Shown piece after piece: positions 1-64,000 of a DNA stretch of 64,000 bases (position 1 is the stretch's first letter; every line of letters begins with the position of its first letter). The notes under the pieces were generated by a model. That model searched no databases. It was not told where the DNA came from and worked only from the letters and a program-made list of their open reading frames with translations. The position numbers and the translations under genes were made by a program. Origin of the DNA: Convolutriloba macropyga (Eukaryota); contig NC_134482.1 in NCBI RefSeq assembly GCF_964194025.1, positions 7,688,001 through 7,752,000 of the forward strand. Reading direction: 5' to 3'.

Positions 1-944
1 TAGTGTTAATATATTAAAAATCTATTACCTAACTTTATACTTTGTTCTCAAAGCTCCAATGTTTATACATGTAAAATCTATTACTCATTTTTATACATTA
101 CTGTCAAAAATCAAATCTTAATACATGTAAAATCTATTACCAGTCTTTATACATTACTGTGATAATTCAATGGTGACCAAATTGATTTGAAATCGCTATA
201 GCCTATCATAAAACTTGTGGGTCACCCCCCCCCCCCCCCCCCCCCTCCCCGGGCAGCTCCGTCCCTCTATATACTACTAACCTCTCGGAAGTTGAAAATT
301 GTTAATTTTAGTTTTCAGTTTCAAATATACGTTGTATTTTTTTTACACAGTCGAATAAATACTATGATTCTTGATAAGACCGATTGGCTTTTTTGGGCGG
401 CATGAGTTAAATTCCAGACTGTATCTTTTTGGCAGCGATTGATCTTCAAATCTGTTTTGAAAATCAATAATTTTCTGTTTGAAATTTGTTTTTTGGCGAG
501 TTGTAAATTAATATTATTAACAAGAAGATCTAGTCCGTTTCTACGGAACAGATGCGCATTTTTTTTTACAAATTTTAGTTTTGTTATTGCTTTTTTCTTT
601 GATTTAGGTCTAAATGAGTCCTCTATTAGTGTCAATACTGACTTGCCTGCGGCATTTCTGTTTGCCGGATCTCATAATTTAACCCCACACGTTATACCCA
701 TTACATTTGTCTGGCGACATTTATTTTGCTAATGTATCAATAGTTGCATGTTTTTAGTCTTTCTTACGCATTCAATGGTCAGTGCTAGATTAAAAAAAAG
801 AGTGATCTTCGCAAACGGGCTCCTTTGCAGAAAAACGCTCTTAGATGTAAGACCTAGTGAAATTGCAGGACAATTAAACACCGTCTAACTCATAGCGATG
901 ATAACAAAATATTAAAGTTTGAGAGGAGTATTTGAAGTGTGCTA

Positions 945-1478
945 CCCGTGTTGAGGGCATTGACAAATAAACGACAATAGTTTTGAAAGAAATTGTAGTT
1001 TTTGTCGTTTTGTCGTCGTTTTCGTCGTTTTCTTCGTTTTTATTAGTTTCCGTCGTTTAAGTCGTCTTTTACGTGTAAGTAATGATTGTTTCTTTGTCGC
1101 TTTTTGTCGTTTATTCAGTCGATTTTTTTTTCAAAAGAAATCGTCGTTTTTTGATCGTTTTTTCGTCGTTTAATTGCTCTTGAACTAGTTATTCTCTATA
1201 AAATCGTTTTGAGCATATTTGACGTAAGGGCCAGATAGCGCAGTTGTCAGTGCATCAGTTGATGTCGCGTGAGGACAATGGTTCGAATTCCAACGCGAAT
1301 CACGTTTTTTCGTCGTAATTAAAAATGTAAAAAACAATCATTTATTACATAAAAGTGAGGACGAAATATCGAACAAAACAACGATTACCACGTAAGGGCT
1401 TTGATCGTTTTTATCTTAAGAAAACGATCAAAAAACGACTATTTCCTAAAAATGGAAAACAAAATTCCTCAACACGGG
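945..1478. mobile_element. Non-autonomous TIR element (MITE, CACTA-like CCC..GGG ends) with subterminal GTCGTTT/AAACGAC repeats
   Basis: Perfect 12-bp TIR CCCGTGTTGAGG (945-956) / CCTCAACACGGG (1467-1478). Many gtcgttt copies on the left and aaacga copies on the right. Flanks are TA and CA, so the 2-bp TSD is imperfect. Confidence 0.75.
1228..1310 (+). other. tRNA-derived Pol III-like cassette inside the MITE
   Basis: A-box-like TAGCGCAGTTG (1236), B-box-like GGTTCGAATTCC (1280-1291), T6 run at 1305-1310. No convincing cloverleaf. Confidence 0.55.
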
Positions 1479-2459
1479 CAAAAGCAAGAAACCGCCTTTT
1501 CAACAGAAAATCACTCTAAAATGGAATAAGTTTCCTGTTGAAATACAAAAAGTATAAACTCAAAACAAAACATCAGCTCCAGCAGTTTAAAATTGCACCA
1601 TTCGCAAGAAACATTAGCTACTTCAAACGACTTTCCCATATTCAGCAGAATACGGAAACCTTAATTTTGATTTTAAAGTTTTTAGTGGAGAAATAGAATG
1701 TATCTGCCTTAGTCAACGGAAAAATTTAAGAAGATTCCACCAGTTTCTTTACCCAAAAAGGTTGAGGCCAGTGTTGATTCCAGTTGAAAAAGAAAGACAA
1801 GTGCGCCTTTGTAATGTTTTTTGAATCAAAATGCTACAATAGAGAATTTTTATGCACGCATAACCATCAAATCGCGCAACTTGATTTTTTCTCAAGCCTA
1901 TATTAAACCAAGATAATTATGCACAGTGAAATGCAATTTTGAATTACATTGTCCAGCCAATAAGTGTTTTGTACTCTTCAAACAAATGCAGAAAACATCT
2001 CCGTTATCCCTTTCTTTTGTTGCCTTCAGATCTGAATTTCTCCGAGGAGAAAAATCAACTACAGTTTTGTGACGAGGAGATTGTTTTCCCAGGAGAGTTG
2101 CTCCTATTACACGGGAAAACGCAGCTGTCTAAATACCTTGTTTTAAATATTAGTTGTTCTAAATTTGCGTTTTTCGTTGTAAGTAGTCTTTGATTAATTG
2201 AGGTAGGTGTAATCATGTATATCAGCAGTTTTTTCCTCTTGCATTTTCTTCTGGGGTAACAGTATTTCGATTTCGTTAACCAATTTTTGGTAATCAACAG
2301 CCACATCGCCGAGTCATTCCCTGAGATCTAGATTTGATCGTTCTCGGTTTGACCATCATAAAAAAATCTTGGCAACCATACCCAAGCCATATATGGTAAT
2401 AAAGGAAACTTGGTAAACATATACTTAACTACATGAAATTTACATATTAAATACTTTAG

Positions 2460-4100
2460 ATCAATGACCGAGCTTCCCATAATCAAGAATCAAATTGAAC
2501 AACCTTTTAAGGCCAAATTAAGCAGTGAAGTTAGAGTTGCAAGACAAGCGAAATTTTAAGCTACATTCTATCGCGGCCATATTCACTTCTACACTTTCTT
2601 CAGCATTCATATTTAGTACCCATTATTAGTACGTGATCATCACACATGAAGTGAAATTCACCCGCGAACTATCTCAAAATAAGGATCTTAAAATTACGAA
2701 TTAACTTTGCATGATTTTTTACAATTGGTTTGTGAATCAGCCCTTTGTGATACAAAATATTCGAAAAAAAAATTCCAAATGGTTAGCAAACGTATGATGA
2801 CATCAAATTTGCACTAAAAATTTAACGTTATAGAAAATTGCTCAAACTTTGTTGACATCCGTATCTACAACCAGTCACAGATGCAATTTTGACATCTAAA
2901 CCCACGTTACTAGCAGCTTAAAAGGAGCTTGAAAACTACCAAAAATCAGCAGAAATTTAAATTTAAAATTATTATTTTGACAAACAGTGTGTATTGAAGC
3001 ACACTTTCTTGAGCGTTAAATTACGTGTTACTCTGTATTGTTTCCTTAAAACAACTTAGTGATTGTACAGTTATAACTTAACTTTGACTTGTTGCAAGGA
3101 GAATTAACTTTGATATCCTCAACATTTCCTTTTGAGGAAAAAAGTTGCTCGATCTGGCTTTAACGAAGCCTAGTCTAGTTTAATAGTGTTGTTATCAAAA
3201 CTAATTGAGATTATGGATTGAATTACAAATGTAAACGTTCATAGTTTCAGTTAGCGAACTTGGGTAAAATACTGGTTTTAGTTTGTGAACGTTACAGACT
3301 TGAAAGCTTGCAGAGCAATAGCCAAATTTAATGCTAATTTTTTTTTCGGGATTTCTCTGTTTTGGATTATAGTTTGAGTTATTAACACAAACCCAGAAAA
3401 ACTTAGAAATATTTTGTATTCTGAGCAAAACAAGTTGTTGATTAGCAAAGCTGAGCGATTAATCAACGAAACTAAATGAAAATCAAGTATTGCGCCAATA
3501 ATCTACAGCATAGAGGATAATACAGATCACAAAAATTAACCGCAAAAACGTAATATGCGGACAAATTTGAAACCGCCTAAACGAACTGGGTGGTCTAATG
3601 TTTTCCTTGTCTTGAATAGAAGAACAGCCGTTACATTTGCTCCGCTGAACCGGACAGTGAAAATCAACCTGCTGTCCAAACTGTTGAGGAGATTGCTGAG
3701 GGCCCCAACCAAAGAAAATCAAACGATTTGACAGCAAAACACCAGTGAGGCGAAAAGAAAAGAGCAGTTCATCAAAGAAATTGAAGTGCAAAAACTGTTT
3801 GATTTGATTATCAAAGCAAAAGCGAACAGCAACCAGGCAGTCGAAGCCCGATCAGCAAAGAACAGATTCAATCAATAGTTCACACAAACAAAAAGAAATT
3901 TCAAGATTTAGTGGAGGAAGTCAACACTAAACTTAGGCTTGGCTGCAAAATAATTCAAGATTCAGGTCGACCCAATATACTTCAGCTACTCTAAAAACAG
4001 ACTGTTCATCTATTAGAAGAAGAAATAACCCTGGAACTGCAGCGTTGAAACAAGCTTGTACCCTGCACAGGAGAATTTGTTGAAGAAAATCTGAAAGAAG
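2460..4100 (+). mobile_element. BEL/Pao remnant: 5' LTR (~2460-3635) plus degenerate gag start
   Basis: Diverged reverse-complement similarity to the BEL LTRs at 23230-24059 and 30831-31646. LTR ends ...gccgttaCA (3635), followed by PBS-like TTTGCTCCGCTG. Downstream translation KAKANSNQA matches the 30614-30862 frame. Confidence 0.7.
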
Positions 4101-5155
4101 AAAGGGGTGCAAAGCGAATTTGGATGATCATTGGTTTGAATATATAGTCAAAAGCACGCAACCAGCAATGAATGCAAAGCAGTCTCAAATTGTTAGCAAA
4201 AGCAGGAGAATCAAAACTCAGTTGCCCAAACAGTACACAATTCAGCTACCCATTTATGTATTAAAACATTAAAATGGTTTACGCTTACTGATCCTAGCAA
4301 ATTCACGCCCCATTTTTAGACATAGTTTAATTATACGAACGGATCAAATATAAACAGATCAATTGTTTTGTATTAGAACTTCAAGAAAATGCAAATATAA
4401 CAGATGAGCTCTCTGTTTATAGGACAACTGGCATTAGTGTAACGGCTGCTCTTCCAATCGGTTTTGACCAGGAAATTTTTACATCGCCCATTTCCTTCAA
4501 AATCTTTTGTTTTTGCGGTTCGCTTTGCATTTGTAACTGTATATCCGCTATGTTTTTACAGTTGCACTACAAATTTAGATCATAACTATTTGCTAATTGT
4601 AGATTTTTCACCAGTGAAATTGGATTGGGTTGCTAGATATCACACAAACCGCGATCTCTTTATGTATTCCAATTCCATCCGATTTTAAAAACAAATCAAA
4701 GACAAAGTTACTTGTCTACAACCTTATCGTTAAAAATTTATTAGATTTAGCTTAAGTTGCGTTTTACCCTTTGTACTCACGAGTTGAAATTCCAGAAACT
4801 GGGGTTCGTAAGGGTGGGATCGTAGATCGGGTTGGAAGTAAATCGTAGATACAGGACATGATAACAAAAAACATACTGCTCAAGAACAACTTTCAATACA
4901 ACACACAGTAGAAATTTAATGCTAAGGAATATTTCCGTACAAAACACGGTAACCAGCTATTACTGCTGAAACAGATTGTTTTTTTGCTATATTTTGTTGA
5001 GTTTTTCAGAAAGCCGTTTGCTATGGCTGCTACTTTTAGCTGTGGCATTGTTGGATTGCTGTTGTTATTGTTTTCCTCCTTTTTTTCGCCTTATCACGTG
5101 ACTATGACTGCACTAGTAATTATAGCTAAAACTGGGCTACTACGATGACTAATGA

Positions 5156-6309
5156 CCCAGGTTTAGGTCCAGACCCAAATTGAGCTATGATCAGACTATG
5201 CAGACTGAAATGACCTCTGATCAGACTTTCCAGACCGAAGTTACCTCTGATCAGACCTTCCAGACCAAAATTATATCTGATCAGACTTTCCAGACCAAAA
5301 TATCCTCTGATCAGACCGAACCCAGACCACTGTCCAGACTATAGTGCGCTTATGATCAGACCCAAATTCAGACCATTGTTCAGACTATAAACAGACTATG
5401 ATCAGACCATCTTCAGACCATGGTCCAGACTCAATTTCAGACCATTGACCAGACCTTAATCAGACTATGATCAGACTCATGTGCGCTCAAATTAGTCTGA
5501 TCAGAGAAAGATTTTAATTATGAACAAATCTCTTAATTTTGCCATAATATATTCATTTCATAAAAACTGGTGTTTGCATTATTAAAATCATCTAAGGAAA
5601 AGCCAGTTCTGAAAATATTGCTAATGAAAACGAAAGCTAACTGTTGAGAAAAAAAATTATTTACCATACCCCTTAGTTCATGTTTCTGACTCAATGGATG
5701 GACTTAGACAGCTTTCCACAAGAAACACCGTGCTCTTCAGTTAATCAAAATTTCCTCTTGAGGGGACCGGCTTTTGCTATCAGCTGGACTCCTTGTTTCT
5801 GATCAGAGTCATCGGACTTTAGACGAGTCTCTGATCGGAACGCTGCTTTATTGTTGCCTCTTGGCAGAGCCAACATCCCTAAAAAAACAAAAAAATTGAA
5901 AAAATATTGCACTCGAAATCAGACCTTCCAGACCGAATTGACCTCTGATCAGACCGAACCCAGACCATGGCCCAGACTATAAAGACTATGATCAGACCTT
6001 CCAGACACAATTGACCTCTGATCAGACCGAACCCAGACCATGGTCCAGACTATAAAGACTGTGATCAGACCTTCCAGACCGAATTGATCTCTGATCAGAC
6101 CGAACCCAGACCATGGTCCAGACTATAAAGACTATGATCAGACCGTCCAGACCAAATTGACCTCTGATCAGACCGAAATCAGACCATGGTCCAGACTATT
6201 GTGCGCTCGAACCGCTTTCCAGACCCTGTAATTTCGGTCTGGGAACACAGGGGTGTGCGCTCGATTGGGTCTGATCATAGCTCAATTTGGGTCTGGACCA
6301 AAACCTGGG
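5156..6309. mobile_element. Non-autonomous CACTA/EnSpm-type element, family 1, copy A
   Basis: TIR CCCAGGTTTAGGTCCAGACCCAAATT / AATTTGGGTCTGGACCAAAACCTGGG, 2-bp TSD GA, subterminal TCTGATCAGA repeats including a 73-bp tandem unit (5941, 6014, 6087, 6160). CMCWR-type ends with a 2-bp TSD are typical of animal CACTA elements. Confidence 0.85.
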
Positions 6310-6627
6310 GAATAACTACTACACACAAAAGCCCTATTTCAGTTTTAATGCTGATGTGTTTTCCTACTAATATTGTGAAAGCTTAGCTTCAACAATTAAT
6401 ACATATTATTATTCACATTTTAGCAAACCTTCATCACTGAGCTCTTCGTTGTACAACCGGGCTTAAGTTGCGTTGCCAAAGATTTACTAAGTTCTTTGGC
6501 CATATATGCCTAAAAATACAACTGTGTTACCTGAATCGACTGCAAACAATTATCCCCAATGTATCTTGCCTTATGAAAACATAATTAAACAAGCAATATA
6601 AAATTGAATCAATATACGAGTTTGACA

Positions 6628-7454
6628 CTATAAATTGACATCTGTACTAAGGGTGAAACCATACAGATCGTCCAGCTGATTTATAAGTTGGATATTAGAA
6701 CCTGTCAATGTGAGTTTACGAATTTTGCACTTGTTACCAACAATCAGCAATTTTAGAACTGCACATCGGTGAATCATGTCACAAATTGATTCAGAAGTCA
6801 ATATCTTATCACATAGCTCACGCTCATGTTTACGGAAATTCCTTGATCGATCGGTGAATCGAACTGATAAGATTTCCAGCTGTTGGTTTCTTTTGACAAC
6901 TTCCATGATACTAGACACCAAAATTTTGACATCATCGAACTTTTTATCAATGACGAGATTAATGTTTAGTATTTTCAGCGAAAAGTTGGCGCTCAAGTAG
7001 GATAAATGCCGGAAAAAGGGTTCGAGATGCCAAATTTTGATGCAGAGGTTTGTGATTTGCTTCAAACAAGGGTTCGCTGTCTGGCAAAATTGATCAAACT
7101 CCATGGAATACGAATCACATGAAACTGGAATCCCACGCAAGAGGACCGCGTTGTTGATTTCCATGTCGTACGTGCGGCCCATGCCAAGGCAACGTAATGT
7201 AGGTAAACATTTTTCTATGAAATGAGATATAGGTTGCTGGAGGTGAGAAAGAAGATTGAAATCCGATCCAATTTCGAAGAATTTCAAACTGTGAAACTTC
7301 ACTTCGTCAATCGGTCCCAAACTCTTCAGCTGAGCAGGGAACTGAATTCTTAGGCTTTCCAGGTTGCCAAGATTTTTGGCGAGTGTTGCTAACGGCAGTT
7401 CAGTCATGTTAACTCCCATTTTCAAATGCCTCAGGTTTCTTTGGAACAAATTTG
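6628..7454 (-). CDS. Terminal exon of a putative F-box/LRR-like gene
   Basis: 273-aa uninterrupted ORF with LxxLxL-type motifs (LRHLKM, LESLRI, LKFFEI, LRCLGM, LKILNI, LEILSV). Candidate acceptor TTAG|CA at 7455/7454 follows a pyrimidine tract. Confidence 0.65.
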
Positions 7455-7499
7455 CTAACAGTCACAAACAAAAAGCTGAAAGAATACGTTTCTAATACT

Positions 7500-7680
7500 A
7501 AGCAAACCCCCCCCCCCCCCCAGCTCAGTGGGCACTATACTTCTAGGCTCTCAGGAACAAGCGCTATCGTTTGCATAACGTGCTATATAACAACACAGAT
7601 TTTGGAAGTGCGGGACAAAAAAAAACATTGTTTTGGTGGCTAATCGGAAACGATTGTATAATTGTATCGTTGCGGCTGTA
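7500..7680. repeat. Short poly-C MITE family, degenerate copy
   Basis: Shares polyC-CAGCT(C/T)AGTG...AACGTGCTATAT...AAAAAACA with 54311-54478. Confidence 0.5.
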
Positions 7681-8159
7681 GTTATTTAATACAGTTTTCA
7701 AAAGGAGAATATTCTAGTAATAGTTTCGCTTCTATTTAAGCTTCATGGAAGTATCTTTTTTCAGCTAGAACACGAGACTGGTAGTGAAACGACCTTTTCT
7801 TTCTTCGGTTACATTTCTAGAAAGCTTCTCTCCAACAGGTTATTTCTCTTTATTGGTCCAAGATGCTCTGATCAGAAGATTTAAGGCAGTTATAAACAAT
7901 CTTGAAGTCAATTTTTTTAGTCTGTTTTGCAAAAAGAAGACAATTAGTTGTAGGTTATTTGAATTTTATTTAACGCCAATTTCCTTAGATTTATGTAATT
8001 TTGCTTGATGGTGTTTTTGAACGCAATTAACATTGAGAAAAAAACTATACCTACTTCGGTTATTGGTACAAACTATCAAACAAATTAAACATTTTTCTAA
8101 GAACTATTTTATCTTCTGTCATTTAAAGAAACAAAGTTAACGTTGTACCGTAAAAACAC

Positions 8160-8381
8160 CTGATTTTTTTTAATGAAAACAAGACAATTCTGCGATAGTT
8201 GGAATGGTACTTCAAAGCCCTTATGCAAGCATAAATCAGCAAAAGGAAGCAGTAATTCAACGCAAACAAAATAAATTTCTTCACTCAGACGAAATCGAAA
8301 TGAGCAGTTGAACAGATGCGCTGTTCTTTTGACCGCTTTATAAAGAGATAGAAGTTTTGCTTCACTCTTAAACATTGATAC
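8160..8381 (-). CDS. Candidate internal exon of the F-box/LRR-like gene
   Basis: Acceptor CATAG|GTA at 8381, open frame VSMFKSEAK...KKNQ, donor CAG|GTG at 8160. Phase 0 at both ends. Confidence 0.4.
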
Positions 8382-9032
8382 CTATGGTTCTAAAAAAATT
8401 AAACCGTTGGTTCAAAATTATTCATTTCTTTTCGTTATATTTGTTTCGTAGTCATATCTTATAACAAAATGGATCAGATTACAATAGGTGACGGTGCATC
8501 TGGAGGGGCAATTTGGATGAAGTCCGACGACTGCACGGTGAGGTAAAAGAGCTCCAATCCGGTAGGACAGCCTTAGAGTTGGAGGTGAGAAACCTCAAAG
8601 AGATATGAATTGACCTGAACGAGCAACTTAGGGATACGGAACGAAACTTAAGCAAGGATTCCGTAATGTTGAAAAATACTCCATTCGACGCACGGAAACA
8701 CGATGGATTTTTGAGTGATTCTTTGGCATTTTTTCCAAATTATCTGGTCGTACAGCATATTGTTGAGTCACGACTGAGTTTTTATCATATTACGTCTGGT
8801 TTTGACAGCTTGCCTTACGGATTAATGCCATCAGTTATTGTTAAGCTTGTCATGTTCGGCGATAAACACCAAGTCTATGCCTCTAGATGGAAACTAAAAA
8901 AACAAATGAATCTACTTAACGCAAAAAAGATGTATATCAGTGAGAGGTTATCAACTATGGAAGCTAAACTAAGGCAGTCCTTCTCCGCCATGGGCTATGT
9001 AACTTCGTCAAACAACTGTTTAGTATCAGTTA

Positions 9033-11552
9033 GTAGTAAAAGACTTCAATTTACCAATATAAGGGGTTTCAACATATCGTTAGATGAAAATCTAAGAATA
9101 TGGTATTGATACAAAAAATTAAAAAATGTATATATTTTACAAAATTAAGATCGACAGAAAGTACATCGGCATCTAATGGACCAAGTGCAGTGTAATTTAT
9201 ATCAAACTGAGAGTCACGAAGGATAATGAAGAACTCTCTCAGGAGGCGTTTGTGGTCCGCTGGTGGTTTTAAAATACTTAAAGGCCCCATCTCGATAAAA
9301 TCATTTATATAAACCTGTACCCTTTTGAAATAGGACTTCGATGTTCGTTGCTTTATTGTTGGGTTGATGACAAGTTGATTAGAGTGTTCGCTTCTTAAAA
9401 TCCCGGAATTGATCTTGAGCGTGAAAAAATCCTCAAACTTAATACAAGTTTTCCCTAACATAATAGAAATAAAAAATCGAAGATCTCGCTCAATAAGCTG
9501 ATAGCAGATGGGTATGTTGTCTGAATTTTGTAGGGCTGAAATGTAATTGCGTTTTCCATTACACCAGCACAATCCTCTCCAGTAGAATTTTTCAAATGAT
9601 CTCAAGTGACCAATATCGGGAAACAACGCTACAGAGGCATATAGGAGAACAGATAAAACGCAGGATGTGTACAAATTTTGCATGACTTTGTTTGGTAGGC
9701 TATATGGCACATTGTGTCTGAGACAATTGAAACTTCTTTGAGCTTTCGTTAGCTTATTACGTATATGCCTGCTCCACTTCAAATTGTTACAAATTTTCAA
9801 CACCTAAAATCGGTTGTATTGTGCACTTTCTGTAAAGAAATCTCGTCTATGTTAAAATCGCATTTGTGTGCTTCTGACATATGAATATAAACACATTTCT
9901 CTGCGTTAAATTTCAAAGAATTTTCTGAAGACCAGTCTACAGGTTTATTGAGATCTCTCTGACAGTCAGTAAAAAAGTCAGAGGTGGCACATGAGAACTT
10001 GGTATCATCTGCAAAACAAAAACAGCTTGAACTTTCCGGTAGTGATGACATATCATCGATGTAAATTTAAAATAGCAGAGGTCCAAGAACACTACCTTGA
10101 GGAACACCACTGATAATCGTAACTTCATATGACAATATTCCATTGATGTTAACACGCTAGTTTCTTCCGGTTAAGTATGAGAACATAAGCTACAAGAAAT
10201 CATCGTCAAGACCGTACAACGATAGCTTTTTAAGCAATATTGCATGGTCTACAATGTCAAAAGCTTTCGCAAAATCCAAGTAAATGATAACCCGTTCGAC
10301 GTTCTTGTCATAGTTTGTATAAATTTTGTCAAGAAAAACGAGCAGTTGAGTAATTTTTGAGTGTCTTTTTCTGAAGCCGTGATGCCTACTGCTCAATTTA
10401 TAGTTGACTTTCGAGAAAAGGAAATCAAATAGAATTTTCTCCAATTTTAATGATAATCGAGGTAATATGGAAATGGGTCTATAATTCTCAACTCTGGTTT
10501 TTGACTCCTTCTTGTGAATTGGGGTTATGATGGAACACTTCCAAATTGTTGGCCACTTACGGAGAAATAGGATGTTACTGAACACTAAATGAACTAGAGG
10601 AGCTAATGTAACAGCGCAGTTCTTGAGAACGAATGGGGGAATACCATCTGCAACAGCGATAGTGCTTGGAGGGACGTTTTCAAGTAAAATGCCAACCTGT
10701 GCAGGTGTCACGTGTAAATCAGACAGCTGGATATCAGGACTCTCAATTTGGTATTTAGCAGTGAATTTTTAACATTTTAAAAGCATCAATTGTTGTAAAG
10801 TTATTTGTGGACTCAATAAAAGTCATTTTAGCCAACTCAATGAAGATTTTCACATCGTTTTCAAGATTTTCGAGTTTGGTAGAGGAGCACTTTTTGCGTC
10901 TTGCTGTTTCAAGTTTGTTGATCGTGTTTATCGTTAGGGAGCTATAAAAGAAGGGGAACTGCTTTCTCTTCCTTCGTTTTCTAACAAGGCAGTATGAAAC
11001 TAGATTTAGTAATTCTGCTAGCCAGATTTCAGCAAAATTTTTGTCTGCGCTGAACAATGAGAAGTGCAGCGAACACACGCTACTTTTGAATAAGTACTCA
11101 TTAAGGGTACAAGCCGAAAACTATGATGAAAAACTCGATAAAGGGATCGGCTTTAAATTGAGGTTCACTAAAACAGGGTTGTGATCGGAAAGCGGGAAAT
11201 CCAATATTTCGTAGTCATAATCATCCGAGTGTGTAACAAAAACTAGATCAAGAATGTTGCCTTTTCTGTGTGTCGGAGTTCTGATAATCTGCTCCAAAAG
11301 CAAATCTTGAGTCAAAGAATCAACCAAATCTTGTTCATCTGCAATTCTAGCTGCGCACTCTTCCCAATTTATGTGGGGCAAATTGAAATCTCCCAAAATT
11401 GCTACACTTAGATCTTTTGGCGAAGTGGCAGCTGCTTGTTTTATATCATTGAACTTTTTAACTATAAAACTTCCAGCCGTTGAAGTTGGAATGAAATACT
11501 TGGAGCCCCTGGGTGGTAAGTATGAAATGCTTGGCGCCCCTGGGTGGTAAGG
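9033..11552 (-). mobile_element. 5'-truncated LINE A (CR1/L2 group) inserted in ORF1 of LINE B
   Basis: APE motifs LGDFNLPHINW, GNILDL, SDH. RT motifs NYRPISIL, YLDFAKAFD, FADD. Frameshifted C-terminal W-x-x-x-CRC-x-x-C motif near 9150-9190. Confidence 0.9.
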
Positions 11553-11757
11553 CAATCTCGGGTTGCTTTAGAGTTTCCAAAGTTGCTGAGAATTCATCAA
11601 ATTTTGTTTTAGAGAGCGAATGTGTTGCAGTAGTAGCTGCATTTGATATTTAGAGACGCTCAATGAGTCGTTACCTATCTTTTTTTTACATCAGCCAACA
11701 GTTTTACTTAATAAAGTGTCTAGGTAGTTAATTTACAATAAAGTGTATAGGTAGTTA
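11553..11757 (-). repeat. Inverted copy of 12755-12933 (LINE B ORF2 start region)
   Basis: Reverse complement matches 12755-12933 at high identity, e.g. ctactactgcaacacattcgctctctaaaacaaaa. Confidence 0.9.
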
Positions 11758-14700
11758 AGTGCTTGAATGACAACGGAAACACTACTTACGTGCCTTTGAA
11801 GAAAGTTAGCGAAGTTCAAGTCTTAAAAACCCAATGAAACAAAACAATTCAAGCGGAATCGCTAATTAAAGGACCAATAACAAAAGAACCGCTCAACAAT
11901 TATCGGATGGTGAAAGACTCAGCCGACTGTATGCCAGTTTTTCTCCTGATATCAACTGATATGAAAAAGCAATTTTTTAGCAAGAATGCCCAAGGATGTT
12001 CGATGGAAGGTTACAATGGCTTCTAAAAGAAGTCAAGCCATCAACTAACTGCCAATACTGAGGAAAACAAACTCAATTATTTATGTTTCTGTCATGGTTC
12101 AATATTGAGCAAATAGAAAAAACACCTAGAGTGGTAAAGAGACATTTTGGGAATTTTTTTTCTATTTTTGAACTTCAGAGACCTTTCGAGTTTCACCAGA
12201 AGCGTCCCTACTTATGTTAATGTTTCACTCTTTTTTTAAATAGATGTCGGACACAGGCAGTAAAGGATTTCACGATTTTCTGCGAATCTTTATACAATTG
12301 CCTGAAATGTGAATTCAAACACGAGTTAGTTTGTCTTTGACATGGATATGAACCGAAACTTCATTTGAATAATTGGAATAAAAAGTGATACGTTAATTGA
12401 AAATGAATTATTGAGCTTTTGAGGAGTTGCGATTTTCTACATTTCCTTCCTTTGAAACTTCAATTGAATAACTGGAATAAAAAAGATACGTTTAATGCAA
12501 ATGATTGATTGTGCTTTTGAGGACTTACGATTTTATGCATTTCGTCTAAAGACATTTGATTTTTTCGCCTACCTTTAATGGAATATAAAATAGAAGCGAC
12601 CATATAAGTCTCAGTGATTTTTAGTGAACTCGTGGCGCTCAACCAAACTAAGAATAAAAATTTCAAAAACAAACTCATTTTAAGTCAATTTCTAAGAAAT
12701 ACTAAACAACGGGACTTAAACAGCATGGATTGAAAGTTGATAAGCGAACGTAATTTAACTACCTATACACTTTATTAAGTAAACCTGTTGGCTGAAGTAA
12801 AAAAAAATTAGGTAACAACTCAGTGAGCGTCTCTATATATCAAATGCAGCTACTACTGCAACACATTCGCTCTCTAAAACAAAACTTTGATGAATTCTCA
12901 GCAACTTTGGAAACTATAAAGCAACCCGAGATTGTTTGTTTTAGTGAGACTTGGCTGAATCAAGATATTAGACCTGGTTTATAATAAATTGTAGGTTTCA
13001 ATTCATTGCGCTATACTAAAAGAACAAAGAGAGGGGAAGTTTTTGCGTCTCTTTACAGTACTAAGCTTAATCATTAATTGTTTTTTGTGAAACAGGAGGA
13101 CAACCTTCAAATTCAAACAACAAAAGTAACCTTAGAAAATAAGAAGAAACTTCATGTTACAGTTCTAAAGAGGACACCGAATAGCTCAATCTGCTCTTTT
13201 TTGAACATTGTGGAGCAATACTTGACGCATATATACATCAAGCAACCATCAAAACATTTAGTATGCGGTGATTTTAATATTCTTATATTGACTAAAAAAG
13301 AGACAACAAACGTTTAACTCGTTTTCTACAATGTTTTGACTTTCATTTATTAAATGAAAAGATACCTACCAGAATTACAAACAATTCAACCTCCTGTATT
13401 GACTTAGCCATTGCAAACTTGAAAACAGAAAGGAAAGTCGAACAATTAAAAAGTCAAGTGATCATTCCGCATTATTCATAGAACTAGATTTTCTGAGTTG
13501 CAAAAACTTTAATAACACCAAAAACCAAAATGAGAACATGGAACAAGTTAAATAAAATAAGTGTTGCTGGATGTAAACTACTGACAATGGAATAATTTTA
13601 TTGAAGCTGCGCCGGGCTTTAAATTCAACGAAATTGAGGAAAACTGGCAAAAACTTATTGGAATAATTAACAAACTCATTGGAAAATTTTTATATTGTCC
13701 CATCTACGAAATCTCAAAATGTAAACAGTTGAATAACTAGCAGAATTAGCAATGCGCTTTCAAAGAAAAAAAAATTTCTCCAGTAATACATTAAAAATCG
13801 AATTAGACTAGTGCAGAAAAATTTAAGAAGAAAAATGAATTTGTAAAAATAATGTACAGGGAGGCAAAATCCCAATATTATAATCACAAATTGAACTGCT
13901 CAAGAAATAAAAACTTCACAAATTTTTCAGTGTGATCAACGATTTAAAAGCCAAAGGCGCTAAAAAGGTTTCTGATTGCCCAACAGCAGACGATTTCAAA
14001 AAAATCTTCAGCACGATTGAAAAAATTTTGTCAGAAAATATGACAATGGTAATCACAATGAAATTCGTTGCTTTGACCTTACTTTACATCTAGAGATTTG
14101 CAATGCAGTAGAGGATTTCACAATTATTGCCAGCCTGAAAGAAAAAAAGTGCAGATATTTTTGAACACTGTGATTACCTTCTGAAGAAACTAAATCCTGC
14201 AATTTGTGAATGGATTGCAATGTTGGTAAACCAGTGTTTTCTGTCTGCCTACATTCCTAAAATTCTAAAAACAAGCAAAGTAATTCCTATATACAAAACG
14301 GGAAAAACAACGATGTGAATAACAATCGCACAATCTCTATCTATCCGGCACTGGCAAAAATTTTTGAAAAATCTCTTTTTTCCTGATTTACCGATTTCTA
14401 ACTAAATACAAATTATTAAACCTGATCAATTTGGATTCAGGAACAAAAGAAGTGGAACTGATGCTATTTTAGTCGTAACAGAGAAAATAAGAGCACTTTT
14501 GTCGGAAAGAAATTTTTCAAAATGAACATTAATAATTTATTTAACCAAATCTTTTAATACATTAGATCACAAAGATTTGCTTGCCAATTGTGAAAATAAC
14601 GGTTTGAGGGGAGTTATTGGAAACTAGTTACGCTCTTATTTAGAAAACAGAAAACATATTGTGGACTTGAATAGACAAGAATCTTCGATAGAATTAGTAA

Positions 14701-17442
14701 GCACTGGGGTTCCCCAGGGTAGTGTACTAGGTCCTCTCTTATTTCTCTTTTATGTCAATGATCTGAAAGTAGATGAGAAAAACTCTAATTTGACTCTTTT
14801 TGCTGACGATTGTAACTTGGTTCACAATGACATCTTAGCCGGAGGCAACAAAGGTTTAAATATGAAAATAAAATTTGGGTTCAAAAACAACAGACTAACA
14901 CTAAACAGCGACAAAACTGTTATAATTTTTTTTTCGAATCAAATTGCTCAAAACGGAAAAAATTTGTTGACTGAAAAATTTGCGAAAAAAAGCAGATACC
15001 TTGGAATGGAAACTGACAATCTACTGATATTTGATATACACTGCAAAAACTTGCTAAGTTGTGCTTCTAAGGTAGCATCTATTACATATCATATGCGTGC
15101 ATTTTTCAACAGCAATCAGCTATACCAAGTTTATAGAACATACCTTCAACCAACTTATCAATATGGAGTTTTTATTTACGGCACCGCGAACAAATCACTT
15201 TTAGTCAATATTGAAAACCAACAAGAACTGATAATTCGAAACTCTTTCAAGCTTTAAAAATATGAAAGCCTGGCTAAGATTAAAGAGAAATTTAAAATCT
15301 GCTAACTTAGAGAACTACTTATCTATGAGTTGTTTAAGATGTTAATAAATTTCTGAGACGAGAGTCGGAATACTCCGATGTTAATTCTTTTATAACAGAA
15401 TAAGAAGGCTCAAATTTGCAAAACAGCACTAGTAGGCTGAAAATTTTTGAGAAACAGAGGAAAATTAACTTCGAATTATGAAAGAAAAATTGAGAATAGT
15501 GTACTTTTCAATAAATGTGTTCAGTTGGAAAAAAACAATTTGATAGCGTTATTGAGATGCAAAAAAGAGGGGCTGGATAAATTGCTGCACGATTTCCGGG
15601 ATTTGTATATATGTGATAATGATTATCTCTCAAGTTTATTCTGGTAGCATTTTTTCTCTATTCAAAACAAAAACTTTCAGAGCTTATTTTTAAGGCGATG
15701 AGGCCATAAATCAGAAGTCATGTTTTTCAACTTTTTGTAATCATCATTGCAATGAGACTCATGAATTGTTTGCTCAGGAGACATCACTCGAAGGACTATA
15801 TGTCTGCATGATGCTCTCTCAAGAAGTTGTAATATTTGCTAAATATATACTTTGACTTTATTTTCAGCCTTTTGAATAAAAATATTATTATTAATATTAA
15901 TATTATTATTATTAATTTTAATTGCCTGCAACGGGATCCAGGATTCTGTACTGATGCAGAGTGACAAAAGAGCATATTTTCGTCAACTATGTCCAGTAAA
16001 ATCCCGTAGACGATTATTCAGAAAATTGACTGAACATGATGTTTTGAGTATCTCAGTATGTTCAGAGACAGTCCAGGTGAAAAGAAAATTTCGAACGAAA
16101 ATTTAAAGGTTTGGATAATGCACAATGCTTTATAAGAGCATATCTCTGCGCTTATTCCAGTTAATACCCGTTATAGTTCTCGTTATAATACCCCGATATA
16201 TTACAAGTTAAAATAGCAATTTTGATGAAATCTTTCTTGCGAATGTCTAAAAAGTTTTTTGTCCATAGTAGATAACAATTTTTCTGAAGGTTAACTGCGG
16301 AATTTGTGAAGAAAATTCATTACGTTCAAGGTAATCACAGAATTGATCCCCATTCTTTTCATAAGATGTTCAGGACTATAATCTGAATTTTACCATGAAA
16401 TGTCGCAGAAAATCCCCTGATCAGATCCCTGCTCATAGAGAAAACTAGAATGAAAGTTTCATGATTCATTACTGATATATGATGACGCTCAACTCCGGGA
16501 TGCGAGCAAGAATTCTTTTCCTGATTAAAAGGTACTTCTATTAGATCCATAAACCTTTAAGTCGCTATCAGCTGGTAACAATTGTAGGCCGAGTGAAAAC
16601 AATTCTAATAGTAATTAATCCCACCGAGCTCACTGAGCATATGATATTACCTGTTGCCTAGTAACATGCTATAAAAACGAATAAATTTTGTAAGTGTGAG
16701 GCATAAAAAAACTGGTTGAATTTGGTCAGACAGAATAGAACCTAATTTTTTTTAAACATATCTTTCATAGCAGCAGTAGTTATTCCACATGTTTACAAAA
16801 GGATAAAATTAGAGTAGATACGCTTAGATTTGAGTTTCATGAAATAATCATTTTTAATCGAAACTGGAACCCGGCACTGGTGGTCAAGCGACTGATTTGT
16901 CTTCGGTTACCACAGCTCAAGAAAGGTAGGAAAAAAGAAATCTTCTTCAATCAGCGGCCTAATATTCTTGTAGATTCATTATGACGGTGTTGCAACACAT
17001 GGAATTACGTTGCATTATATATTCAATTTTATCAGTTTAGCAAATAAAGCTCAAAAAGAAGGCAAGTAGTATCAATGTACTTCAAAAAATTGTTTCTTTT
17101 TTCTAAACCTAACAAATAGTTTTCGAAATTGTTAGTTCTTTTGTACTTTTCGTTTTCAAAACCAAATGGATGAATTTTTTTGCAAGAATTGTAAATGAGT
17201 TTTGGAAGGAAATTCTAATTTTTGATTTAAAAAAACTGCTCTCAGAAAACCATTTTGATGGAAATACGAACATAATGTTTGATTAAAGTTAAATCCCGTA
17301 AATGAAAAAGGAAGAGAACTCTACTCTTCGTACCGCTCTTGGCAAGAGTTTAGTTAGTTTCGAACCACCTATTTTCGCTTCGTTTTTAGCCCAATATACT
17401 TGCAACCGTGCATTTATTACTTAATTAATAATTACCAAAAAT

Positions 17443-17949
17443 TGCCGTTTACGCTGACCTTACGATAAAAGATTAAGTTGATTCGCGGCGCTAATCAGGC
17501 AATTTAAACGGCACTTCTGTTTCGCGGGCGGGGCGAATTATGCTTACTGAACTTATGAGTGATGCTCGGCCATTTATTGACAGTGCTGCTTCGCTTAGAG
17601 AAACATGCCTTAAAAAAGTTTGAGCACTGAGCTACATTGCGGTGAGATTTGGACAACATGAAAGCAGGTTTAAATTTGTAGTGAAGACTAGGGTTGCTCA
17701 AACCAGAATGATCAACACTAATAACAACATTAGGGAAGCGCACATGAAGTGAATAGAAATATGAGCAAATATTTTTGTTTACAGCAAAGTATGAACATAC
17801 TCTAATAGTAAAACTGTTGAAAATGAACAATGTTTGAATAAAAGTTGACGCAGACATGAACAAATTTACAGTAGAAGGTAACTGACCTTTAAATTATAAT
17901 GATGAATAAGGATGATTAAATATCGCATTGATGGTTACTGCATGCCACA
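17443..17949 (-). repeat. Gypsy 2 3' LTR
   Basis: Starts TGTGGC after the PPT and ends ...CGGCA. Homologous to 34674-35199. Confidence 0.8.
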
Positions 17950-18084
17950 TTTCCTCCATTGCATACGAAAATTGAGAAATGCTGAATTTTTTATATTAAT
18001 GGGGCAATTTGACAGAAAAGTAAATAAAATTGTGTACTTATTATCTTAATAATAGATTTTCTGGTAAAAAGTGTTTTGTTTTAT

Positions 18085-20104
18085 CCCTGGTGATCGATAA
18101 ATTTAAAATCTTGCAAGAATCTTGCAAGAAATCTTGCAAGGGAATGCATAGTTCTTCCATTTTGCTTGCAAGATTCTTGCAAGAATTGAATCCATCTTGC
18201 AAGATTCTTGCAAGATTTTAAATCCATCTTGCAAGAATCTTGCAAGATTTTGAATCCATCTTGCAAGAATCTTGCAAGATTTTGAATTTAAATTTACCTT
18301 TTTGTCCTGGTTACCTGGCTGCTTTTTTGCTGTTGGTTGAGCTGAAATAGTTAATCAAATGTCGGAAAATCTTCTGAAGCCAAGTTAAAACCTGACTTTT
18401 TCGAGATTTTCCAGTATAATTTTTGTGGTTCATCCCTCCTCCTTTTTCATTCCGGGCTGGGGACCGGCAGTGGCGGAGTTACTGAAATAAGCTATAGGAG
18501 TACTGATTTAGTACGGCAAAAAAACCGCACTTACACAGTTCTCCGAAACAAACAAAACGACTAAACCAGACTAGACCTATTTTTAAGATTCGTTATTTGC
18601 GAAATTCGCAAATTTCCGTATGAAATACTAACTTTTTTCCTAGGCAAGCTATACCAAAAATTCTTTTTGCACTACAACCTACATACTACTGGTAGTCTGG
18701 GATATCAATTTGGTTCGCTTTGAACAACTCCTTGACCCGACGAAATAGACCTATTTTTAAAATTATTTATTCGAAATAATAGCAAATTTCCGTATGAAAA
18801 ACTAACTTTTTTCCTAGGCAAGCTATACCAAAAATTCTTTTTGCACTACAACCTACATACTACTGGTAGTCTGGGATATCAATTTGGTTCGCTTTGAACA
18901 ACTCCTTGACCCGACGAAAAAGACCTATTTTTAAAATTCGTTATTTGCGAAATTCGCAAATTTCCGTGTGAAAAACTAACTTTTTTGCTAGGCAAGCTAT
19001 GCCGAAAATTCTTTTTGTTTTACAATCTAGTTACCCATGGGATACTCGATACCGAGTTTGGTTAGATTTGAACAACTCCTTGACCCGACGAAATAGACCT
19101 ATTTTTAAAATTATTTATTCGAAATAATAGCAAATTTCCGTATGAAAAACTAACTTTTTTCCTAGGCAAGCTATACCAAAAATTCTTTTTGCACTACAAC
19201 CTACATACTACTGGTAGTCTGGGATATCAATTTGATGTTTGATTTACTAGAAAGTTGAGTTCAATTTTGTTTAGATGATGACTAAACTATAAATCGAATG
19301 AAAGAAGAACAAAAAATGGAACTTCAAAAACACACGAATATTTTTTGAGTGAAAAAACTTCAAGGACATTAACACCAATAGCTATCAACTGAAGGATTCA
19401 TATCCGTTTATTAGGATCTCAATAGGAAAATATTTAGACCGCACCATAAATAATCGGAATTTTTTAACGACAACAAAAACATTCTATATTACCAATATGA
19501 TCAGTAACAAAAAAAATTCCAAAAAATGTTTGTTTCTCTAAAAATAATTATTTTTAATAAAAAATGAGAAAAAGGTTGAAAGTGTTTTCGCCTTTAATTA
19601 GGTAAATTGACCTTTAAAAAGACGGATTTGATTGCCTCGAGTTGTCTCTAGTTATTTGTCGGAAATTTGTTTTTGAATTCAAAATCTTGCAAGAAACTTG
19701 CAAGATTCTTGCAAGATTTCACATTCAAAAGGCGTGTTCAAAAAAAGTCAAATAAGTTCAGTTTTGCTGATCAAGAATACTGATATCAGTCATGATATTT
19801 GGTTTTCAGTTAGTTTTAGCGACCAAAAACACATAAATATTTTTTCCGGAATTCAAAATCTTGCAAGATTCTTGCAAGATTCTTGCAAGATTTTGAATCC
19901 TGGCTAATTTTTTTTTTCATTGAATTAGGCTTCGTAACTTGTTCAGTAAACAAAAACTTGCTTCAAAGATGTTTCCTAAAACACTTGTACCCAGATTTAT
20001 TTTTTGGCCTTGATTGATATCTTGCAAGATTCTTGCAAGAATCTTGCAAGTTTTGAATCATCTTGCAAGATTCTTGCAAGATTTGAATCCGCGCATCACT
20101 AGGG
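18085..20104. mobile_element. Non-autonomous CACTA-type element, family 2
   Basis: TIR CCCTGGTGAT / ATCACTAGGG, 2-bp TSD AT, subterminal arrays of the palindrome TCTTGCAAGA at both ends. Confidence 0.8.
18574..19234. repeat. 174-bp tandem repeat, ~3.8 copies
   Basis: Unit starts GACCTATTTTTAA at 18574, 18748, 18922 and 19096. Confidence 0.95.
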
Positions 20105-21475
20105 ATAATATTTGTTTAAAATTTTTCTGGGGCTATCCTAGTCGGAGACCAATTCGGCCTCATGCGCTGTGCGAATTCGTGCGGGGCAACTTTGTGGGAG
20201 ATGTAGTTTTGAGTTATTGGTGCGAATCGCCAAGAGATTACAACCAACTCTGAGTGTGTCTCTTGTGGAGGATTTTGCCCCGCGAGTGATTATATTCCTA
20301 CTATGAAAGGGGCGTAGTTCCAATGCGGATGTGCTGCTTTGTGCGATCGTAGTTGATTCATTCGATTTTTGCACACTTTTTTTATTTCCTTGGGGACGTC
20401 TAATCGTGCTGGGTAGGAAACCGCTGACGTGTTGGTACCATTTCCGTTTCTTCAACGTTTGATGCCTGACGGCTCGTGTTGTTCAGTCGGTTTTGTGATT
20501 TTAAGCGCTTTCTTACTTTTGATTGGCGACGGCGGTTCTGGTGGAGGTCGTACGGGTTTCACGGGCATGCGGACTCGTAATGCCTGTGAGACGTTCGATT
20601 TACATCGTCAGGCTGGGAGCGTCGGCCAATTTTCTGGCCCTTTTCTGTCTTCTGTCCGCTGACAATTGCATGTTTCGATATTTTGTATTCTGTTATTTTC
20701 ACGGTAGGTGTTTTCGGACGATGTTCTCCGTGTGGCAGCAATGGTGTGTCTTTTTCGGCTTTTAAGCCGATTTTGGCCACGTCCAAATTTTCCCACCGTT
20801 AATGGCATTTTTCCTGGCCCTATCATGACGTATCTTAGGCCATCGCCTTTGATCAACGTCGAACCCGGTTCTAGGACCTCGCACAGTTCTTCGCCGGTAC
20901 TTTCTTTTTGAGTTTTAGCTGGACCAAGTCCTCCGTACGTGGAGTTGTTCTGCTCTGTCCTTCCCCGAGTAGCAGTCTCAATTCGCTCTGCCGATCATTT
21001 GGTTCCGTTCGATAGAGTCTTTTATCGCATTGGTCCTGTCGGTCTCTATTTCAATATCGCTTCGGTCATGCTCGTCCCACTTACTGACAGGTATGAAATG
21101 TTCCAATTCACCGCGCACTGGTCTAAATATTTTAAGTGACTCTTTCATAAAAAAATTTGTCATATTAGGTTTGCTACTTATGTCACTAGGAGGAGTACTT
21201 GGACGTCTTCCGAAATGTTCTTCGAATTGGGAGATTTTTTGCGTTTTCTTTTTCTGCTAGCAATTGCATAATTGGTAATTTATTGAGTTTATTGAGCTTT
21301 TCATGTTGAATTTTGTTTTTGATGCGTTTTCTATACAATCTAGACAACGCTTGGTGTCTTTTATTAGACGCTCAACTAAGCGCACTGCCCTGTGATCAAT
21401 AATTGACGCCGCAATTAAATCAATATTTTTTTGTTATATACTAATAAAAGTTACAAAAATATAAACAATAGTTCA

Positions 21476-21715
21476 TATAGACTTCATATACTAATAATAG
21501 TTACATAAATATAAATGTTGAACACAATGAACGGTATGAATATACTAATAATATGAATAGACTTCATATACTAATAATAGTTACATAAATTTAAATGTTG
21601 AACACAATGAACGGTATGAATATACTAATAATATGAATAGACTTCATATACTAATAAAAGTTACATAAATTTAAATTATGAACACAATGAACAGACAAAC
21701 TGGCTTCGATAAATC
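21476..21715. repeat. ~79-bp tandem repeat derived from BEL LTR sequence
   Basis: Three copies of gacttcatatactaata..gaacacaatgaac. The same sequence lies in the LTR at ~23879-23935. Confidence 0.85.
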
Positions 21716-22429
21716 AATATTATTTTGTTAACAAAAATTGCTAATTTGTTTGCCTACCTGGGTTCTATCTCGAAAGAAGCGTCGTGGAAAGCTATGTAGT
21801 AGAATATAAATTTGGAGCAACGTTTGAACATTATTTCCGTTTGCGTGTTCGATTAATTCCGCTGAAGGGAGTTTAAAATTTTTACTAAATTATTTACCAA
21901 CATATTTCACTAAAACTAGCTGACCAATTTTGGTATCTTTTTGTCGCTCTCAGCTCAATAGATTGTATCGTTGAAAGTAATAGTAGAATTGGCTTAGTCA
22001 ATGGAGAATGTGTGGCAATACTCATTTATTGATAGTAGAGCCGGTTTGAGTTCCAGTCTAATTTTGACTTCATATACTAACCATCGTTACATAAATATAA
22101 ATGTTGAACAAAATGAACAGACAATCTGGCTTCGATAAATCAACATTATTTTGTTAGCAAAAATTGCTAATTTGTTTGCCTACCCGGGTTGTAGCTCGAA
22201 AAAAGCATCGTGGAAAGTAATGTAGAAGAATATAATTTTGGAGCAAAGTTTGGATATTATTTCCGTTTGCGTGTTCGATTATTTCCGCTGATGGAAGTTT
22301 AAAAAATTTACTAAATTATTTACCTCTTGAACTTTTTCATTGTATATTCGACCACCGAGAGTTATCTGCTCTTCTTCATTTGGATCACCACAAGGAATTA
22401 TGGGCGGACATTTAGCGAAGAGAAAAACA

Positions 22430-25400
22430 TGTTATAGGTTTTTACCCCTTTTGATACAAGGTGCACACTTGGATGTTTTTGACAGAAGGAATCGGTTCAT
22501 TTATGTCCATCAGTCATGGATGGCCAAGTCGATAATTCCCAGCTTCCCGAGTGCGTACTATGGATGCCGTAAAAAATGCATCGTTAATGCATGGGGAATT
22601 GCGAGTCGGTCATCAATGGAAAAACATCCTAATTTTACGTTGTGTTGTTTCCTCTATAAACGGGCTTGTTTGCTTCCATCTTTCCTCATTACTAGCAGGC
22701 ACGCAGTCTCCTGCTTCCTTTATTAGTGCGTCCTTTGTGGTCAAGCTGGCTAGTGGTCTTTATGTGGAAACTTTGATAAGCGCAATGTTAAGGCGTCCAA
22801 GCAATTTTTTTTTTCAATTTTGTGCTTTTTCTGGGTTGTATGTGGCGTCTGTTGATGGTGTATCTGGTTTTACTTGCCTGTCTCTCAATTTCTTCATCAA
22901 ATCTTACTCTTATTGGAGTATTTTCGTGATCTTTGGCATTCCGAATAGAATTATGACTCGGTTAGTGTTTCGTTCAACTTTTGCAGCTTGTTACACTTAC
23001 TTGATTGTAGAGAGAAAAATAGTGTTTAATTGATTTTGTTAAAGAATTTATATTAAACTAACGAAACTATTCACTTCCAGCGAGGAGTTCAATGATTTTG
23101 CTTTTGCGCCTTATATTGTTGCTGCATGAATCTCTTTTAAATCACTATTTTGCGTCGCCATTGAAGGATTCTGAGTGATATTTAAAATATTTGTGTTAAG
23201 TGACTGAGTTTTCCGGTTGAGTCGACTTGTGTAACGGCTGCTATTCTATCAAAGACAAGGCAAACTTTACACCGCCCAGTTTATTTCGGCGGTTTCAAAT
23301 CTGTCAGGATAATATATTTTTGCTTTTAATTTTTGTGAACGGTCTTTTGAGTTATATTAGGAATTCTGTTCTTAAGAAACAAATAATGTTGATATCAAAG
23401 TTAAGTCTCTTTTTCAAAATTAGGTCTAAACTGCACAATAAGTTATATAATTTAAAGAGGCAAAACACGTTAACAAGTAATTTAGCGCTCAAGAAATGTG
23501 CTTCAAACTTTGTGTCAGTTTAAAACGAATTTCGACTGTGATCAACTTGAACTAGTATTTTTTCAAGCTCAATTTTCATCCTGTTTACATGTGAAAATTG
23601 CATCATTGATTGGTTGTAAGAAACGTTTTCTTCAGATTGTTTGAATTCACAGAGTTTGGCGTTCGGGATACCGTACAGGGCACCCCGTGCTCTGTGAATT
23701 TGTTGGAAAATTGCAAAAAATCACTACAACTAGCTTACCAATTTTGGTTTCTTTATGTCCCTCTCAGCTCAATAGCTTGCAACGTTGTAAGTAATAATAG
23801 AATTGGCTTAGTCAGTGGAGAAAGTGGGCGATACTGATTTATTGATAGTAGAGCCGGTTTGAGTTCAAGTTAAATTTTGACTTCATATACTAATTATAGT
23901 TACATGAATATAAATGTTGAACACAATGAACAGACAATCTGGCTTCGATAAAGTGTACCATTAGGTTTTGATTGTCAAGCTTTTCTAATTTCACTGCTCA
24001 ATCTGGCCTTGAAATATTGTTCCATTTTGTTATTCAATGTGTTAAGGTTGGCCGCTACATCGCCGGCGTTTTTTTTTCGTGAAATCAGTACTCCCATTCT
24101 GTAGTACAACGGCGAGCTTCACTACTGGTTTCTTCAAAACTCCTTTTTTCGTTCGAAATTCCACTGACAGAATCAAACCGTCAGACCTTCGATAGTCTTC
24201 GTAATTCCAACCAGATTGTAGTGTCGTCGTTTGTCAGTATCTCCGACCAACCATACGGGATTGCCTTTGTTAACGTTTTCGTTCGTTGTAGATCTCTATT
24301 TTCGCCGATTATTCAAAGTTTGCAAGTACTCTTTACGAAATCTATCCCATACGAGACTTGCATATGCTTGAGAATATTGGACGTCAATGCCTCAAAGTCA
24401 TTAAGATGTGAACTGGCTGGAGACAACGGTCTTGCGTTCAACGATTATTCCAAACTGCACATTGTGGTTGAGAAAACGTCATCGGTGACTGATTTGTTCA
24501 CCAACACAGCATACATAGCGATTTTGCAACTTCTAATCAGTCGCTCTCATACTCCTCTAAATTAAGGCGCGGCGGGTTGGGTGAACCTCCATCTGATTCC
24601 TTGTCCAATCAGATTTTCCTCGATCCTTTCTTTGTTCCATGCCGCAACGTACTCTGCAAACTCTCGTTCAGCCTCAACAAAATTTGTTTCGTTGTCACTA
24701 ATGATTGTACTTGGTATGCCTCTTCGTGCAGTGAATCTCGTAATTGCCTTGGGACAACTTTCTGTGTCTAACTTAAAAACCATTTCTTCATGCACCGCTC
24801 TAACATTTAGACAGGTGAACAAAACAAAAAACCCACCATTCGTTTTTGTTCCTTTGCCCGGTGTTTGCAATCAAAGTGCTATAGTAATTCACTCTAACAA
24901 TTGCAAAAAGAGTTGAGGCTTCTATTTTTTATCAATGTAAATCGGCTATTACTGGTAACACCTTTTGCGCTCTCGTCTTTCTGTCTTTTCTTTGTGCCCT
25001 TTCTGTTCTCGCTGTTATAGTTTTTTACCTCTATTGATACAAGGTGCACACTTGGAGGTTTTTGACAGTAGGTATCGGTTCATTTATAGCCAACAGTCAT
25101 GGATGGCCAGGTCGATAATTCCCAGCTTCCTGAGTGCGTACTATGGATGCCGTAAATAAATGCATCGTTAATGCATGGGGAATTGCGATTCAGTCATCAA
25201 TGGAAAGACACCCTAATTTTACGTTGTGTTCCCCCTATAAACGGGCTTGTTTGTTTCCATCTTTCCTCATTACTAGCAAGCACGCAGTCTCTTGCTTCCT
25301 TTATTAATGCGTCCTTTGTGGTCAAGCTGGCTAGTAGTCTTTATGTGAAAACTTTGATAAGTGCAAGGTTAAGGCGTCCACGCAATTTTTTTTCTGGGTT

Positions 25401-27654
25401 GTGTGTGGGGTCTATTGTTTGTGTATCTGGTTTGACTTGCCTGTCTCTCATTTTTTTCATCAATTCTTACTTTTATTGGAGTATCTTTCGTGATCTTTGG
25501 CGTTCCGAATAGAATGCCAAAGATCACGTGTTTCGTTCAAATCGGTTAGTGTTTCGTTCAACTTTTTCAGCTTGTTACACTTATTTGATTGTTAGTGTTT
25601 CGTTCAACTTTTTCAGCTTAGTGTTTCGTTCAACTTTTTCAGCTTGTTACACTTACTTGATTCTAGAGAGAAAAATACTGTTTAAATGATTTTGTTAAGG
25701 AATTTATATTAAATTAATTAAACTATTCACTTCCAGCGAGGAATTTGATGATTTTGCTTTCGCGCATCATATTGTTGCTTCGTGAATCTTTTTTAATTCA
25801 CTACTTCGCGTTGCGATTGAGGGATTCTGAGTGATATTTAAAATATTTGTGTTAAGTGACGGACATTTCCGGGTGAGTCGACTTGTGTAACGGCTGCTAT
25901 TCTATCAAAGACAAGGCAAACTTTACACCGCCAGTTTATTTCAGCGGTTTCAAATCTCTCAGGATAATATGTTTTTGCTTCTAACTTTTGTGAACGGTCT
26001 TTTGAGTTATATTAGGAATTCTGTTCCTCGGAAACAAATAATGATGATATCAAAGTTAAATCTCTTTTTCAAAATTAAGTCCAAACTGCACAATCAGTTA
26101 TATAATTTAAAGAGACAAAACACGCTAACAAGTAATTTAACCCTCAGGAAATGTGCTTCAAACTTTGTGTCAAATTAAAATGAATTTCGACTGTGATCAA
26201 CAGGAACTAGTATTTTTTCAAGCTCAATTTTTATCCTGTTTACAAGTCAAAATTGCATCTTTGATTGGTTGTAAATAACTTTTTCTTCAGATTGTCTGAA
26301 TTTGCAGAGTTCGGCGTTTGGGATACCGTACAGGGCACCCCGTACTCTCTGAATTTGTTGGAAAACTTCAAAAAATCACTACAACTAGCTTACCAATTTT
26401 GGTGTCTTTATGTCCCTCTCAGCTCAATAGATTGTATCGTTGAAAGTAATAGTAGAATTGGTTTCGTCAATGGAGAACGTGTGGCAATACTCATTTATTG
26501 ATAGTAGAGCCGGTTTGAGTTCGAGTTAAATTTTGACTTCATATTTTAATCATAGTTACATAATTATAAATGTTGAACACAATGAACAGACAATCTGGCT
26601 TCGATAAAGTGTAGCATTAGGTTTCGCTTCTCAAGCTTTTCTAATTTCACTGCTCAAATTGGCCCTGAAATGTTGTTCTATTTAGTTATTTAATGTGTTA
26701 AGGTCGGCCGCTACATCACCGGCGTTTTTTTCATGAAATCTGTTCTCCCATTCTGTAGTACACTTCACTACTGGTTTCTTGTAAACTCGTTCTTTCGTTC
26801 GAATTTCCACCGACAGAATCAAACCGTCAGACCTTCGATAGTCTTCGTAATTACAACCAGATTGTTGTATCGTCTATTGTCGGTATCTTCGACCAACAAT
26901 ACGGGATCACCTTCGTTAACGTTTTCGTTTGTTGTAGATCTCTATTCTGGCCGATTATTCAAAGTTTGCATGTACTCTTTACGAAATCTATCCCACACGA
27001 GACTTGCGTATGCTTGAGGTGATTGGAGGTCAATGCCTCAAAGTCATTAAGAAGTGAACTGACTGGAGACAACGGTCTTGCGTTCAACGTTTATTCCAAA
27101 ATGCACATTGTGGTTCAAAAAACGTCTTCGGTGAGTGATTTTTTCATCAACACAGCATACATAGCGATTTTGCAACTTGTAATCAGTCGCTTTCATACTC
27201 CTCTAAATTAAGGCGCGGTGGGTTTGGTGAACCTCCATCTGATTCCTTGTCCAATCAGATTTTCCTCGATCCTTTCTTTGTTCCATGCCGCAACGTACTC
27301 TGCAAACTCTCGTTCAGCCTCAACAAAATTTGTTCGGTTGTCACTAATGATATTACTTGGTATGCCTCTTCGTGCAGTGAATCTCGTAATTGCATTGGGA
27401 CAACTTTCTGTGTCTAACTTAAAAACCACTTCTACATGCTGCGCTTTAAAATTTAGACAGGTGAACAAAAAAGCACCATCCATTTTCATTCCTTTGCCCG
27501 CTTTTTGCAATCAAAGTGCTGTAGTAATTCACTCTAACAATTGCAAAAAGAGTTGAGGCTTCTATTTTTTATCAATGTAAATCGGCTATTACTGGTAACA
27601 CTTTTTGTGCTATCGTCTTTTTGTCCTTTCTTTGTGCCCTTTCTGTTCTCGCTG
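22430..27654. repeat. ~2.6-kb tandem duplication spanning the BEL 3' LTR/flank junction
   Basis: 22430-25014 repeats as 25013-27654: Gypsy integrase flank + LTR (23230-24059 / 25886-26715) + BEL integrase fragment (paralogous ORFs 24562-24870 and 27208-27510). Confidence 0.9.
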
Positions 27655-30600
27655 CAGTAGCTGGAGGCGACTGCATCTGCCGTTGATCTTTCTTCGACGC
27701 TGATTCTAAGTGTTGCTAATTTTCACTTGCTCAATGCTCGCTGTGCGTAAGTTTTTGTATTTACTGGTCTGTTAAAATCACTGAACCTTTCCCACTTAAA
27801 AACAGCTGCCCTTTCTTCAACTTGTATCACGAAGACTGATAACGGTGTATTTTGTCCTCTGAGGCAAACATTAGATTCAATTGCTCTGGACACTCACTCT
27901 CTGGTTGCTGCAACCGGGTCGGCCCAATGAGCCTCTGCACACTGGATTTTCTCTGAGCACTTGAAGACTATCATCAGTAATAGTCCATTGTATTCCGAGT
28001 AAAGAGGATCCCTCGTTATAAGGTTCCACATTGATCTGCTTCGTGTTGCTGATTGACTTCAGGTCTTCTGGGTTGCTGCAGTAAATTCATAGTTGTTGCT
28101 TATTCACTTCTTCAGCTCAAACCCATGCTGCAAACCCATGCTTGAAGTTTGTATTGCATTGCCCTTGCTGTGGTTAGACTCGTTTCTTCATTATCGAATC
28201 CCACTCGCTTGAGAGCATAATTTGCGCGAGTTGGAGAACTCTTGGCTCCAAAAATGGCGCTGATATCCGTATTTTGCAACTGGTTTGTTAGTTCTGGTAA
28301 GCCACAGAAATCTCAAGCAGATTTTGTCCTGTTCCAGAAGTTGCATTTGCAGAAACATTGATTCGATGTTCGCTGTCAGGTCAATTGATCCTTCAGGAAA
28401 TCTGAATATTGTCCCAAACAACCATTCAGTAGATCTGGTACTGCTAGTAACTAGTGGTTTAGGCATACTTCTTTGTGAAAACACGCCTTACTTCGCCTGG
28501 CTTGTTCGGGATTACCACGGTATGGTGGGGCAGATACCACCCCTTCCCGAAAGAGTTCTTATTACGGATTCGTTTAGTACTTCTATGAATCCATTCTATA
28601 AATCTCTATCTGTATCTACTGACTGTAGATACAAACTTTTCAGGTTCGGATCTCTTTTGACCTTCTGCTCCAATTAGTAATGCTGACTCAAGGCTGAGCT
28701 GTAATTGTATGGCAGGTTGGGCTCTGGTTCACTCACCAGTATTCCCACTTCGTTCAGCTCACCTGTAAACTCCTTCGTGCTGTCTAGCATCTTTTGTGCC
28801 TGCATTTTTTCTTCGACTGAGTGACGAAGCTTGACTTTGGAAGCACAAATTTCTATGTCCCACCAGGTTTGGGTATTCTTTGCGAAGGCAAAATGAAAAA
28901 CTATCTGCGTTTTTTTACCCATCAGCGTTCCACTTACTAACCATCCTAGCTCTGTTAGAACGGCGAAAGATTCACTTCCTTTCCTGTCATGTAGTCCGGT
29001 TGATGTTGTAGCTCATAAACATCTTCTCCATGGATGATGCCAACATCCGTCAGGTTCAAGCTCTTGTTCCTCAGAGCAATTGAGAGGTGTGCAAACGCTT
29101 CAACTGAATTCACCTTTGAATGTAGTCCCTCTATTTTGAGAGGAGTTTTTTCTGTCTTCAGATCCTTTGTTCCGTGTATGTCAGCTATGTTGAGTGTAGC
29201 AACAGCGCAGCACCGGGCTCGTAACCTCTCTTGCACCTTTTGGTCGGTAAATGAAAAACTGTTGATCCAATATCGAGGAAAGCATATATGTTCAGCCTGT
29301 TGCCATCGCTCTATATTGAGACACTGATTGTCTGAAGGAAGCTCGTAAATTCTTTAGTCGGATTGGTTGTTGCTGCGCTTACATTGACTGCATGATTGCT
29401 CTCTTCCATTTGGTTATCTTGGCGTAGGGATCGGTTGTGATTCCTGATACATCCGTTGATACCACCTGTTTTGACTCTACAAGCTTTGATAGCTTGTCAT
29501 TTGACCAGAAATCTGTAATAAAAGCGTTGCTTTCTAACTGCTGCATACCGATCATTCACACTCATGTTCCCCAACAATGGACAGTTACAAATCTTATGAG
29601 TGCCATCAACTAGCGGAAAGTGATCATTTTGGATTCGCTTTACTTTTTAAGTAGCATTAACGTTTGGTGTCTCTGAAAAACATTTGCATCTATTCAGTCC
29701 TCTTCGGGCTTCTTCTTTTTGCCTTTTGCTGTCCCCTGAAAGCTGAAAACCCTTCGTGCACAAATGCCATTCTAGATTACCACTTTTCAAACATAACCTG
29801 ACCAGGCCGGTCATCATCTTTACCATCAGCGTAGCACCACCCTTTCTATTTGAGAATTTACGGTACTTTTTCTACTGCCCTATACAATGCCGAGATTGGT
29901 TGCAGATCACCACTCTACTTGTACTTTTTGAGCACTTTCACAAATTTGGAGACAATACCTGAGAAAATGATCAGTCCTGTTGAGTTGTGTAGTTTCAACT
30001 GACTACCCTTGCAAAGACTCTACAGCATGTGCATGAATGATTGCAAGATGCCTTCCAAAATTCCTGTCCAGAGTGCTCCAAGCAGCACCATAGAAAACAC
30101 CAAGAATAGCCCTTTCCACAGACTGCTGAATTTGTCTTGCCTTTCAGTAGAGTCTTCAGGTGGCTCAATTTATGTGAGTCTGGAATTGGTCGTTGATCCA
30201 CTGTAGCAATAAACATACTAGACCACTCCGGCTATTTGAAAAGGTTTCCCTTGAAGTTGTTCAGCTTCAGCTTAGGTAGGTTGCTGCTAACCGATTATCG
30301 TAAACCATCTCTGTGTTAAACGTGGCGGTCCTTGTGAACGACGCCTGATGAACGGTCACCTGGATTTCGATATCGCAAAAAGTGACTATGCGGTTCAGTT
30401 CAGGGGTTATTTCTTACCACTTCAGTTGCTTGGGCATTTTCTGCTCTAGAAGGTGAAGAGTCCATTAGAAGATGCCATTAGTTTATTGGGTCAATCTTTT
30501 TCTTCGATTCTTTTGCAGCCAAAACTTCGTTTAGTGCTAACTTCATCCCCTAAATTCTGATACTTCTTGTTGTATTTGTGTTTGAGCTGCTTATCGATGC

Positions 30601-31646
30601 TTTTCTCTGCTAATTATGCTTGGGTTGCTTGGTTGCTGTTCGCTTTTGCTTTGTTTTCTCCTTTGAAGCAGAGTTTGCGCTCCAATTTTATTATTAAACT
30701 GCACCTTTCTCTTTGGCTCTCTGTCGGTGAGGTGTTGATTCGTTTGATTGTCTTTAGTGGGTGCGTTTGGCATTTTCTTCGTAAGATTGAACAGCAGTTT
30801 GTCTTCCACGGTCCGCGTCGGCGGATCAAATGTAACAGCTGCTCTCCTATCAAAGACAGCAAAAGGATCCCAGTTCGTTTCAGCGGTTTTCAATTTGTCC
30901 GGATATTACGCTTTTGCAACCAACTTTTGTGAACTTTATTATCCGCTATATTAGAAACTTTGTTCCTCAGAAAGATGATGCAAAAAATCAAAGTTAATTT
31001 TCTTTTTAGAAGTCGACGTTTGGTCAAAACTGTACAATCACTAATATAGTTCACAGAAACAAGACGCGATAACAAGTAATATAACGCTCAAGAAATCTGC
31101 TTCAAATCAAACTGTATGTCAGTATAAAACGAACTTTGACAGTGATCAACTGGAACTTTGGTATTTTTCTAAGCTCAATATATACTGCGTCACCTGTCAA
31201 AATTGCATCTTTGAAGGGTTGTAGACATCTATGAGTTCAAATGCTCTGGTTTCACTAAGTCCGGGGTCCGGGATAGCATTTAAGTGCCCCGTACTCCCTG
31301 AAAAGGTAGGAAAATTACAATATTCACTACAACTAGCTTACCAAATTAGGTATCTTTTAGTCCATTTCACCCCAATTCATTCTAACATTGAACGTAATAA
31401 TAGATTTGGTTTAGTCGATGGAGAAGGCGTGGAAATACTGATTTAGTGATAGTATATTTAAGTTAAGCTTCTTGTACTATTAATAGATGTCTAAGTATAG
31501 TCGATGAACAAAATGAACAAATCAATATGGCTTCGATATACGGTAGCATTAATTTTTGCTTGTCAAGCTGTTCTAATCTTACTGCTAAAATTGGCCCGAA
31601 AAATTGTTCAATTTTTTAACTCAATATGTAAAGGTCAGCTATAACA
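25886..31646 (-). mobile_element. Degenerate, internally deleted BEL/Pao LTR retrotransposon
   Basis: LTRs 30831-31646 (TGTTATAG...GTTACA, then PBS-like TTTGATCC) and 25886-26715. Gag fragment (KLSHLKTLLKG), RT fragment (ANIESMFLQ), integrase (FTCL..VH.E, RRGIP..IISDN.TNF). Confidence 0.85.
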
Positions 31647-33140
31647 ACGTTTGATTTCGATTGATTGGAAGTTAACTGTGTTAACGAGGAAACGGTTCGT
31701 ACTGCATTTCATTAAATCGAGTTTCGCAACTACGAATAGCTCATCGTATTGGGCAATATTAGGTGCTATTTAGTTGAGTTCGCGGGATATGTAATTAAGT
31801 AGACCCATCTTTGTGCCTGACATATGTTTGATTTCAAACTTAAAGTGTAGTGAACCGTTCACACAAGAATGAGTATGCTGTTTTATGATTTATTTGATCG
31901 ATGCTCTTTTATTATTGAAGTCAAAGCATGGTGGTCTGTTATGACCGTAAGTTTTTGACCATAGAGATAATACATGAAAGGTGCTACGGCCCAACTACCC
32001 CACACAAGTCTAGTTCATACGCTGTATCTGAGATTCAGACTGAGTTTAAGAAACGGGAGGTAAATGCGACAGTTAACCAAACTTCATGATCTAATTGTAC
32101 TTTTGCCGTGCCTAGTCTTGCCTTGATGCGTTGCCTTTTCTTCTAGTTTCAAGATTGGCTGTTGTAATGTCTGTTTTCTGTAGACTCTGCAATGTTAGAT
32201 TTAATTTCTTCGAAATAATCATTTTGCTCCTTGATCCATCAAATTTGTGGGGCTTTTTCAATAGTGATATGAGTGGATGACAAATTTTTGCAAGTTTGGG
32301 AATAATTTTATTTATAGGATGTCCTGAACCAAGGAATTATGTTTTTTTTAGATTAAATGGTGTTTTCAGATTGAGGATAGTGCTCGTATTTAATTCTATT
32401 GGCTGAATTTCACTCTTTTAGAGTTTATACCCGAGCCACTTTACAAATTTTTTTACGAAGTGAAATTTTGGTAAAGTAATTCTTAAGTTTTTTTCGTCTC
32501 GCTTTTTGTGACATTTTTGGACTAATTTCATGTGTTCATCGATCGTACCGCAGCTGACTATTAATATGTCGTCCAAAACAATATGTGTTTGATGTGTTCT
32601 TTAGTTGTATTAGCTTTGTGTCGATGGCTCTTGAAAGACGGCCGGCTTATCCGTTAATCCAAAAAATCCAGTTTTAATTTGGTATATAACTTTATTATTT
32701 CCGCTTAGGATGTTATACTTGTATTGTCTTGCCATCCCAGGATGTAGATTGAGTTGGCTGTAAGCGTATTGCAAGTCTCTCATTGTAAAGAACGATTTGC
32801 TCTCTTCCGCGTTTAAGCTTAACTTTTTTGATATTACTTGAATTAGGCTGTCTTTGTTCGGCATTTGAGCTGTATTAGTTTAATGTGATAAAGATTCCGA
32901 AGATAAAGTGGTTTTCTGAACAGGCAAAAAATTCCTCAATATAACCTTGATTTAGCAGACTTTCTAGCTCTGATTTGACTTTTTCTTGCAATTTTATTGA
33001 TAATTATTTTCTGCTTTTTGAAGTCTTACGTGATAGTTTTTGTGGAATTCTGATTTTACGGTGTTTTTTGACTTACCAAGTCTTCTAATCAGTCATGGAA
33101 GGGTTTTGCTATTTGATGCTTATTCGGAAATGTTGTGTCG

Positions 33141-33470
33141 AATGAATTGACAAATTTGTTGGTTATTGGTTGCTGTGTTATACAGATTCTCAGTATCTCA
33201 AACAGGTCACATCCTTTCAAAGGTCAAAGTCCGTTTCAACTATCACAAATTATACATTTCTGCGTTCCAGTGTTTTTCTTTACATTTTTTTACACTTTTG
33301 CGGGATTTTTGTGTCAATGCAATTGACAAATTTGTTGGTTATTTGTTGTGATGTGATACAGATTTCCAGTATCTCAAACAGATCACATCCTATCAAAGGT
33401 CAAAGTCCGTTTTCAACTATCACAAATTATACATTTTTGCGTTCCAGTGTTTTTGTTTACATTTTTTTTA
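33141..33470. repeat. ~176-bp tandem duplication within Gypsy 2
   Basis: aattgacaaatttgttggttatt...tttacatttttt occurs twice in tandem. Confidence 0.85.
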
Positions 33471-34654
33471 TATTTTTGCGCTCTAGTTTACTTTTGATAG
33501 TGGATAGTACTGTCCCAGGGCTGCGACTGATCCGTTGGAGATTTTTCATAAATGTTTCTCCCAATTTTCCTTTAAACATTTTGCTCCTTTATATTTTCTA
33601 TGATTGTTGCCGCGCGGTTCTTTGTTACAAATGAACAGACAATACCAGAACAAAATTAAAACTTTCAATGGCTATCACCAAATTTGAATCTCATCGCTTA
33701 GCATTGCCGTGCAATTGTCGTCTGATGAACTGTAGTCCGATTTGTATATCGACTTGTAGTTTTCGACGTTAATTATCATTTCATCTTCGATTTGGTTGTC
33801 ATTTTTGATGTTTTGTACGTTTTGGTTTGTCTGTTTTCGCTTGTTGAAATTCGGGTGAGCTAGTTGTTAACGATTAGCGTTGCAATAACTAGTGTTATTT
33901 TGAACGCTTTTGATTGTTGGTTGCTCGGTGCTATTCATGCTCATATCATTTTGTACTCCTATTTTCATGTTTAGCTGTTTGGAGTGCTTCATCGGGGTCG
34001 ATCTTTTAGCGAAGCGTTGAGTTTCGGCGTTTGACAAGTTTTTTATGAATATGTCTTTAATGATTGTCTTTTCACAGTGTTTTTATTTGAAGTTTCCGCT
34101 AGTTTATTAAGCTTGCTACAAAAATTGTCTACAATTTCTTTTTTTTGTTTTCCCGAGAATAACAGGTACCTGTTGAAGGTAATACTGCGGGGTTTATGAA
34201 GAAAGATTCAATTATTGTCCACATTTCGACTGTTTAACTCGCTATTTAACTGCATGATGATCTTTTCGGTCTAAAAAGCTTCGGCCCTCGCTGCCTTTGT
34301 TCAAGTACAAAAGGGAAGCCGATTTTTGATAACAAATGTTCCGTGGTTAGTCGCAACACAGTAATCTGGCCTCTACTGTCCGCTGTCACTTTAACTCTCA
34401 TGATAGCTTTAGTTTTGCGTTTCTGTATTCTCTCTTTCTTTCAGTTACTTCCGTTGGGTCATCGATCTGTTCTTTATAGCTTGGTTCTAGTGGCAAGAGT
34501 AAATTCTCTGAACTTGGTCCAGTAATACATCTAAAGTTGCCCTCCTTGGCTATGACTGCAAGTTTGACTTGTAAGCGCCACTTTCTCCAATGATTGATGT
34601 TTGGTTGATTATTTTACTTTTCCAGTGTGGGATGATTGATAATGGTGTTTTTTT

Positions 34655-34673
34655 GATCCTACTAACTGTGCCA
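34655..34673 (-). promoter_or_regulatory. Gypsy 2 primer binding site (tRNA-Ser-like, degenerate)
   Basis: TGGCACAGTTAGTAGGATC immediately after the 5' LTR, resembling the complement of a tRNA-Ser 3' end. Confidence 0.55.
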
Positions 34674-35199
34674 AGTCGTTCACGCGTACTGTACGATAAA
34701 AGGTTAAGTTGATTTGCGGCTCCAATCACGCAATCTAAAAGGCAGTGATGTTTCCCGGGCCCAATCAGGCTTATTATGTTTATGATTGCTTGGCTATTTT
34801 TTGACAGTTCTGTTTCGTTGAGCTAATCAGGCCTTCAATATATTTGAGCACTAACCTAAATCGCTGAGCGACTTGGACAATATACGCATTTTTTGGAATC
34901 TCCGAGCGAATAGAAATTACAACTCGGAACAATTGAATTTGTAGTGATTAATAAAGAAGCTCAAATCAGAATGATCAACACTATCAACAAGCGCGCATGA
35001 CTTGAAAGGAAGTATGAATAAGTATTTTTTCAAAAAAAGTATGAACAGACTTTACAGGTGAATCTGTTGGAAAAGAAGAATGTGTGAATGAAAAACGATG
35101 CAGAGTTAAACATTTTTTTTGCTTAGAAGGCAACTGAACTTTTAAATAATGATGACTAAGGATGATCAAATTTCGTGTTGTTGGTACCTGTGTACAGCA
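34674..35199 (-). repeat. Gypsy 2 5' LTR
   Basis: Homologous to 17443-17949 and flanked by the AAAAT TSD. Confidence 0.8.
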
Positions 35200-35497
35200 A
35201 AAATAACAAAGTTTTCTTGGGAACCGAAACCAAACATATTGAGAGCATCTTAAGTGAACAACAATTGTGTGGATAAAATTAAACAGTAGGAAGTTTTCTT
35301 GTGTTTGAAACGAAACATACCGTAGAGTTCGTGAAAAATTTTGGTGTTTTTAATCTTATGGACTCGTAACATTAATACGGTCTGATCAAAGTTGGAAGCT
35401 AAAAAAAGCATTTTGCTCATCAGTTTGGTTGATTTCCATTGTAGATACAGAAAAAAACCCAAAAATGAGAAAACATGATTTTTTACAGCCCTTAAAG

Positions 35498-37090
35498 CCC
35501 AGGTTGAGGTCCAGACCCAAATTGAGTTATGAACAGACCCAGTCGAGCGCACACCCGTGTGTTCCCAGACCGAAATTACAGGGTCTTTTCGGAAGTTCGA
35601 GCGCACTACGGTCTGGACCATGGTCTGGAGATGGTCTGATCATAGGTCATTTTGGTCTGAAAAGTCTGATCATAGGCGGATTCGAGCGCAATTGGGTCTG
35701 ATCATAATCTCTTCGAGCGCACTTTTGTCTGATCAGAGGCGACTTCGAGAGCAATTGGGTCTGATCATAACCTCTTCGAGCGCACTTTTGTCTGATCAGA
35801 GGCGACTTCGAGCGCGATTGGGTCTGATCATAACCTCATCGAGCGCACTTGGGTCTGACCAGAAATGCTTTTGAACGCAATTGGGTCTGATCAGGGACCA
35901 TTTCGAGCGCATTTTTTCCCTTTTTTTTGTTTTTTTTTTAATGAGAGATGTTGGCTCTGCCAGGAGGCAGCCATAAAGCAGCGTTCTGATAAGAGACTCA
36001 TCTAAAGTCCGATAGCTCTGATCAGAAAGCAGGAGTCCAGCCGATAACAGAGGCCGGCCCCCTACAGAAGAAACTTTGATCAACTTGAGACCACGATGTT
36101 TGTTATGGAAAGCTGTCTAAACTCATCCATTGAGTCAGAATTATACACTAAAAGGTACACTAAATAAAATTTGTTCTCAACAGTTGGGTTACGGTTTCTT
36201 TAGCACTACTTTTTGTAATTGATTTTTCCTTAGAACAATTAAACACTGCAAACATCATTTTTTTTAAATGAATATATTATAGCAAAATTAGAAGATTTTT
36301 CATAAGTAAAATCTTTCTCTGATCAGACTATTTCGAGCGCACTTGGGTCTGATCATAGGCGGATTCGAGCGCAATTGGGTCTGATCATAACCTCTTCGAG
36401 CGCACTTGGGTCTGATCAGAGGCGACTTCGAGCGCAATTGGATCTGATCATAATCTTTTCGAGCGCACTTGGGTCTGATCAGAGGCGACTTCGAGCGCAC
36501 TTGGGTCTGATCAGAGTTCTAATATTTTTATTCAAATTCATCGCAAATCTTTCATTTTATAGCTAATTTTGCAGTAAATTCTCAACCAACGTGTGTGTAA
36601 GTTTTGTGTGCGTTTATCGGGTAACCGGTTTGTCTGTGTCTGTTTGTCTGTGTCTGCGTGTGTGTGTGTGTGAGTGTGTGTGTTGTGGGTGGGGGTCAAG
36701 CGATGGGGTTAGGGCTGAGAAGAAGGCTGATGAGGGGGGGGGGTTCAACTCGATAGGGGGAGGAGAGTGGACAATTTAAGTGTTGTGGTTAAAGGACGGG
36801 AGGGCTGACGATGGCGATTTTGAGTGTTTTTGATCAGAGTGGTTAGCTGGGAAGGTTTTCTCGACTGCAGAGGCTACTGGGTCTGAAATTGGGTCTGATC
36901 ATAGTCTGATTAAGGACTGGGCAATGGTCTGAATTTGAGTCTGGACCATGGTCTGGGGATGGTCTGATCAGAACTCGTTCGGTCTGGAAAGTCTGATCAG
37001 AACTCATTCAGTCTGGAAAATCTGATCAGAGATAATTTTGGTCTGGAAAGTCTGATCAGAAGCAAATTTGGGTCTGGACCTCAACCTGGG
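35498..37090. mobile_element. Non-autonomous CACTA-type element, family 1, copy B (inverted relative to copy A)
   Basis: TIR CCCAGGTTGAGGTCCAGACCCAAATT / AATTTGGGTCTGGACCTCAACCTGGG, TSD AG. Core 35940-36320 is the reverse complement of ~5500-5880. Contains 63-bp tandem units and a TG-rich insert (~36520-36890). Confidence 0.88.
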
Positions 37091-37285
37091 AGTGAATCTT
37101 TTACTCGTTTTACTACATGAGAAAACCCAATGTTTTATGAGCTACCGGGGCAAGTTACTGTTAACCTAAGACATTTATCAATTATAAGCATATTGGTCTT
37201 GACTGTTAGCGAAAAAATGCCTCAATTGTAAAATAAATTTGGAGAGGCTATCAGCTGAAATTTGTTTCGTGCTAACTGAGGATAC

Positions 37286-37609
37286 CATGGCCGCGTTTCT
37301 CAAAACGGGCACATTTATGTTTTCTTTGATTGTGTACCCCTTTAAAATGATTCGTGTATGCTTATTGCATAGTTGGTTAGAGGGGCTATGGGTTAGAAGA
37401 TCTAGAAGCTTAAAGTTGTGTGGATATGTAACCGACCAGTGATACAGTTTCAAGACTCTCAATGAATTTGCAAATAGATGATTGTAAGAGAACAAACGAT
37501 GCAATTGTCCCCCCTCGGTCACAAGACTAAAATGCAGAAGCAGCCAGTCAAACGTCCACCTGGTGTTACCCACAGTATTCAACATAGAGTCCAAGACACG
37601 ACTCCACTG
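37286..37609 (-). CDS. Candidate exon 2 of the F-box/LRR-like gene
   Basis: Acceptor TTCTAG|CAG in phase 0 with exon 1. Open frame QWSRVLDSML...LRVLKL...NAAM. Weak donor ATG|GTATCC. Confidence 0.5.
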
Positions 37610-39659
37610 CTAGAACAGATACACACTGCAGAGATAAAGAGTCTAGTATATTTTGTGATAACTATCAGATTTATATAATCAGATGGATTTTAAGTTTTTC
37701 AACTTCGATATCCCTTGTCAAATGGAATCGTTATCCTGCAAGATTCTGGTGGACTCTGACTGTCTCTGGAAGATGATACTCGGAGACTTTGTAGTTTAAG
37801 AGAAGCTTAGTCCTTTGGTTAAAATGGTCAAATAAACATTGAGCAGAATTCAGATATGTAGGTTTCCTAAATAATTTAAGCAAAAAGTATCAAATCAGTT
37901 TGTAGCAAATGATCATTGTTTTAACTGGTTAGCTTGAGGTGGTATTTTTCTATTAAATTCTGATAAATTTCACGGTTATCTACTTGACTTCGAAGAAAAA
38001 TGTTAAGTTTTGCTTCTTAATCAATTTTTTCTTTAAAAAAATTGAGAACTTTTCGTGCCTTCCATGATTTTGCCAAAAAAATTGAAGGTTTCAGGAGAGT
38101 TTCAGTTTTTCAAGTGATTTGTTAAAAAAGTGGTCTGGTCAATAAAAAAGTAGTTTGGTTTGCTGAATATAATATAAGCCAACCAAACTACGTTTCAAAA
38201 AGTTCATGACATTTCTATACATTTTAACTGAGATATAAACGTTGACCCTTTGAACTCAATGTTTTTTGCTCCCTTTTTAACCCAAGACTCTATCGGGGAG
38301 GGATGATGATACTCGGGGACGCCATAAACACTTTGTTGATGAATAGAATTTTCTTTTGTCAAAATGGTCAGAAAAAATTTGAGCAGAGTTCAGATTTGTA
38401 AATTTTCTGAATATAGCTGGCAAAACCTAACAAATCAGTTATTTCAAACGAACACTAAATAGGGTAGTTCTATTGAGAAAAAGAATTGTAAAATTACGAA
38501 ATGTTTTAAGTATAATTTTTTCTTTTCTCTGATCAATTATGTTCTCTTTTTTTAATTTTATCAAAAGGTAGAATTGTGCGCATATGAAAAAAGTGTTGAT
38601 TCCAATTTTCAACATCAACTTAGCACTGTTTTAAGCTTTTTATCAATGCACCCTTTTTCTCGCCAATCTTGCACTTTACCCATTTTTCTGGTAGATCCTG
38701 CAAGATAATTGTTGTCCTGCCAGAATCTTACGAGACAACCAATTTCTGACAAAGTTGTGACTGATTCTCGCAAAATAACAATCCGGTCTCCCCCGCGGAT
38801 GGCTCGTCATTTCAAGATTAACTTTTTATGGTTATCTCGTTAAGATCTTGTTTCTCGATGCCCATGGAACGATGATTTTGCATGTTGCTACTTATACTGA
38901 TGTCTTAGTAACGAGTGATGTGCCAAGATCTTGAAAAGATTTTCCATGTTTTAGCATGACCTTCTGCAAAGTATATCAAGTTTTCTCTCACTGGGAACAA
39001 AAACGATACAAAACGATATGTCAGCTCTATTCTATAAAAGTGAGATAAACAACCATTAACCCGAAAAATCACACAGATGAATCGGACGGAAAAGTTTATG
39101 GAATTGGTCAGATTATCAAACTTATCGAGAAATATACCCTTGCAAAAAGTTTGAAAAGTTTGAAATTTTTAATTGAGTCCTATCGTTGAATTGAGTCGCA
39201 CCAACCCTTACTCTAAAATAGGTTCAAAAAAACATATCTTATCTTTACGGTTATGTAGTTTTGCCTTTATCAAAATGAAGCAGAACTGTACCTGAAAAAT
39301 TAAGGGGCACCGCCCGGATTATTATTTAAATTGAAAACGAAACTTCATCTTGAAAATACAGTGAATTGATTTTCAACATTAGTCGCTTTGAGGAAAATTT
39401 TTCGTAAAATTAAAGTAAAGTTCACCTTCAATATAGCCTCGCATCAGATTAGTTCAACTCTAATAAAATTACCTCAGCTTTTTTTTGCTTTGCTGCAACG
39501 AACCGCTACTGAGGATTAGATGAACCAAACGAAAACTCACAAAATGAAAAGAAAAAGTCAGTTTTACGTATATGAGATGGTTATATACACGCGATCTGCT
39601 GTTGTTGATATTTGACTCGTAAATCAGCATTAAGTCTCCCGCACCTAACTCTAAGTCGA

Positions 39660-39900
39660 ATTCAGTACTGAATCAGAGTTTATTGCAGGTCACATTTTGC
39701 ACTCATTTTATCTGATTCAGAGCTAATTCAGTGATTTATTCTGAATTATCTTCTGAATCAGAATATTTTCTCTGAACTTTGATCTGATTCAGAGAAATTC
39801 AGAAATCACTTCACAGTTGGTTTTGAAATCCTTCTGAATCAGTACTAAAACTTAAAACGTCTCTGAAAATTTTCTGAATCAATACTGATTGACACTGGAC
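39660..39900. repeat. Degenerate repeat with CTGAATCAG/CTGATTCAG motifs (probable MITE remnant)
   Basis: Multiple copies of the near-palindromic motif. Termini not identified. Confidence 0.4.
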
Positions 39901-39984
39901 CTTAGGTACCCGCTTTAGCTTGCGAATCCATTATCAACGACAACGGTCCCTGTGTTTATAAAAATTTCTCTTTCCAATTTCTAC

Positions 39985-40218
39985 CTTATTTTCAGAATAG
40001 ACGGGAATCGTAGTATGTGGGTACCAAGCTGATAATGGGAACGAAAGGAAACTCTCATCCAGTAGAACTCTGATGGCACTGCAGGTAGCTCGGAGACGCA
40101 TAACATCTCGAAATGGAGGAAGAGATTCGCGAAGGATTTTCGGTTTTCCGTATGAGTGAATTAAAATCTGACAAATAGTTTGCCATAAGTGCAGTGGAAG
40201 GCTCAGAATATCCGTCAT
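39985..40218 (-). CDS. First coding exon, F-box-like N-terminus
   Basis: MTDILSLPLHLWQTICQIL...DVMRLRATCSAIRVLL fits an F-box pattern (LP..L...I...L ... L..TC..(W/I)R) with an insertion. Donor AAG|GTAGAA at 39985. Confidence 0.6.
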
Positions 40219-40924
40219 AATTAGCGAGTCATTTGCTAGAATAAATATTCAATTCCGGTGTTGCTCATCGTACAGCTTTCCTTGATTGCAAACAAAGTCA
40301 TTTATAATTCCGGGTATCATACAAGGTCATATAAGATGTTTATGATTTCTCAGTCTTCATGCAAAGGTAAATTGGAAGTTCGAACTAACTCTCAAAATGC
40401 GTAAACAGTCATGCCCTAGGTCAAAAACATCGATAGAAAATCAATAAACGCTGAAAGTTGTTGAGAATATTCTTCCTTGTAATCATACCATGTCAATTGT
40501 CCAATTCATATGGATTGTAGTGAACCAAAATTTTTTGCTTTGGGGTGCATACTTGGAAAATTGGTACTTTAGAAATGTTAAGTTCAGGCACGCAAAAAAT
40601 TTGTCTGTTTCTTATGTAAAATGCCTTCTTATTTCTCGGCTATTGGGTCTAGATCGTTCAAAGTGATAAGAGAAAAGTCTGACAGACTAACTTGGCAATG
40701 ACGTAAAGATTTTTTAGATTAGTGTTAAATAAAATCAAATTTGCAATTTCGTCAATTGTTCCTCTAAAGTCGTATGTATGATTTCTTCATATTCAAATAA
40801 ATTTCACACAAATTTATTTCTTGATCCCATTACAAAAAGTGAATGGTTATCTTCGGGAGCAGCAAAATATGTCATAAAGGGCCTTGGCATAAGTCAGAGA
40901 GTACAAAAATTTTCATGATGTTTT

Positions 40925-41052
40925 NNNNNNNNNNNNNNNNNNNNNNNNNNNNNNNNNNNNNNNNNNNNNNNNNNNNNNNNNNNNNNNNNNNNNNNNNNNN
41001 NNNNNNNNNNNNNNNNNNNNNNNNNNNNNNNNNNNNNNNNNNNNNNNNNNNN
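40925..41052. other. Assembly gap (128 N)
   Basis: Run of N. It hides the left terminus of the palindromic element. Confidence 1.
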
Positions 41053-41499
41053 AAGACAGGGGGGGGGGGGGGTAAAAAGACGTACCTATGTATAAAGATT
41101 ACCTATAGCCTATTTTCATCAATTTTCTAAAGACTTACCTAAAAAAGAGAGTGAGAACAATAGACCTGTCATCTTAACATAATTACCCAGGGGTAATTAT
41201 CTTAATTACCCCCAGGGAAATGCATCCAGTTTTCAACTCTAATGCACTTCAGCTAATAATTATCTACTTAATAAAATATATCTGCGGAACTTTTACTTTA
41301 AGCATTTTCTCATTTTATTCATTCGCGCATAGTTATCACAATTACAACTTTTAATCATTTTTCACAATAATATTCAAACATTTTTCATTGTAATTCACAA
41401 GAATTTACCCGATTTTGTGCTGATATACGTAAATTTTGGCAATTTTACCATTTTTTCGCCAAAAGTTCCCAATTCTTGTAAAATAATACCAAACTCTTA

Positions 41500-41830
41500 C
41501 CAAAAATTACCGAAAATACTGACCAAAAAGACCCAATTCCTGGCAAAAAATTACGTAATTTCTGACAAAAATACCCAATTATAACAAAAAAATACCCAAT
41601 TTTTGTCAAAAAATACCCAACTCTGAAGCGAAAATACCTTATTCTTGCCAAGAAATACCCAATTACTGGCAAAAAGTACCCAATTCATCCCAAAAAATAC
41701 ACAATTCTGGTCAAAAAATACCCAATTCTGGCCAAAATATAACTATTTCTTGCCAAAAATTAACCCCATTTGAGCTCAAAATACCCAGTTTTATCAGCAT
41801 AATTCAAAAAATACCCAAATATCAAAGAAA
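41500..41830. repeat. Subterminal ~21-bp AAAAAATACCCAATT minisatellite (mirrored at 48250-48600)
   Basis: Repeated unit visible in both arms, with different copy numbers. Confidence 0.9.
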
Positions 41831-42392
41831 TTTACTCAAAATTTTCCTAAATTGTTCTCATTTCTTCCCATTATTCCCACAACTTTGTTTTTTCAGAACT
41901 TTACAAGTTTTAAAAAATTTATTTTTATAAAGAAAGCTCTCACGTGATCCCATTAATTTTATCTGGATTTAAATGACCTCTGCATTGTGACTACAAAATA
42001 ACAAATATACTGTGTCATCTGTTAATGGGTCTAAAGTTCTCACGTGATTTGACAATTAGTCGCTACATTATCGTCACAATTACTCATAACAGTACGAGTA
42101 CATCATAATAATCCACAATTACGTCAAAGTGTTGTCATAATTACGTCATAATTACGTCACAATTAAGTCACTCTGTCGTCACAATTATCATTATGTCGTC
42201 ATAAATACGTCATGTTCAACAAAGAACTTTTCATTTCGGTCTTTTTTCATTTTTCTGATTTACAGATTTGAGTGCAGTTGAGTACAATAAACTTTACAAC
42301 TTCTGACAAAAAATTTACTTCATCGCAAGTTCGATTTTAACAGTTTTTTACTACCCCTTGCTCACTTCTAATCTCACAACTTATTTTCAGAG

Positions 42393-45097
42393 ATGCCTCG
42401 AAAGTCGGACCAAAAAGAACTTTGCAATTCTTGCGATAAGTCTATCTTGAAATACAATATGAGTAGACATCAAAAGCTTCACGCAAGAGCTTGCCCACAA
42501 TGCTCCCAGTCATTTCCGGACGACGAGAAACTTCAGCGTCACATTGATTCAAAACATGCAGCGTCACTCGTTCAAGAGAAAAAGTTTTCGTGCAGAAGCT
42601 GCAATTTATCGTTTTCCACATACTATCAACTTATTCATCATAAACGAAACAATCACCAGCATTCTGCTCCAGTGGCTTACGATGACGTTGACTTATCTAT
42701 TTACGGAGAATCCTCCGCTCTTCACAGTGAGCTCGAAACCGTCAAACACTTTTTGCAAGACTCGATGCTTGAATTCTCTAGAAAGAAAGTACACAACTTC
42801 AAGTTAGTCGACCTCAGCCACGAAATAGTGATCAATAAATTGGATTTTGTTTACAAAGACTTACCCAGTTCAGCTAAAATCAATATTTCGTTTGGATTCG
42901 TGTGCATAACTCTGACGAAATTCGATACTATTACGCAGCAGATAACAATCCCGTATTCATGAATCCCATTGTTCTCTCTGATGTTTCAGATCTCAGTTTT
43001 ATCAAATCGAAATTGAGAAGTGAAGAACTTCTTCCCAATCTAATTAATCATAGCCCAGACACAAAGTGGAAATTTTATGGCGTTACAAATGTCACATTCT
43101 TTGTATTTTCTTCTCAGTGGTGTTCCGCTTGGATGCATTGAACAACCTATTCCCTCAGCCCTTAGTCAAAAATCCTTGGTTAAATGTTTTATTTCCGATG
43201 GAGAGAAAAAACCCTACCAAGACAACTTGTGTATGATCCGTGCACTGACCTACGAAATAAATGGCAGCGATAAGCTACAGCAAAGTACGTTGAAATTGAT
43301 GCAGTCGTTTCTCTCAGCAACAAAGAAAGATGGCAAGAGCTTTCAAGGAGTACATGAAGATGATATTCACATTCTTGAAGAGCTGACTTACCAAAACATT
43401 CAAGTTTACACAATTTTCATTAACGATCCGTCTGAAATATATACTTACTCGTCGATCCTGCTTAAAGCGTGCACAGACAACATCTTTGTTGAGATATGAG
43501 AATCATATCTGTTGGACAGCAGACATCAATAAGTTCTAAAAGAATTCCGGTGCTATGTATGCGATCAGTTTTTCGATAGATCAAACAATTTGTTGGTCCA
43601 TCTCAGGAACACACAACATAGGTATCCCTCAGGAGCTTATCAGCTGTCAGAGACTGTTTTCCGATTGGCTGGAAGTCGTTAATATTATGGTTCCAGCAGA
43701 ACTGAGATCATTTTCTCACTTAATTGTTTTTCGATTTTGAGTCAATAACAGTTACTGACATGACTCTCAACAACACCGAATTGACTTCTTGGATTGGGAA
43801 ACATGTTCGCATTAGTGTGTCGATATCTTCTAAGCTTCTTGAAGAGATCATTTTCCTTTGCAAACTCAGATCCGAACCAGTTAATTCGAGATTTTGTGTC
43901 TAACCTTGAGTTGATATCGCAGAAAAGAGCAATCCATATGAAGGAAAAATTGCAAAACTTCATTTCTCGACTTGAAGAAAACTATTGGCTTGCTCGAGAC
44001 AAAGTTCCCGTGCGAGAGAACGAAGGACTCGTCAATGATGATGCAGGAACTGGCGAGGATGAAGAGGATTCCAATTCTACTAGAGACCGAAGAGAGCTCA
44101 AAATTCTATCGAGTTTGAGACAAGATTTGGAGAATTACTACAGTGCAATCCCCGTGTTTGGTTTCAACAGCTCGCGATACGACTTAAGTTTGATTAAAGA
44201 ATATCTTTTGCTACATTTACTCACAGAGAGAAATGTTGTTCCCAAGGTGATTCGTACGGGGAACAAATATATGGAATGAACTTTCTTGGCTTGCAATGTC
44301 TCGACATTTTGAACTTCCTGGGAGGAGCTACAACTCTGGTTAATTTTTGAAAGCGTATGAAGCCAGTGAAGAGAATGGTTTTTTTCCCCTTATGAGTGGT
44401 TTGACAGTGCTGAAAAGTTGAATGAGAACCAACTGCCACCAATTGAAAGTTTCTGGAGTAAGTTGAAAAACCATAACGTCTTGTCAGTCGATTACGATAA
44501 GTTCATGGTTACAAAAAAGGGGGAATTGAAGAAAAGGAAGCTTTAAAAAAGCTGAAATTAAAAAACAGTTCCCAAAAATGCAGAGGAAAACTATCGGGAA
44601 CTTCAAAACATTTGGGAAAAGGAGAACATGAACACATTTCGCGATTTTCTCAAGTGGTATACCAACAAAGACGTCGTGCCCACTCTTGATGCGATGACAA
44701 AGATGATTCAATTCTACCACTCAAAACAAATTGATATGTTGAAACTGGGCTATACGCTTCCCAACTTGGCAAACAGAATTCTCCATTCGTCAACAGATGC
44801 TGCATTTTTCCATTCTGCAAGCAAGACAAGGAATATGATAGCTATATCAGAAATTGGCTGACGGGAGGACCCTCGATTATCTTCACCCGATATGCAAAAG
44901 CAGGCGAAACCAAGATTAGAGAGTCCGAAAATGTGTGCAAGTCTATTGTGGGCATTGATGCGAGTCAACTTTACCCATTCTCAATGACCAAGGAAATGCC
45001 AACGGGACTATACACAAAAATGGGAATTCAATGACGACACTGCAAAGTTCCACCAAAAAGGAATTGGAGGAGTTTTTTGAGCAGCAGGTAATAGAAT
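42393..45097 (+). pseudogene. Protein-primed DNA polymerase B with N-terminal C2H2 zinc fingers, left arm; frameshifted and truncated after motif A
   Basis: Three C2H2 fingers (42393-42962), Exo II VFGFNSSRYDL, Exo III FLKWY..KDVVP, GGPSIIFTRY, motif A GIDASQLYPFSM at ~44951-44986. Confidence 0.88.
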
Positions 45098-47667
45098 ACT
45101 TGCACACATTTTTCGGACTCTCTAATCTTGGTTTCGCCTGCTTTTGCATATCGGGTGAAGATAATCGAGGGTCCTCCCGTCAGTCAATATCTGATATAGC
45201 TATAAAATTCCTTGTCTTGCTCGCAGAATGGAAAAAATGCAGCATCTGTTGACGAATGGAGAATTCTGTTTGCCAAGTTGGGAAGCGTATAGCCCAGTTC
45301 CAACATATCAATTTGTTTTGAATGGTGGAATTGAATCATCTTTGTCATCGCATCAAGAGTGGGCACGACGTCTTTGTTGTTATACCACTTGAGAAAATCG
45401 CGGAATGTGTTCATGTTCTCCTTTTCCCAAATGTTTTGAAGTTGGCGATAGTTTTCCTCTTCATTTTTGGGAACTGTTTTTAATTTCAGCTTCTTTAAAG
45501 CTTCCTTTTCTTCAATTCCCCTTTTTTTGCAATCTATGAACTTATCGTAATCGACTGACAAGACGTTATGGTTTTTCAACTTACTCCAAAAACTTTCAAT
45601 GGTGGCAGTTGGGTCTCATTCAACTTTTCAGCACTGTCAAACCACTCATAAGGGAAAAAACCCTTCTCTTCACTGGCTTCATACGCTTTCAAAAAATTAT
45701 CCAGAGTTGTAGCTCCTCCCAGGAAGTTCAAAATGTCGAGAAATTGCAAGCCAAGAAAGTTCATTCCAATATATTTGTTCCCCGTACGAATCACCTTGGG
45801 AACAACATTTCTCTCTGTGAGTAAATGTAGCAAAAGATATTCTTTAATCAAATTTAAGTCGTATCGCGAGCTGTTGAAACCAAACACGGGGATTGCACTG
45901 TAGTAATTCTCCAAATCTTGTCTCAAACTCGATAGAATTTTGAGCTCTCTTCGGTCTCTAGTAGAATTGGAATCCTCTTCATCCTCGCCAGTTCTGCATC
46001 ATCATTGACGAGTCCTTCATTTTCTCGCACGGGAACTTTGTCTCGAGCAAGCCAATACTTTGATTCATGTCGAGAAATGAAGTTTTGCAATTTTTCCTTC
46101 ATAAGGATTGCACTTTTCTGCGATATCAGCTCAAGGCTAGACACAAAATCTCGAATTAACTGGTTCGGATCTGAGTTGCAAAGGAAAATGATCTCTTCAA
46201 GAAGCTCAGAAGATATCGACACACTAATGGGAACATGTTTCCCAATCCAAGAAGTCAATTCGGTGTTGTTGAGAGTCATGTCAGTAACTGTTATTGACTC
46301 AAAATCGAAAACAATTAAGTGAGAAAATGATCTCAGTTCTGCTGGAACCACAATATTAACGTCTTCCAGCCGATCGAAAACAGTCTCTTGACAGCTGATA
46401 AGCTCCTGAGGGATACCTCTGTTGTGTGTTTTCGGAAACAATTTCTGAGATGGACCAACAAATTGTTTGATCTATCGAAAAACTGATCGCATACATAGCA
46501 CCGGAATTCTTTTAGGAACTTATTGATGTCTGCTGTCCAACAGATATGATTCTCATATCTCAACAAAGATGTTGTCTGTGCACGCTTTAAGCAGGATCGA
46601 CGAGTAAGTATATATTTCAGACGGATCGTTAATGAAAATTGTGTAAACTTGAATGTTTTGGTAAGTCAGCTCTTCAAGAATGTGAATATCATCTTCATGT
46701 ACTCCTTGAAAGCTCTTGCCATCTTTCTTTGTTGCTGAGAGAAACGACTGCATCAATTTCAACGTACTTTGCTGTAGCTTATCACTGCCATTTATTTCGT
46801 AGGTCAGTGCACGGATCATACACAAGTTGTCTTGGTAGGGTTTTTTCTCTCCATCGGAAATAAAACATTTAACCAAGGGATTTTTGACTAAGGCTGAGGG
46901 AATAGGTTGTTCAATGCATCCAAGCGGAACACCACTGAGAAGAAATACAAAGAATGTGACATTTGTAACGCCATAAATTTTCCACTTTGTGTCTGGGCTA
47001 TGATTAATTAGATTGGGAAGAAGATCTTCACTTCTCAATTTCGATTTGATAAAACTGAGATTTGAGTCATCAGAGAGAACAATGGGATTCATGAATACGG
47101 GATTCTTATCTGCTGCGTAATAGTATCGAAATTCGTCAGAGTTATGCACACTCTGCAGCACGAGTCGAAACGAAATATTGATTTTAGCTGAACTGGGTAA
47201 GTCTTTGTAAACAAAATCCAATTTATTGATCACTATTTCGTGGCTGAGGTCGGCCAACTTGAAGTTGTGTACTTTCTTTCTAGACAATTCAAGCATCGAG
47301 TCTTTCAAAAAGTGTTTGACGGTTTCGAGCTCACTGTGAAGAGCGGAGGATTCTCCATATATAGATAAGTCAACGTCATTGTAAGCCACTGGAGCAGAAT
47401 GCTGGTGATTGTTTCGTTTATGATGAATAAGTTGATAATATGTTGATAACGATAAATTGCAGCTTCTGCATGAAAACTTTTTCTCTTGAATGAGTGACGG
47501 TGCATGTTTTGAAGCAATGTGACGCTGAAGTTTCTCGTCGTCTGGAAATTACTGGGATCATTGTGGGCAAGCTCTTGCGTGAAGCTTTTGATGTCTACTC
47601 ATATTGGATTTCAAGATAGTTTTATCGCAAGAATTGCAAAGTTCTTTTTGTCCGACTTTCGAGGCAT
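45098..47667 (-). pseudogene. pPolB with C2H2 fingers, right arm (inverted copy); ends just before motif A
   Basis: ATG at 47667. Fragments include CYVCDQFF..LVH, LIVFDFESI (Exo I), GFNSSRYDL, FLDILNFL, KGFFPYEWF and YNNKDVVP. Confidence 0.88.
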
Positions 47668-49069
47668 CTCTGAAAATAAGTTGTAAGACTAGAAGTGAGC
47701 AAGGGGGAGTAAAAAATCGTTAAAATCGAACTTGCGGTGAAGTAAAGTTTTTGTCAGAAGTTGTAAACGTTATTGTACTCAACTGCACTCAAATCTGTAA
47801 ATCAGAAAAATGAAAAAAGACATAAATGAAAAGTTCTTTGTTGAACATGACGTATTTATGACGGCATAATGACGTAATTGTGACGACAGATTGACTTAAT
47901 TGTGACGTAATTATGACGTAATTATGACAACACTTTGACGTAATTGTGGATTACTATGATATACTCGTACTGTTATGAGTAATTGTGACGATAATGTAGT
48001 GACTAATTGTCTAATCACGTGAGAATTTTAGACCCATTAACAGATGACACAGTATATTTGTTATTTTATAGTTACAATGCAGAGGTCATTTAACTCCAGA
48101 TAAATATAATGGGATCACGTGAGAGCTTTCTTTATTACAATAAAATTTTGAAAACTTGTAAAGTTCTGAAATAATGAAATTGTGGAAATAATGGAAGAAA
48201 TGAGAACCAATTTAGGAAAAATTTTGAGTAAATTTCTTTGTGTGTATTTTGAGCTCAAATGGGGTTAATTTTTGGCAAGAAATATTTATATTTTGGCAAG
48301 AATTGGGTATTTTTTTGATAAGAATTTGGTATTATCCACGAATTGGGTTCTTTTTTTAATGAATTGAGTATTTTTGCCACGAATTTTGTAATTTTTGACC
48401 AGAATTGGGTATTTTTTGGGAAGAATTGGGTATTTTTTGCCAGTAATTGGGTATTTCTTGGCAAGAATAAGGTTTTTTCGCTTCAGAGTTGGGTATTTTT
48501 TGACAGAAATTGGGTATTTTTTGTTATAATTGGGTATTTTTGTCAGAAATTACGTAATTTTTTGCCAGGAATTGGGTCTTTTTGGTCGGTAGTTGGGTAA
48601 TTTTTGATAAGAGTTTGGTATTATTTTACAAGAATTGGAAACTTTTGGCAAAAAATGGTAAAATTGCCAAAATTTACGTATATCAGCACAAAGTCGGGTA
48701 AATTCTTGTGAATTACAATGAAAAATGATAAAATAGTATTGTGAAAAATGATTAAAAGTTGTAATTGTGATAACTATGCGCGAATGAATAAAATGAGAAA
48801 ATGCTTAAAGTAAAAGTTCCGCAGATATATTTTATTAAGTAGATAATTATTAGCTGAAGTGCATTTGAGTGGAAAACTGGATGTATTTCCCTGGGGGTAA
48901 TTAAGATAATTACCCCTGCGTAATTATGATAAGATGACAGGTCTATTGTTCTCTCTCTCTCTTTTTTAGGTACGTCTTTAGAAAATTGATGAAAATAGGC
49001 TATAGGTAATCTTTATACATAGGTACGTCTTTTTACCCCCCCCCCCTGTCTTGCTTAGCCTCTACTACT

Positions 49070-49087
49070 TATATTTATATATATAAT

Positions 49088-49133
<46 letters not shown>
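49070..49133. repeat. (TA)n microsatellite at the Polinton right flank
   Basis: Direct observation. Confidence 0.95.
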
Positions 49134-49137
<4 letters not shown>

Positions 49138-49969
49138 CGCGCTTGTCACTTTTTTCTTTATGTTCATCAGCGCACGAAATAAAAAGAACAGAGTCAACAA
49201 TTAAATTTTAGATGATTGAGCAAAATTCCTAATGATTGAGATGATTGAGCAAACGTAAACTAGAGGATTAGGAATTCCACAAATTATGGCTTTTTCGATC
49301 TTTGATATCGGCACCATAATACACTCCTGAGTGGGATTAAGCAAAAAATCATGTTTTGACACACAAATGTTGTGGGTAATACGGTACTGAGAATATTGCA
49401 GATTAGATGACCTCTTCTGAAGAATTACAAGAATTTCTCGTGTCGGGCAACACGTTTTTTCGCGTGAATTAAATTAAATTTCAAGTAAACTTTAATGAAA
49501 GAACACACAAATTCTCAAATGTCTATCATAGGAAACTTGTGTAAAAATTTCAATCTTATTGGTAAACAAAAGACTTGATTGATCTTATTAATTGCAGGAG
49601 TTTACCTGAGAACAACTAAGAAACAGTTTGTGCAAAAATCTCGAATAAAAATTGGTAGTTCTCCTCATGCGGCCATACAACAGAAAATAGTGTGATTATT
49701 CATCGGACGAATAGAAAATATAAACATGGCAAGTCAAAAACCAATTCTTGGTAGTCAAAAAACGTCCTAGAAATTGCCAAAAAAACGCAGAATCAAAAAA
49801 AATAAAACTAGACAGAAAATCGTAAAAAATAGCCAACAAATCAGCATGAATCAGCCAAAAAAACGTCTAAAACAGCGCGGAAAACTTCTAAATTACCAAG
49901 AAAGGATATTGGTTCTAAAGGATAATGATTCTGATATGTTAATCTGAAAAACTAACAAATGCCAATATT

Positions 49970-51360
49970 TGGGCTCAATTCGGCTTAAAACAGCTGAAAA
50001 ACTGCTGAAAACGGCGCAGAAACATCTAAAACGCCCTCAAATTTGCCCAATCAGGGCTAATTTGACCCCCGGGGTGCTAATTTACTGATTGAAATGAATC
50101 CGATATCATTTTATAGCGCACCGGGAGAATATATTTCGAAATTCAGTATTTTTAATCGAAATTCTTCGAAAAGAAAAATTTGAATTGGGATTCAACTTGT
50201 AAGTGCTACCCAGAAATTAGCCAAAGCTTGACAGACTTGTGGGACTCGTCTTAAGATTTGCCCAGTACTGAAAAACTATTTTAGACTTGCGTTGCACTGA
50301 TTTAAACTTAGATTTTGGTACGGGTGGTTTCCGAATACAGCTATTTGCCATATAATGGTTTGCCATATTATGTAAAAAGAACTTTTAAAATCTGATATTT
50401 CAAACTTTTTCAAAAACGGTTTCTGTAAAGTGTCGAGGAAAGCTGAAAGACTTGTTTGATGCGATCATATATTACACTAAACATTGCAGAAATTGCGCAA
50501 ATCGAAGAGATTTGAGCAATTAAGAGAAGAACATGCTGGTCACGTTATGCCATTATTTCAGTTAGTATTAGTCAAACACTAATTACTATGCAATCACAAG
50601 TTAGGTTTTTAACCATTCTGTGATATTAGAAAGTAAACCTACGACATTCTGCAAACAAGAAAATCATGGCTTCTAATATATTCTACTGACAAATGTCGGT
50701 TATCCAGCGATCAACTGACAAGTATTGCAAGGAAATTGTTTTGTGTCGCAAGACAAAATAAACAATTCTGCCAGAGTAAATATCAAGTTTATGGTTAGCG
50801 ATGATACAATTTAACTGGTTACTTAATCAAGGACTGTAAATGACATTGACTGGTAGAACCGGAATCCAATCTGGAATTTGATTAATCAATGAGAAGTAGC
50901 CCATGTAAAAGCACAGTACAAATCTGCAACGAAATTAAAAAGCTTTAAAGAAATTACTAAGCGGACAGTTTGATTTGATGTTCACATTTTAAATATGCTA
51001 AATAACGAAATCGCATTTAAATTTAAGTTATTTTCTTTTAATAACCTTGAAGACTAGTCAGAATTTTTATCTGATTGTTGCAGCAGATTTTCAGTCCTTA
51101 TTGTTTTAATTCTCAAAAAATGTTGCGTATTTTCTAAGGAATGGTTAAGAGAAGAGAATTAATGATAATTACAAAATAAAATCAAAAAACAATATTGCTT
51201 GTAAAGTTAATGTTCGACATTTCCGAAAATCTGAAAAACTAGGAATTTTCATTTTTTTTGGCTCAAATTCGGCTTAAAACAGCTTTAAAACGGCTGAAAA
51301 CGGCTCAGAAACCCCTCAAATTAGCTTAATCAGGGCTAAATTAACCCCCGGGGTGCTAAA
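49970..51360. repeat. Two dispersed ~110-bp direct repeats (49970-50085; 51259-51360)
   Basis: ggctcaa(a)ttcggcttaaaacagct...aatcagggctaa...cccccggggtgctaa occurs twice. Confidence 0.75.
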
Positions 51361-52081
51361 AGTTAAATTATCGTAATTTGATCTCATAGAGTCTGCAAAG
51401 GAATTGAACTAGTTCATAGGAAAACGGTTGATCTTTTGAACTCAAACTTTATATTTTTGGATTATAAAGCTTTAAAAAATCCTGATTAATCGCCTAGGAA
51501 GAATAATTGAAACAAAGGTCAAAAATGAAGAGCTTTTTTTTCTAAATGTAGGGGTAAGAATGTTTTTTTTGTCTACGGGAATAACAAAATAGAATTAGAA
51601 TAGAAAGAGATCAACAAAATTATATATTCAGTTTTTTCAGGGAAATTCTCATTGCGGCTAACGTAATAATTTAAGTAACAATTGATCCAGTAATTAGGTA
51701 TTATTCAAGTGCTGCAAAATTCATGATACAAAAATTGACCAATCTGAGCTCCACCAAACTGTAACCATAGCAATCAGTTGATGAATACTTGCAGCTAAAA
51801 GTACTACTAATGGAAGGTAGTCTCAAAAACTTTAAAGATGTCCCTAAGGCAGATTTTTAACATTCGGCCTTGGTCAAGCCGCCATTTGTCTTTTTGTATT
51901 GAAATACGGAGCAGTTGCTAGAATTTTACTTAACATATTAACTGGGGAAACGGATCTACAGAACTTGAATCTGCTCATCTGCGAATTAAACAAACCCGGA
52001 AATAGGTGTCACTGCTGAACATGGCTAAAGGATGTAAGGATTGCGATTAATTTTAGTAAAAAGTGTAAAATTTGCGCTCAA

Positions 52082-52550
52082 TAAGATTAATGCGCTGAAA
52101 AAATTTCTAAGCGGTGAAATTTTTTTCACCGTTTAAACGATGAAATAAAATTTTTCACCGCTACCAGCAGAATGCAATGAAAAAAATTCTTAAGCGCTAC
52201 CAGCAGAAAGCGGCGAAGAACAATTTTTCAGCGCTAAAATGGCAAACCTTACAAATATTCACCGCTAATTTCAAACGCTTATGTTAATTGCACAGGAAAT
52301 ATCTTTGAAGAAAATGACAGATGGCGCAGTGGAATAAGAAAATGGTGACATGCAGGAGGTGAAATGTGCGAACCCCTGTACGGCAGTTTCTTTTTTGCAG
52401 GAAACCGGTGAATGCAGTTAAAAAAAATTTGCATCGCTAAAAACCTCGAATCTTACAAAAATTCACCGCTTTCACAGCATTCAACGCCGAAAGATGCGGG
52501 CGCTGTGTGGTGAAAAAGTTTTTTTTCACCGCTATTCAACGCTAATCTTA
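52082..52550. mobile_element. MITE with TTTTCACCGCT subterminal repeats and a central tRNA-like cassette
   Basis: Imperfect TIR TAAGATTA..GCGCTGAA / TTCAACGCTAATCTTA (terminal TA may be the TSD). A box TGGCGCAGTGG (52322), B-box-like GTGCGAACCCC (52366), T6 run (52391). Confidence 0.65.
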
Positions 52551-54310
52551 CATTATTTTTTGACAAAACTTCGTCCCGTTAAACTATATTTCAAAAACAA
52601 ATAGATTGAAAAGTTTCCGGGTAAAACAAAATGTTTCGAAATAGTTATTTGCAAACAGTGGGCTGGTTTATTTGCATTCAATCATTTGGTGTCGCGTTTT
52701 AAACCAATTTTCTTCAGCCCTCTATCAATTCACCCCGATTTATTCAACCCGCCATCATTTAACCCCACTATCGTTTAAACCCCTCTTTATAAAATTAGAA
52801 CAATTAGTTTAGTGAAAATTTCAGTACGAAAACAATCGGTATCATTATGTTCAGTATCAAAACTTTTTTTTTGATTACTGGTCTTTTAGTTGTTCATTTT
52901 CTATCAAACTCTGGTGATATCTTGTTCTTTTCTTCAAAAATAGTCGCGAACAACTATATTCAGAGGCTCGAAGATTAAGTTTATCACGGCTGTAATAATT
53001 GACAAGTCAATTCAAAATTGAAGACTAATTTGAACGTTGAACACAGAATTCAGTTCATTAAAACTGTTTCATGCCATCGTGAGCACATTTGAGTAATTTT
53101 AATATTTGGTTCATAATTGTATCTTATACATTGTAAATTCGCATGAATGAATAAGTTCGAAGCAATTTGTCAAATAAGCCCGGTAGAAAACAAAAATGTT
53201 TGTCAAACAGAGTAAAATCAAATGCGTATAGACCGAGTTTTTGATCCGATGTTTTATCTGACGCACGTTTTGCAACTTGCCATTATAAAGATGGCCGTTC
53301 GCTTACAAACTGAAAAGACTGACTACTTACCATCACAGTCTTCGTACTAAATCTTTTTAAATGAGTTCAGTATCAAAACAGTTTTAAAAATTTTAAGATA
53401 CTTTTCAAAAATTTATTACGTAATTCTGATCATGTGATATACTATATAAAAGACGAGAAGAAAACTTTTCTCTTCATTTTAAATTGTTCAACATCACAGC
53501 ACTTTTCAACAGTCTAATAGCCTGCTTTGCACTGCCTTGCAGAAACAAAATATCGGTAAATCTCTTTTTTTTTCTAGATTTTTTATTAATAGAAAAAAAT
53601 TTATTAGTAGATCTTTTATTAGTACTTGAAATCGTCCATAATTTTCCGAAGGATGGTGTTGAACAATTTGACACTTTTTACCACTCGTAATCTTTACCAG
53701 AAAACTTATGGAACGATACGTCATTGATGTTATCAGAATTCGAGAACCATTGATTCTGACTTTCCCGAGGTCAATGGCACATAGACGCATTTTTTGCACA
53801 ACAAGACGAAAAACTTATAACTTATATCATAACATATGTATTTGTCTAAACAATAGATGAAGTTTATTTATGTGCATTAGGGTTAACAAATCGATCTCTA
53901 TACTTCTTTTGAAACGTTTGTTATTACAAAGGTAACCAGAGAAAAAAGAGTTATATTGGTTAACATGGTTGACAAACGGATAGTTTTACCCTGCAGACTA
54001 AAAATTGAAACGGTTTTCTGTTTAAAACCCTTCGAGCACCATACAAAAATATCATATGAAAACTTGACCAACATACGCAAACATGAATGTACTTGTAGTT
54101 ACACAACAAAAGTACTTGTATAAGATCTTGTAATCCTTGACCATCGACCCAGCTTCAATTGATCGGCAACTATCGTCGCTCAAGTTTCTTGCAAGCATTA
54201 CGTGCTTATCTTACAAGATTTTGTTAGAAATCACTGACATCATGAGCCTCAATATATTGCCAGATATCATTCAAGATAATAGAATATAGATTTCGATAAA
54301 CAAAATAGTG

Positions 54311-54478
54311 ATCTATTCTGTTTGCCCCCCCCCCCCCCCCCAGCTTAGTGAACATAAATCTTTTAAGACCTCCAGGCGCACGTGACATAGTACATAGTAA
54401 CGTGCTATATGATAACATATAATTTGTAACTGGGGGTCATAAAAAACACTGGGGGGGGGGGGGGGGGGCAGAATAGAT
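54311..54478. mobile_element. Short MITE with poly-C/poly-G inverted ends
   Basis: ATCTATTCTG..GCCCCC(n) / (n)GGGGGCAGAATAGAT. Related copy at ~7500-7680. Confidence 0.6.
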
Positions 54479-54565
54479 TCCAAAATAGGACCTGACTACT
54501 TATGAGCTGCGTGGTTTGTGAGTTGTTTGTTCTATTTACAGAAGAGTTCACCACCTCATCTAGAA

Positions 54566-54775
54566 ATGCTGCGACTGATTGTTCTACTGCTCTTTTTTGT
54601 TACCATCACACAAGCTGATGTTATGGGAAGGCGCTACCAACAATGGGACGACTTGAAAGAGCGTGGCTATTCGTACCCACAAGAGAGCTCTAAAAGGAAA
54701 GCCTGCTTCATGAGCTATAATTGTCCTCCGTACTATCAGTGTCAATTATTCACGTGTGTTCATTTGCGATATTAG
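54566..54775 (+). CDS. Small secreted cysteine-rich peptide precursor (69 aa)
   Basis: MLRLIVLLLFFVTITQA signal peptide, GRR and KR basic sites, C-terminal C-x5-C-x5-C-x4-C. Acceptor TTTACAG| at 54541 upstream of the ATG and AATAAA at 54976. Confidence 0.75.
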   Translation: MLRLIVLLLFFVTITQADVMGRRYQQWDDLKERGYSYPQESSKRKACFMSYNCPPYYQCQLFTCVHLRY

Positions 54776-55271
54776 CCATTGAGAAAGTGCTGAAATGTCA
54801 AGAATATAATTTTGCTCCAAAGTATTATCTAAATTGGGACTAACGTGGGGCTTTATAATTATTCTCGAAATATACATTTTTGATCCATATTACTAGTTTC
54901 GCTAATTTGCAGCTCTGCAACTTTGTTACTAACTAAATAATTGTATGTAATTTGTTCAGCTTTACGTTTCTTTTGAATAAAATTTGTAAAGAATTGATTT
55001 CTTTCAGAAATTCATTTCACAGGCTAAGTGATATAAAAATAAAATGATATAGGTATCCGAAGGTTGTCAACAGAGATCAGTATAAAACTCAAAATGACAG
55101 AACTTAAGAATTAAAAAAAAACTGAATTAGAATGAACTGCTTTGTTTTCTATGCATCCTATACAATCAAAGCTCTATCGGATGAAAACAGGTAAAACACG
55201 GCCACGTGCATTCATCGTGTTAATCAAGAACGTGTATATTTGTTTTTGCACGTTGGTAAAATCATTTTAAC

Positions 55272-55413
55272 AAATTTTTTGAATTTATTGTTAATTGTTT
55301 GGTTGTTTATTAATTAATGGTTAGGAAAAAATATAGAGAAGTCAATTTTTTTGAATTTATTGTTTATTATTTGGTTGTTTATTAATTAATGGTTTAGAAG
55401 AAATATAGAGAAA
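55272..55413. repeat. ~72-bp tandem duplication
   Basis: aatttttt(t)gaatttattgtt...aaatatagagaa occurs twice. Confidence 0.85.
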
Positions 55414-56753
55414 TTATCGGTTGCTAAAATTTTGTGAAGCAAAAAAAAACATTCCAGAAGAACTGTTATGTTGCGCTAATTAGTAATGGTCACCAAACTA
55501 AACTATTTTAAATCAATTTTTCTTTTCGCGCTGTCATTTGACCTGTCAATCACTTGTCAGAAATTTATTTCTGTCGCCCAAATAAACATGACTCTAATAT
55601 CCACTGACTTCAGAAAGCTCAGCTTGATTGTATCACTGGCATGTATATTTCTCATGAAAATCATTGAAAAAAAATTACGTCCAGGATGCCGAAGCGAAAT
55701 CCATTCATGACCCAATAGAGTGAAACTTTTTGACTCATTAAAATTTTCTATATTTTTCATAGATACATGCTATAAATACAGCTAGAGTTTGTATACTTTT
55801 AGCTCTAATTTTACTTAAAAATTTAACTACTGAAGGTTTTTGAAAATCAAACAGCTTTTTGTCACAAGTCTATTTCTTACTAAGTAGATTCAAGACCCAC
55901 TTCTTAAACTTAGCAGCTTGGTTTAAAGTTGCGCATTATTATTGGTCCTATGACGGTATTTGATATACGGTTTAAAAAGAACAGATCAGTGATTCCCAGC
56001 TAAAATTCTCAAGCATCAATTATTACTTGAGGCAAGCGCAATAAAGGGTGTAGGGATTCGGACATCAATTTTTTCGCATGTAATAGAGAAGGAATACGCT
56101 ATTGTGACCTCGCAAAGTTCAAAACAGTAACCAACTTTCTATCGAAGAAGGAAGAAAAATCGGCACAGTAATAGATGACCAGGAAGCAAAACTTAGACTA
56201 CGAGACGGCATTAAAGCATAACCAATAACGAAAATATCTGTTACAGAAATGCCCGAGAGTCTACATATCAGATGGTAGGCGAGGGGTTTGTGAGCTCTTC
56301 TTTGGGTAAAAAAGTCATTGCATTCTAAGAGGAAGCTGGGCACAACATTTGAAAACTTTTCCAAAAACAAAACAATACCTTCAGGAACACAACAATGTTT
56401 TGTGCGCTGAATGTTGAGATATGTCATATTCAAGTCAAATTCTGCGCTGAAGAAAAAATTTCAACATAAGTGAAAAAGTGCGACATTCCTCAAATCCAGA
56501 AACCCCAACCAAATTAAATAAGTACAACGAAAAACAATTTTTCTGACGAAATATACAATCCCTCGGTGCAAGTAAGAAATTATTTGATAATCAAGTACAA
56601 ACTTATAGCATGTCTGTAACATATTGGCATTTATCGTTAAAAAATTGCACAGGACAAATTTAAGTGGTTGACTGCACATGAAAATCACCTGAAATGTGGA
56701 CTGAGTTCCCTAAATCTCTGTCTGTTGAAAATAAAAGACATCCCGAAGCATAT

Positions 56754-57349
56754 TGTCATACAGATTTGGTTACTGTATGCCGAGTAGACTTGCAGTGCCA
56801 AATGACAGAGTTTATCGATTAGATTTATTGGCTATTTGGCGGAGCGAATTCAATATTAATTTTGTAATTTATTAATCCAATTTTCTGAGTGCAGAGAATA
56901 CGTAAAATTGGTGGCACGAAATTAGCTTTATCAACTAGACTCGTATTTCGCTTTACTAAATGTAGTTTAGAATTGTTCGATATGAATTAGCGCTTTAGCG
57001 GAGCGGATTTCAGATTAAAAGAGAGACATCTGAATTTGAATTAGGAAAGATGAAGTATGAGGAAATTAAAGTTAACTAAATCTGAACAACAATTTGATCA
57101 CAACAAAATATCTCTAAACGCGGCAACTCAAATCACAAGACTTCGTGAACAGACATGGTTTTCAGACACAGGATGTAAACAAATTAAAGAAACGTGAAAC
57201 ATGAAGATTTAATCTTCAAACAAGAAATTGGAAATGAAATTAAACTAAATGATAAACAAAATGAACTAAATTAAGATTAACTTAAATTAAATTCATTTGG
57301 TATACCCAAATCAATAGCCCCTTTTGACACAATGTTCTACTATATCACA
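56754..57349 (-). repeat. Gypsy 1 3' LTR (596 bp)
   Basis: TG...CA ends with a short terminal inverted repeat, adjacent PPT. Confidence 0.9.
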
Positions 57350-57923
57350 TTTCCCCATCAACAAAATAAGCGACGAAGTAGTTTATAAGAAAATAATAAC
57401 ATATGTACTGATTACTATAAATAATACTATTATGTTTTTGCAAGTTTTAATCTGTATCACTTTCATATAATCTCTCTGCCTCTCCGACTGCCATTGACTT
57501 CTCTGGACCCTCGTAATTGGGTGAAATGTAATACTGGGTCGGATGCGTTTGTACAGGAGAACATGGCCCCACTGTAACATCTGTTTCTACATGTTGACTT
57601 TGAGTGGCAGTTTTCTTAATTGATGTAATAATAGATTTGTTCTGTATTTGTGTCTGTTTAATTAGTTGTCTTCGTTTACTTCGCGAGGGTGCAGTGGAGC
57701 TCGAAGTTGTTGGCGGACAGGTTTGGACGGGTGCCAATGAGTCCTCCGATTCCGTGATTGACGGAGAAGATCATTTACTCTTTAATGGCTGTAGTGCTGC
57801 TGTTGCCTTTGTGGCAGCTTTCCTTTTTGGTCTCGTTGGAGGCTCCGCAATCACAATCGATGTCAATGGCAGCTCCATTGGTGGCGCGAAATCACATATG
57901 TCTTCTGTAGGTGGCTGTGGCGG

Positions 57924-59297
57924 TGCTGTTATGACTGTTCTTTTGGGTTTCGTTGGCATGCGTACTCTGAGCGCTCTTGTGACGTTCGAAGGAATTGAGG
58001 ATACCGCAATAGCGTCGTCGGCTATCTTCCTATGTTTCATTCTTTTGTTTCCCTCTAATTTCTTTCTTGCCTCTTTCGCGTGTTGATTTATGAGGTCTTC
58101 TGTTGTTTTTCCGGAGGGTATTTTGGGCCTCCTATTGGCGTACATTTGGAGTTCAGTTTGGCGCACCGCTTTCGTTCCGAATTTCGCCAAATCTGAATTG
58201 CGGATTGTAACGTCTCTTTTTCCGGGTTCTTTTATGACAGAAGCATATCTGTCTGTTTTTACCAATGAAGAACCTGGCGCCAAAACCTCGTACAGTCCAT
58301 CTAGACTTTTCTTCGACCTTTTGGTCTTCGGTTTCTTTTTGGCTAAGTTGGCTGCTAGGGAAGTTTCTGTCCGCGGTACTGGCAAACCGACCTCAGGATG
58401 AGAAATCATTTTGGACTCTTTTTTTGGATCCGAGTTCCTTCTTCTAGCTGCATCTTTGCTCAGTTTGTCCCTGTTATGTTCTAATTCCGTGTCGCTTCTG
58501 TTGAAAACTTTTCCAAAAACAAAACAATACCTTCAGGAACACAACAATGTTTTGTGCGCTGAATGTTGAGATATGTCAAATTCAAGTCAAATTCTGCGCT
58601 GAAGAAAAAAATTTTCAACATAAGTGAAAAAGTGCGACATTCCTCAAATCCGTGTAGGCGGAAACCCCAACCAAACTAAATAAGTACAACGAAAAACAAT
58701 TTTTCTGACGAAATATACAATGCTGTTATGACTGTTCGTTTGGGTTTCGTTGGCATGCGTACTTTGAGCGCTCTTGTGACGTTCGAATGAATTGAGGATA
58801 CCGCACTAGCGTCGTCGGCTATCTTCCTATGTTTCATTCTTTTGTTTCCCTCTAATTTCTTTCTTGCCTCTTTCGCGTGTTGATTTATGAGGTCTTCTGT
58901 TGTTTTTCCGGACGGTATTTTGGGCCTCATATTGACGTACATTTGGAGTTCAGTTTGGCGCTCGGTTTTCATTCCGAATTTCGTCAAATCTGTATTGCGG
59001 ATTGTGACGCCTCTTTTTCCGGGTTCTTTTATGACAGAAGTATATGTGTCTGTTTTTACCACTGAAGAACCTGTCGCCAAAACCTCGTACAGTCCATCTA
59101 GATTTTTCTTCGACCTTTCGGTCTTCGGTTTCTTTTTGGCTAATTTGACTGCTAGGGAAGTTTCTGTCCGCGGTACTGGCAAACCAATCTCAGAATGAGA
59201 AATCATTTTGGACTCTTTTTCTGGATCCGCGTTCCTTCTTCTAGTTGCATCTGTGCTCAGTTTGTCCCTGTTATGTTCTAATTCCATGTCGCTTCTG
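57924..59297. repeat. 577-bp internal duplication separated by a 220-bp copy of flanking DNA
   Basis: 57924-58500 matches 58721-59297. 58501-58721 matches 56349-56559. Confidence 0.92.
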
Positions 59298-59499
59298 GCT
59301 TCTACGTCCCAGTTTTCTTCCGAAATGAGTTCGTCCCAACGGACTGTCTCCAAATCTAAATATTTATTCAAAATCTGTTTATACGTGAGACTTTTAGGAT
59401 CAAGTTTCGTTAATATGTTACTTAATGGAGTATTGGCCTTTCTACCAAAGTGGGCTTCAAATGGTGATATATTGATAGTCTTTTGACGGCATATATGTG

Positions 59500-62400
59500 G
59501 CTGGTAAAAAATGGAATTTATCGATGCTTTCAAATTAAATTGATTTCGCGCCGCCGTTTTAATACAAGCTAAACGGTTCTTGATTGTTTGAATTAGCCTT
59601 TCAACTAGTCCAATCGCTCTGTGATCGTGTATTGGAGCTTCAATTAGCTGTATATTATTTTGATTACAAAATGCTTTATTTTGGTGACCCGTTTGGCATC
59701 CAGCTTGGTCTTATCTAATTGAACGGGGTATTCCGTGTAGCAAAACATACTCTTGAAGAAATTTCAAAATGTTATCTGCATTAGCTCTATACCTCTGCGG
59801 TTGGAAAGTTAGAAAATCGATCTAAACATGCAAGAAAGTATACTTCTTGATTTTTTTCATTATAAACTGATCCACCAAAATCAATTTGGATTTCTTCATT
59901 TGGTACTTTTCATAACTTTAATGGTTCCCGTTTGCTAGCAGGAATAATAGACTTGGAATGTTTACCGATTTTAACACAGGAATTGCACTTTGCCGTCTTT
60001 GTAACTATGTCCCGATGCATGTAGGGCCACCATGCATGTGTCGCCATATCTGTCATCCCCCAGCTTCATGGGTGGGTTGCATGAATGGCTTCCACGTACG
60101 CATCTTTGATCGAGTTCGGGATGGCTATTCTTTCATCGATGCACACGCATCCATTCTGGACGTGCAAATACTTCCAAAAAGAATAGTTATATGGTGAAAT
60201 TTGTTTGCATCGAACCTCGTTTTACGTCAGGATGCAGTCTCTTATTTCTTTGAGGATCGCGTCCTTGGTGGTTAGACTGGCCATCAATGTGCTGGAGGAA
60301 ATTTTGGATAGTGCAAAATTGAAGGCATCTGTATACAGATCGTCGGTTGAAGGTGACGTTACTGTTGTAGTATCAGTATTTGGAGTAGAAAGTGTTGCTT
60401 GCACTGCGGGAGCCGTTGATGGTCCTGCCTCATCGGCAAATCTAACTTTGGAGGGTGTCGATTGTTTTACTTGCATCAGAGCTTCTTCATCAGAGATCGA
60501 CACAATGAGGACACTGTTGAACTTGTTAGCAATTCGTTGGAAATTATTCAATTTAGTAGGCAACTTATCAGTAGAGCGGTTCAATGCAAAAAGCGAGTGA
60601 GGAATGTTTACTGTCTCGATTTGGAGATTAGAATTTGAGTTAGTTGGTTCTAATTTGCTAATTGAATTATCATTCTCCGTAATTGCATCATATTCTGAAT
60701 TTCGCGGTGCGAATTCACTACAAAATTTACTATTGGAATTTGGAGTATTTGAGGCTTGTTTTATAAGCAAAATCGACGTAATTCTCGGCATTTAATAAGA
60801 AGCGTTTCGCGCTGCGCTTAATCACATCAAATTTAGCAACTATGAATTGCTCGTCATAAGCAGATATATTAACGGCTTTTTGTTGCGGGTCGCGAGAGAT
60901 AGAGTCAACTAATCCCATTTTTGAACTAGGAAGATGATCGATCGTAAAATCAGAAGGTAGTAGTCGATCTACCCAACGTGTTAGTCGACTATTGTAAGAT
61001 TTATTAGCTCTATTGTCTCTCATGATCAAAAGCAAAACCCTATGATCAGTTATTATAGTGAATAGTTTGTCGTATAAATAATATTTGAAATGTTCAATAG
61101 AGCAGACAACGCCCATTAGCTCGAGCTCACTGGTGCTATATCTATCTTCCACAGAACTCAGAAATCGCGATGCAAATGCCACGGTGTGCCAACTATTTGG
61201 AGTTCGTTGTTCTAATGCGCAACACAAGCCTTTTGGACAGGCGTCACGTTTTATACGTGTTCCTAAGTCCGGATAAAAATGCTTATTTTCGGTTGTTTCG
61301 GCAATCTTCTCTTTTATCAATTTGAATTGTTTCTTATGTTCATCCCTCCAAATAAATTTTGTATTTCTCTTTAAGCAGAGGTTTAAGTGGATAACATAAT
61401 TGCGACAAGTTCGGAATAAATTTGCCCAGATGATGAACTGATCCCATAAAGGATCTGAGTTTTTTGAGATTTGAAGGTGACGTTAATTTTTCGATTGCAT
61501 CCGTTTTATTCGAAAATGGTGTAATGCCTGTTTGAGTTATGCTATGTCCAAGCCATTCAAATTTATCTTTGCAAAATGACATTTCGCAAGATTTATTCGA
61601 AGATTTTCTTGATCTAATTTGATCAAACATTACCGAACAAGATCGAGATGTTGTTCTATTCCTCCTCTGCTCACTATCAGTATATCGTCCAAAAAGCAGA
61701 ATGTATTGTTTAAGCCGGCGAGGGTACAATCTATTGCTTTTTGAAATTCGGCTGGCATATCCTTAAGACAGTAAAATCCCGGTTTAAAACGATATGTTCC
61801 GGTCATATCTGCGCTTACAAGATTGAAGTTACAATGGCGGGTCGTATCATTATGTAAATTTAATTGACTGTAAGCGTACTGCAAATCGAGAGTCGTAAAA
61901 TAAGCCGTCTCTTGCGGCGCGGTTGACAGTGTTTGTGAAATCGTCTGGATTAGCAAATCTATATTCGGCATTTGATATTTGTTTTTTGTGGATAGCTTTA
62001 TTCAGGATTTTGGAATCTGATGCTATTTTGATTGATTGATCCTTTTTGACTGTAATGACTATCGGAGATATGAAGAACTGATTAGAGCAGTTTAATAGTT
62101 TTTCGATATGTCCTTCATTCAACAATTTTTCAAGTTCGATTTTAGTTTTTGGTTGGAGATGAATCGGCACTTTCCTCCCTTTTTGATGTGTAACTCGATA
62201 ATTTTTATGAAATTTTGAAATGACTGTATGGTGCGTCGATTTTCCTATTCGTGAGATTAGTTCAGGAAATTCTTTTGCCAGTGATTTTTTGATTGCACAG
62301 GGTGTTTCTATGTTATTGATTTCTGTATTTGGGCAAGTTTTCTGTGAAATTGTCATTCCCAATTGATCAAACAGGTCTCGTCCAAGAATGGGCCGAAATC

Positions 62401-62973
62401 CGTTTGTTACTACCGTGATTATTGCTTTATGAATTTTCAACGAACTGGCGTTTTTAATGTTCCTAGTGTTTCAACTATATCGTTCGAAAAAGACGTTAAA
62501 TTGATTGGTTTTTTCTCCGACCGTTATGATTGCGCACAATTAAGCATTATTTCTCTTGCGAGTGACATATTAATAATAGTACAACAACTACCATAATCGA
62601 GAAGCAAATGACAGTCTGTATTTCCAATCTTTATCGTCATATTTTGCAGTGCAATATGCGGTGTGCTAAGATTTTCTAACGTTGCAACGTAATTATCGTC
62701 TGAAGAATCGTAATCAGAGTTGAATTGTTTATTATAGTTTATATAATTAACGTTTTGATTTTCAGAATTTGAATTTTGTTTTGTAGTTTCAGCAGTTTCT
62801 ACATTATTAATTTGATTACCTTGTCGAGAAGTATTCGTGTAGTATTGACCTTTTTTCGACATGCTTTGCGAAGTGGTTAGACAAACCGCAATAATTGCAT
62901 CTTTTACCCAGTGCAGGGCAAACCTGGCGGTGCGTTGTAGTCCAAGCCTGACCACATCCTCAACATTGACCAA
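59500..62973 (-). pseudogene. pol: Gypsy pol (protease, RT, RNase H, integrase), fragmented
   Basis: ORF fragments 62524-62973, 61850-62440, 61630-61971, 61340-61729, 60730-61320 and 60222-60791, plus frameshifted integrase at 59500-60200. Confidence 0.9.
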
Positions 62974-63856
62974 TCGGTGCTCGATTGACTGCTACACTGC
63001 CTGTCGGATTTCCGCGTTCACTCGCGCCGCTAAACCGATTGTAGGTTTGTATTGCATTTATTGTATAGTTAGCTGCGCTGTCATTGTTGCTTGATGAAAT
63101 CCGTTGTTGATTTTGATTGCCCATCTCCATATTTACAGCTATACTGAGTGCTCTCTCTGGGTCAACTGTGTCACGCAGAAGTTCACGTTGAATGTCATCG
63201 TCCAACATGTTTGTGATGAAGATGTCTCTAATTATTACCTCTTCTTGGTTTTCGAAGTCGCAATTTTCCGCCAATTCTTTCAATATACTGTAGAATTGTT
63301 CTACCGTTTCGCCTTTTTTCTGCTTTCTTGAGAAAAACACATAGCGATCGAAAGTGATATTTCTTGGACGAATGAATGCTATCTCCATCATCTCCCAGAG
63401 CTTGAGGGTGGTGAGATCGTACATGTTGTCATGAGGGATTTTTTGTGTTAGAAGACGTCGTCCCTCTGTTCCGATACTAAGGTACAAGAGTGAGACACAT
63501 TTTTGGTCACACATGTTCCATGGTCGTTGTCCACACTGAACGCCTGCCTCCATCAGTTTTTGGCATTTCAAGTCCCATTGAAATTTAGATTGACTATTCC
63601 TTATTTGACGATCTCTTTCTGTGTCTTCCGTTGCGTCTTCAATAGCCATCTCATACTTCGGTTCAGCTGGTAGTCGGACAGTTGTTGGTTTTGGTTGTAG
63701 AAGCGTATCTCGTGTTATGTTTTCTCGAGCGAGAATAGCAAGTCTTACTTGAATGCGCCACTTTTCCCATCTTATTGAAGGATCCGAAGTAGGACGTTCC
63801 CAAAAGGGTTCTAACGACAGCGGCGTTTTCCGGGATTCACGAGCTGACAGCGCCAT
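62960..63856 (-). CDS. gag: Gypsy gag (frameshifted at the zinc knuckle)
   Basis: 298-aa ORF with RYVFFSRKQKKGETVEQFYSILKELAENCDF..IIRDIFI, starting at the LTR/PBS junction. Confidence 0.9.
   Translation of the reverse strand: MALSARESRKTPLSLEPFWERPTSDPSIRWEKWRIQVRLAILARENITRDTLLQPKPTTVRLPAEPKYEMAIEDATEDTERDRQIRNSQSKFQWDLKCQKLMEAGVQCGQRPWNMCDQKCVSLLYLSIGTEGRRLLTQKIPHDNMYDLTTLKLWEMMEIAFIRPRNITFDRYVFFSRKQKKGETVEQFYSILKELAENCDFENQEEVIIRDIFITNMLDDDIQRELLRDTVDPERALSIAVNMEMGNQNQQRISSSNNDSAANYTINAIQTYNRFSGASERGNPTGSVAVNRAPIGQC
63843..63855 (-). promoter_or_regulatory. Gypsy 1 primer binding site (tRNA-Ser-like)
   Basis: TGGCGCTGTCAGC directly after the LTR-terminal CA, complementary to a tRNA 3' end GCUGACAGCG-CCA. 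Confidence 0.75.
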
Positions 63857-64000
63857 GTCATACAGACTTGGTTACTGTATTCCGAGTAGATTTGCGGTGC
63901 CGAATGACAGAGTTTTTGTCGATTAGATTTATTGGCTATTTCGCGGAGCGAATTCAATAATAATTTTTGTAATTTATTAATCCAATTTTCTGAGTGCAGA

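What the first reader, a model, noticed from the sequence alone, without database searches (positions are those of the whole stretch)
41053..49069. 8-kb palindromic Polinton: an integrated snap-back genome made of one terminus copied twice
Seen: the whole element is one inverted repeat with ~3.9-kb arms and a 155-bp spacer. Each arm is terminus, ~1.35 kb non-coding DNA, then pPolB pointing inward. No integrase, ATPase, capsid or protease gene is present. The right end is AGTAGTAG. The arms differ by many substitutions and multi-base indels (for example ~33 bp near 41785 and different minisatellite counts), which argues against a simple read fold-back artefact. Established: Polintons replicate by protein-primed strand displacement from TIR origins and integrate via their termini, and linear DNA viruses produce snap-back defective genomes. 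Inference: a pPolB template switch produced a defective genome with two intact ends that was integrated in trans, possibly a distinct class of non-autonomous Polinton.
Basis: partly seen in the sequence, partly recalled or inferred. Interest (0 to 1): 0.9.

Follow-up and report, generated by a model that had tools for sequence, protein, structure and literature searches.

The report
Palindromic remnant of a Polinton element
An 8-kb stretch made of two mirror-image copies of the polymerase end of a virus-like Polinton/Maverick element, joined head to head at a 7-base microhomology. It is real, old and decaying, and it records a fold-back copying error, but nothing shows that it was a free "snap-back" genome or that it founds a new class of mobile element.

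Summary
Window 41053-49069 is one inverted repeat with arms of 3,890 and 3,972 nt. At aligned positions the arms are 95.9% identical, with 27 indel events.

Each arm runs from the element terminus through about 1.35-1.4 kb of non-coding DNA into an inward-pointing, broken N-terminal part of the protein-primed polymerase gene. No other Polinton gene occurs anywhere in the 64-kb window.

- **Right end:** 49069 is a true element terminus. Independent relatives start with the same AGTAGT end next to unrelated flanks. One complete 14,973-bp relative has 226-nt terminal inverted repeats (TIRs) and a perfect 6-bp target duplication.
- **The "spacer":** it is not foreign DNA. The left copy simply runs about 160 nt further into the polymerase gene.
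- **The junction:** it sits on a 7-bp inverted microhomology that intact relatives also carry (chance about 7e-4). This is the signature of a fold-back template switch.
- **Not a read artefact:** outgroup polarisation gives 65 changes derived in the left arm and 72 in the right. Changes since the split are neutral by codon position.
- **Unresolved:** the switch could have happened on a free replicating genome or in an integrated copy, with re-entry through TIR homology. Both routes predict the same product and the same target duplication.
- **Hidden:** the left terminus lies in a 128-N gap.
- **No sign of a class:** none of 12 loci of related copies is palindromic.

The parts
40925..41052 (.). 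128-N assembly gap abutting the left arm. It hides the outermost ~17 nt of a left terminus and any target-site duplication.
41053..45104 (+). Left copy of the polymerase end of the element. It is collinear with positions ~18-4368 of the complete 14,973-bp relative L007.
41053..42392 (+). Left non-coding terminal region. It holds ~210 nt homologous to the family TIR, a 21-nt minisatellite (41461-41770), 11/22-nt repeats with ACGTCA cores (42114-42213), and a conserved leader.
42393..45104 (+). Left remnant of the protein-primed polymerase gene (about codons 1-897 of ~1,430), with N-terminal C2H2 zinc fingers. It is broken by 18 frameshifting indels and 0 in-frame stops, counted against the uninterrupted ORF of L007.
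44943..45097 (+). The 155-nt 'spacer'. It is the single-copy continuation of the left polymerase copy (the loop of the fold-back), not foreign DNA.
45098..45104 (.). Junction. These 7 nt belong to both copies: an inverted microhomology whose two halves lie ~155 nt apart in intact relatives.
   Evidence: chance P about 7e-4
45098..47667 (-). Right remnant of the polymerase gene (about codons 1-842). It is broken by 6 frameshifting indels and 3 in-frame stops. Three of the frameshifting indels are shared with the left remnant.
47668..49069 (-). Right non-coding terminal region. It holds the same parts as the left one, with a longer 21-nt minisatellite (48269-48638) and 11/22-nt TGACGT repeats (47847-47948).
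49062..49069 (-). True element terminus (AGTAGTAG read on the minus strand). Homology to independent relatives starts exactly here.
49070..49133 (.). Host flank: a (TA)n microsatellite. The first 6 nt would be one half of a target-site duplication if there is one.

Best explanation
This is a genuine, old, non-autonomous remnant of one Polinton/Maverick copy, rebuilt by a single fold-back (copy-back) template switch.

**Mechanism**
1. DNA synthesis ran from the polymerase-end terminus inward for about 4.37 kb.
2. The 3' end (7 nt) then paired with its own reverse complement 155 nt upstream, on the nascent or displaced strand.
3. Synthesis ran back out to the terminus. The result is terminus, polymerase stump, 155-nt loop, inverted polymerase stump, terminus. 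The other ~10.6 kb (integrase, ATPase, protease, capsid genes) was lost.

**What is shown**
- The structure.
- The true right terminus.
- The collinearity of both copies with intact relatives.
- The microhomology at the junction.
- Equal, neutral decay of both arms since they split (about 2% per arm), with patchy arm-to-arm gene conversion.

**What is inferred**
The venue of the switch. I put about 0.45 on an in-situ event in an integrated full-length copy: a replication or repair template switch in which the returning strand re-enters the chromosome through the 226-nt TIR homology at the far end. I put about 0.35 on a free snap-back genome that was then integrated in trans.

**What it does today**
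It cannot replicate or integrate on its own. If it is transcribed from either inward-facing promoter region, the RNA would fold into a multi-kb hairpin.
For: - **Inverted repeat and junction:**
- **Microhomology:** the 7 bp are present in relatives L002 and L004 at both parental sites. The chance of 7 bp or more is about 7e-4 in 200,000 simulated junctions.
- **Human parallel:** fold-back inverted duplications show the same features, a single-copy spacer plus 2-8 bp of inverted microhomology (PMC3907307).
- **Right terminus:** confirmed against independent termini of L001, L003, L005, L007 and L008. Position 1 of the right arm aligns to position 1 of L007.
- **Parent family:** L007 is 14,973 bp with 226-nt TIRs and a 6-bp duplication TATTTC. 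It carries pPolB, rve integrase and A32-type ATPase, plus a weak match to adenain-like proteases.
- **Both arms evolved:** 65 changes derived in the left arm and 72 in the right with outgroup L002; 35 and 37 with L007.
- **Neutral decay after the split:** codon positions 28/23/32, p = 0.48. Changes shared by both arms against L007 are 100/69/213, p = 3e-20, which shows selection before the split.
- **The arms are each other's closest relatives:** 96.6% against at most 86.5% full-length to any of the 11 related loci that match.
- **Flanks are not mirrored**.
Against: - No reads were available, so the join rests on the assembly alone.
- The left arm begins at a contig edge next to a gap.
- The left terminus and the target duplication are unseen.
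- This is a single instance: no second copy in the window and no palindromic copy among 12 loci of related copies.
- The left remnant has more frameshifting indels than the right (18 against 6), although substitutions are balanced. Some of these may be assembly errors near the contig end.
Confidence: 0.78

Rival explanations
1. A polymerase template switch during extrachromosomal protein-primed replication made a snap-back defective genome with two intact ends. That genome was integrated by an integrase supplied in trans. It may represent a class of mobile palindromic non-autonomous Polintons.
For: - The product ends exactly at the terminus, as expected when the template ends there.
- The loop plus microhomology fits copy-back by a strand-displacing polymerase.
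- The terminal AGT reiteration varies between 2 and 3 units among copies, as expected for sliding-back initiation.
- Snap-back defective genomes are known for other linear DNA viruses (AAV: PMC8235507, seen).
- Adenovirus incomplete particles are enriched for the left genome end (PMC12090768).
- Polintons with ~2-kb gene-bearing TIRs show that ends do get copied across (bioRxiv 10.1101/2025.02.07.637071).
Against: - Nothing separates it from the in-situ route. Both give the same structure and the same target duplication.
- Three frameshifting indels are shared by both arms. This hints that the source was already a decaying resident copy. One of them lies in a gene-converted tract, and the other two lie in poorly aligned stretches.
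- No second copy and no other palindrome were seen in 12 loci of related copies. The claim of a class has no support.
Confidence: 0.35
2. Assembly artefact. A fold-back chimeric read, or a mis-join of two haplotypes or copies, at a contig end.
For: - The left arm is the first 3.9 kb of a contig, next to a 128-N gap.
- Related assemblies show duplications at contig ends (L002, L003).
- The left arm has an excess of small indels.
Against: - A fold-back read would give identical arms, or would put all the differences in one arm. Here derived changes are 65 against 72 and 35 against 37.
- Only about half of the 1-2-nt indels lie in homopolymers.
- The join has a precise 7-bp microhomology at two sites of one gene only 155 nt apart. 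A random mis-join would not produce this.
Confidence: 0.08
3. Two separate insertions of related elements facing each other, followed by a deletion of everything between them.
For: - The family is high-copy: protein clusters have up to 94 members.
- A microhomology-mediated deletion could also leave 7 bp at the join.
Against: - It needs two breakpoints that happen to fall 163 nt apart in the same gene of two ~15-kb elements.
- The arms are far closer to each other (96.6%) than to any sampled relative (at most 86.5% full-length).
- The arms share three private frameshifting indels.
Confidence: 0.06
4. An ordinary chromosomal fold-back inverted duplication at a double-strand break (breakage-fusion-bridge type) that happened to start inside the element.
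For: The spacer plus inverted microhomology is the same signature (PMC3907307; PMC10622511).
Against: - Such events copy back through the flanking chromosome. Here the right arm stops exactly at the element terminus.
- The flanks are unrelated to each other.
Confidence: 0.03

Closest known systems
Polinton/Maverick elements (autonomous, 15-20 kb; Kapitonov & Jurka 2006, Pritham 2007; PMC4028283)
   Same: - The same polymerase gene and the same terminus.
- Relatives carry pPolB, rve integrase and A32-type ATPase, a weak match to adenain-like proteases, 226-nt TIRs with 5'-AG...CT-3' ends, and a 6-bp target duplication.
   Different: - The window element keeps only the first ~4.2-4.4 kb of the ~15 kb, and has it twice, in mirror image.
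- It has no integrase, ATPase, protease or capsid gene.
- Both polymerase stumps are broken.
Snap-back / copy-back defective viral genomes (AAV snap-back genomes, PMC8235507; copy-back genomes of RNA viruses, PMC11077978)
   Same: Two inverted copies of one genome end, a single-copy loop taken from the parent sequence, and a junction that fits a polymerase template switch.
   Different: - Those are free, helper-dependent molecules seen in virus stocks.
- This one is a single chromosomal copy about 4% diverged between its arms.
- There is no evidence that it ever existed as a free molecule.
Mu killer of maize (partial inverted duplication of MuDR; PMC3440606)
   Same: - A natural inverted duplication holding two copies of a TIR and the 5' part of the element's key gene.
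- The predicted transcript is a multi-kb hairpin.
   Different: - Mu killer belongs to a cut-and-paste plant transposon and is transcribed from a flanking gene.
- Its silencing effect is demonstrated. Here expression and small RNAs are unknown.
Fold-back inverted duplications of chromosomes (PMC3907307; PMC10622511)
   Same: A single-copy spacer and a short inverted microhomology at the spacer-inversion junction.
   Different: - Those extend for kilobases to megabases into chromosomal DNA and are coupled to terminal deletions.
- This one is bounded by an element terminus.
Lepidopteran polintons with ~2-kb gene-bearing TIRs (bioRxiv 10.1101/2025.02.07.637071)
   Same: One end of the element, genes included, has been copied onto the other end.
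   Different: Those elements keep the full central gene set and are polymorphic insertions. Here the copied ends are all that is left.

Membership tests
Polinton/Maverick | Protein-primed family B DNA polymerase gene | tested here: met
   - The best window piece matches PF03175 only weakly (E = 8e-4, 18.8 bits, below the cut-off).
- The relative L003, 77% identical, matches at E = 2.8e-9 (36.8 bits against a cut-off of 25.8).
- Both arms are collinear with residues 1-892 of the L007 polymerase.
- There is no sequence hit to solved structures.
Polinton/Maverick | Retroviral-type (rve) integrase gene | tested here: not met
   Absent from the window. Present in relatives L001, L002, L004, L005 and L007-L010.
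Polinton/Maverick | A32/FtsK-type packaging ATPase and adenain/Ulp1-type protease | tested here: not met
   - Both are absent from the window.
- In relatives the ATPase passes the cut-off (27 bits against 22.8).
- In relatives the protease matches only weakly (E = 0.003-0.007, below the cut-off).
Polinton/Maverick | Double and single jelly-roll capsid protein genes | not testable with these tools
   - They are absent from the window.
- The candidate 412-aa and 267-aa genes of relatives give no Pfam hit.
- Proteins of the loci could not be handed to the structure predictor.
Polinton/Maverick | Terminal inverted repeats with 5'-AG...CT-3' ends | tested here: met
   - L007 has 226-nt TIRs, with 202 nt at 100%.
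- The window's right end starts at the same AGTAGT.
- The left end of the window element is hidden by the gap.
Polinton/Maverick | 6-bp target-site duplication | not testable with these tools
   - It is met in relative L007 (TATTTC on both sides).
- In the window, the left boundary lies in the N stretch, which is not to be filled.
Snap-back (copy-back) defective viral genome | Two inverted copies of the same genome end around a single-copy loop, with a template-switch junction | tested here: met
Snap-back (copy-back) defective viral genome | Arose on, and propagates as, a free replicating molecule that depends on a helper | not testable with these tools
   - No data on free molecules are available.
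- It is a single chromosomal copy.
- None of 12 loci of related copies is palindromic.
Chromosomal fold-back inverted duplication (breakage-fusion-bridge type) | The duplication runs on into flanking chromosomal DNA | tested here: not met
   The arm ends at the element terminus, and the flanks are unrelated.
Hairpin-RNA silencing locus of the Mu killer type | Inverted partial duplication of the element that includes a TIR and the 5' part of its gene | tested here: met
   The 755 nt around the junction fold at -560 kcal/mol (z = -48).
Hairpin-RNA silencing locus of the Mu killer type | Transcribed, yields small RNAs, silences related elements | not testable with these tools
   No expression or small-RNA data are available.
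Fold-back read / assembly artefact | Arms identical, or all differences carried by one arm | tested here: not met
   Derived changes are 65 in the left arm against 72 in the right, and 35 against 37.

The most novel reading that the evidence does not exclude
The element is a germ-line fossil of a copy-back defective genome of a Polinton virus. If so, it is sequence-level evidence that these elements pass through a free, self-replicating linear stage whose products can be integrated in trans. As a palindrome with two inward-facing promoters, it may also act as a hairpin-RNA source against its own family, as Mu killer does in maize.
Probability: 0.3. Interest if true: 0.8.

Novelty: new variant of a known kind. 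Interest (0 to 1): 0.5.

Why it matters
How Polintons/Mavericks replicate has been inferred from their gene content, not observed. A palindromic derivative whose junction carries a clean copy-back signature is one of the few kinds of sequence fossil that could bear on this. That holds only if it can be shown to have formed off the chromosome.

Whatever its origin, it shows that these elements can lose their whole central gene set in one step and still keep two proper ends. It also gives a candidate hairpin-RNA locus against a high-copy virus-like family.

As it stands, it is one decayed copy whose origin is ambiguous. It deserves a genome-wide census, not a new category.

Tried and rejected
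**Tests that ruled something out**
- *Fold-back read artefact.* Rejected by outgroup polarisation and by the indel context.
- *Mirrored host flanks.* None found.
- *Other copies, or other Polinton genes, in the window.* None found.

**Searches that found nothing**
- *Palindromic copies among relatives.* I inspected 12 loci from ENA assembly ERZ25071359 and found none.
- *Sequence match of the relatives' polymerase to solved structures.* No hit.
- *Literature.* The held library turned up no palindromic or snap-back Polinton with the terms I used. This was not exhaustive.

**Methods I dropped**
- *Counting breaks by chaining tblastn matches*. The matches ran through out-of-frame stretches, so I replaced this with codon-phase counting on DNA alignments to an intact relative.
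- *The bacterial promoter scan*. It has no meaning for a eukaryotic element.

**Steps I did not attempt**
- Filling the N stretch, or looking for the orthologous locus to read the left end.
- Searching the window's own genome. It is in none of the searchable collections: the best protein hit to the window ORF is 84% identical.
- Structure prediction of the capsid candidates. Proteins of the loci are not accepted by the predictor.
- Identifying the host species.

- In my reasoning I briefly recalled short terminal motifs of known viruses from memory.
- Early in my reasoning I walked through ORF coordinates and frames of the broken gene from the ORF list.
- Searches printed the sizes of the three shared indels, and one search also printed their spacing. 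Neither printed their places.
- DNA alignments of the sequences as they stand remain in /scratch.
- No repaired, joined, consensus or ancestral sequence was built.
Full report

Yes. An inverted-repeat search tiles 41062-44942 against 49046-45098 without a break.

- A three-way alignment with an outgroup gives 3,683 identical and 157 substituted positions (95.9%).
- There are 27 indel events totalling 165 nt. The two largest (51 and 35 nt) lie in the non-coding minisatellite part.
- The single-copy stretch between the arms, 44943-45097, is 155 nt.
- The only N run in the window, 40925-41052 (128 N), touches the first base of the left arm. The left arm is therefore cut about 17 nt short of where its terminus should be.
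- Nothing else in the 64-kb window resembles the element.

**2. What the arms are made of.**

- Each arm runs from the outside in as about 1.35-1.4 kb without a long reading frame, then a reading frame pointing inward. The start codons are at 42393 (+) and 47667 (-).
- The first open piece carries two C2H2 zinc fingers. One piece matches the organellar/viral family B polymerase profile only weakly (PF03175, E = 8e-4).
- A search with the longest open piece of the right arm (278 codons) found 40 related proteins at 53-84% identity. All carry the source label 'ena', and the nine whose contigs I fetched all lie in ENA assembly ERZ25071359, on long contigs with 36-65x in their names.
- I fetched 12 such loci.
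- They show the full parent: a polymerase of about 1,430 codons, an rve integrase, an A32-type ATPase and a weak match to adenain/Ulp1-type proteases.
- The polymerase call is firmer in the relatives. L003 matches PF03175 at E = 2.8e-9, above the curated cut-off.
- L007 is a complete element of 14,973 bp. It has 226-nt terminal inverted repeats, ends reading AGTAGTAGTAGG...CCTACTACTACT, and a perfect 6-bp duplication, TATTTC, on both sides.
- These features make it a textbook Polinton/Maverick, and the window element is a derivative of that family.
- A tblastn of every L007 gene against the window hits only polymerase residues 1-892. No integrase, ATPase, protease or other gene is present.

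**3. The right end is a true terminus.**

- Aligned against independent ends, homology starts at the same AGTAGT in every case, and the sequences outside it are unrelated. The ends compared were the near ends of L001, L002 and L003, the far end of L005, and both ends of L007 and L008.
- Position 1 of the right arm aligns to position 1 of L007.
- The number of AGT units at the tip varies between two and three among copies. Short terminal reiterations of this kind are what protein-primed replicons with sliding-back initiation show. That rests on established knowledge of phage and adenovirus replication, and I quote no letters for it.

**4. The "spacer" and the junction.**

- The 155 nt are not an insert. 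The left copy stays collinear with relatives L002 and L004 through the whole stretch, up to 45104, and includes a conserved polymerase motif. The right copy, read inward, is collinear with them down to 45098.
- In L007 coordinates, the left copy ends at about 4368 and the right copy at about 4203.
- The 7 nt at 45098-45104 can be assigned to either copy.
- In intact relatives, this heptamer and its reverse complement lie about 155 nt apart in the gene.
- A nascent strand ending in the heptamer can therefore pair with its own upstream complement, or with the identical displaced strand. It can then be extended back to the terminus.
- In 200,000 simulated junctions on the same sequence, 7 nt or more of such microhomology occurred with a frequency of about 7e-4.
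- A single-copy spacer plus 2-8 nt of inverted microhomology is the documented signature of fold-back inverted duplications (PMC3907307).

**5. Artefact or biology?**

A fold-back chimeric read would give identical arms, or would put all the errors in one arm. The data show neither.

- Polarised with outgroup L002, 65 substitutions are derived in the left arm and 72 in the right, with 20 ambiguous. With L007 the coding part gives 35 and 37.
- Transitions to transversions are 76:81.
- Only about half of the 1-2-nt indels lie in homopolymers of four or more.
- Differences between the arms fall evenly on the three codon positions (28/23/32, p = 0.48). Differences that both arms share against L007 fall 100/69/213 (p = 3e-20).
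- So the lineage was under protein-level selection until about the time the arms split, and both arms have drifted neutrally and at equal rates since.
- Differences are over-dispersed along the arms (index of dispersion 2.6; longest identical run 267 nt). This is the pattern of occasional arm-to-arm gene conversion.
- A mis-join of two different copies cannot be excluded without reads. It would not, however, explain a precise microhomology join between two sites of the same gene 155 nt apart.

**6. State of the genes (counts only).**

Counts are against the uninterrupted 1,039-codon reading frame of L007 (the multi-relative alignment is).

| Polymerase remnant | Frameshifting indels | In-frame stops |
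|---|---|---|
| Left | 18 | 0 |
| Right | 6 | 3 |
| Shared by both arms | 3 | 0 |

- The three shared frameshifting indels are private to the two arms among six sequences.
- One of them lies in a tract where the arms are almost identical (1 difference in 300), so it may have been spread by conversion. The other two lie in divergent, poorly aligned stretches.
- The hint that the source copy was already damaged when the palindrome formed is therefore weak to moderate.

**7. How it most likely arose.**

The shown part is a single fold-back switch at the heptamer, followed by copying back to the terminus. Two venues fit this.

During protein-primed strand-displacement replication of a linear genome, the nascent strand snaps back. 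The product has two identical, proper ends and is integrated by integrase supplied in trans.
- *(b) In the chromosome.* During replication or repair of an integrated full-length copy, synthesis switches at the heptamer and runs back through the polymerase-end terminal region. The new 3' end is then identical to the far-end TIR (226 nt, 100% in L007), so it re-enters at the far end by homology. Everything between is lost.

Both routes give the same structure, keep or create proper termini, and leave a 6-bp duplication.

- For (a): the product stops exactly where a linear template ends.
- For (b): the shared lesions, the fact that this is a single instance, and the commonness of template-switch rearrangements inside resident transposons. 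Mu killer in maize is one example (PMC3440606).
- My split is about 0.45 for (b) and 0.35 for (a), with the rest going to an artefact or to two insertions.
- A plain breakage-fusion-bridge fold-back is disfavoured. It would have copied on into host DNA, and the flanks are not mirrored.
- Two facing insertions plus a deletion would need near-symmetric breakpoints. That reading is also contradicted by arms that are 96.6% alike but at most 86.5% like any sampled relative over the full length.

**8. What it does now.**

- It is non-autonomous and decaying.
- Both arms keep the conserved upstream region of the polymerase gene. This region holds 11/22-nt repeats with TGACGT cores and a conserved leader, about 90% identical to L007.
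- If either side is transcribed inward, the RNA crosses the junction and folds into a long hairpin. The 755 nt around the junction fold at -560 kcal/mol, z = -48.
- That is the architecture of Mu killer. Whether it is expressed is unknown.

**9. Comparison and novelty.**

- It is a member of the Polinton/Maverick family by descent. It fails the autonomous definition: no integrase, ATPase, protease or capsid genes, and about 8 kb instead of 15-20 kb.
- It has the form of a snap-back defective genome and of a fold-back inverted duplication. Membership of the first kind needs evidence of a free molecule, which I cannot obtain here.
- Polintons whose ~2-kb TIRs contain genes are already described (bioRxiv 10.1101/2025.02.07.637071), and so are polymerase-end remnants in C. 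elegans (PMC11414722).
- I found no report of an all-palindrome derivative in the held library. That search was not exhaustive.
- I rate it a new variant of a known kind, with interest 0.5.

**10. Limits.**

- No reads were available.
- The left boundary is hidden by the N stretch, which was deliberately not filled.
- The window's own genome is not searchable.
- The relatives come from another assembly and are 77-86% identical over the coding part.
- The host species was not identified.

Noticed in passing
L002:1-4700 and L003:5300-12573: Two related loci carry direct tandem duplications of host flank, terminus and the first part of the polymerase gene. The period is ~2.85 kb and the identity is 99-100% in L002. 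Both lie at contig ends. They could be assembly artefacts or real tandem copies.
   Followed up: partly
L004:10806-13439 (residues 664-743) and L007:15216-18332 minus strand (residues 909-988): The polymerase of relatives holds a stretch like a DUF559/Vsr-type endonuclease (22.1 and 20.7 bits against a cut-off of 20.6). It lies just beyond the point where the window's copies end. This fits the report that polinton polymerases carry inserted homing-endonuclease domains (PMC11161782).
   Followed up: partly
window 42393-42962 (+) and the mirror part of the right arm: The N-terminus of this family's polymerase carries two C2H2 zinc fingers (PF13894, E = 2.8e-9). A further finger lies deeper in the relatives' protein.
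   Followed up: no
window 42114-42213 and 47847-47948: Repeats of 11/22 nt with ACGTCA/TGACGT cores lie 180-280 nt upstream of both polymerase start codons. They are followed by a leader that is ~90% conserved in L007 and ends in a splice-acceptor-like TTTTCAG just before the ATG. L007 has no ATG at that spot, so the true 5' end of the gene may be spliced.
   Followed up: partly
window 41461-41770 and 48269-48638: A 21-nt minisatellite in the terminal non-coding region has different copy numbers in the two arms. Another subfamily (L001/L005) has a 128-nt minisatellite at the same place, and there it is part of a ~1-kb TIR.
   Followed up: partly
L008:5260-5300 and L008:19700-19760: The two ends of this otherwise complete-looking relative differ from each other (88% over 96 nt). 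They are not flanked by a matching 6-bp duplication. It may be a recombinant of two elements.
   Followed up: no
L005:14359-20750: A block of three genes (193, 284 and 131 aa) is repeated in tandem inside this relative.
   Followed up: no
window 49070-49133: A (TA)32 microsatellite abuts the right terminus directly.
   Followed up: no
window 10193-10711 (-), 14661-15254 (+), 60733-61320 (-): Fragments of reverse transcriptase and RNase H. The rest of the window looks like retrotransposon debris of a eukaryotic genome at about 31-43% G+C.
   Followed up: no
window 41186-41216 (mirror ~48906-48936): A small palindrome with a 14-bp stem lies about 150 nt from the terminus, in both arms.
   Followed up: no

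What the first reader, a model, noticed from the sequence alone, without database searches (positions are those of the whole stretch)
42393..47667. Possible hairpin-RNA silencer of Polintons (Mu-killer-like locus)
Seen: two convergent pPolB copies with identical upstream regions. A transcript starting in either arm and crossing the spacer would fold into a stem of more than 2.5 kb. The element also lies ~0.8 kb upstream of the divergently oriented F-box exon 1, so a host promoter is nearby. Established: maize Mu killer is an inverted duplication of one MuDR end whose hairpin RNA silences the family in trans. Inference: this locus could supply siRNAs or piRNAs against related Polintons or Polinton-like viruses.
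Basis: inference. Interest (0 to 1): 0.75.

Follow-up and report, generated by a model that had tools for sequence, protein, structure and literature searches.

The report
Inverted duplicate of a Polinton end
Two decayed, truncated copies of the polymerase end of a virus-like Polinton-type element lie tail to tail as an 8-kb near-palindrome; RNA read across its centre would fold into a long hairpin, but sequence alone cannot show that it is transcribed or silences anything.

Summary
The inverted repeat is real and larger than reported. The left arm is 41053-44942 and the right arm 45098-49052. Aligned bases are 96.7% identical, with about 32 indel events. [quoted passage not shown] The 155-nt "spacer" is the left copy running further than the right. 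Both copies lack the C-terminal ~530 residues and are broken: 15 frameshifts in the left copy, 6 frameshifts plus 3 stops in the right. Almost all breaks are arm-specific, and arm-to-arm coding differences look neutral (pN/pS ~0.65, not significant). This points to one fold-back duplication followed by decay. Full-length relatives are polymerases with a VSR-like endonuclease insert, the type described for mollusc and marine-nematode Polintons. No other Polinton gene is in the window. An N run touches the left arm, so the element ends are unreadable and an assembly artefact is not excluded. A read-through RNA would form a hairpin, so the Mu-killer analogy holds structurally. Transcription, small RNAs and targets are untested. 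The "F-box" neighbour is not confirmed.

The parts
39934..40218 (-).
   Evidence: ORF list. Pfam F-box-like only E 0.093, 13 bits against a cut-off of 24.3. No exact product on record.
40925..41052 (.). Run of 128 N (assembly gap or masked stretch) touching the left arm; hides the left outer end. Not filled.
41053..44942 (+). Left arm of the inverted repeat (3890 nt visible)
   Evidence: pairs with 45098-49052, 96.7% identity at aligned bases
41053..42392 (+). Left non-coding terminal/upstream region: G run near the outer end, 21-nt tandem array (about 41440-41851), 11/22-nt array carrying TGACGTAAT (42114-42213)
42393..45097 (+). Left copy of the protein-primed DNA polymerase gene. It has an N-terminal C2H2 zinc-finger part, is truncated at the 3' end and is broken (15 frameshifts, 0 in-frame stops against P0157). 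It includes the 'spacer'.
   Evidence: aligns to residues 5-928 of P0157 (1456 aa), 51% identity
44943..45097 (+). Unique 155-nt centre ('spacer'): the stretch by which the left copy runs further than the right
45098..49052 (-). Right arm of the inverted repeat
45098..47667 (-). Right copy of the polymerase gene, truncated at the 3' end and broken (6 frameshifts, 3 in-frame stops against P0157)
   Evidence: aligns to residues 14-877 of P0157, 49% identity. One piece hits Pfam PF03175 at E 8e-4.
47668..49052 (-). Right non-coding terminal/upstream region: 11/22-nt array with TGACGTAAT (47847-47948), 21-nt tandem array (about 48241-48647), G run near the outer end
49070..49133 (.). (TA)32 microsatellite just outside the right arm (flank, not element)

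Best explanation
The locus is the dead remnant of one end of a Polinton-type virus-like element, duplicated in inverted orientation by a single fold-back (strand-switch) event.

Each arm carries the non-coding terminal region and the first ~60% of the element's protein-primed DNA polymerase gene. One copy runs 155 nt further than the other, and that overhang is the loop. This geometry is what results when a growing DNA strand leaves its template and copies back along itself or the complementary strand. The event may have happened in the chromosome at a resident element, or in a replicating linear form before integration. The rest of the element is gone: the polymerase C-terminus, integrase, capsid and packaging genes.

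After the event both arms decayed independently and neutrally. Nothing functional is encoded.

The one activity the anatomy allows is as a template for double-stranded RNA. Each arm keeps its ATG and its own promoter-like upstream region. A transcript that starts in either arm, or outside, and passes the centre must fold into a 2.6-3.9 kb imperfect hairpin. Convergent transcripts would also pair. In an animal this would be a substrate for siRNA or piRNA pathways.

Shown: the structure, the gene identity, the truncation, the break counts, neutral divergence and foldability. Inferred: the fold-back origin, the promoter activity and any small-RNA output. I think incidental small-RNA production is plausible, and a selected silencer role is unlikely but open.
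For: Geometry. The arms are 41053-44942 and 45098-49052, and the unique 155 nt continue the left copy's frame.

Gene identity.
- A 116-aa piece finds 1920 relatives (776 at E<=1e-10), including proteins of 1000-1800 aa.
- 8 of 21 long relatives hit Pfam DNA_pol_B_2 and 4 hit zf-C2H2.
- A profile of the long relatives matches the VSR endonuclease structures 1vsr, 1cw0 and 1odg at E 2e-5.
- This architecture is described for pPolB2 of mollusc and marine-nematode Polintons (PMC10748475).

Truncation. Both copies end at residues 928 and 877 of 1456, just before the VSR-like region at about 949-1022.

One event, then decay.
- The two truncation points are 155 nt apart.
- The arms differ by 20 frame-changing indels in the coding part, matching the 15+6 frameshifts counted against a relative. 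The breaks are therefore arm-specific.
- pN/pS between arms is 0.64-0.69 (p 0.09-0.17), and differences are spread 22/19/25 over codon positions.

Hairpin potential.
- The inner 1401 nt fold at -1089 kcal/mol.
- There are 59 perfect blocks of 21 nt or more, covering 75% of the arm; the longest is 267 nt.
- The first AATAAA lies about 1.75 kb beyond the centre in either direction.

Own promoter-like regions. All 7 TGACGTAAT sites in the window lie in two clusters 180-280 nt upstream of the two ATGs, against 0.54 expected by chance.
Against: - No expression or small-RNA data can be consulted.
- The left arm touches an N run, so the contig starts inside the repeat, a place where assembly errors gather.
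- Indels are frequent relative to substitutions (32 events against 127), ts/tv is 0.8, and the arm next to the N run has more frameshifts (15 against 6). All of this could reflect sequence quality rather than age.
- The element ends and any target-site duplication are unreadable, so 'Polinton end' is inferred from the gene and from the literature. No integrase, capsid, ATPase or protease match was found among ORFs of 110 aa or more in the window.
- pN/pS is below 1, though not significantly, so some divergence could predate the joining.
- Only 5 nt of complementarity mark the junction, which is no proof of a strand switch.
Confidence: 0.6

Rival explanations
1. Assembly artefact. The genome holds a single copy of this element end, or two alleles of it, and the assembler folded the path back at a contig end to create a false palindrome.
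For: The left arm begins exactly at an N run, so the contig starts inside the repeat. The arm next to the N run has more frameshifts, and 1-nt indels are frequent. Arm divergence of about 3% is within the allelic range of highly heterozygous invertebrates (my own knowledge). Allelic differences in a dead element would also look neutral.
Against: The junction and both arms lie in one uninterrupted stretch of sequence. Artefacts that copy one molecule twice (missed adapters, amplification chimeras) give near-identical arms, not 127 substitutions plus tandem-array length differences of 81 and 35 nt. Mismatches outnumber indels 4 to 1, unlike raw long-read error. The N run may also be deliberate masking rather than a gap.
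Confidence: 0.15
2. Selected trans-silencer. The palindrome is kept by the host because its hairpin RNA yields siRNAs or piRNAs that repress active members of the same element family. This is the Mu-killer-like reading of the first reader.
For: The architecture matches Mu killer: a partial inverted duplication with one terminal region and the 5' part of the key gene (PMC3440606). A long foldable stem is present. Each arm retains a promoter-like cluster and its ATG. No early AATAAA follows the centre. Small-RNA control of Polintons is an open question (PMC11414722).
Against: There is no sign of conservation. The arms decay neutrally and are not homogenised: bins range from 93% to 99.6% identity and average 96.7%. 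No near-identical relatives are shown; the best protein relatives are 53-84% identical fragments, and the closest full-length one is about 50%. The host-promoter argument is weak. Function cannot be read from sequence.
Confidence: 0.12
3. Two independent element copies that came to lie tail to tail, by nested or adjacent insertion followed by deletions, rather than by one duplication.
For: The family is multi-copy: 40 fragment relatives, on 39 different long contigs. pN/pS is somewhat below 1. Identity varies along the arms.
Against: Both copies would have to be truncated within 155 nt of the same point of a gene longer than 4 kb. Differences are spread evenly over codon positions and are not significantly depleted at non-synonymous sites. 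The arms are far closer to each other (96.7% DNA) than to any relative found (84% protein identity or less).
Confidence: 0.07
4. Internal-deletion derivative of an element whose terminal inverted repeats had already grown to about 3.9 kb and included the 5' part of the polymerase gene.
For: Non-autonomous DNA elements commonly keep both ends and lose the middle (general knowledge). Both arms begin with the same terminal region.
Against: It still needs an earlier inverted duplication of the gene's 5' part, so it adds a step. Polinton terminal repeats reported in the papers read are hundreds of bp, for example 744 bp in C. elegans (PMC11414722).
Confidence: 0.04

Closest known systems
Maize Mu killer (Muk)
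   Same: A partial inverted duplication holding two copies of one terminal region plus the 5' part of the element's key gene. It is predicted to give a hairpin RNA of about 4 kb (PMC3440606). The stem here would be 2.6-3.9 kb.
   Different: Muk derives from a cut-and-paste plant transposon, is transcribed by read-through from a flanking gene, and has genetically proven heritable silencing with siRNAs. Here the source is a Polinton-type virus-like element and the arms are 3.3% diverged. No transcript, small RNA or target is shown, and a flanking promoter is not established.
Animal hairpin-RNA (hpRNA) endo-siRNA loci, e.g. Drosophila hpRNAs that suppress selfish genes
   Same: A long inverted repeat with a short loop, derived from a copy of the target gene (PMC10317233).
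   Different: Those loci are defined by Dicer-dependent siRNAs and by derepression of targets in mutants. None of that can be tested here, and the host is unknown.
Polinton remnants at the C. elegans eri-6/7 locus
   Same: Fragments from the polymerase end of a Polinton, including terminal repeats, left in a host locus as repeats with consequences for RNA processing (PMC11414722).
   Different: There, 744-bp terminal repeats act as direct repeats for trans-splicing of a host gene. Here 3.9-kb arms include 2.5 kb of polymerase coding sequence, form a palindrome, and show no link to a host gene.
VSR-type pPolB2 Polintons of molluscs and a marine nematode
   Same: Relatives of the window's polymerase carry a VSR-like endonuclease insert. 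This is the feature given as a synapomorphy of that pPolB2 subgroup (PMC10748475).
   Different: The window copies stop just before that insert, so they do not show it themselves. N-terminal C2H2 fingers are not mentioned in that paper ('zinc finger' occurs 0 times). No integrase linkage is shown here.
Copy-back and snap-back defective viral genomes
   Same: One genome end duplicated in inverted orientation around a short unique turn-around. This is explained by the polymerase leaving the template and copying back along the nascent strand (PMC13506859). Inverted-repeat defective DNA of adenovirus, also a protein-primed replicon, is cited from my own knowledge.
   Different: Those are extrachromosomal replication products, mostly of RNA viruses. 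This is chromosomal DNA whose ends cannot be read, so a chromosomal fold-back is equally possible.

Membership tests
Polinton / Maverick element | [quoted passage not shown] | tested here: met
   Present twice, truncated and broken. There is a sub-threshold PF03175 hit on one piece. Frameshift-aware alignment to P0157, itself PF03175 at E 2.7e-12, covers about 850-890 codons at about 50% identity. Relatives were found.
Polinton / Maverick element | Retroviral-type integrase gene linked to the polymerase | tested here: not met
   No integrase match among ORFs of 110 aa or more in the window. The repeat holds only the terminal region and the polymerase 5' part.
Polinton / Maverick element | Capsid (major and minor), packaging ATPase and maturation protease genes | tested here: not met
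   No such Pfam match in the window. Small or broken ORFs under 110 aa outside the repeat were not scanned.
Polinton / Maverick element | Terminal inverted repeats flanked by a short target-site duplication | tested here: inconclusive
   The left outer end lies under the N run and the repeat runs flush into it. The termini cannot be placed without other copies, which I did not fetch.
VSR-type pPolB2 subgroup (PMC10748475) | VSR-like endonuclease domain inserted in the polymerase | tested here: inconclusive
   Present in relatives: profile A1 against 1vsr at E 2e-5, 19 of 21 rows occupied, Vsr/DUF559 Pfam hits. The window copies end upstream of it, at residues 928 and 877 against 949-1022.
Mu-killer-type hairpin silencer | Inverted duplication of a partial element containing one end and the 5' part of its key gene | tested here: met
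Mu-killer-type hairpin silencer | Transcript reading through the inverted duplication (from a flanking or own promoter) | not testable with these tools
   There are only promoter-like motif clusters and a lack of early AATAAA. The neighbouring 'F-box' exon is unconfirmed.
Mu-killer-type hairpin silencer | Small RNAs from the arms and heritable silencing of active family members in trans | not testable with these tools
   No RNA data. The closest relatives found are fragments 53-84% identical at protein level, of unknown genome.
Integrated snap-back defective genome of a protein-primed replicon | Both outer ends are the same element terminus, flush with the element end and flanked by one target-site duplication | tested here: inconclusive
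   The visible outer parts of the arms match up to the N run. The terminus and duplication are unreadable.

The most novel reading that the evidence does not exclude
The palindrome is an integrated snap-back defective genome. In this reading a Polinton replicating as a free linear, protein-primed molecule switched strands inside its polymerase gene. That produced a molecule with the same terminus at both ends, which was then integrated. It would be a genomic fossil of the extrachromosomal replication step long proposed for Polintons. As a hairpin template it may now feed small-RNA control of the family.
Probability: 0.12. Interest if true: 0.65.

Novelty: new member of a known kind. Interest (0 to 1): 0.3.

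Why it matters
How hosts control Polintons is largely unknown. [quoted passage not shown] A natural hairpin-forming locus made from a Polinton polymerase end would be a concrete place to look, using descriptive RNA data.

Separately, the fold-back geometry could show whether these elements pass through a free, self-replicating linear stage. That would require the outer ends to turn out to be true element termini with one target-site duplication.

As it stands, the locus is a decayed transposon-derived inverted duplication of a familiar general kind, next to an N run and with no functional evidence. Its value is as a lead, not a result.

Tried and rejected
Searches that gave little or nothing
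- Pfam on ten ORF pieces gave only zinc fingers and one sub-threshold polymerase hit.
- PDB sequence searches with two pieces gave only low-complexity repeat-protein hits and nothing for polymerases.
- The profile of long relatives found VSR endonuclease and zinc fingers, but no solved polymerase.
- Rfam and tRNA scans of the window were empty, so they gave no clue to the host.
- An exact look-up of the F-box-like ORF found nothing. Cluster look-ups gave no names or organisms. The host species therefore remains undetermined.

Order of the protein searches
- I ran the all-against-all representative search before the word search. The pieces are fragments of a protein of more than 1000 aa, and the word search filters by length. 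The word search then added only fragment relatives.

Ideas rejected or weakened
- A repeat-induced or editing-like mutation bias at DNA level is not there; the substitution spectrum is balanced.
- Two independent insertions are rejected by the shared truncation and the neutral pattern.
- The host-promoter argument from an F-box exon is weakened.
- tblastn alone was unsuitable for counting breaks, because its alignments ran through out-of-frame stretches. I replaced it with a frameshift-aware alignment that printed counts and bounds only.

Left out on purpose
- Fetching DNA around relatives, or scanning collections for the junction.
- Reading under the N run.
- Any consensus of the family to polarise changes.

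Slips
- No tool call used letters from memory; the pattern came from the unit printed.
- One search printed mismatch and gap counts per 250-nt bin, which coarsely localises arm-to-arm indels.
Full report
**1. What is there**

Repeat finding and a self-BLAST of the window show one dominant inverted repeat. The left arm is 41053-44942 and the right arm 45098-49052. The unique centre between them is 155 nt (44943-45097).

A global alignment of the arms gives 3710 matches, 127 mismatches (57 transitions, 70 transversions) and about 32 gap events, 23 of them of 1 nt. Aligned bases are 96.7% identical.

The finding's limits, 42393 and 47667, are the two start codons. The "identical upstream regions" lie outside it and are not identical: mismatches are 4.4% upstream against 2.8% in the coding part, and the tandem arrays differ in length.

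A run of 128 N (40925-41052) touches the left arm, and the repeat runs flush into it. The outer limit of the repeat cannot be seen. I did not try to fill the N run.

**2. Anatomy of an arm**

Reading from the outside, each arm contains:
- a G run;
- about 0.4 kb of 21-nt tandem units, 15-18 copies;
- an 11/22-nt array carrying TGACGTAAT, 180-280 nt upstream of the ATG. All 7 occurrences of that 9-mer in the 64-kb window lie in these two arrays, against 0.54 expected by chance;
- the reading frame itself, whose first piece has C2H2 zinc fingers (zf-C2H2_4, E 2.8e-9).

**3. The gene**

Pfam gives only one sub-threshold polymerase match on the pieces (PF03175, E 8e-4). PDB sequence searches with pieces were uninformative.

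A HMMER search of 1.84 billion representatives with a 116-aa piece found 1920 relatives, 776 of them at E<=1e-10. They include proteins of 1000-1800 aa.

Of 21 long relatives:
- 8 match DNA_pol_B_2;
- 4 match C2H2 fingers;
- 2-3 match Vsr/DUF559.

A profile of these long relatives matches the solved VSR endonucleases 1vsr, 1cw0 and 1odg at E 2e-5. Polymerases with a VSR insert are described as a subgroup of pPolB2 in integrase-linked Polintons of molluscs and one marine nematode (PMC10748475). The Polinton label therefore rests on the gene type and the literature.

No integrase, capsid, ATPase or protease match was found among the window's ORFs of 110 aa or more. Sources give no names or organisms, so the host is undetermined. 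I treated the element as a virus-like element of an animal.

**4. State of the two copies (counts only)**

I aligned each copy to the closest full-length relative, P0157 (1456 aa), allowing frameshifts.

| Copy | Window span | P0157 residues | Identity | Frameshifts | In-frame stops |
|---|---|---|---|---|---|
| Left | 42396-45093 | 5-928 | 51% | 15 | 0 |
| Right | 45099-47638 | 14-877 | 49% | 6 | 3 |

A second reference, P0021, gave 13 frameshifts and 0 stops for the left copy, and 5 and 3 for the right.

Both copies lack the last ~530 residues. They end just before the VSR-like region, which maps to P0157 residues 949-1022. Even with open frames, neither could encode a complete polymerase.

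The centre continues the left copy, so the two truncation points are 155 nt apart.

**5. One event or two copies?**

The arms differ by 20 frame-changing indels in the coding part. That is about the sum of the frameshifts counted per arm, so the breaks are arm-specific and arose after the copies separated.

Codon-by-codon counts between the arms give pN/pS of 0.64-0.69, not significantly different from neutral (p 0.09-0.17). Differences fall 22/19/25 over the three codon positions.

Together with the shared truncation, this fits a single inverted duplication of a then-open gene fragment, followed by neutral decay. It fits poorly with two family members that diverged as working elements.

The geometry is that of a fold-back or copy-back: a strand is copied to a point, then copied back from a point 155 nt upstream on the other strand. 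Defective viral genomes of this form are explained by a polymerase moving from the template to the nascent strand (PMC13506859). A chromosomal fold-back during replication or repair gives the same picture.

Only 5 nt of complementarity sit next to the arms, which proves nothing. With the ends hidden, I cannot say whether the event was extrachromosomal or chromosomal.

**6. Artefact?**

For an artefact:
- the contig begins inside the left arm;
- that arm has more frameshifts;
- 1-nt indels are frequent.

Against an artefact:
- both arms and the junction are continuous sequence;
- the arms differ by 127 substitutions and by tandem-array lengths, unlike artefacts that copy one molecule twice;
- mismatches outnumber indels 4 to 1.

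I put the artefact at about 15%.

**7. Can it work as a hairpin source?**

- The inner 1401 nt fold as one stem at -1089 kcal/mol.
- Over the whole arm there are 59 perfectly paired blocks of 21 nt or more, covering 75% of it. The longest is 267 nt.
- The natural 3' end of the gene is missing. After crossing the centre, the first AATAAA comes about 1.75 kb later in either direction.
- Each arm keeps its ATG and a promoter-like motif cluster, so convergent transcription needs no host promoter.

Whether RNA is made, processed or effective cannot be tested here.

The nearest relatives in public protein data are 40 unnamed fragments at 53-84% identity, on 39 different long contigs. The closest full-length protein is about 50% identical. 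No near-identical target is shown.

**8. Comparison with known systems**

Structurally, this is the same kind of thing as maize Mu killer (PMC3440606) and the hairpin-RNA loci of flies (PMC10317233). It is related in source material to the Polinton remnants at C. elegans eri-6/7 (PMC11414722).

My literature searches found no description of a Polinton-derived hairpin locus. The held library is incomplete, so this is not proof of absence.

I file it as a new member of a known kind: a transposon-derived inverted duplication and candidate hairpin locus. It is not a complete Polinton.

**10. Verdict**

- Most likely (about 0.6): a real, dead fold-back remnant that could give double-stranded RNA if transcribed.
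- A selected silencer role: about 0.12.
- Interest: 0.3.

Noticed in passing
window 42393-42959 (+) and 46336-46566 (-); relatives P0089, P0099, P0082, P0092: The polymerase family has C2H2 zinc fingers at its N-terminus. The nematode Polinton polymerase paper I read does not mention this ('zinc finger' occurs 0 times). Whether the fingers bind the 21-nt subterminal repeats is pure speculation.
   Followed up: partly
relatives of the window polymerase (alignment A1; P0157 residues ~949-1022): There is a VSR-like endonuclease insert in 19 of 21 long relatives, matching PDB 1vsr at E 2e-5. Two relatives also carry a NADAR domain. Both window copies end just upstream of the VSR-like insert.
   Followed up: partly
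window 41440-41851 and 48241-48647; 42114-42213 and 47847-47948: Each arm's non-coding part holds two tandem arrays. One has 21-nt units (15-18 copies, with copy number differing between arms). The other has 11/22-nt units carrying TGACGTAAT, found nowhere else in the window.
   Followed up: partly
window 49070-49133: A (TA)32 microsatellite lies 18 nt beyond the last visible base of the right arm, so the element may sit in TA-rich DNA.
   Followed up: no
window 20000-34000; 22962-25014 and 25618-27654: This block has strongly negative AT skew and contains a 2-kb tandem duplication (91% identity), with weaker copies at 30.8-31.6 kb. Its ORFs have no Pfam match. Its nature is unknown.
   Followed up: no
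window 8600-15300: LINE-like fragments are present: endonuclease (11124-11555, -) and reverse transcriptase (10193-10711, -), plus a second RT piece (14661-15254, +). A 185-nt inverted pair lies at 11553-11736 / 12750-12934.
   Followed up: no
window 56300-64000: An LTR-type retroelement lies on the minus strand, with RT at 61633-61971 and RNase H at 60733-61320. Direct repeats at 56349-56559/58501-58721, 57924-58500/58721-59297 and 56754-56895/63856-64000 suggest nested or tandem copies.
   Followed up: no
window 5100-6300 and 35500-37100: Inverted matches of 81-86% with internal short tandem repeats point to another repeat family present in both orientations about 30 kb apart.
   Followed up: no
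whole window: There are no tRNA genes and no Rfam family at gathering threshold. CpG observed/expected is 0.91 and GC about 31-42%. The host was not identified.
   Followed up: partly
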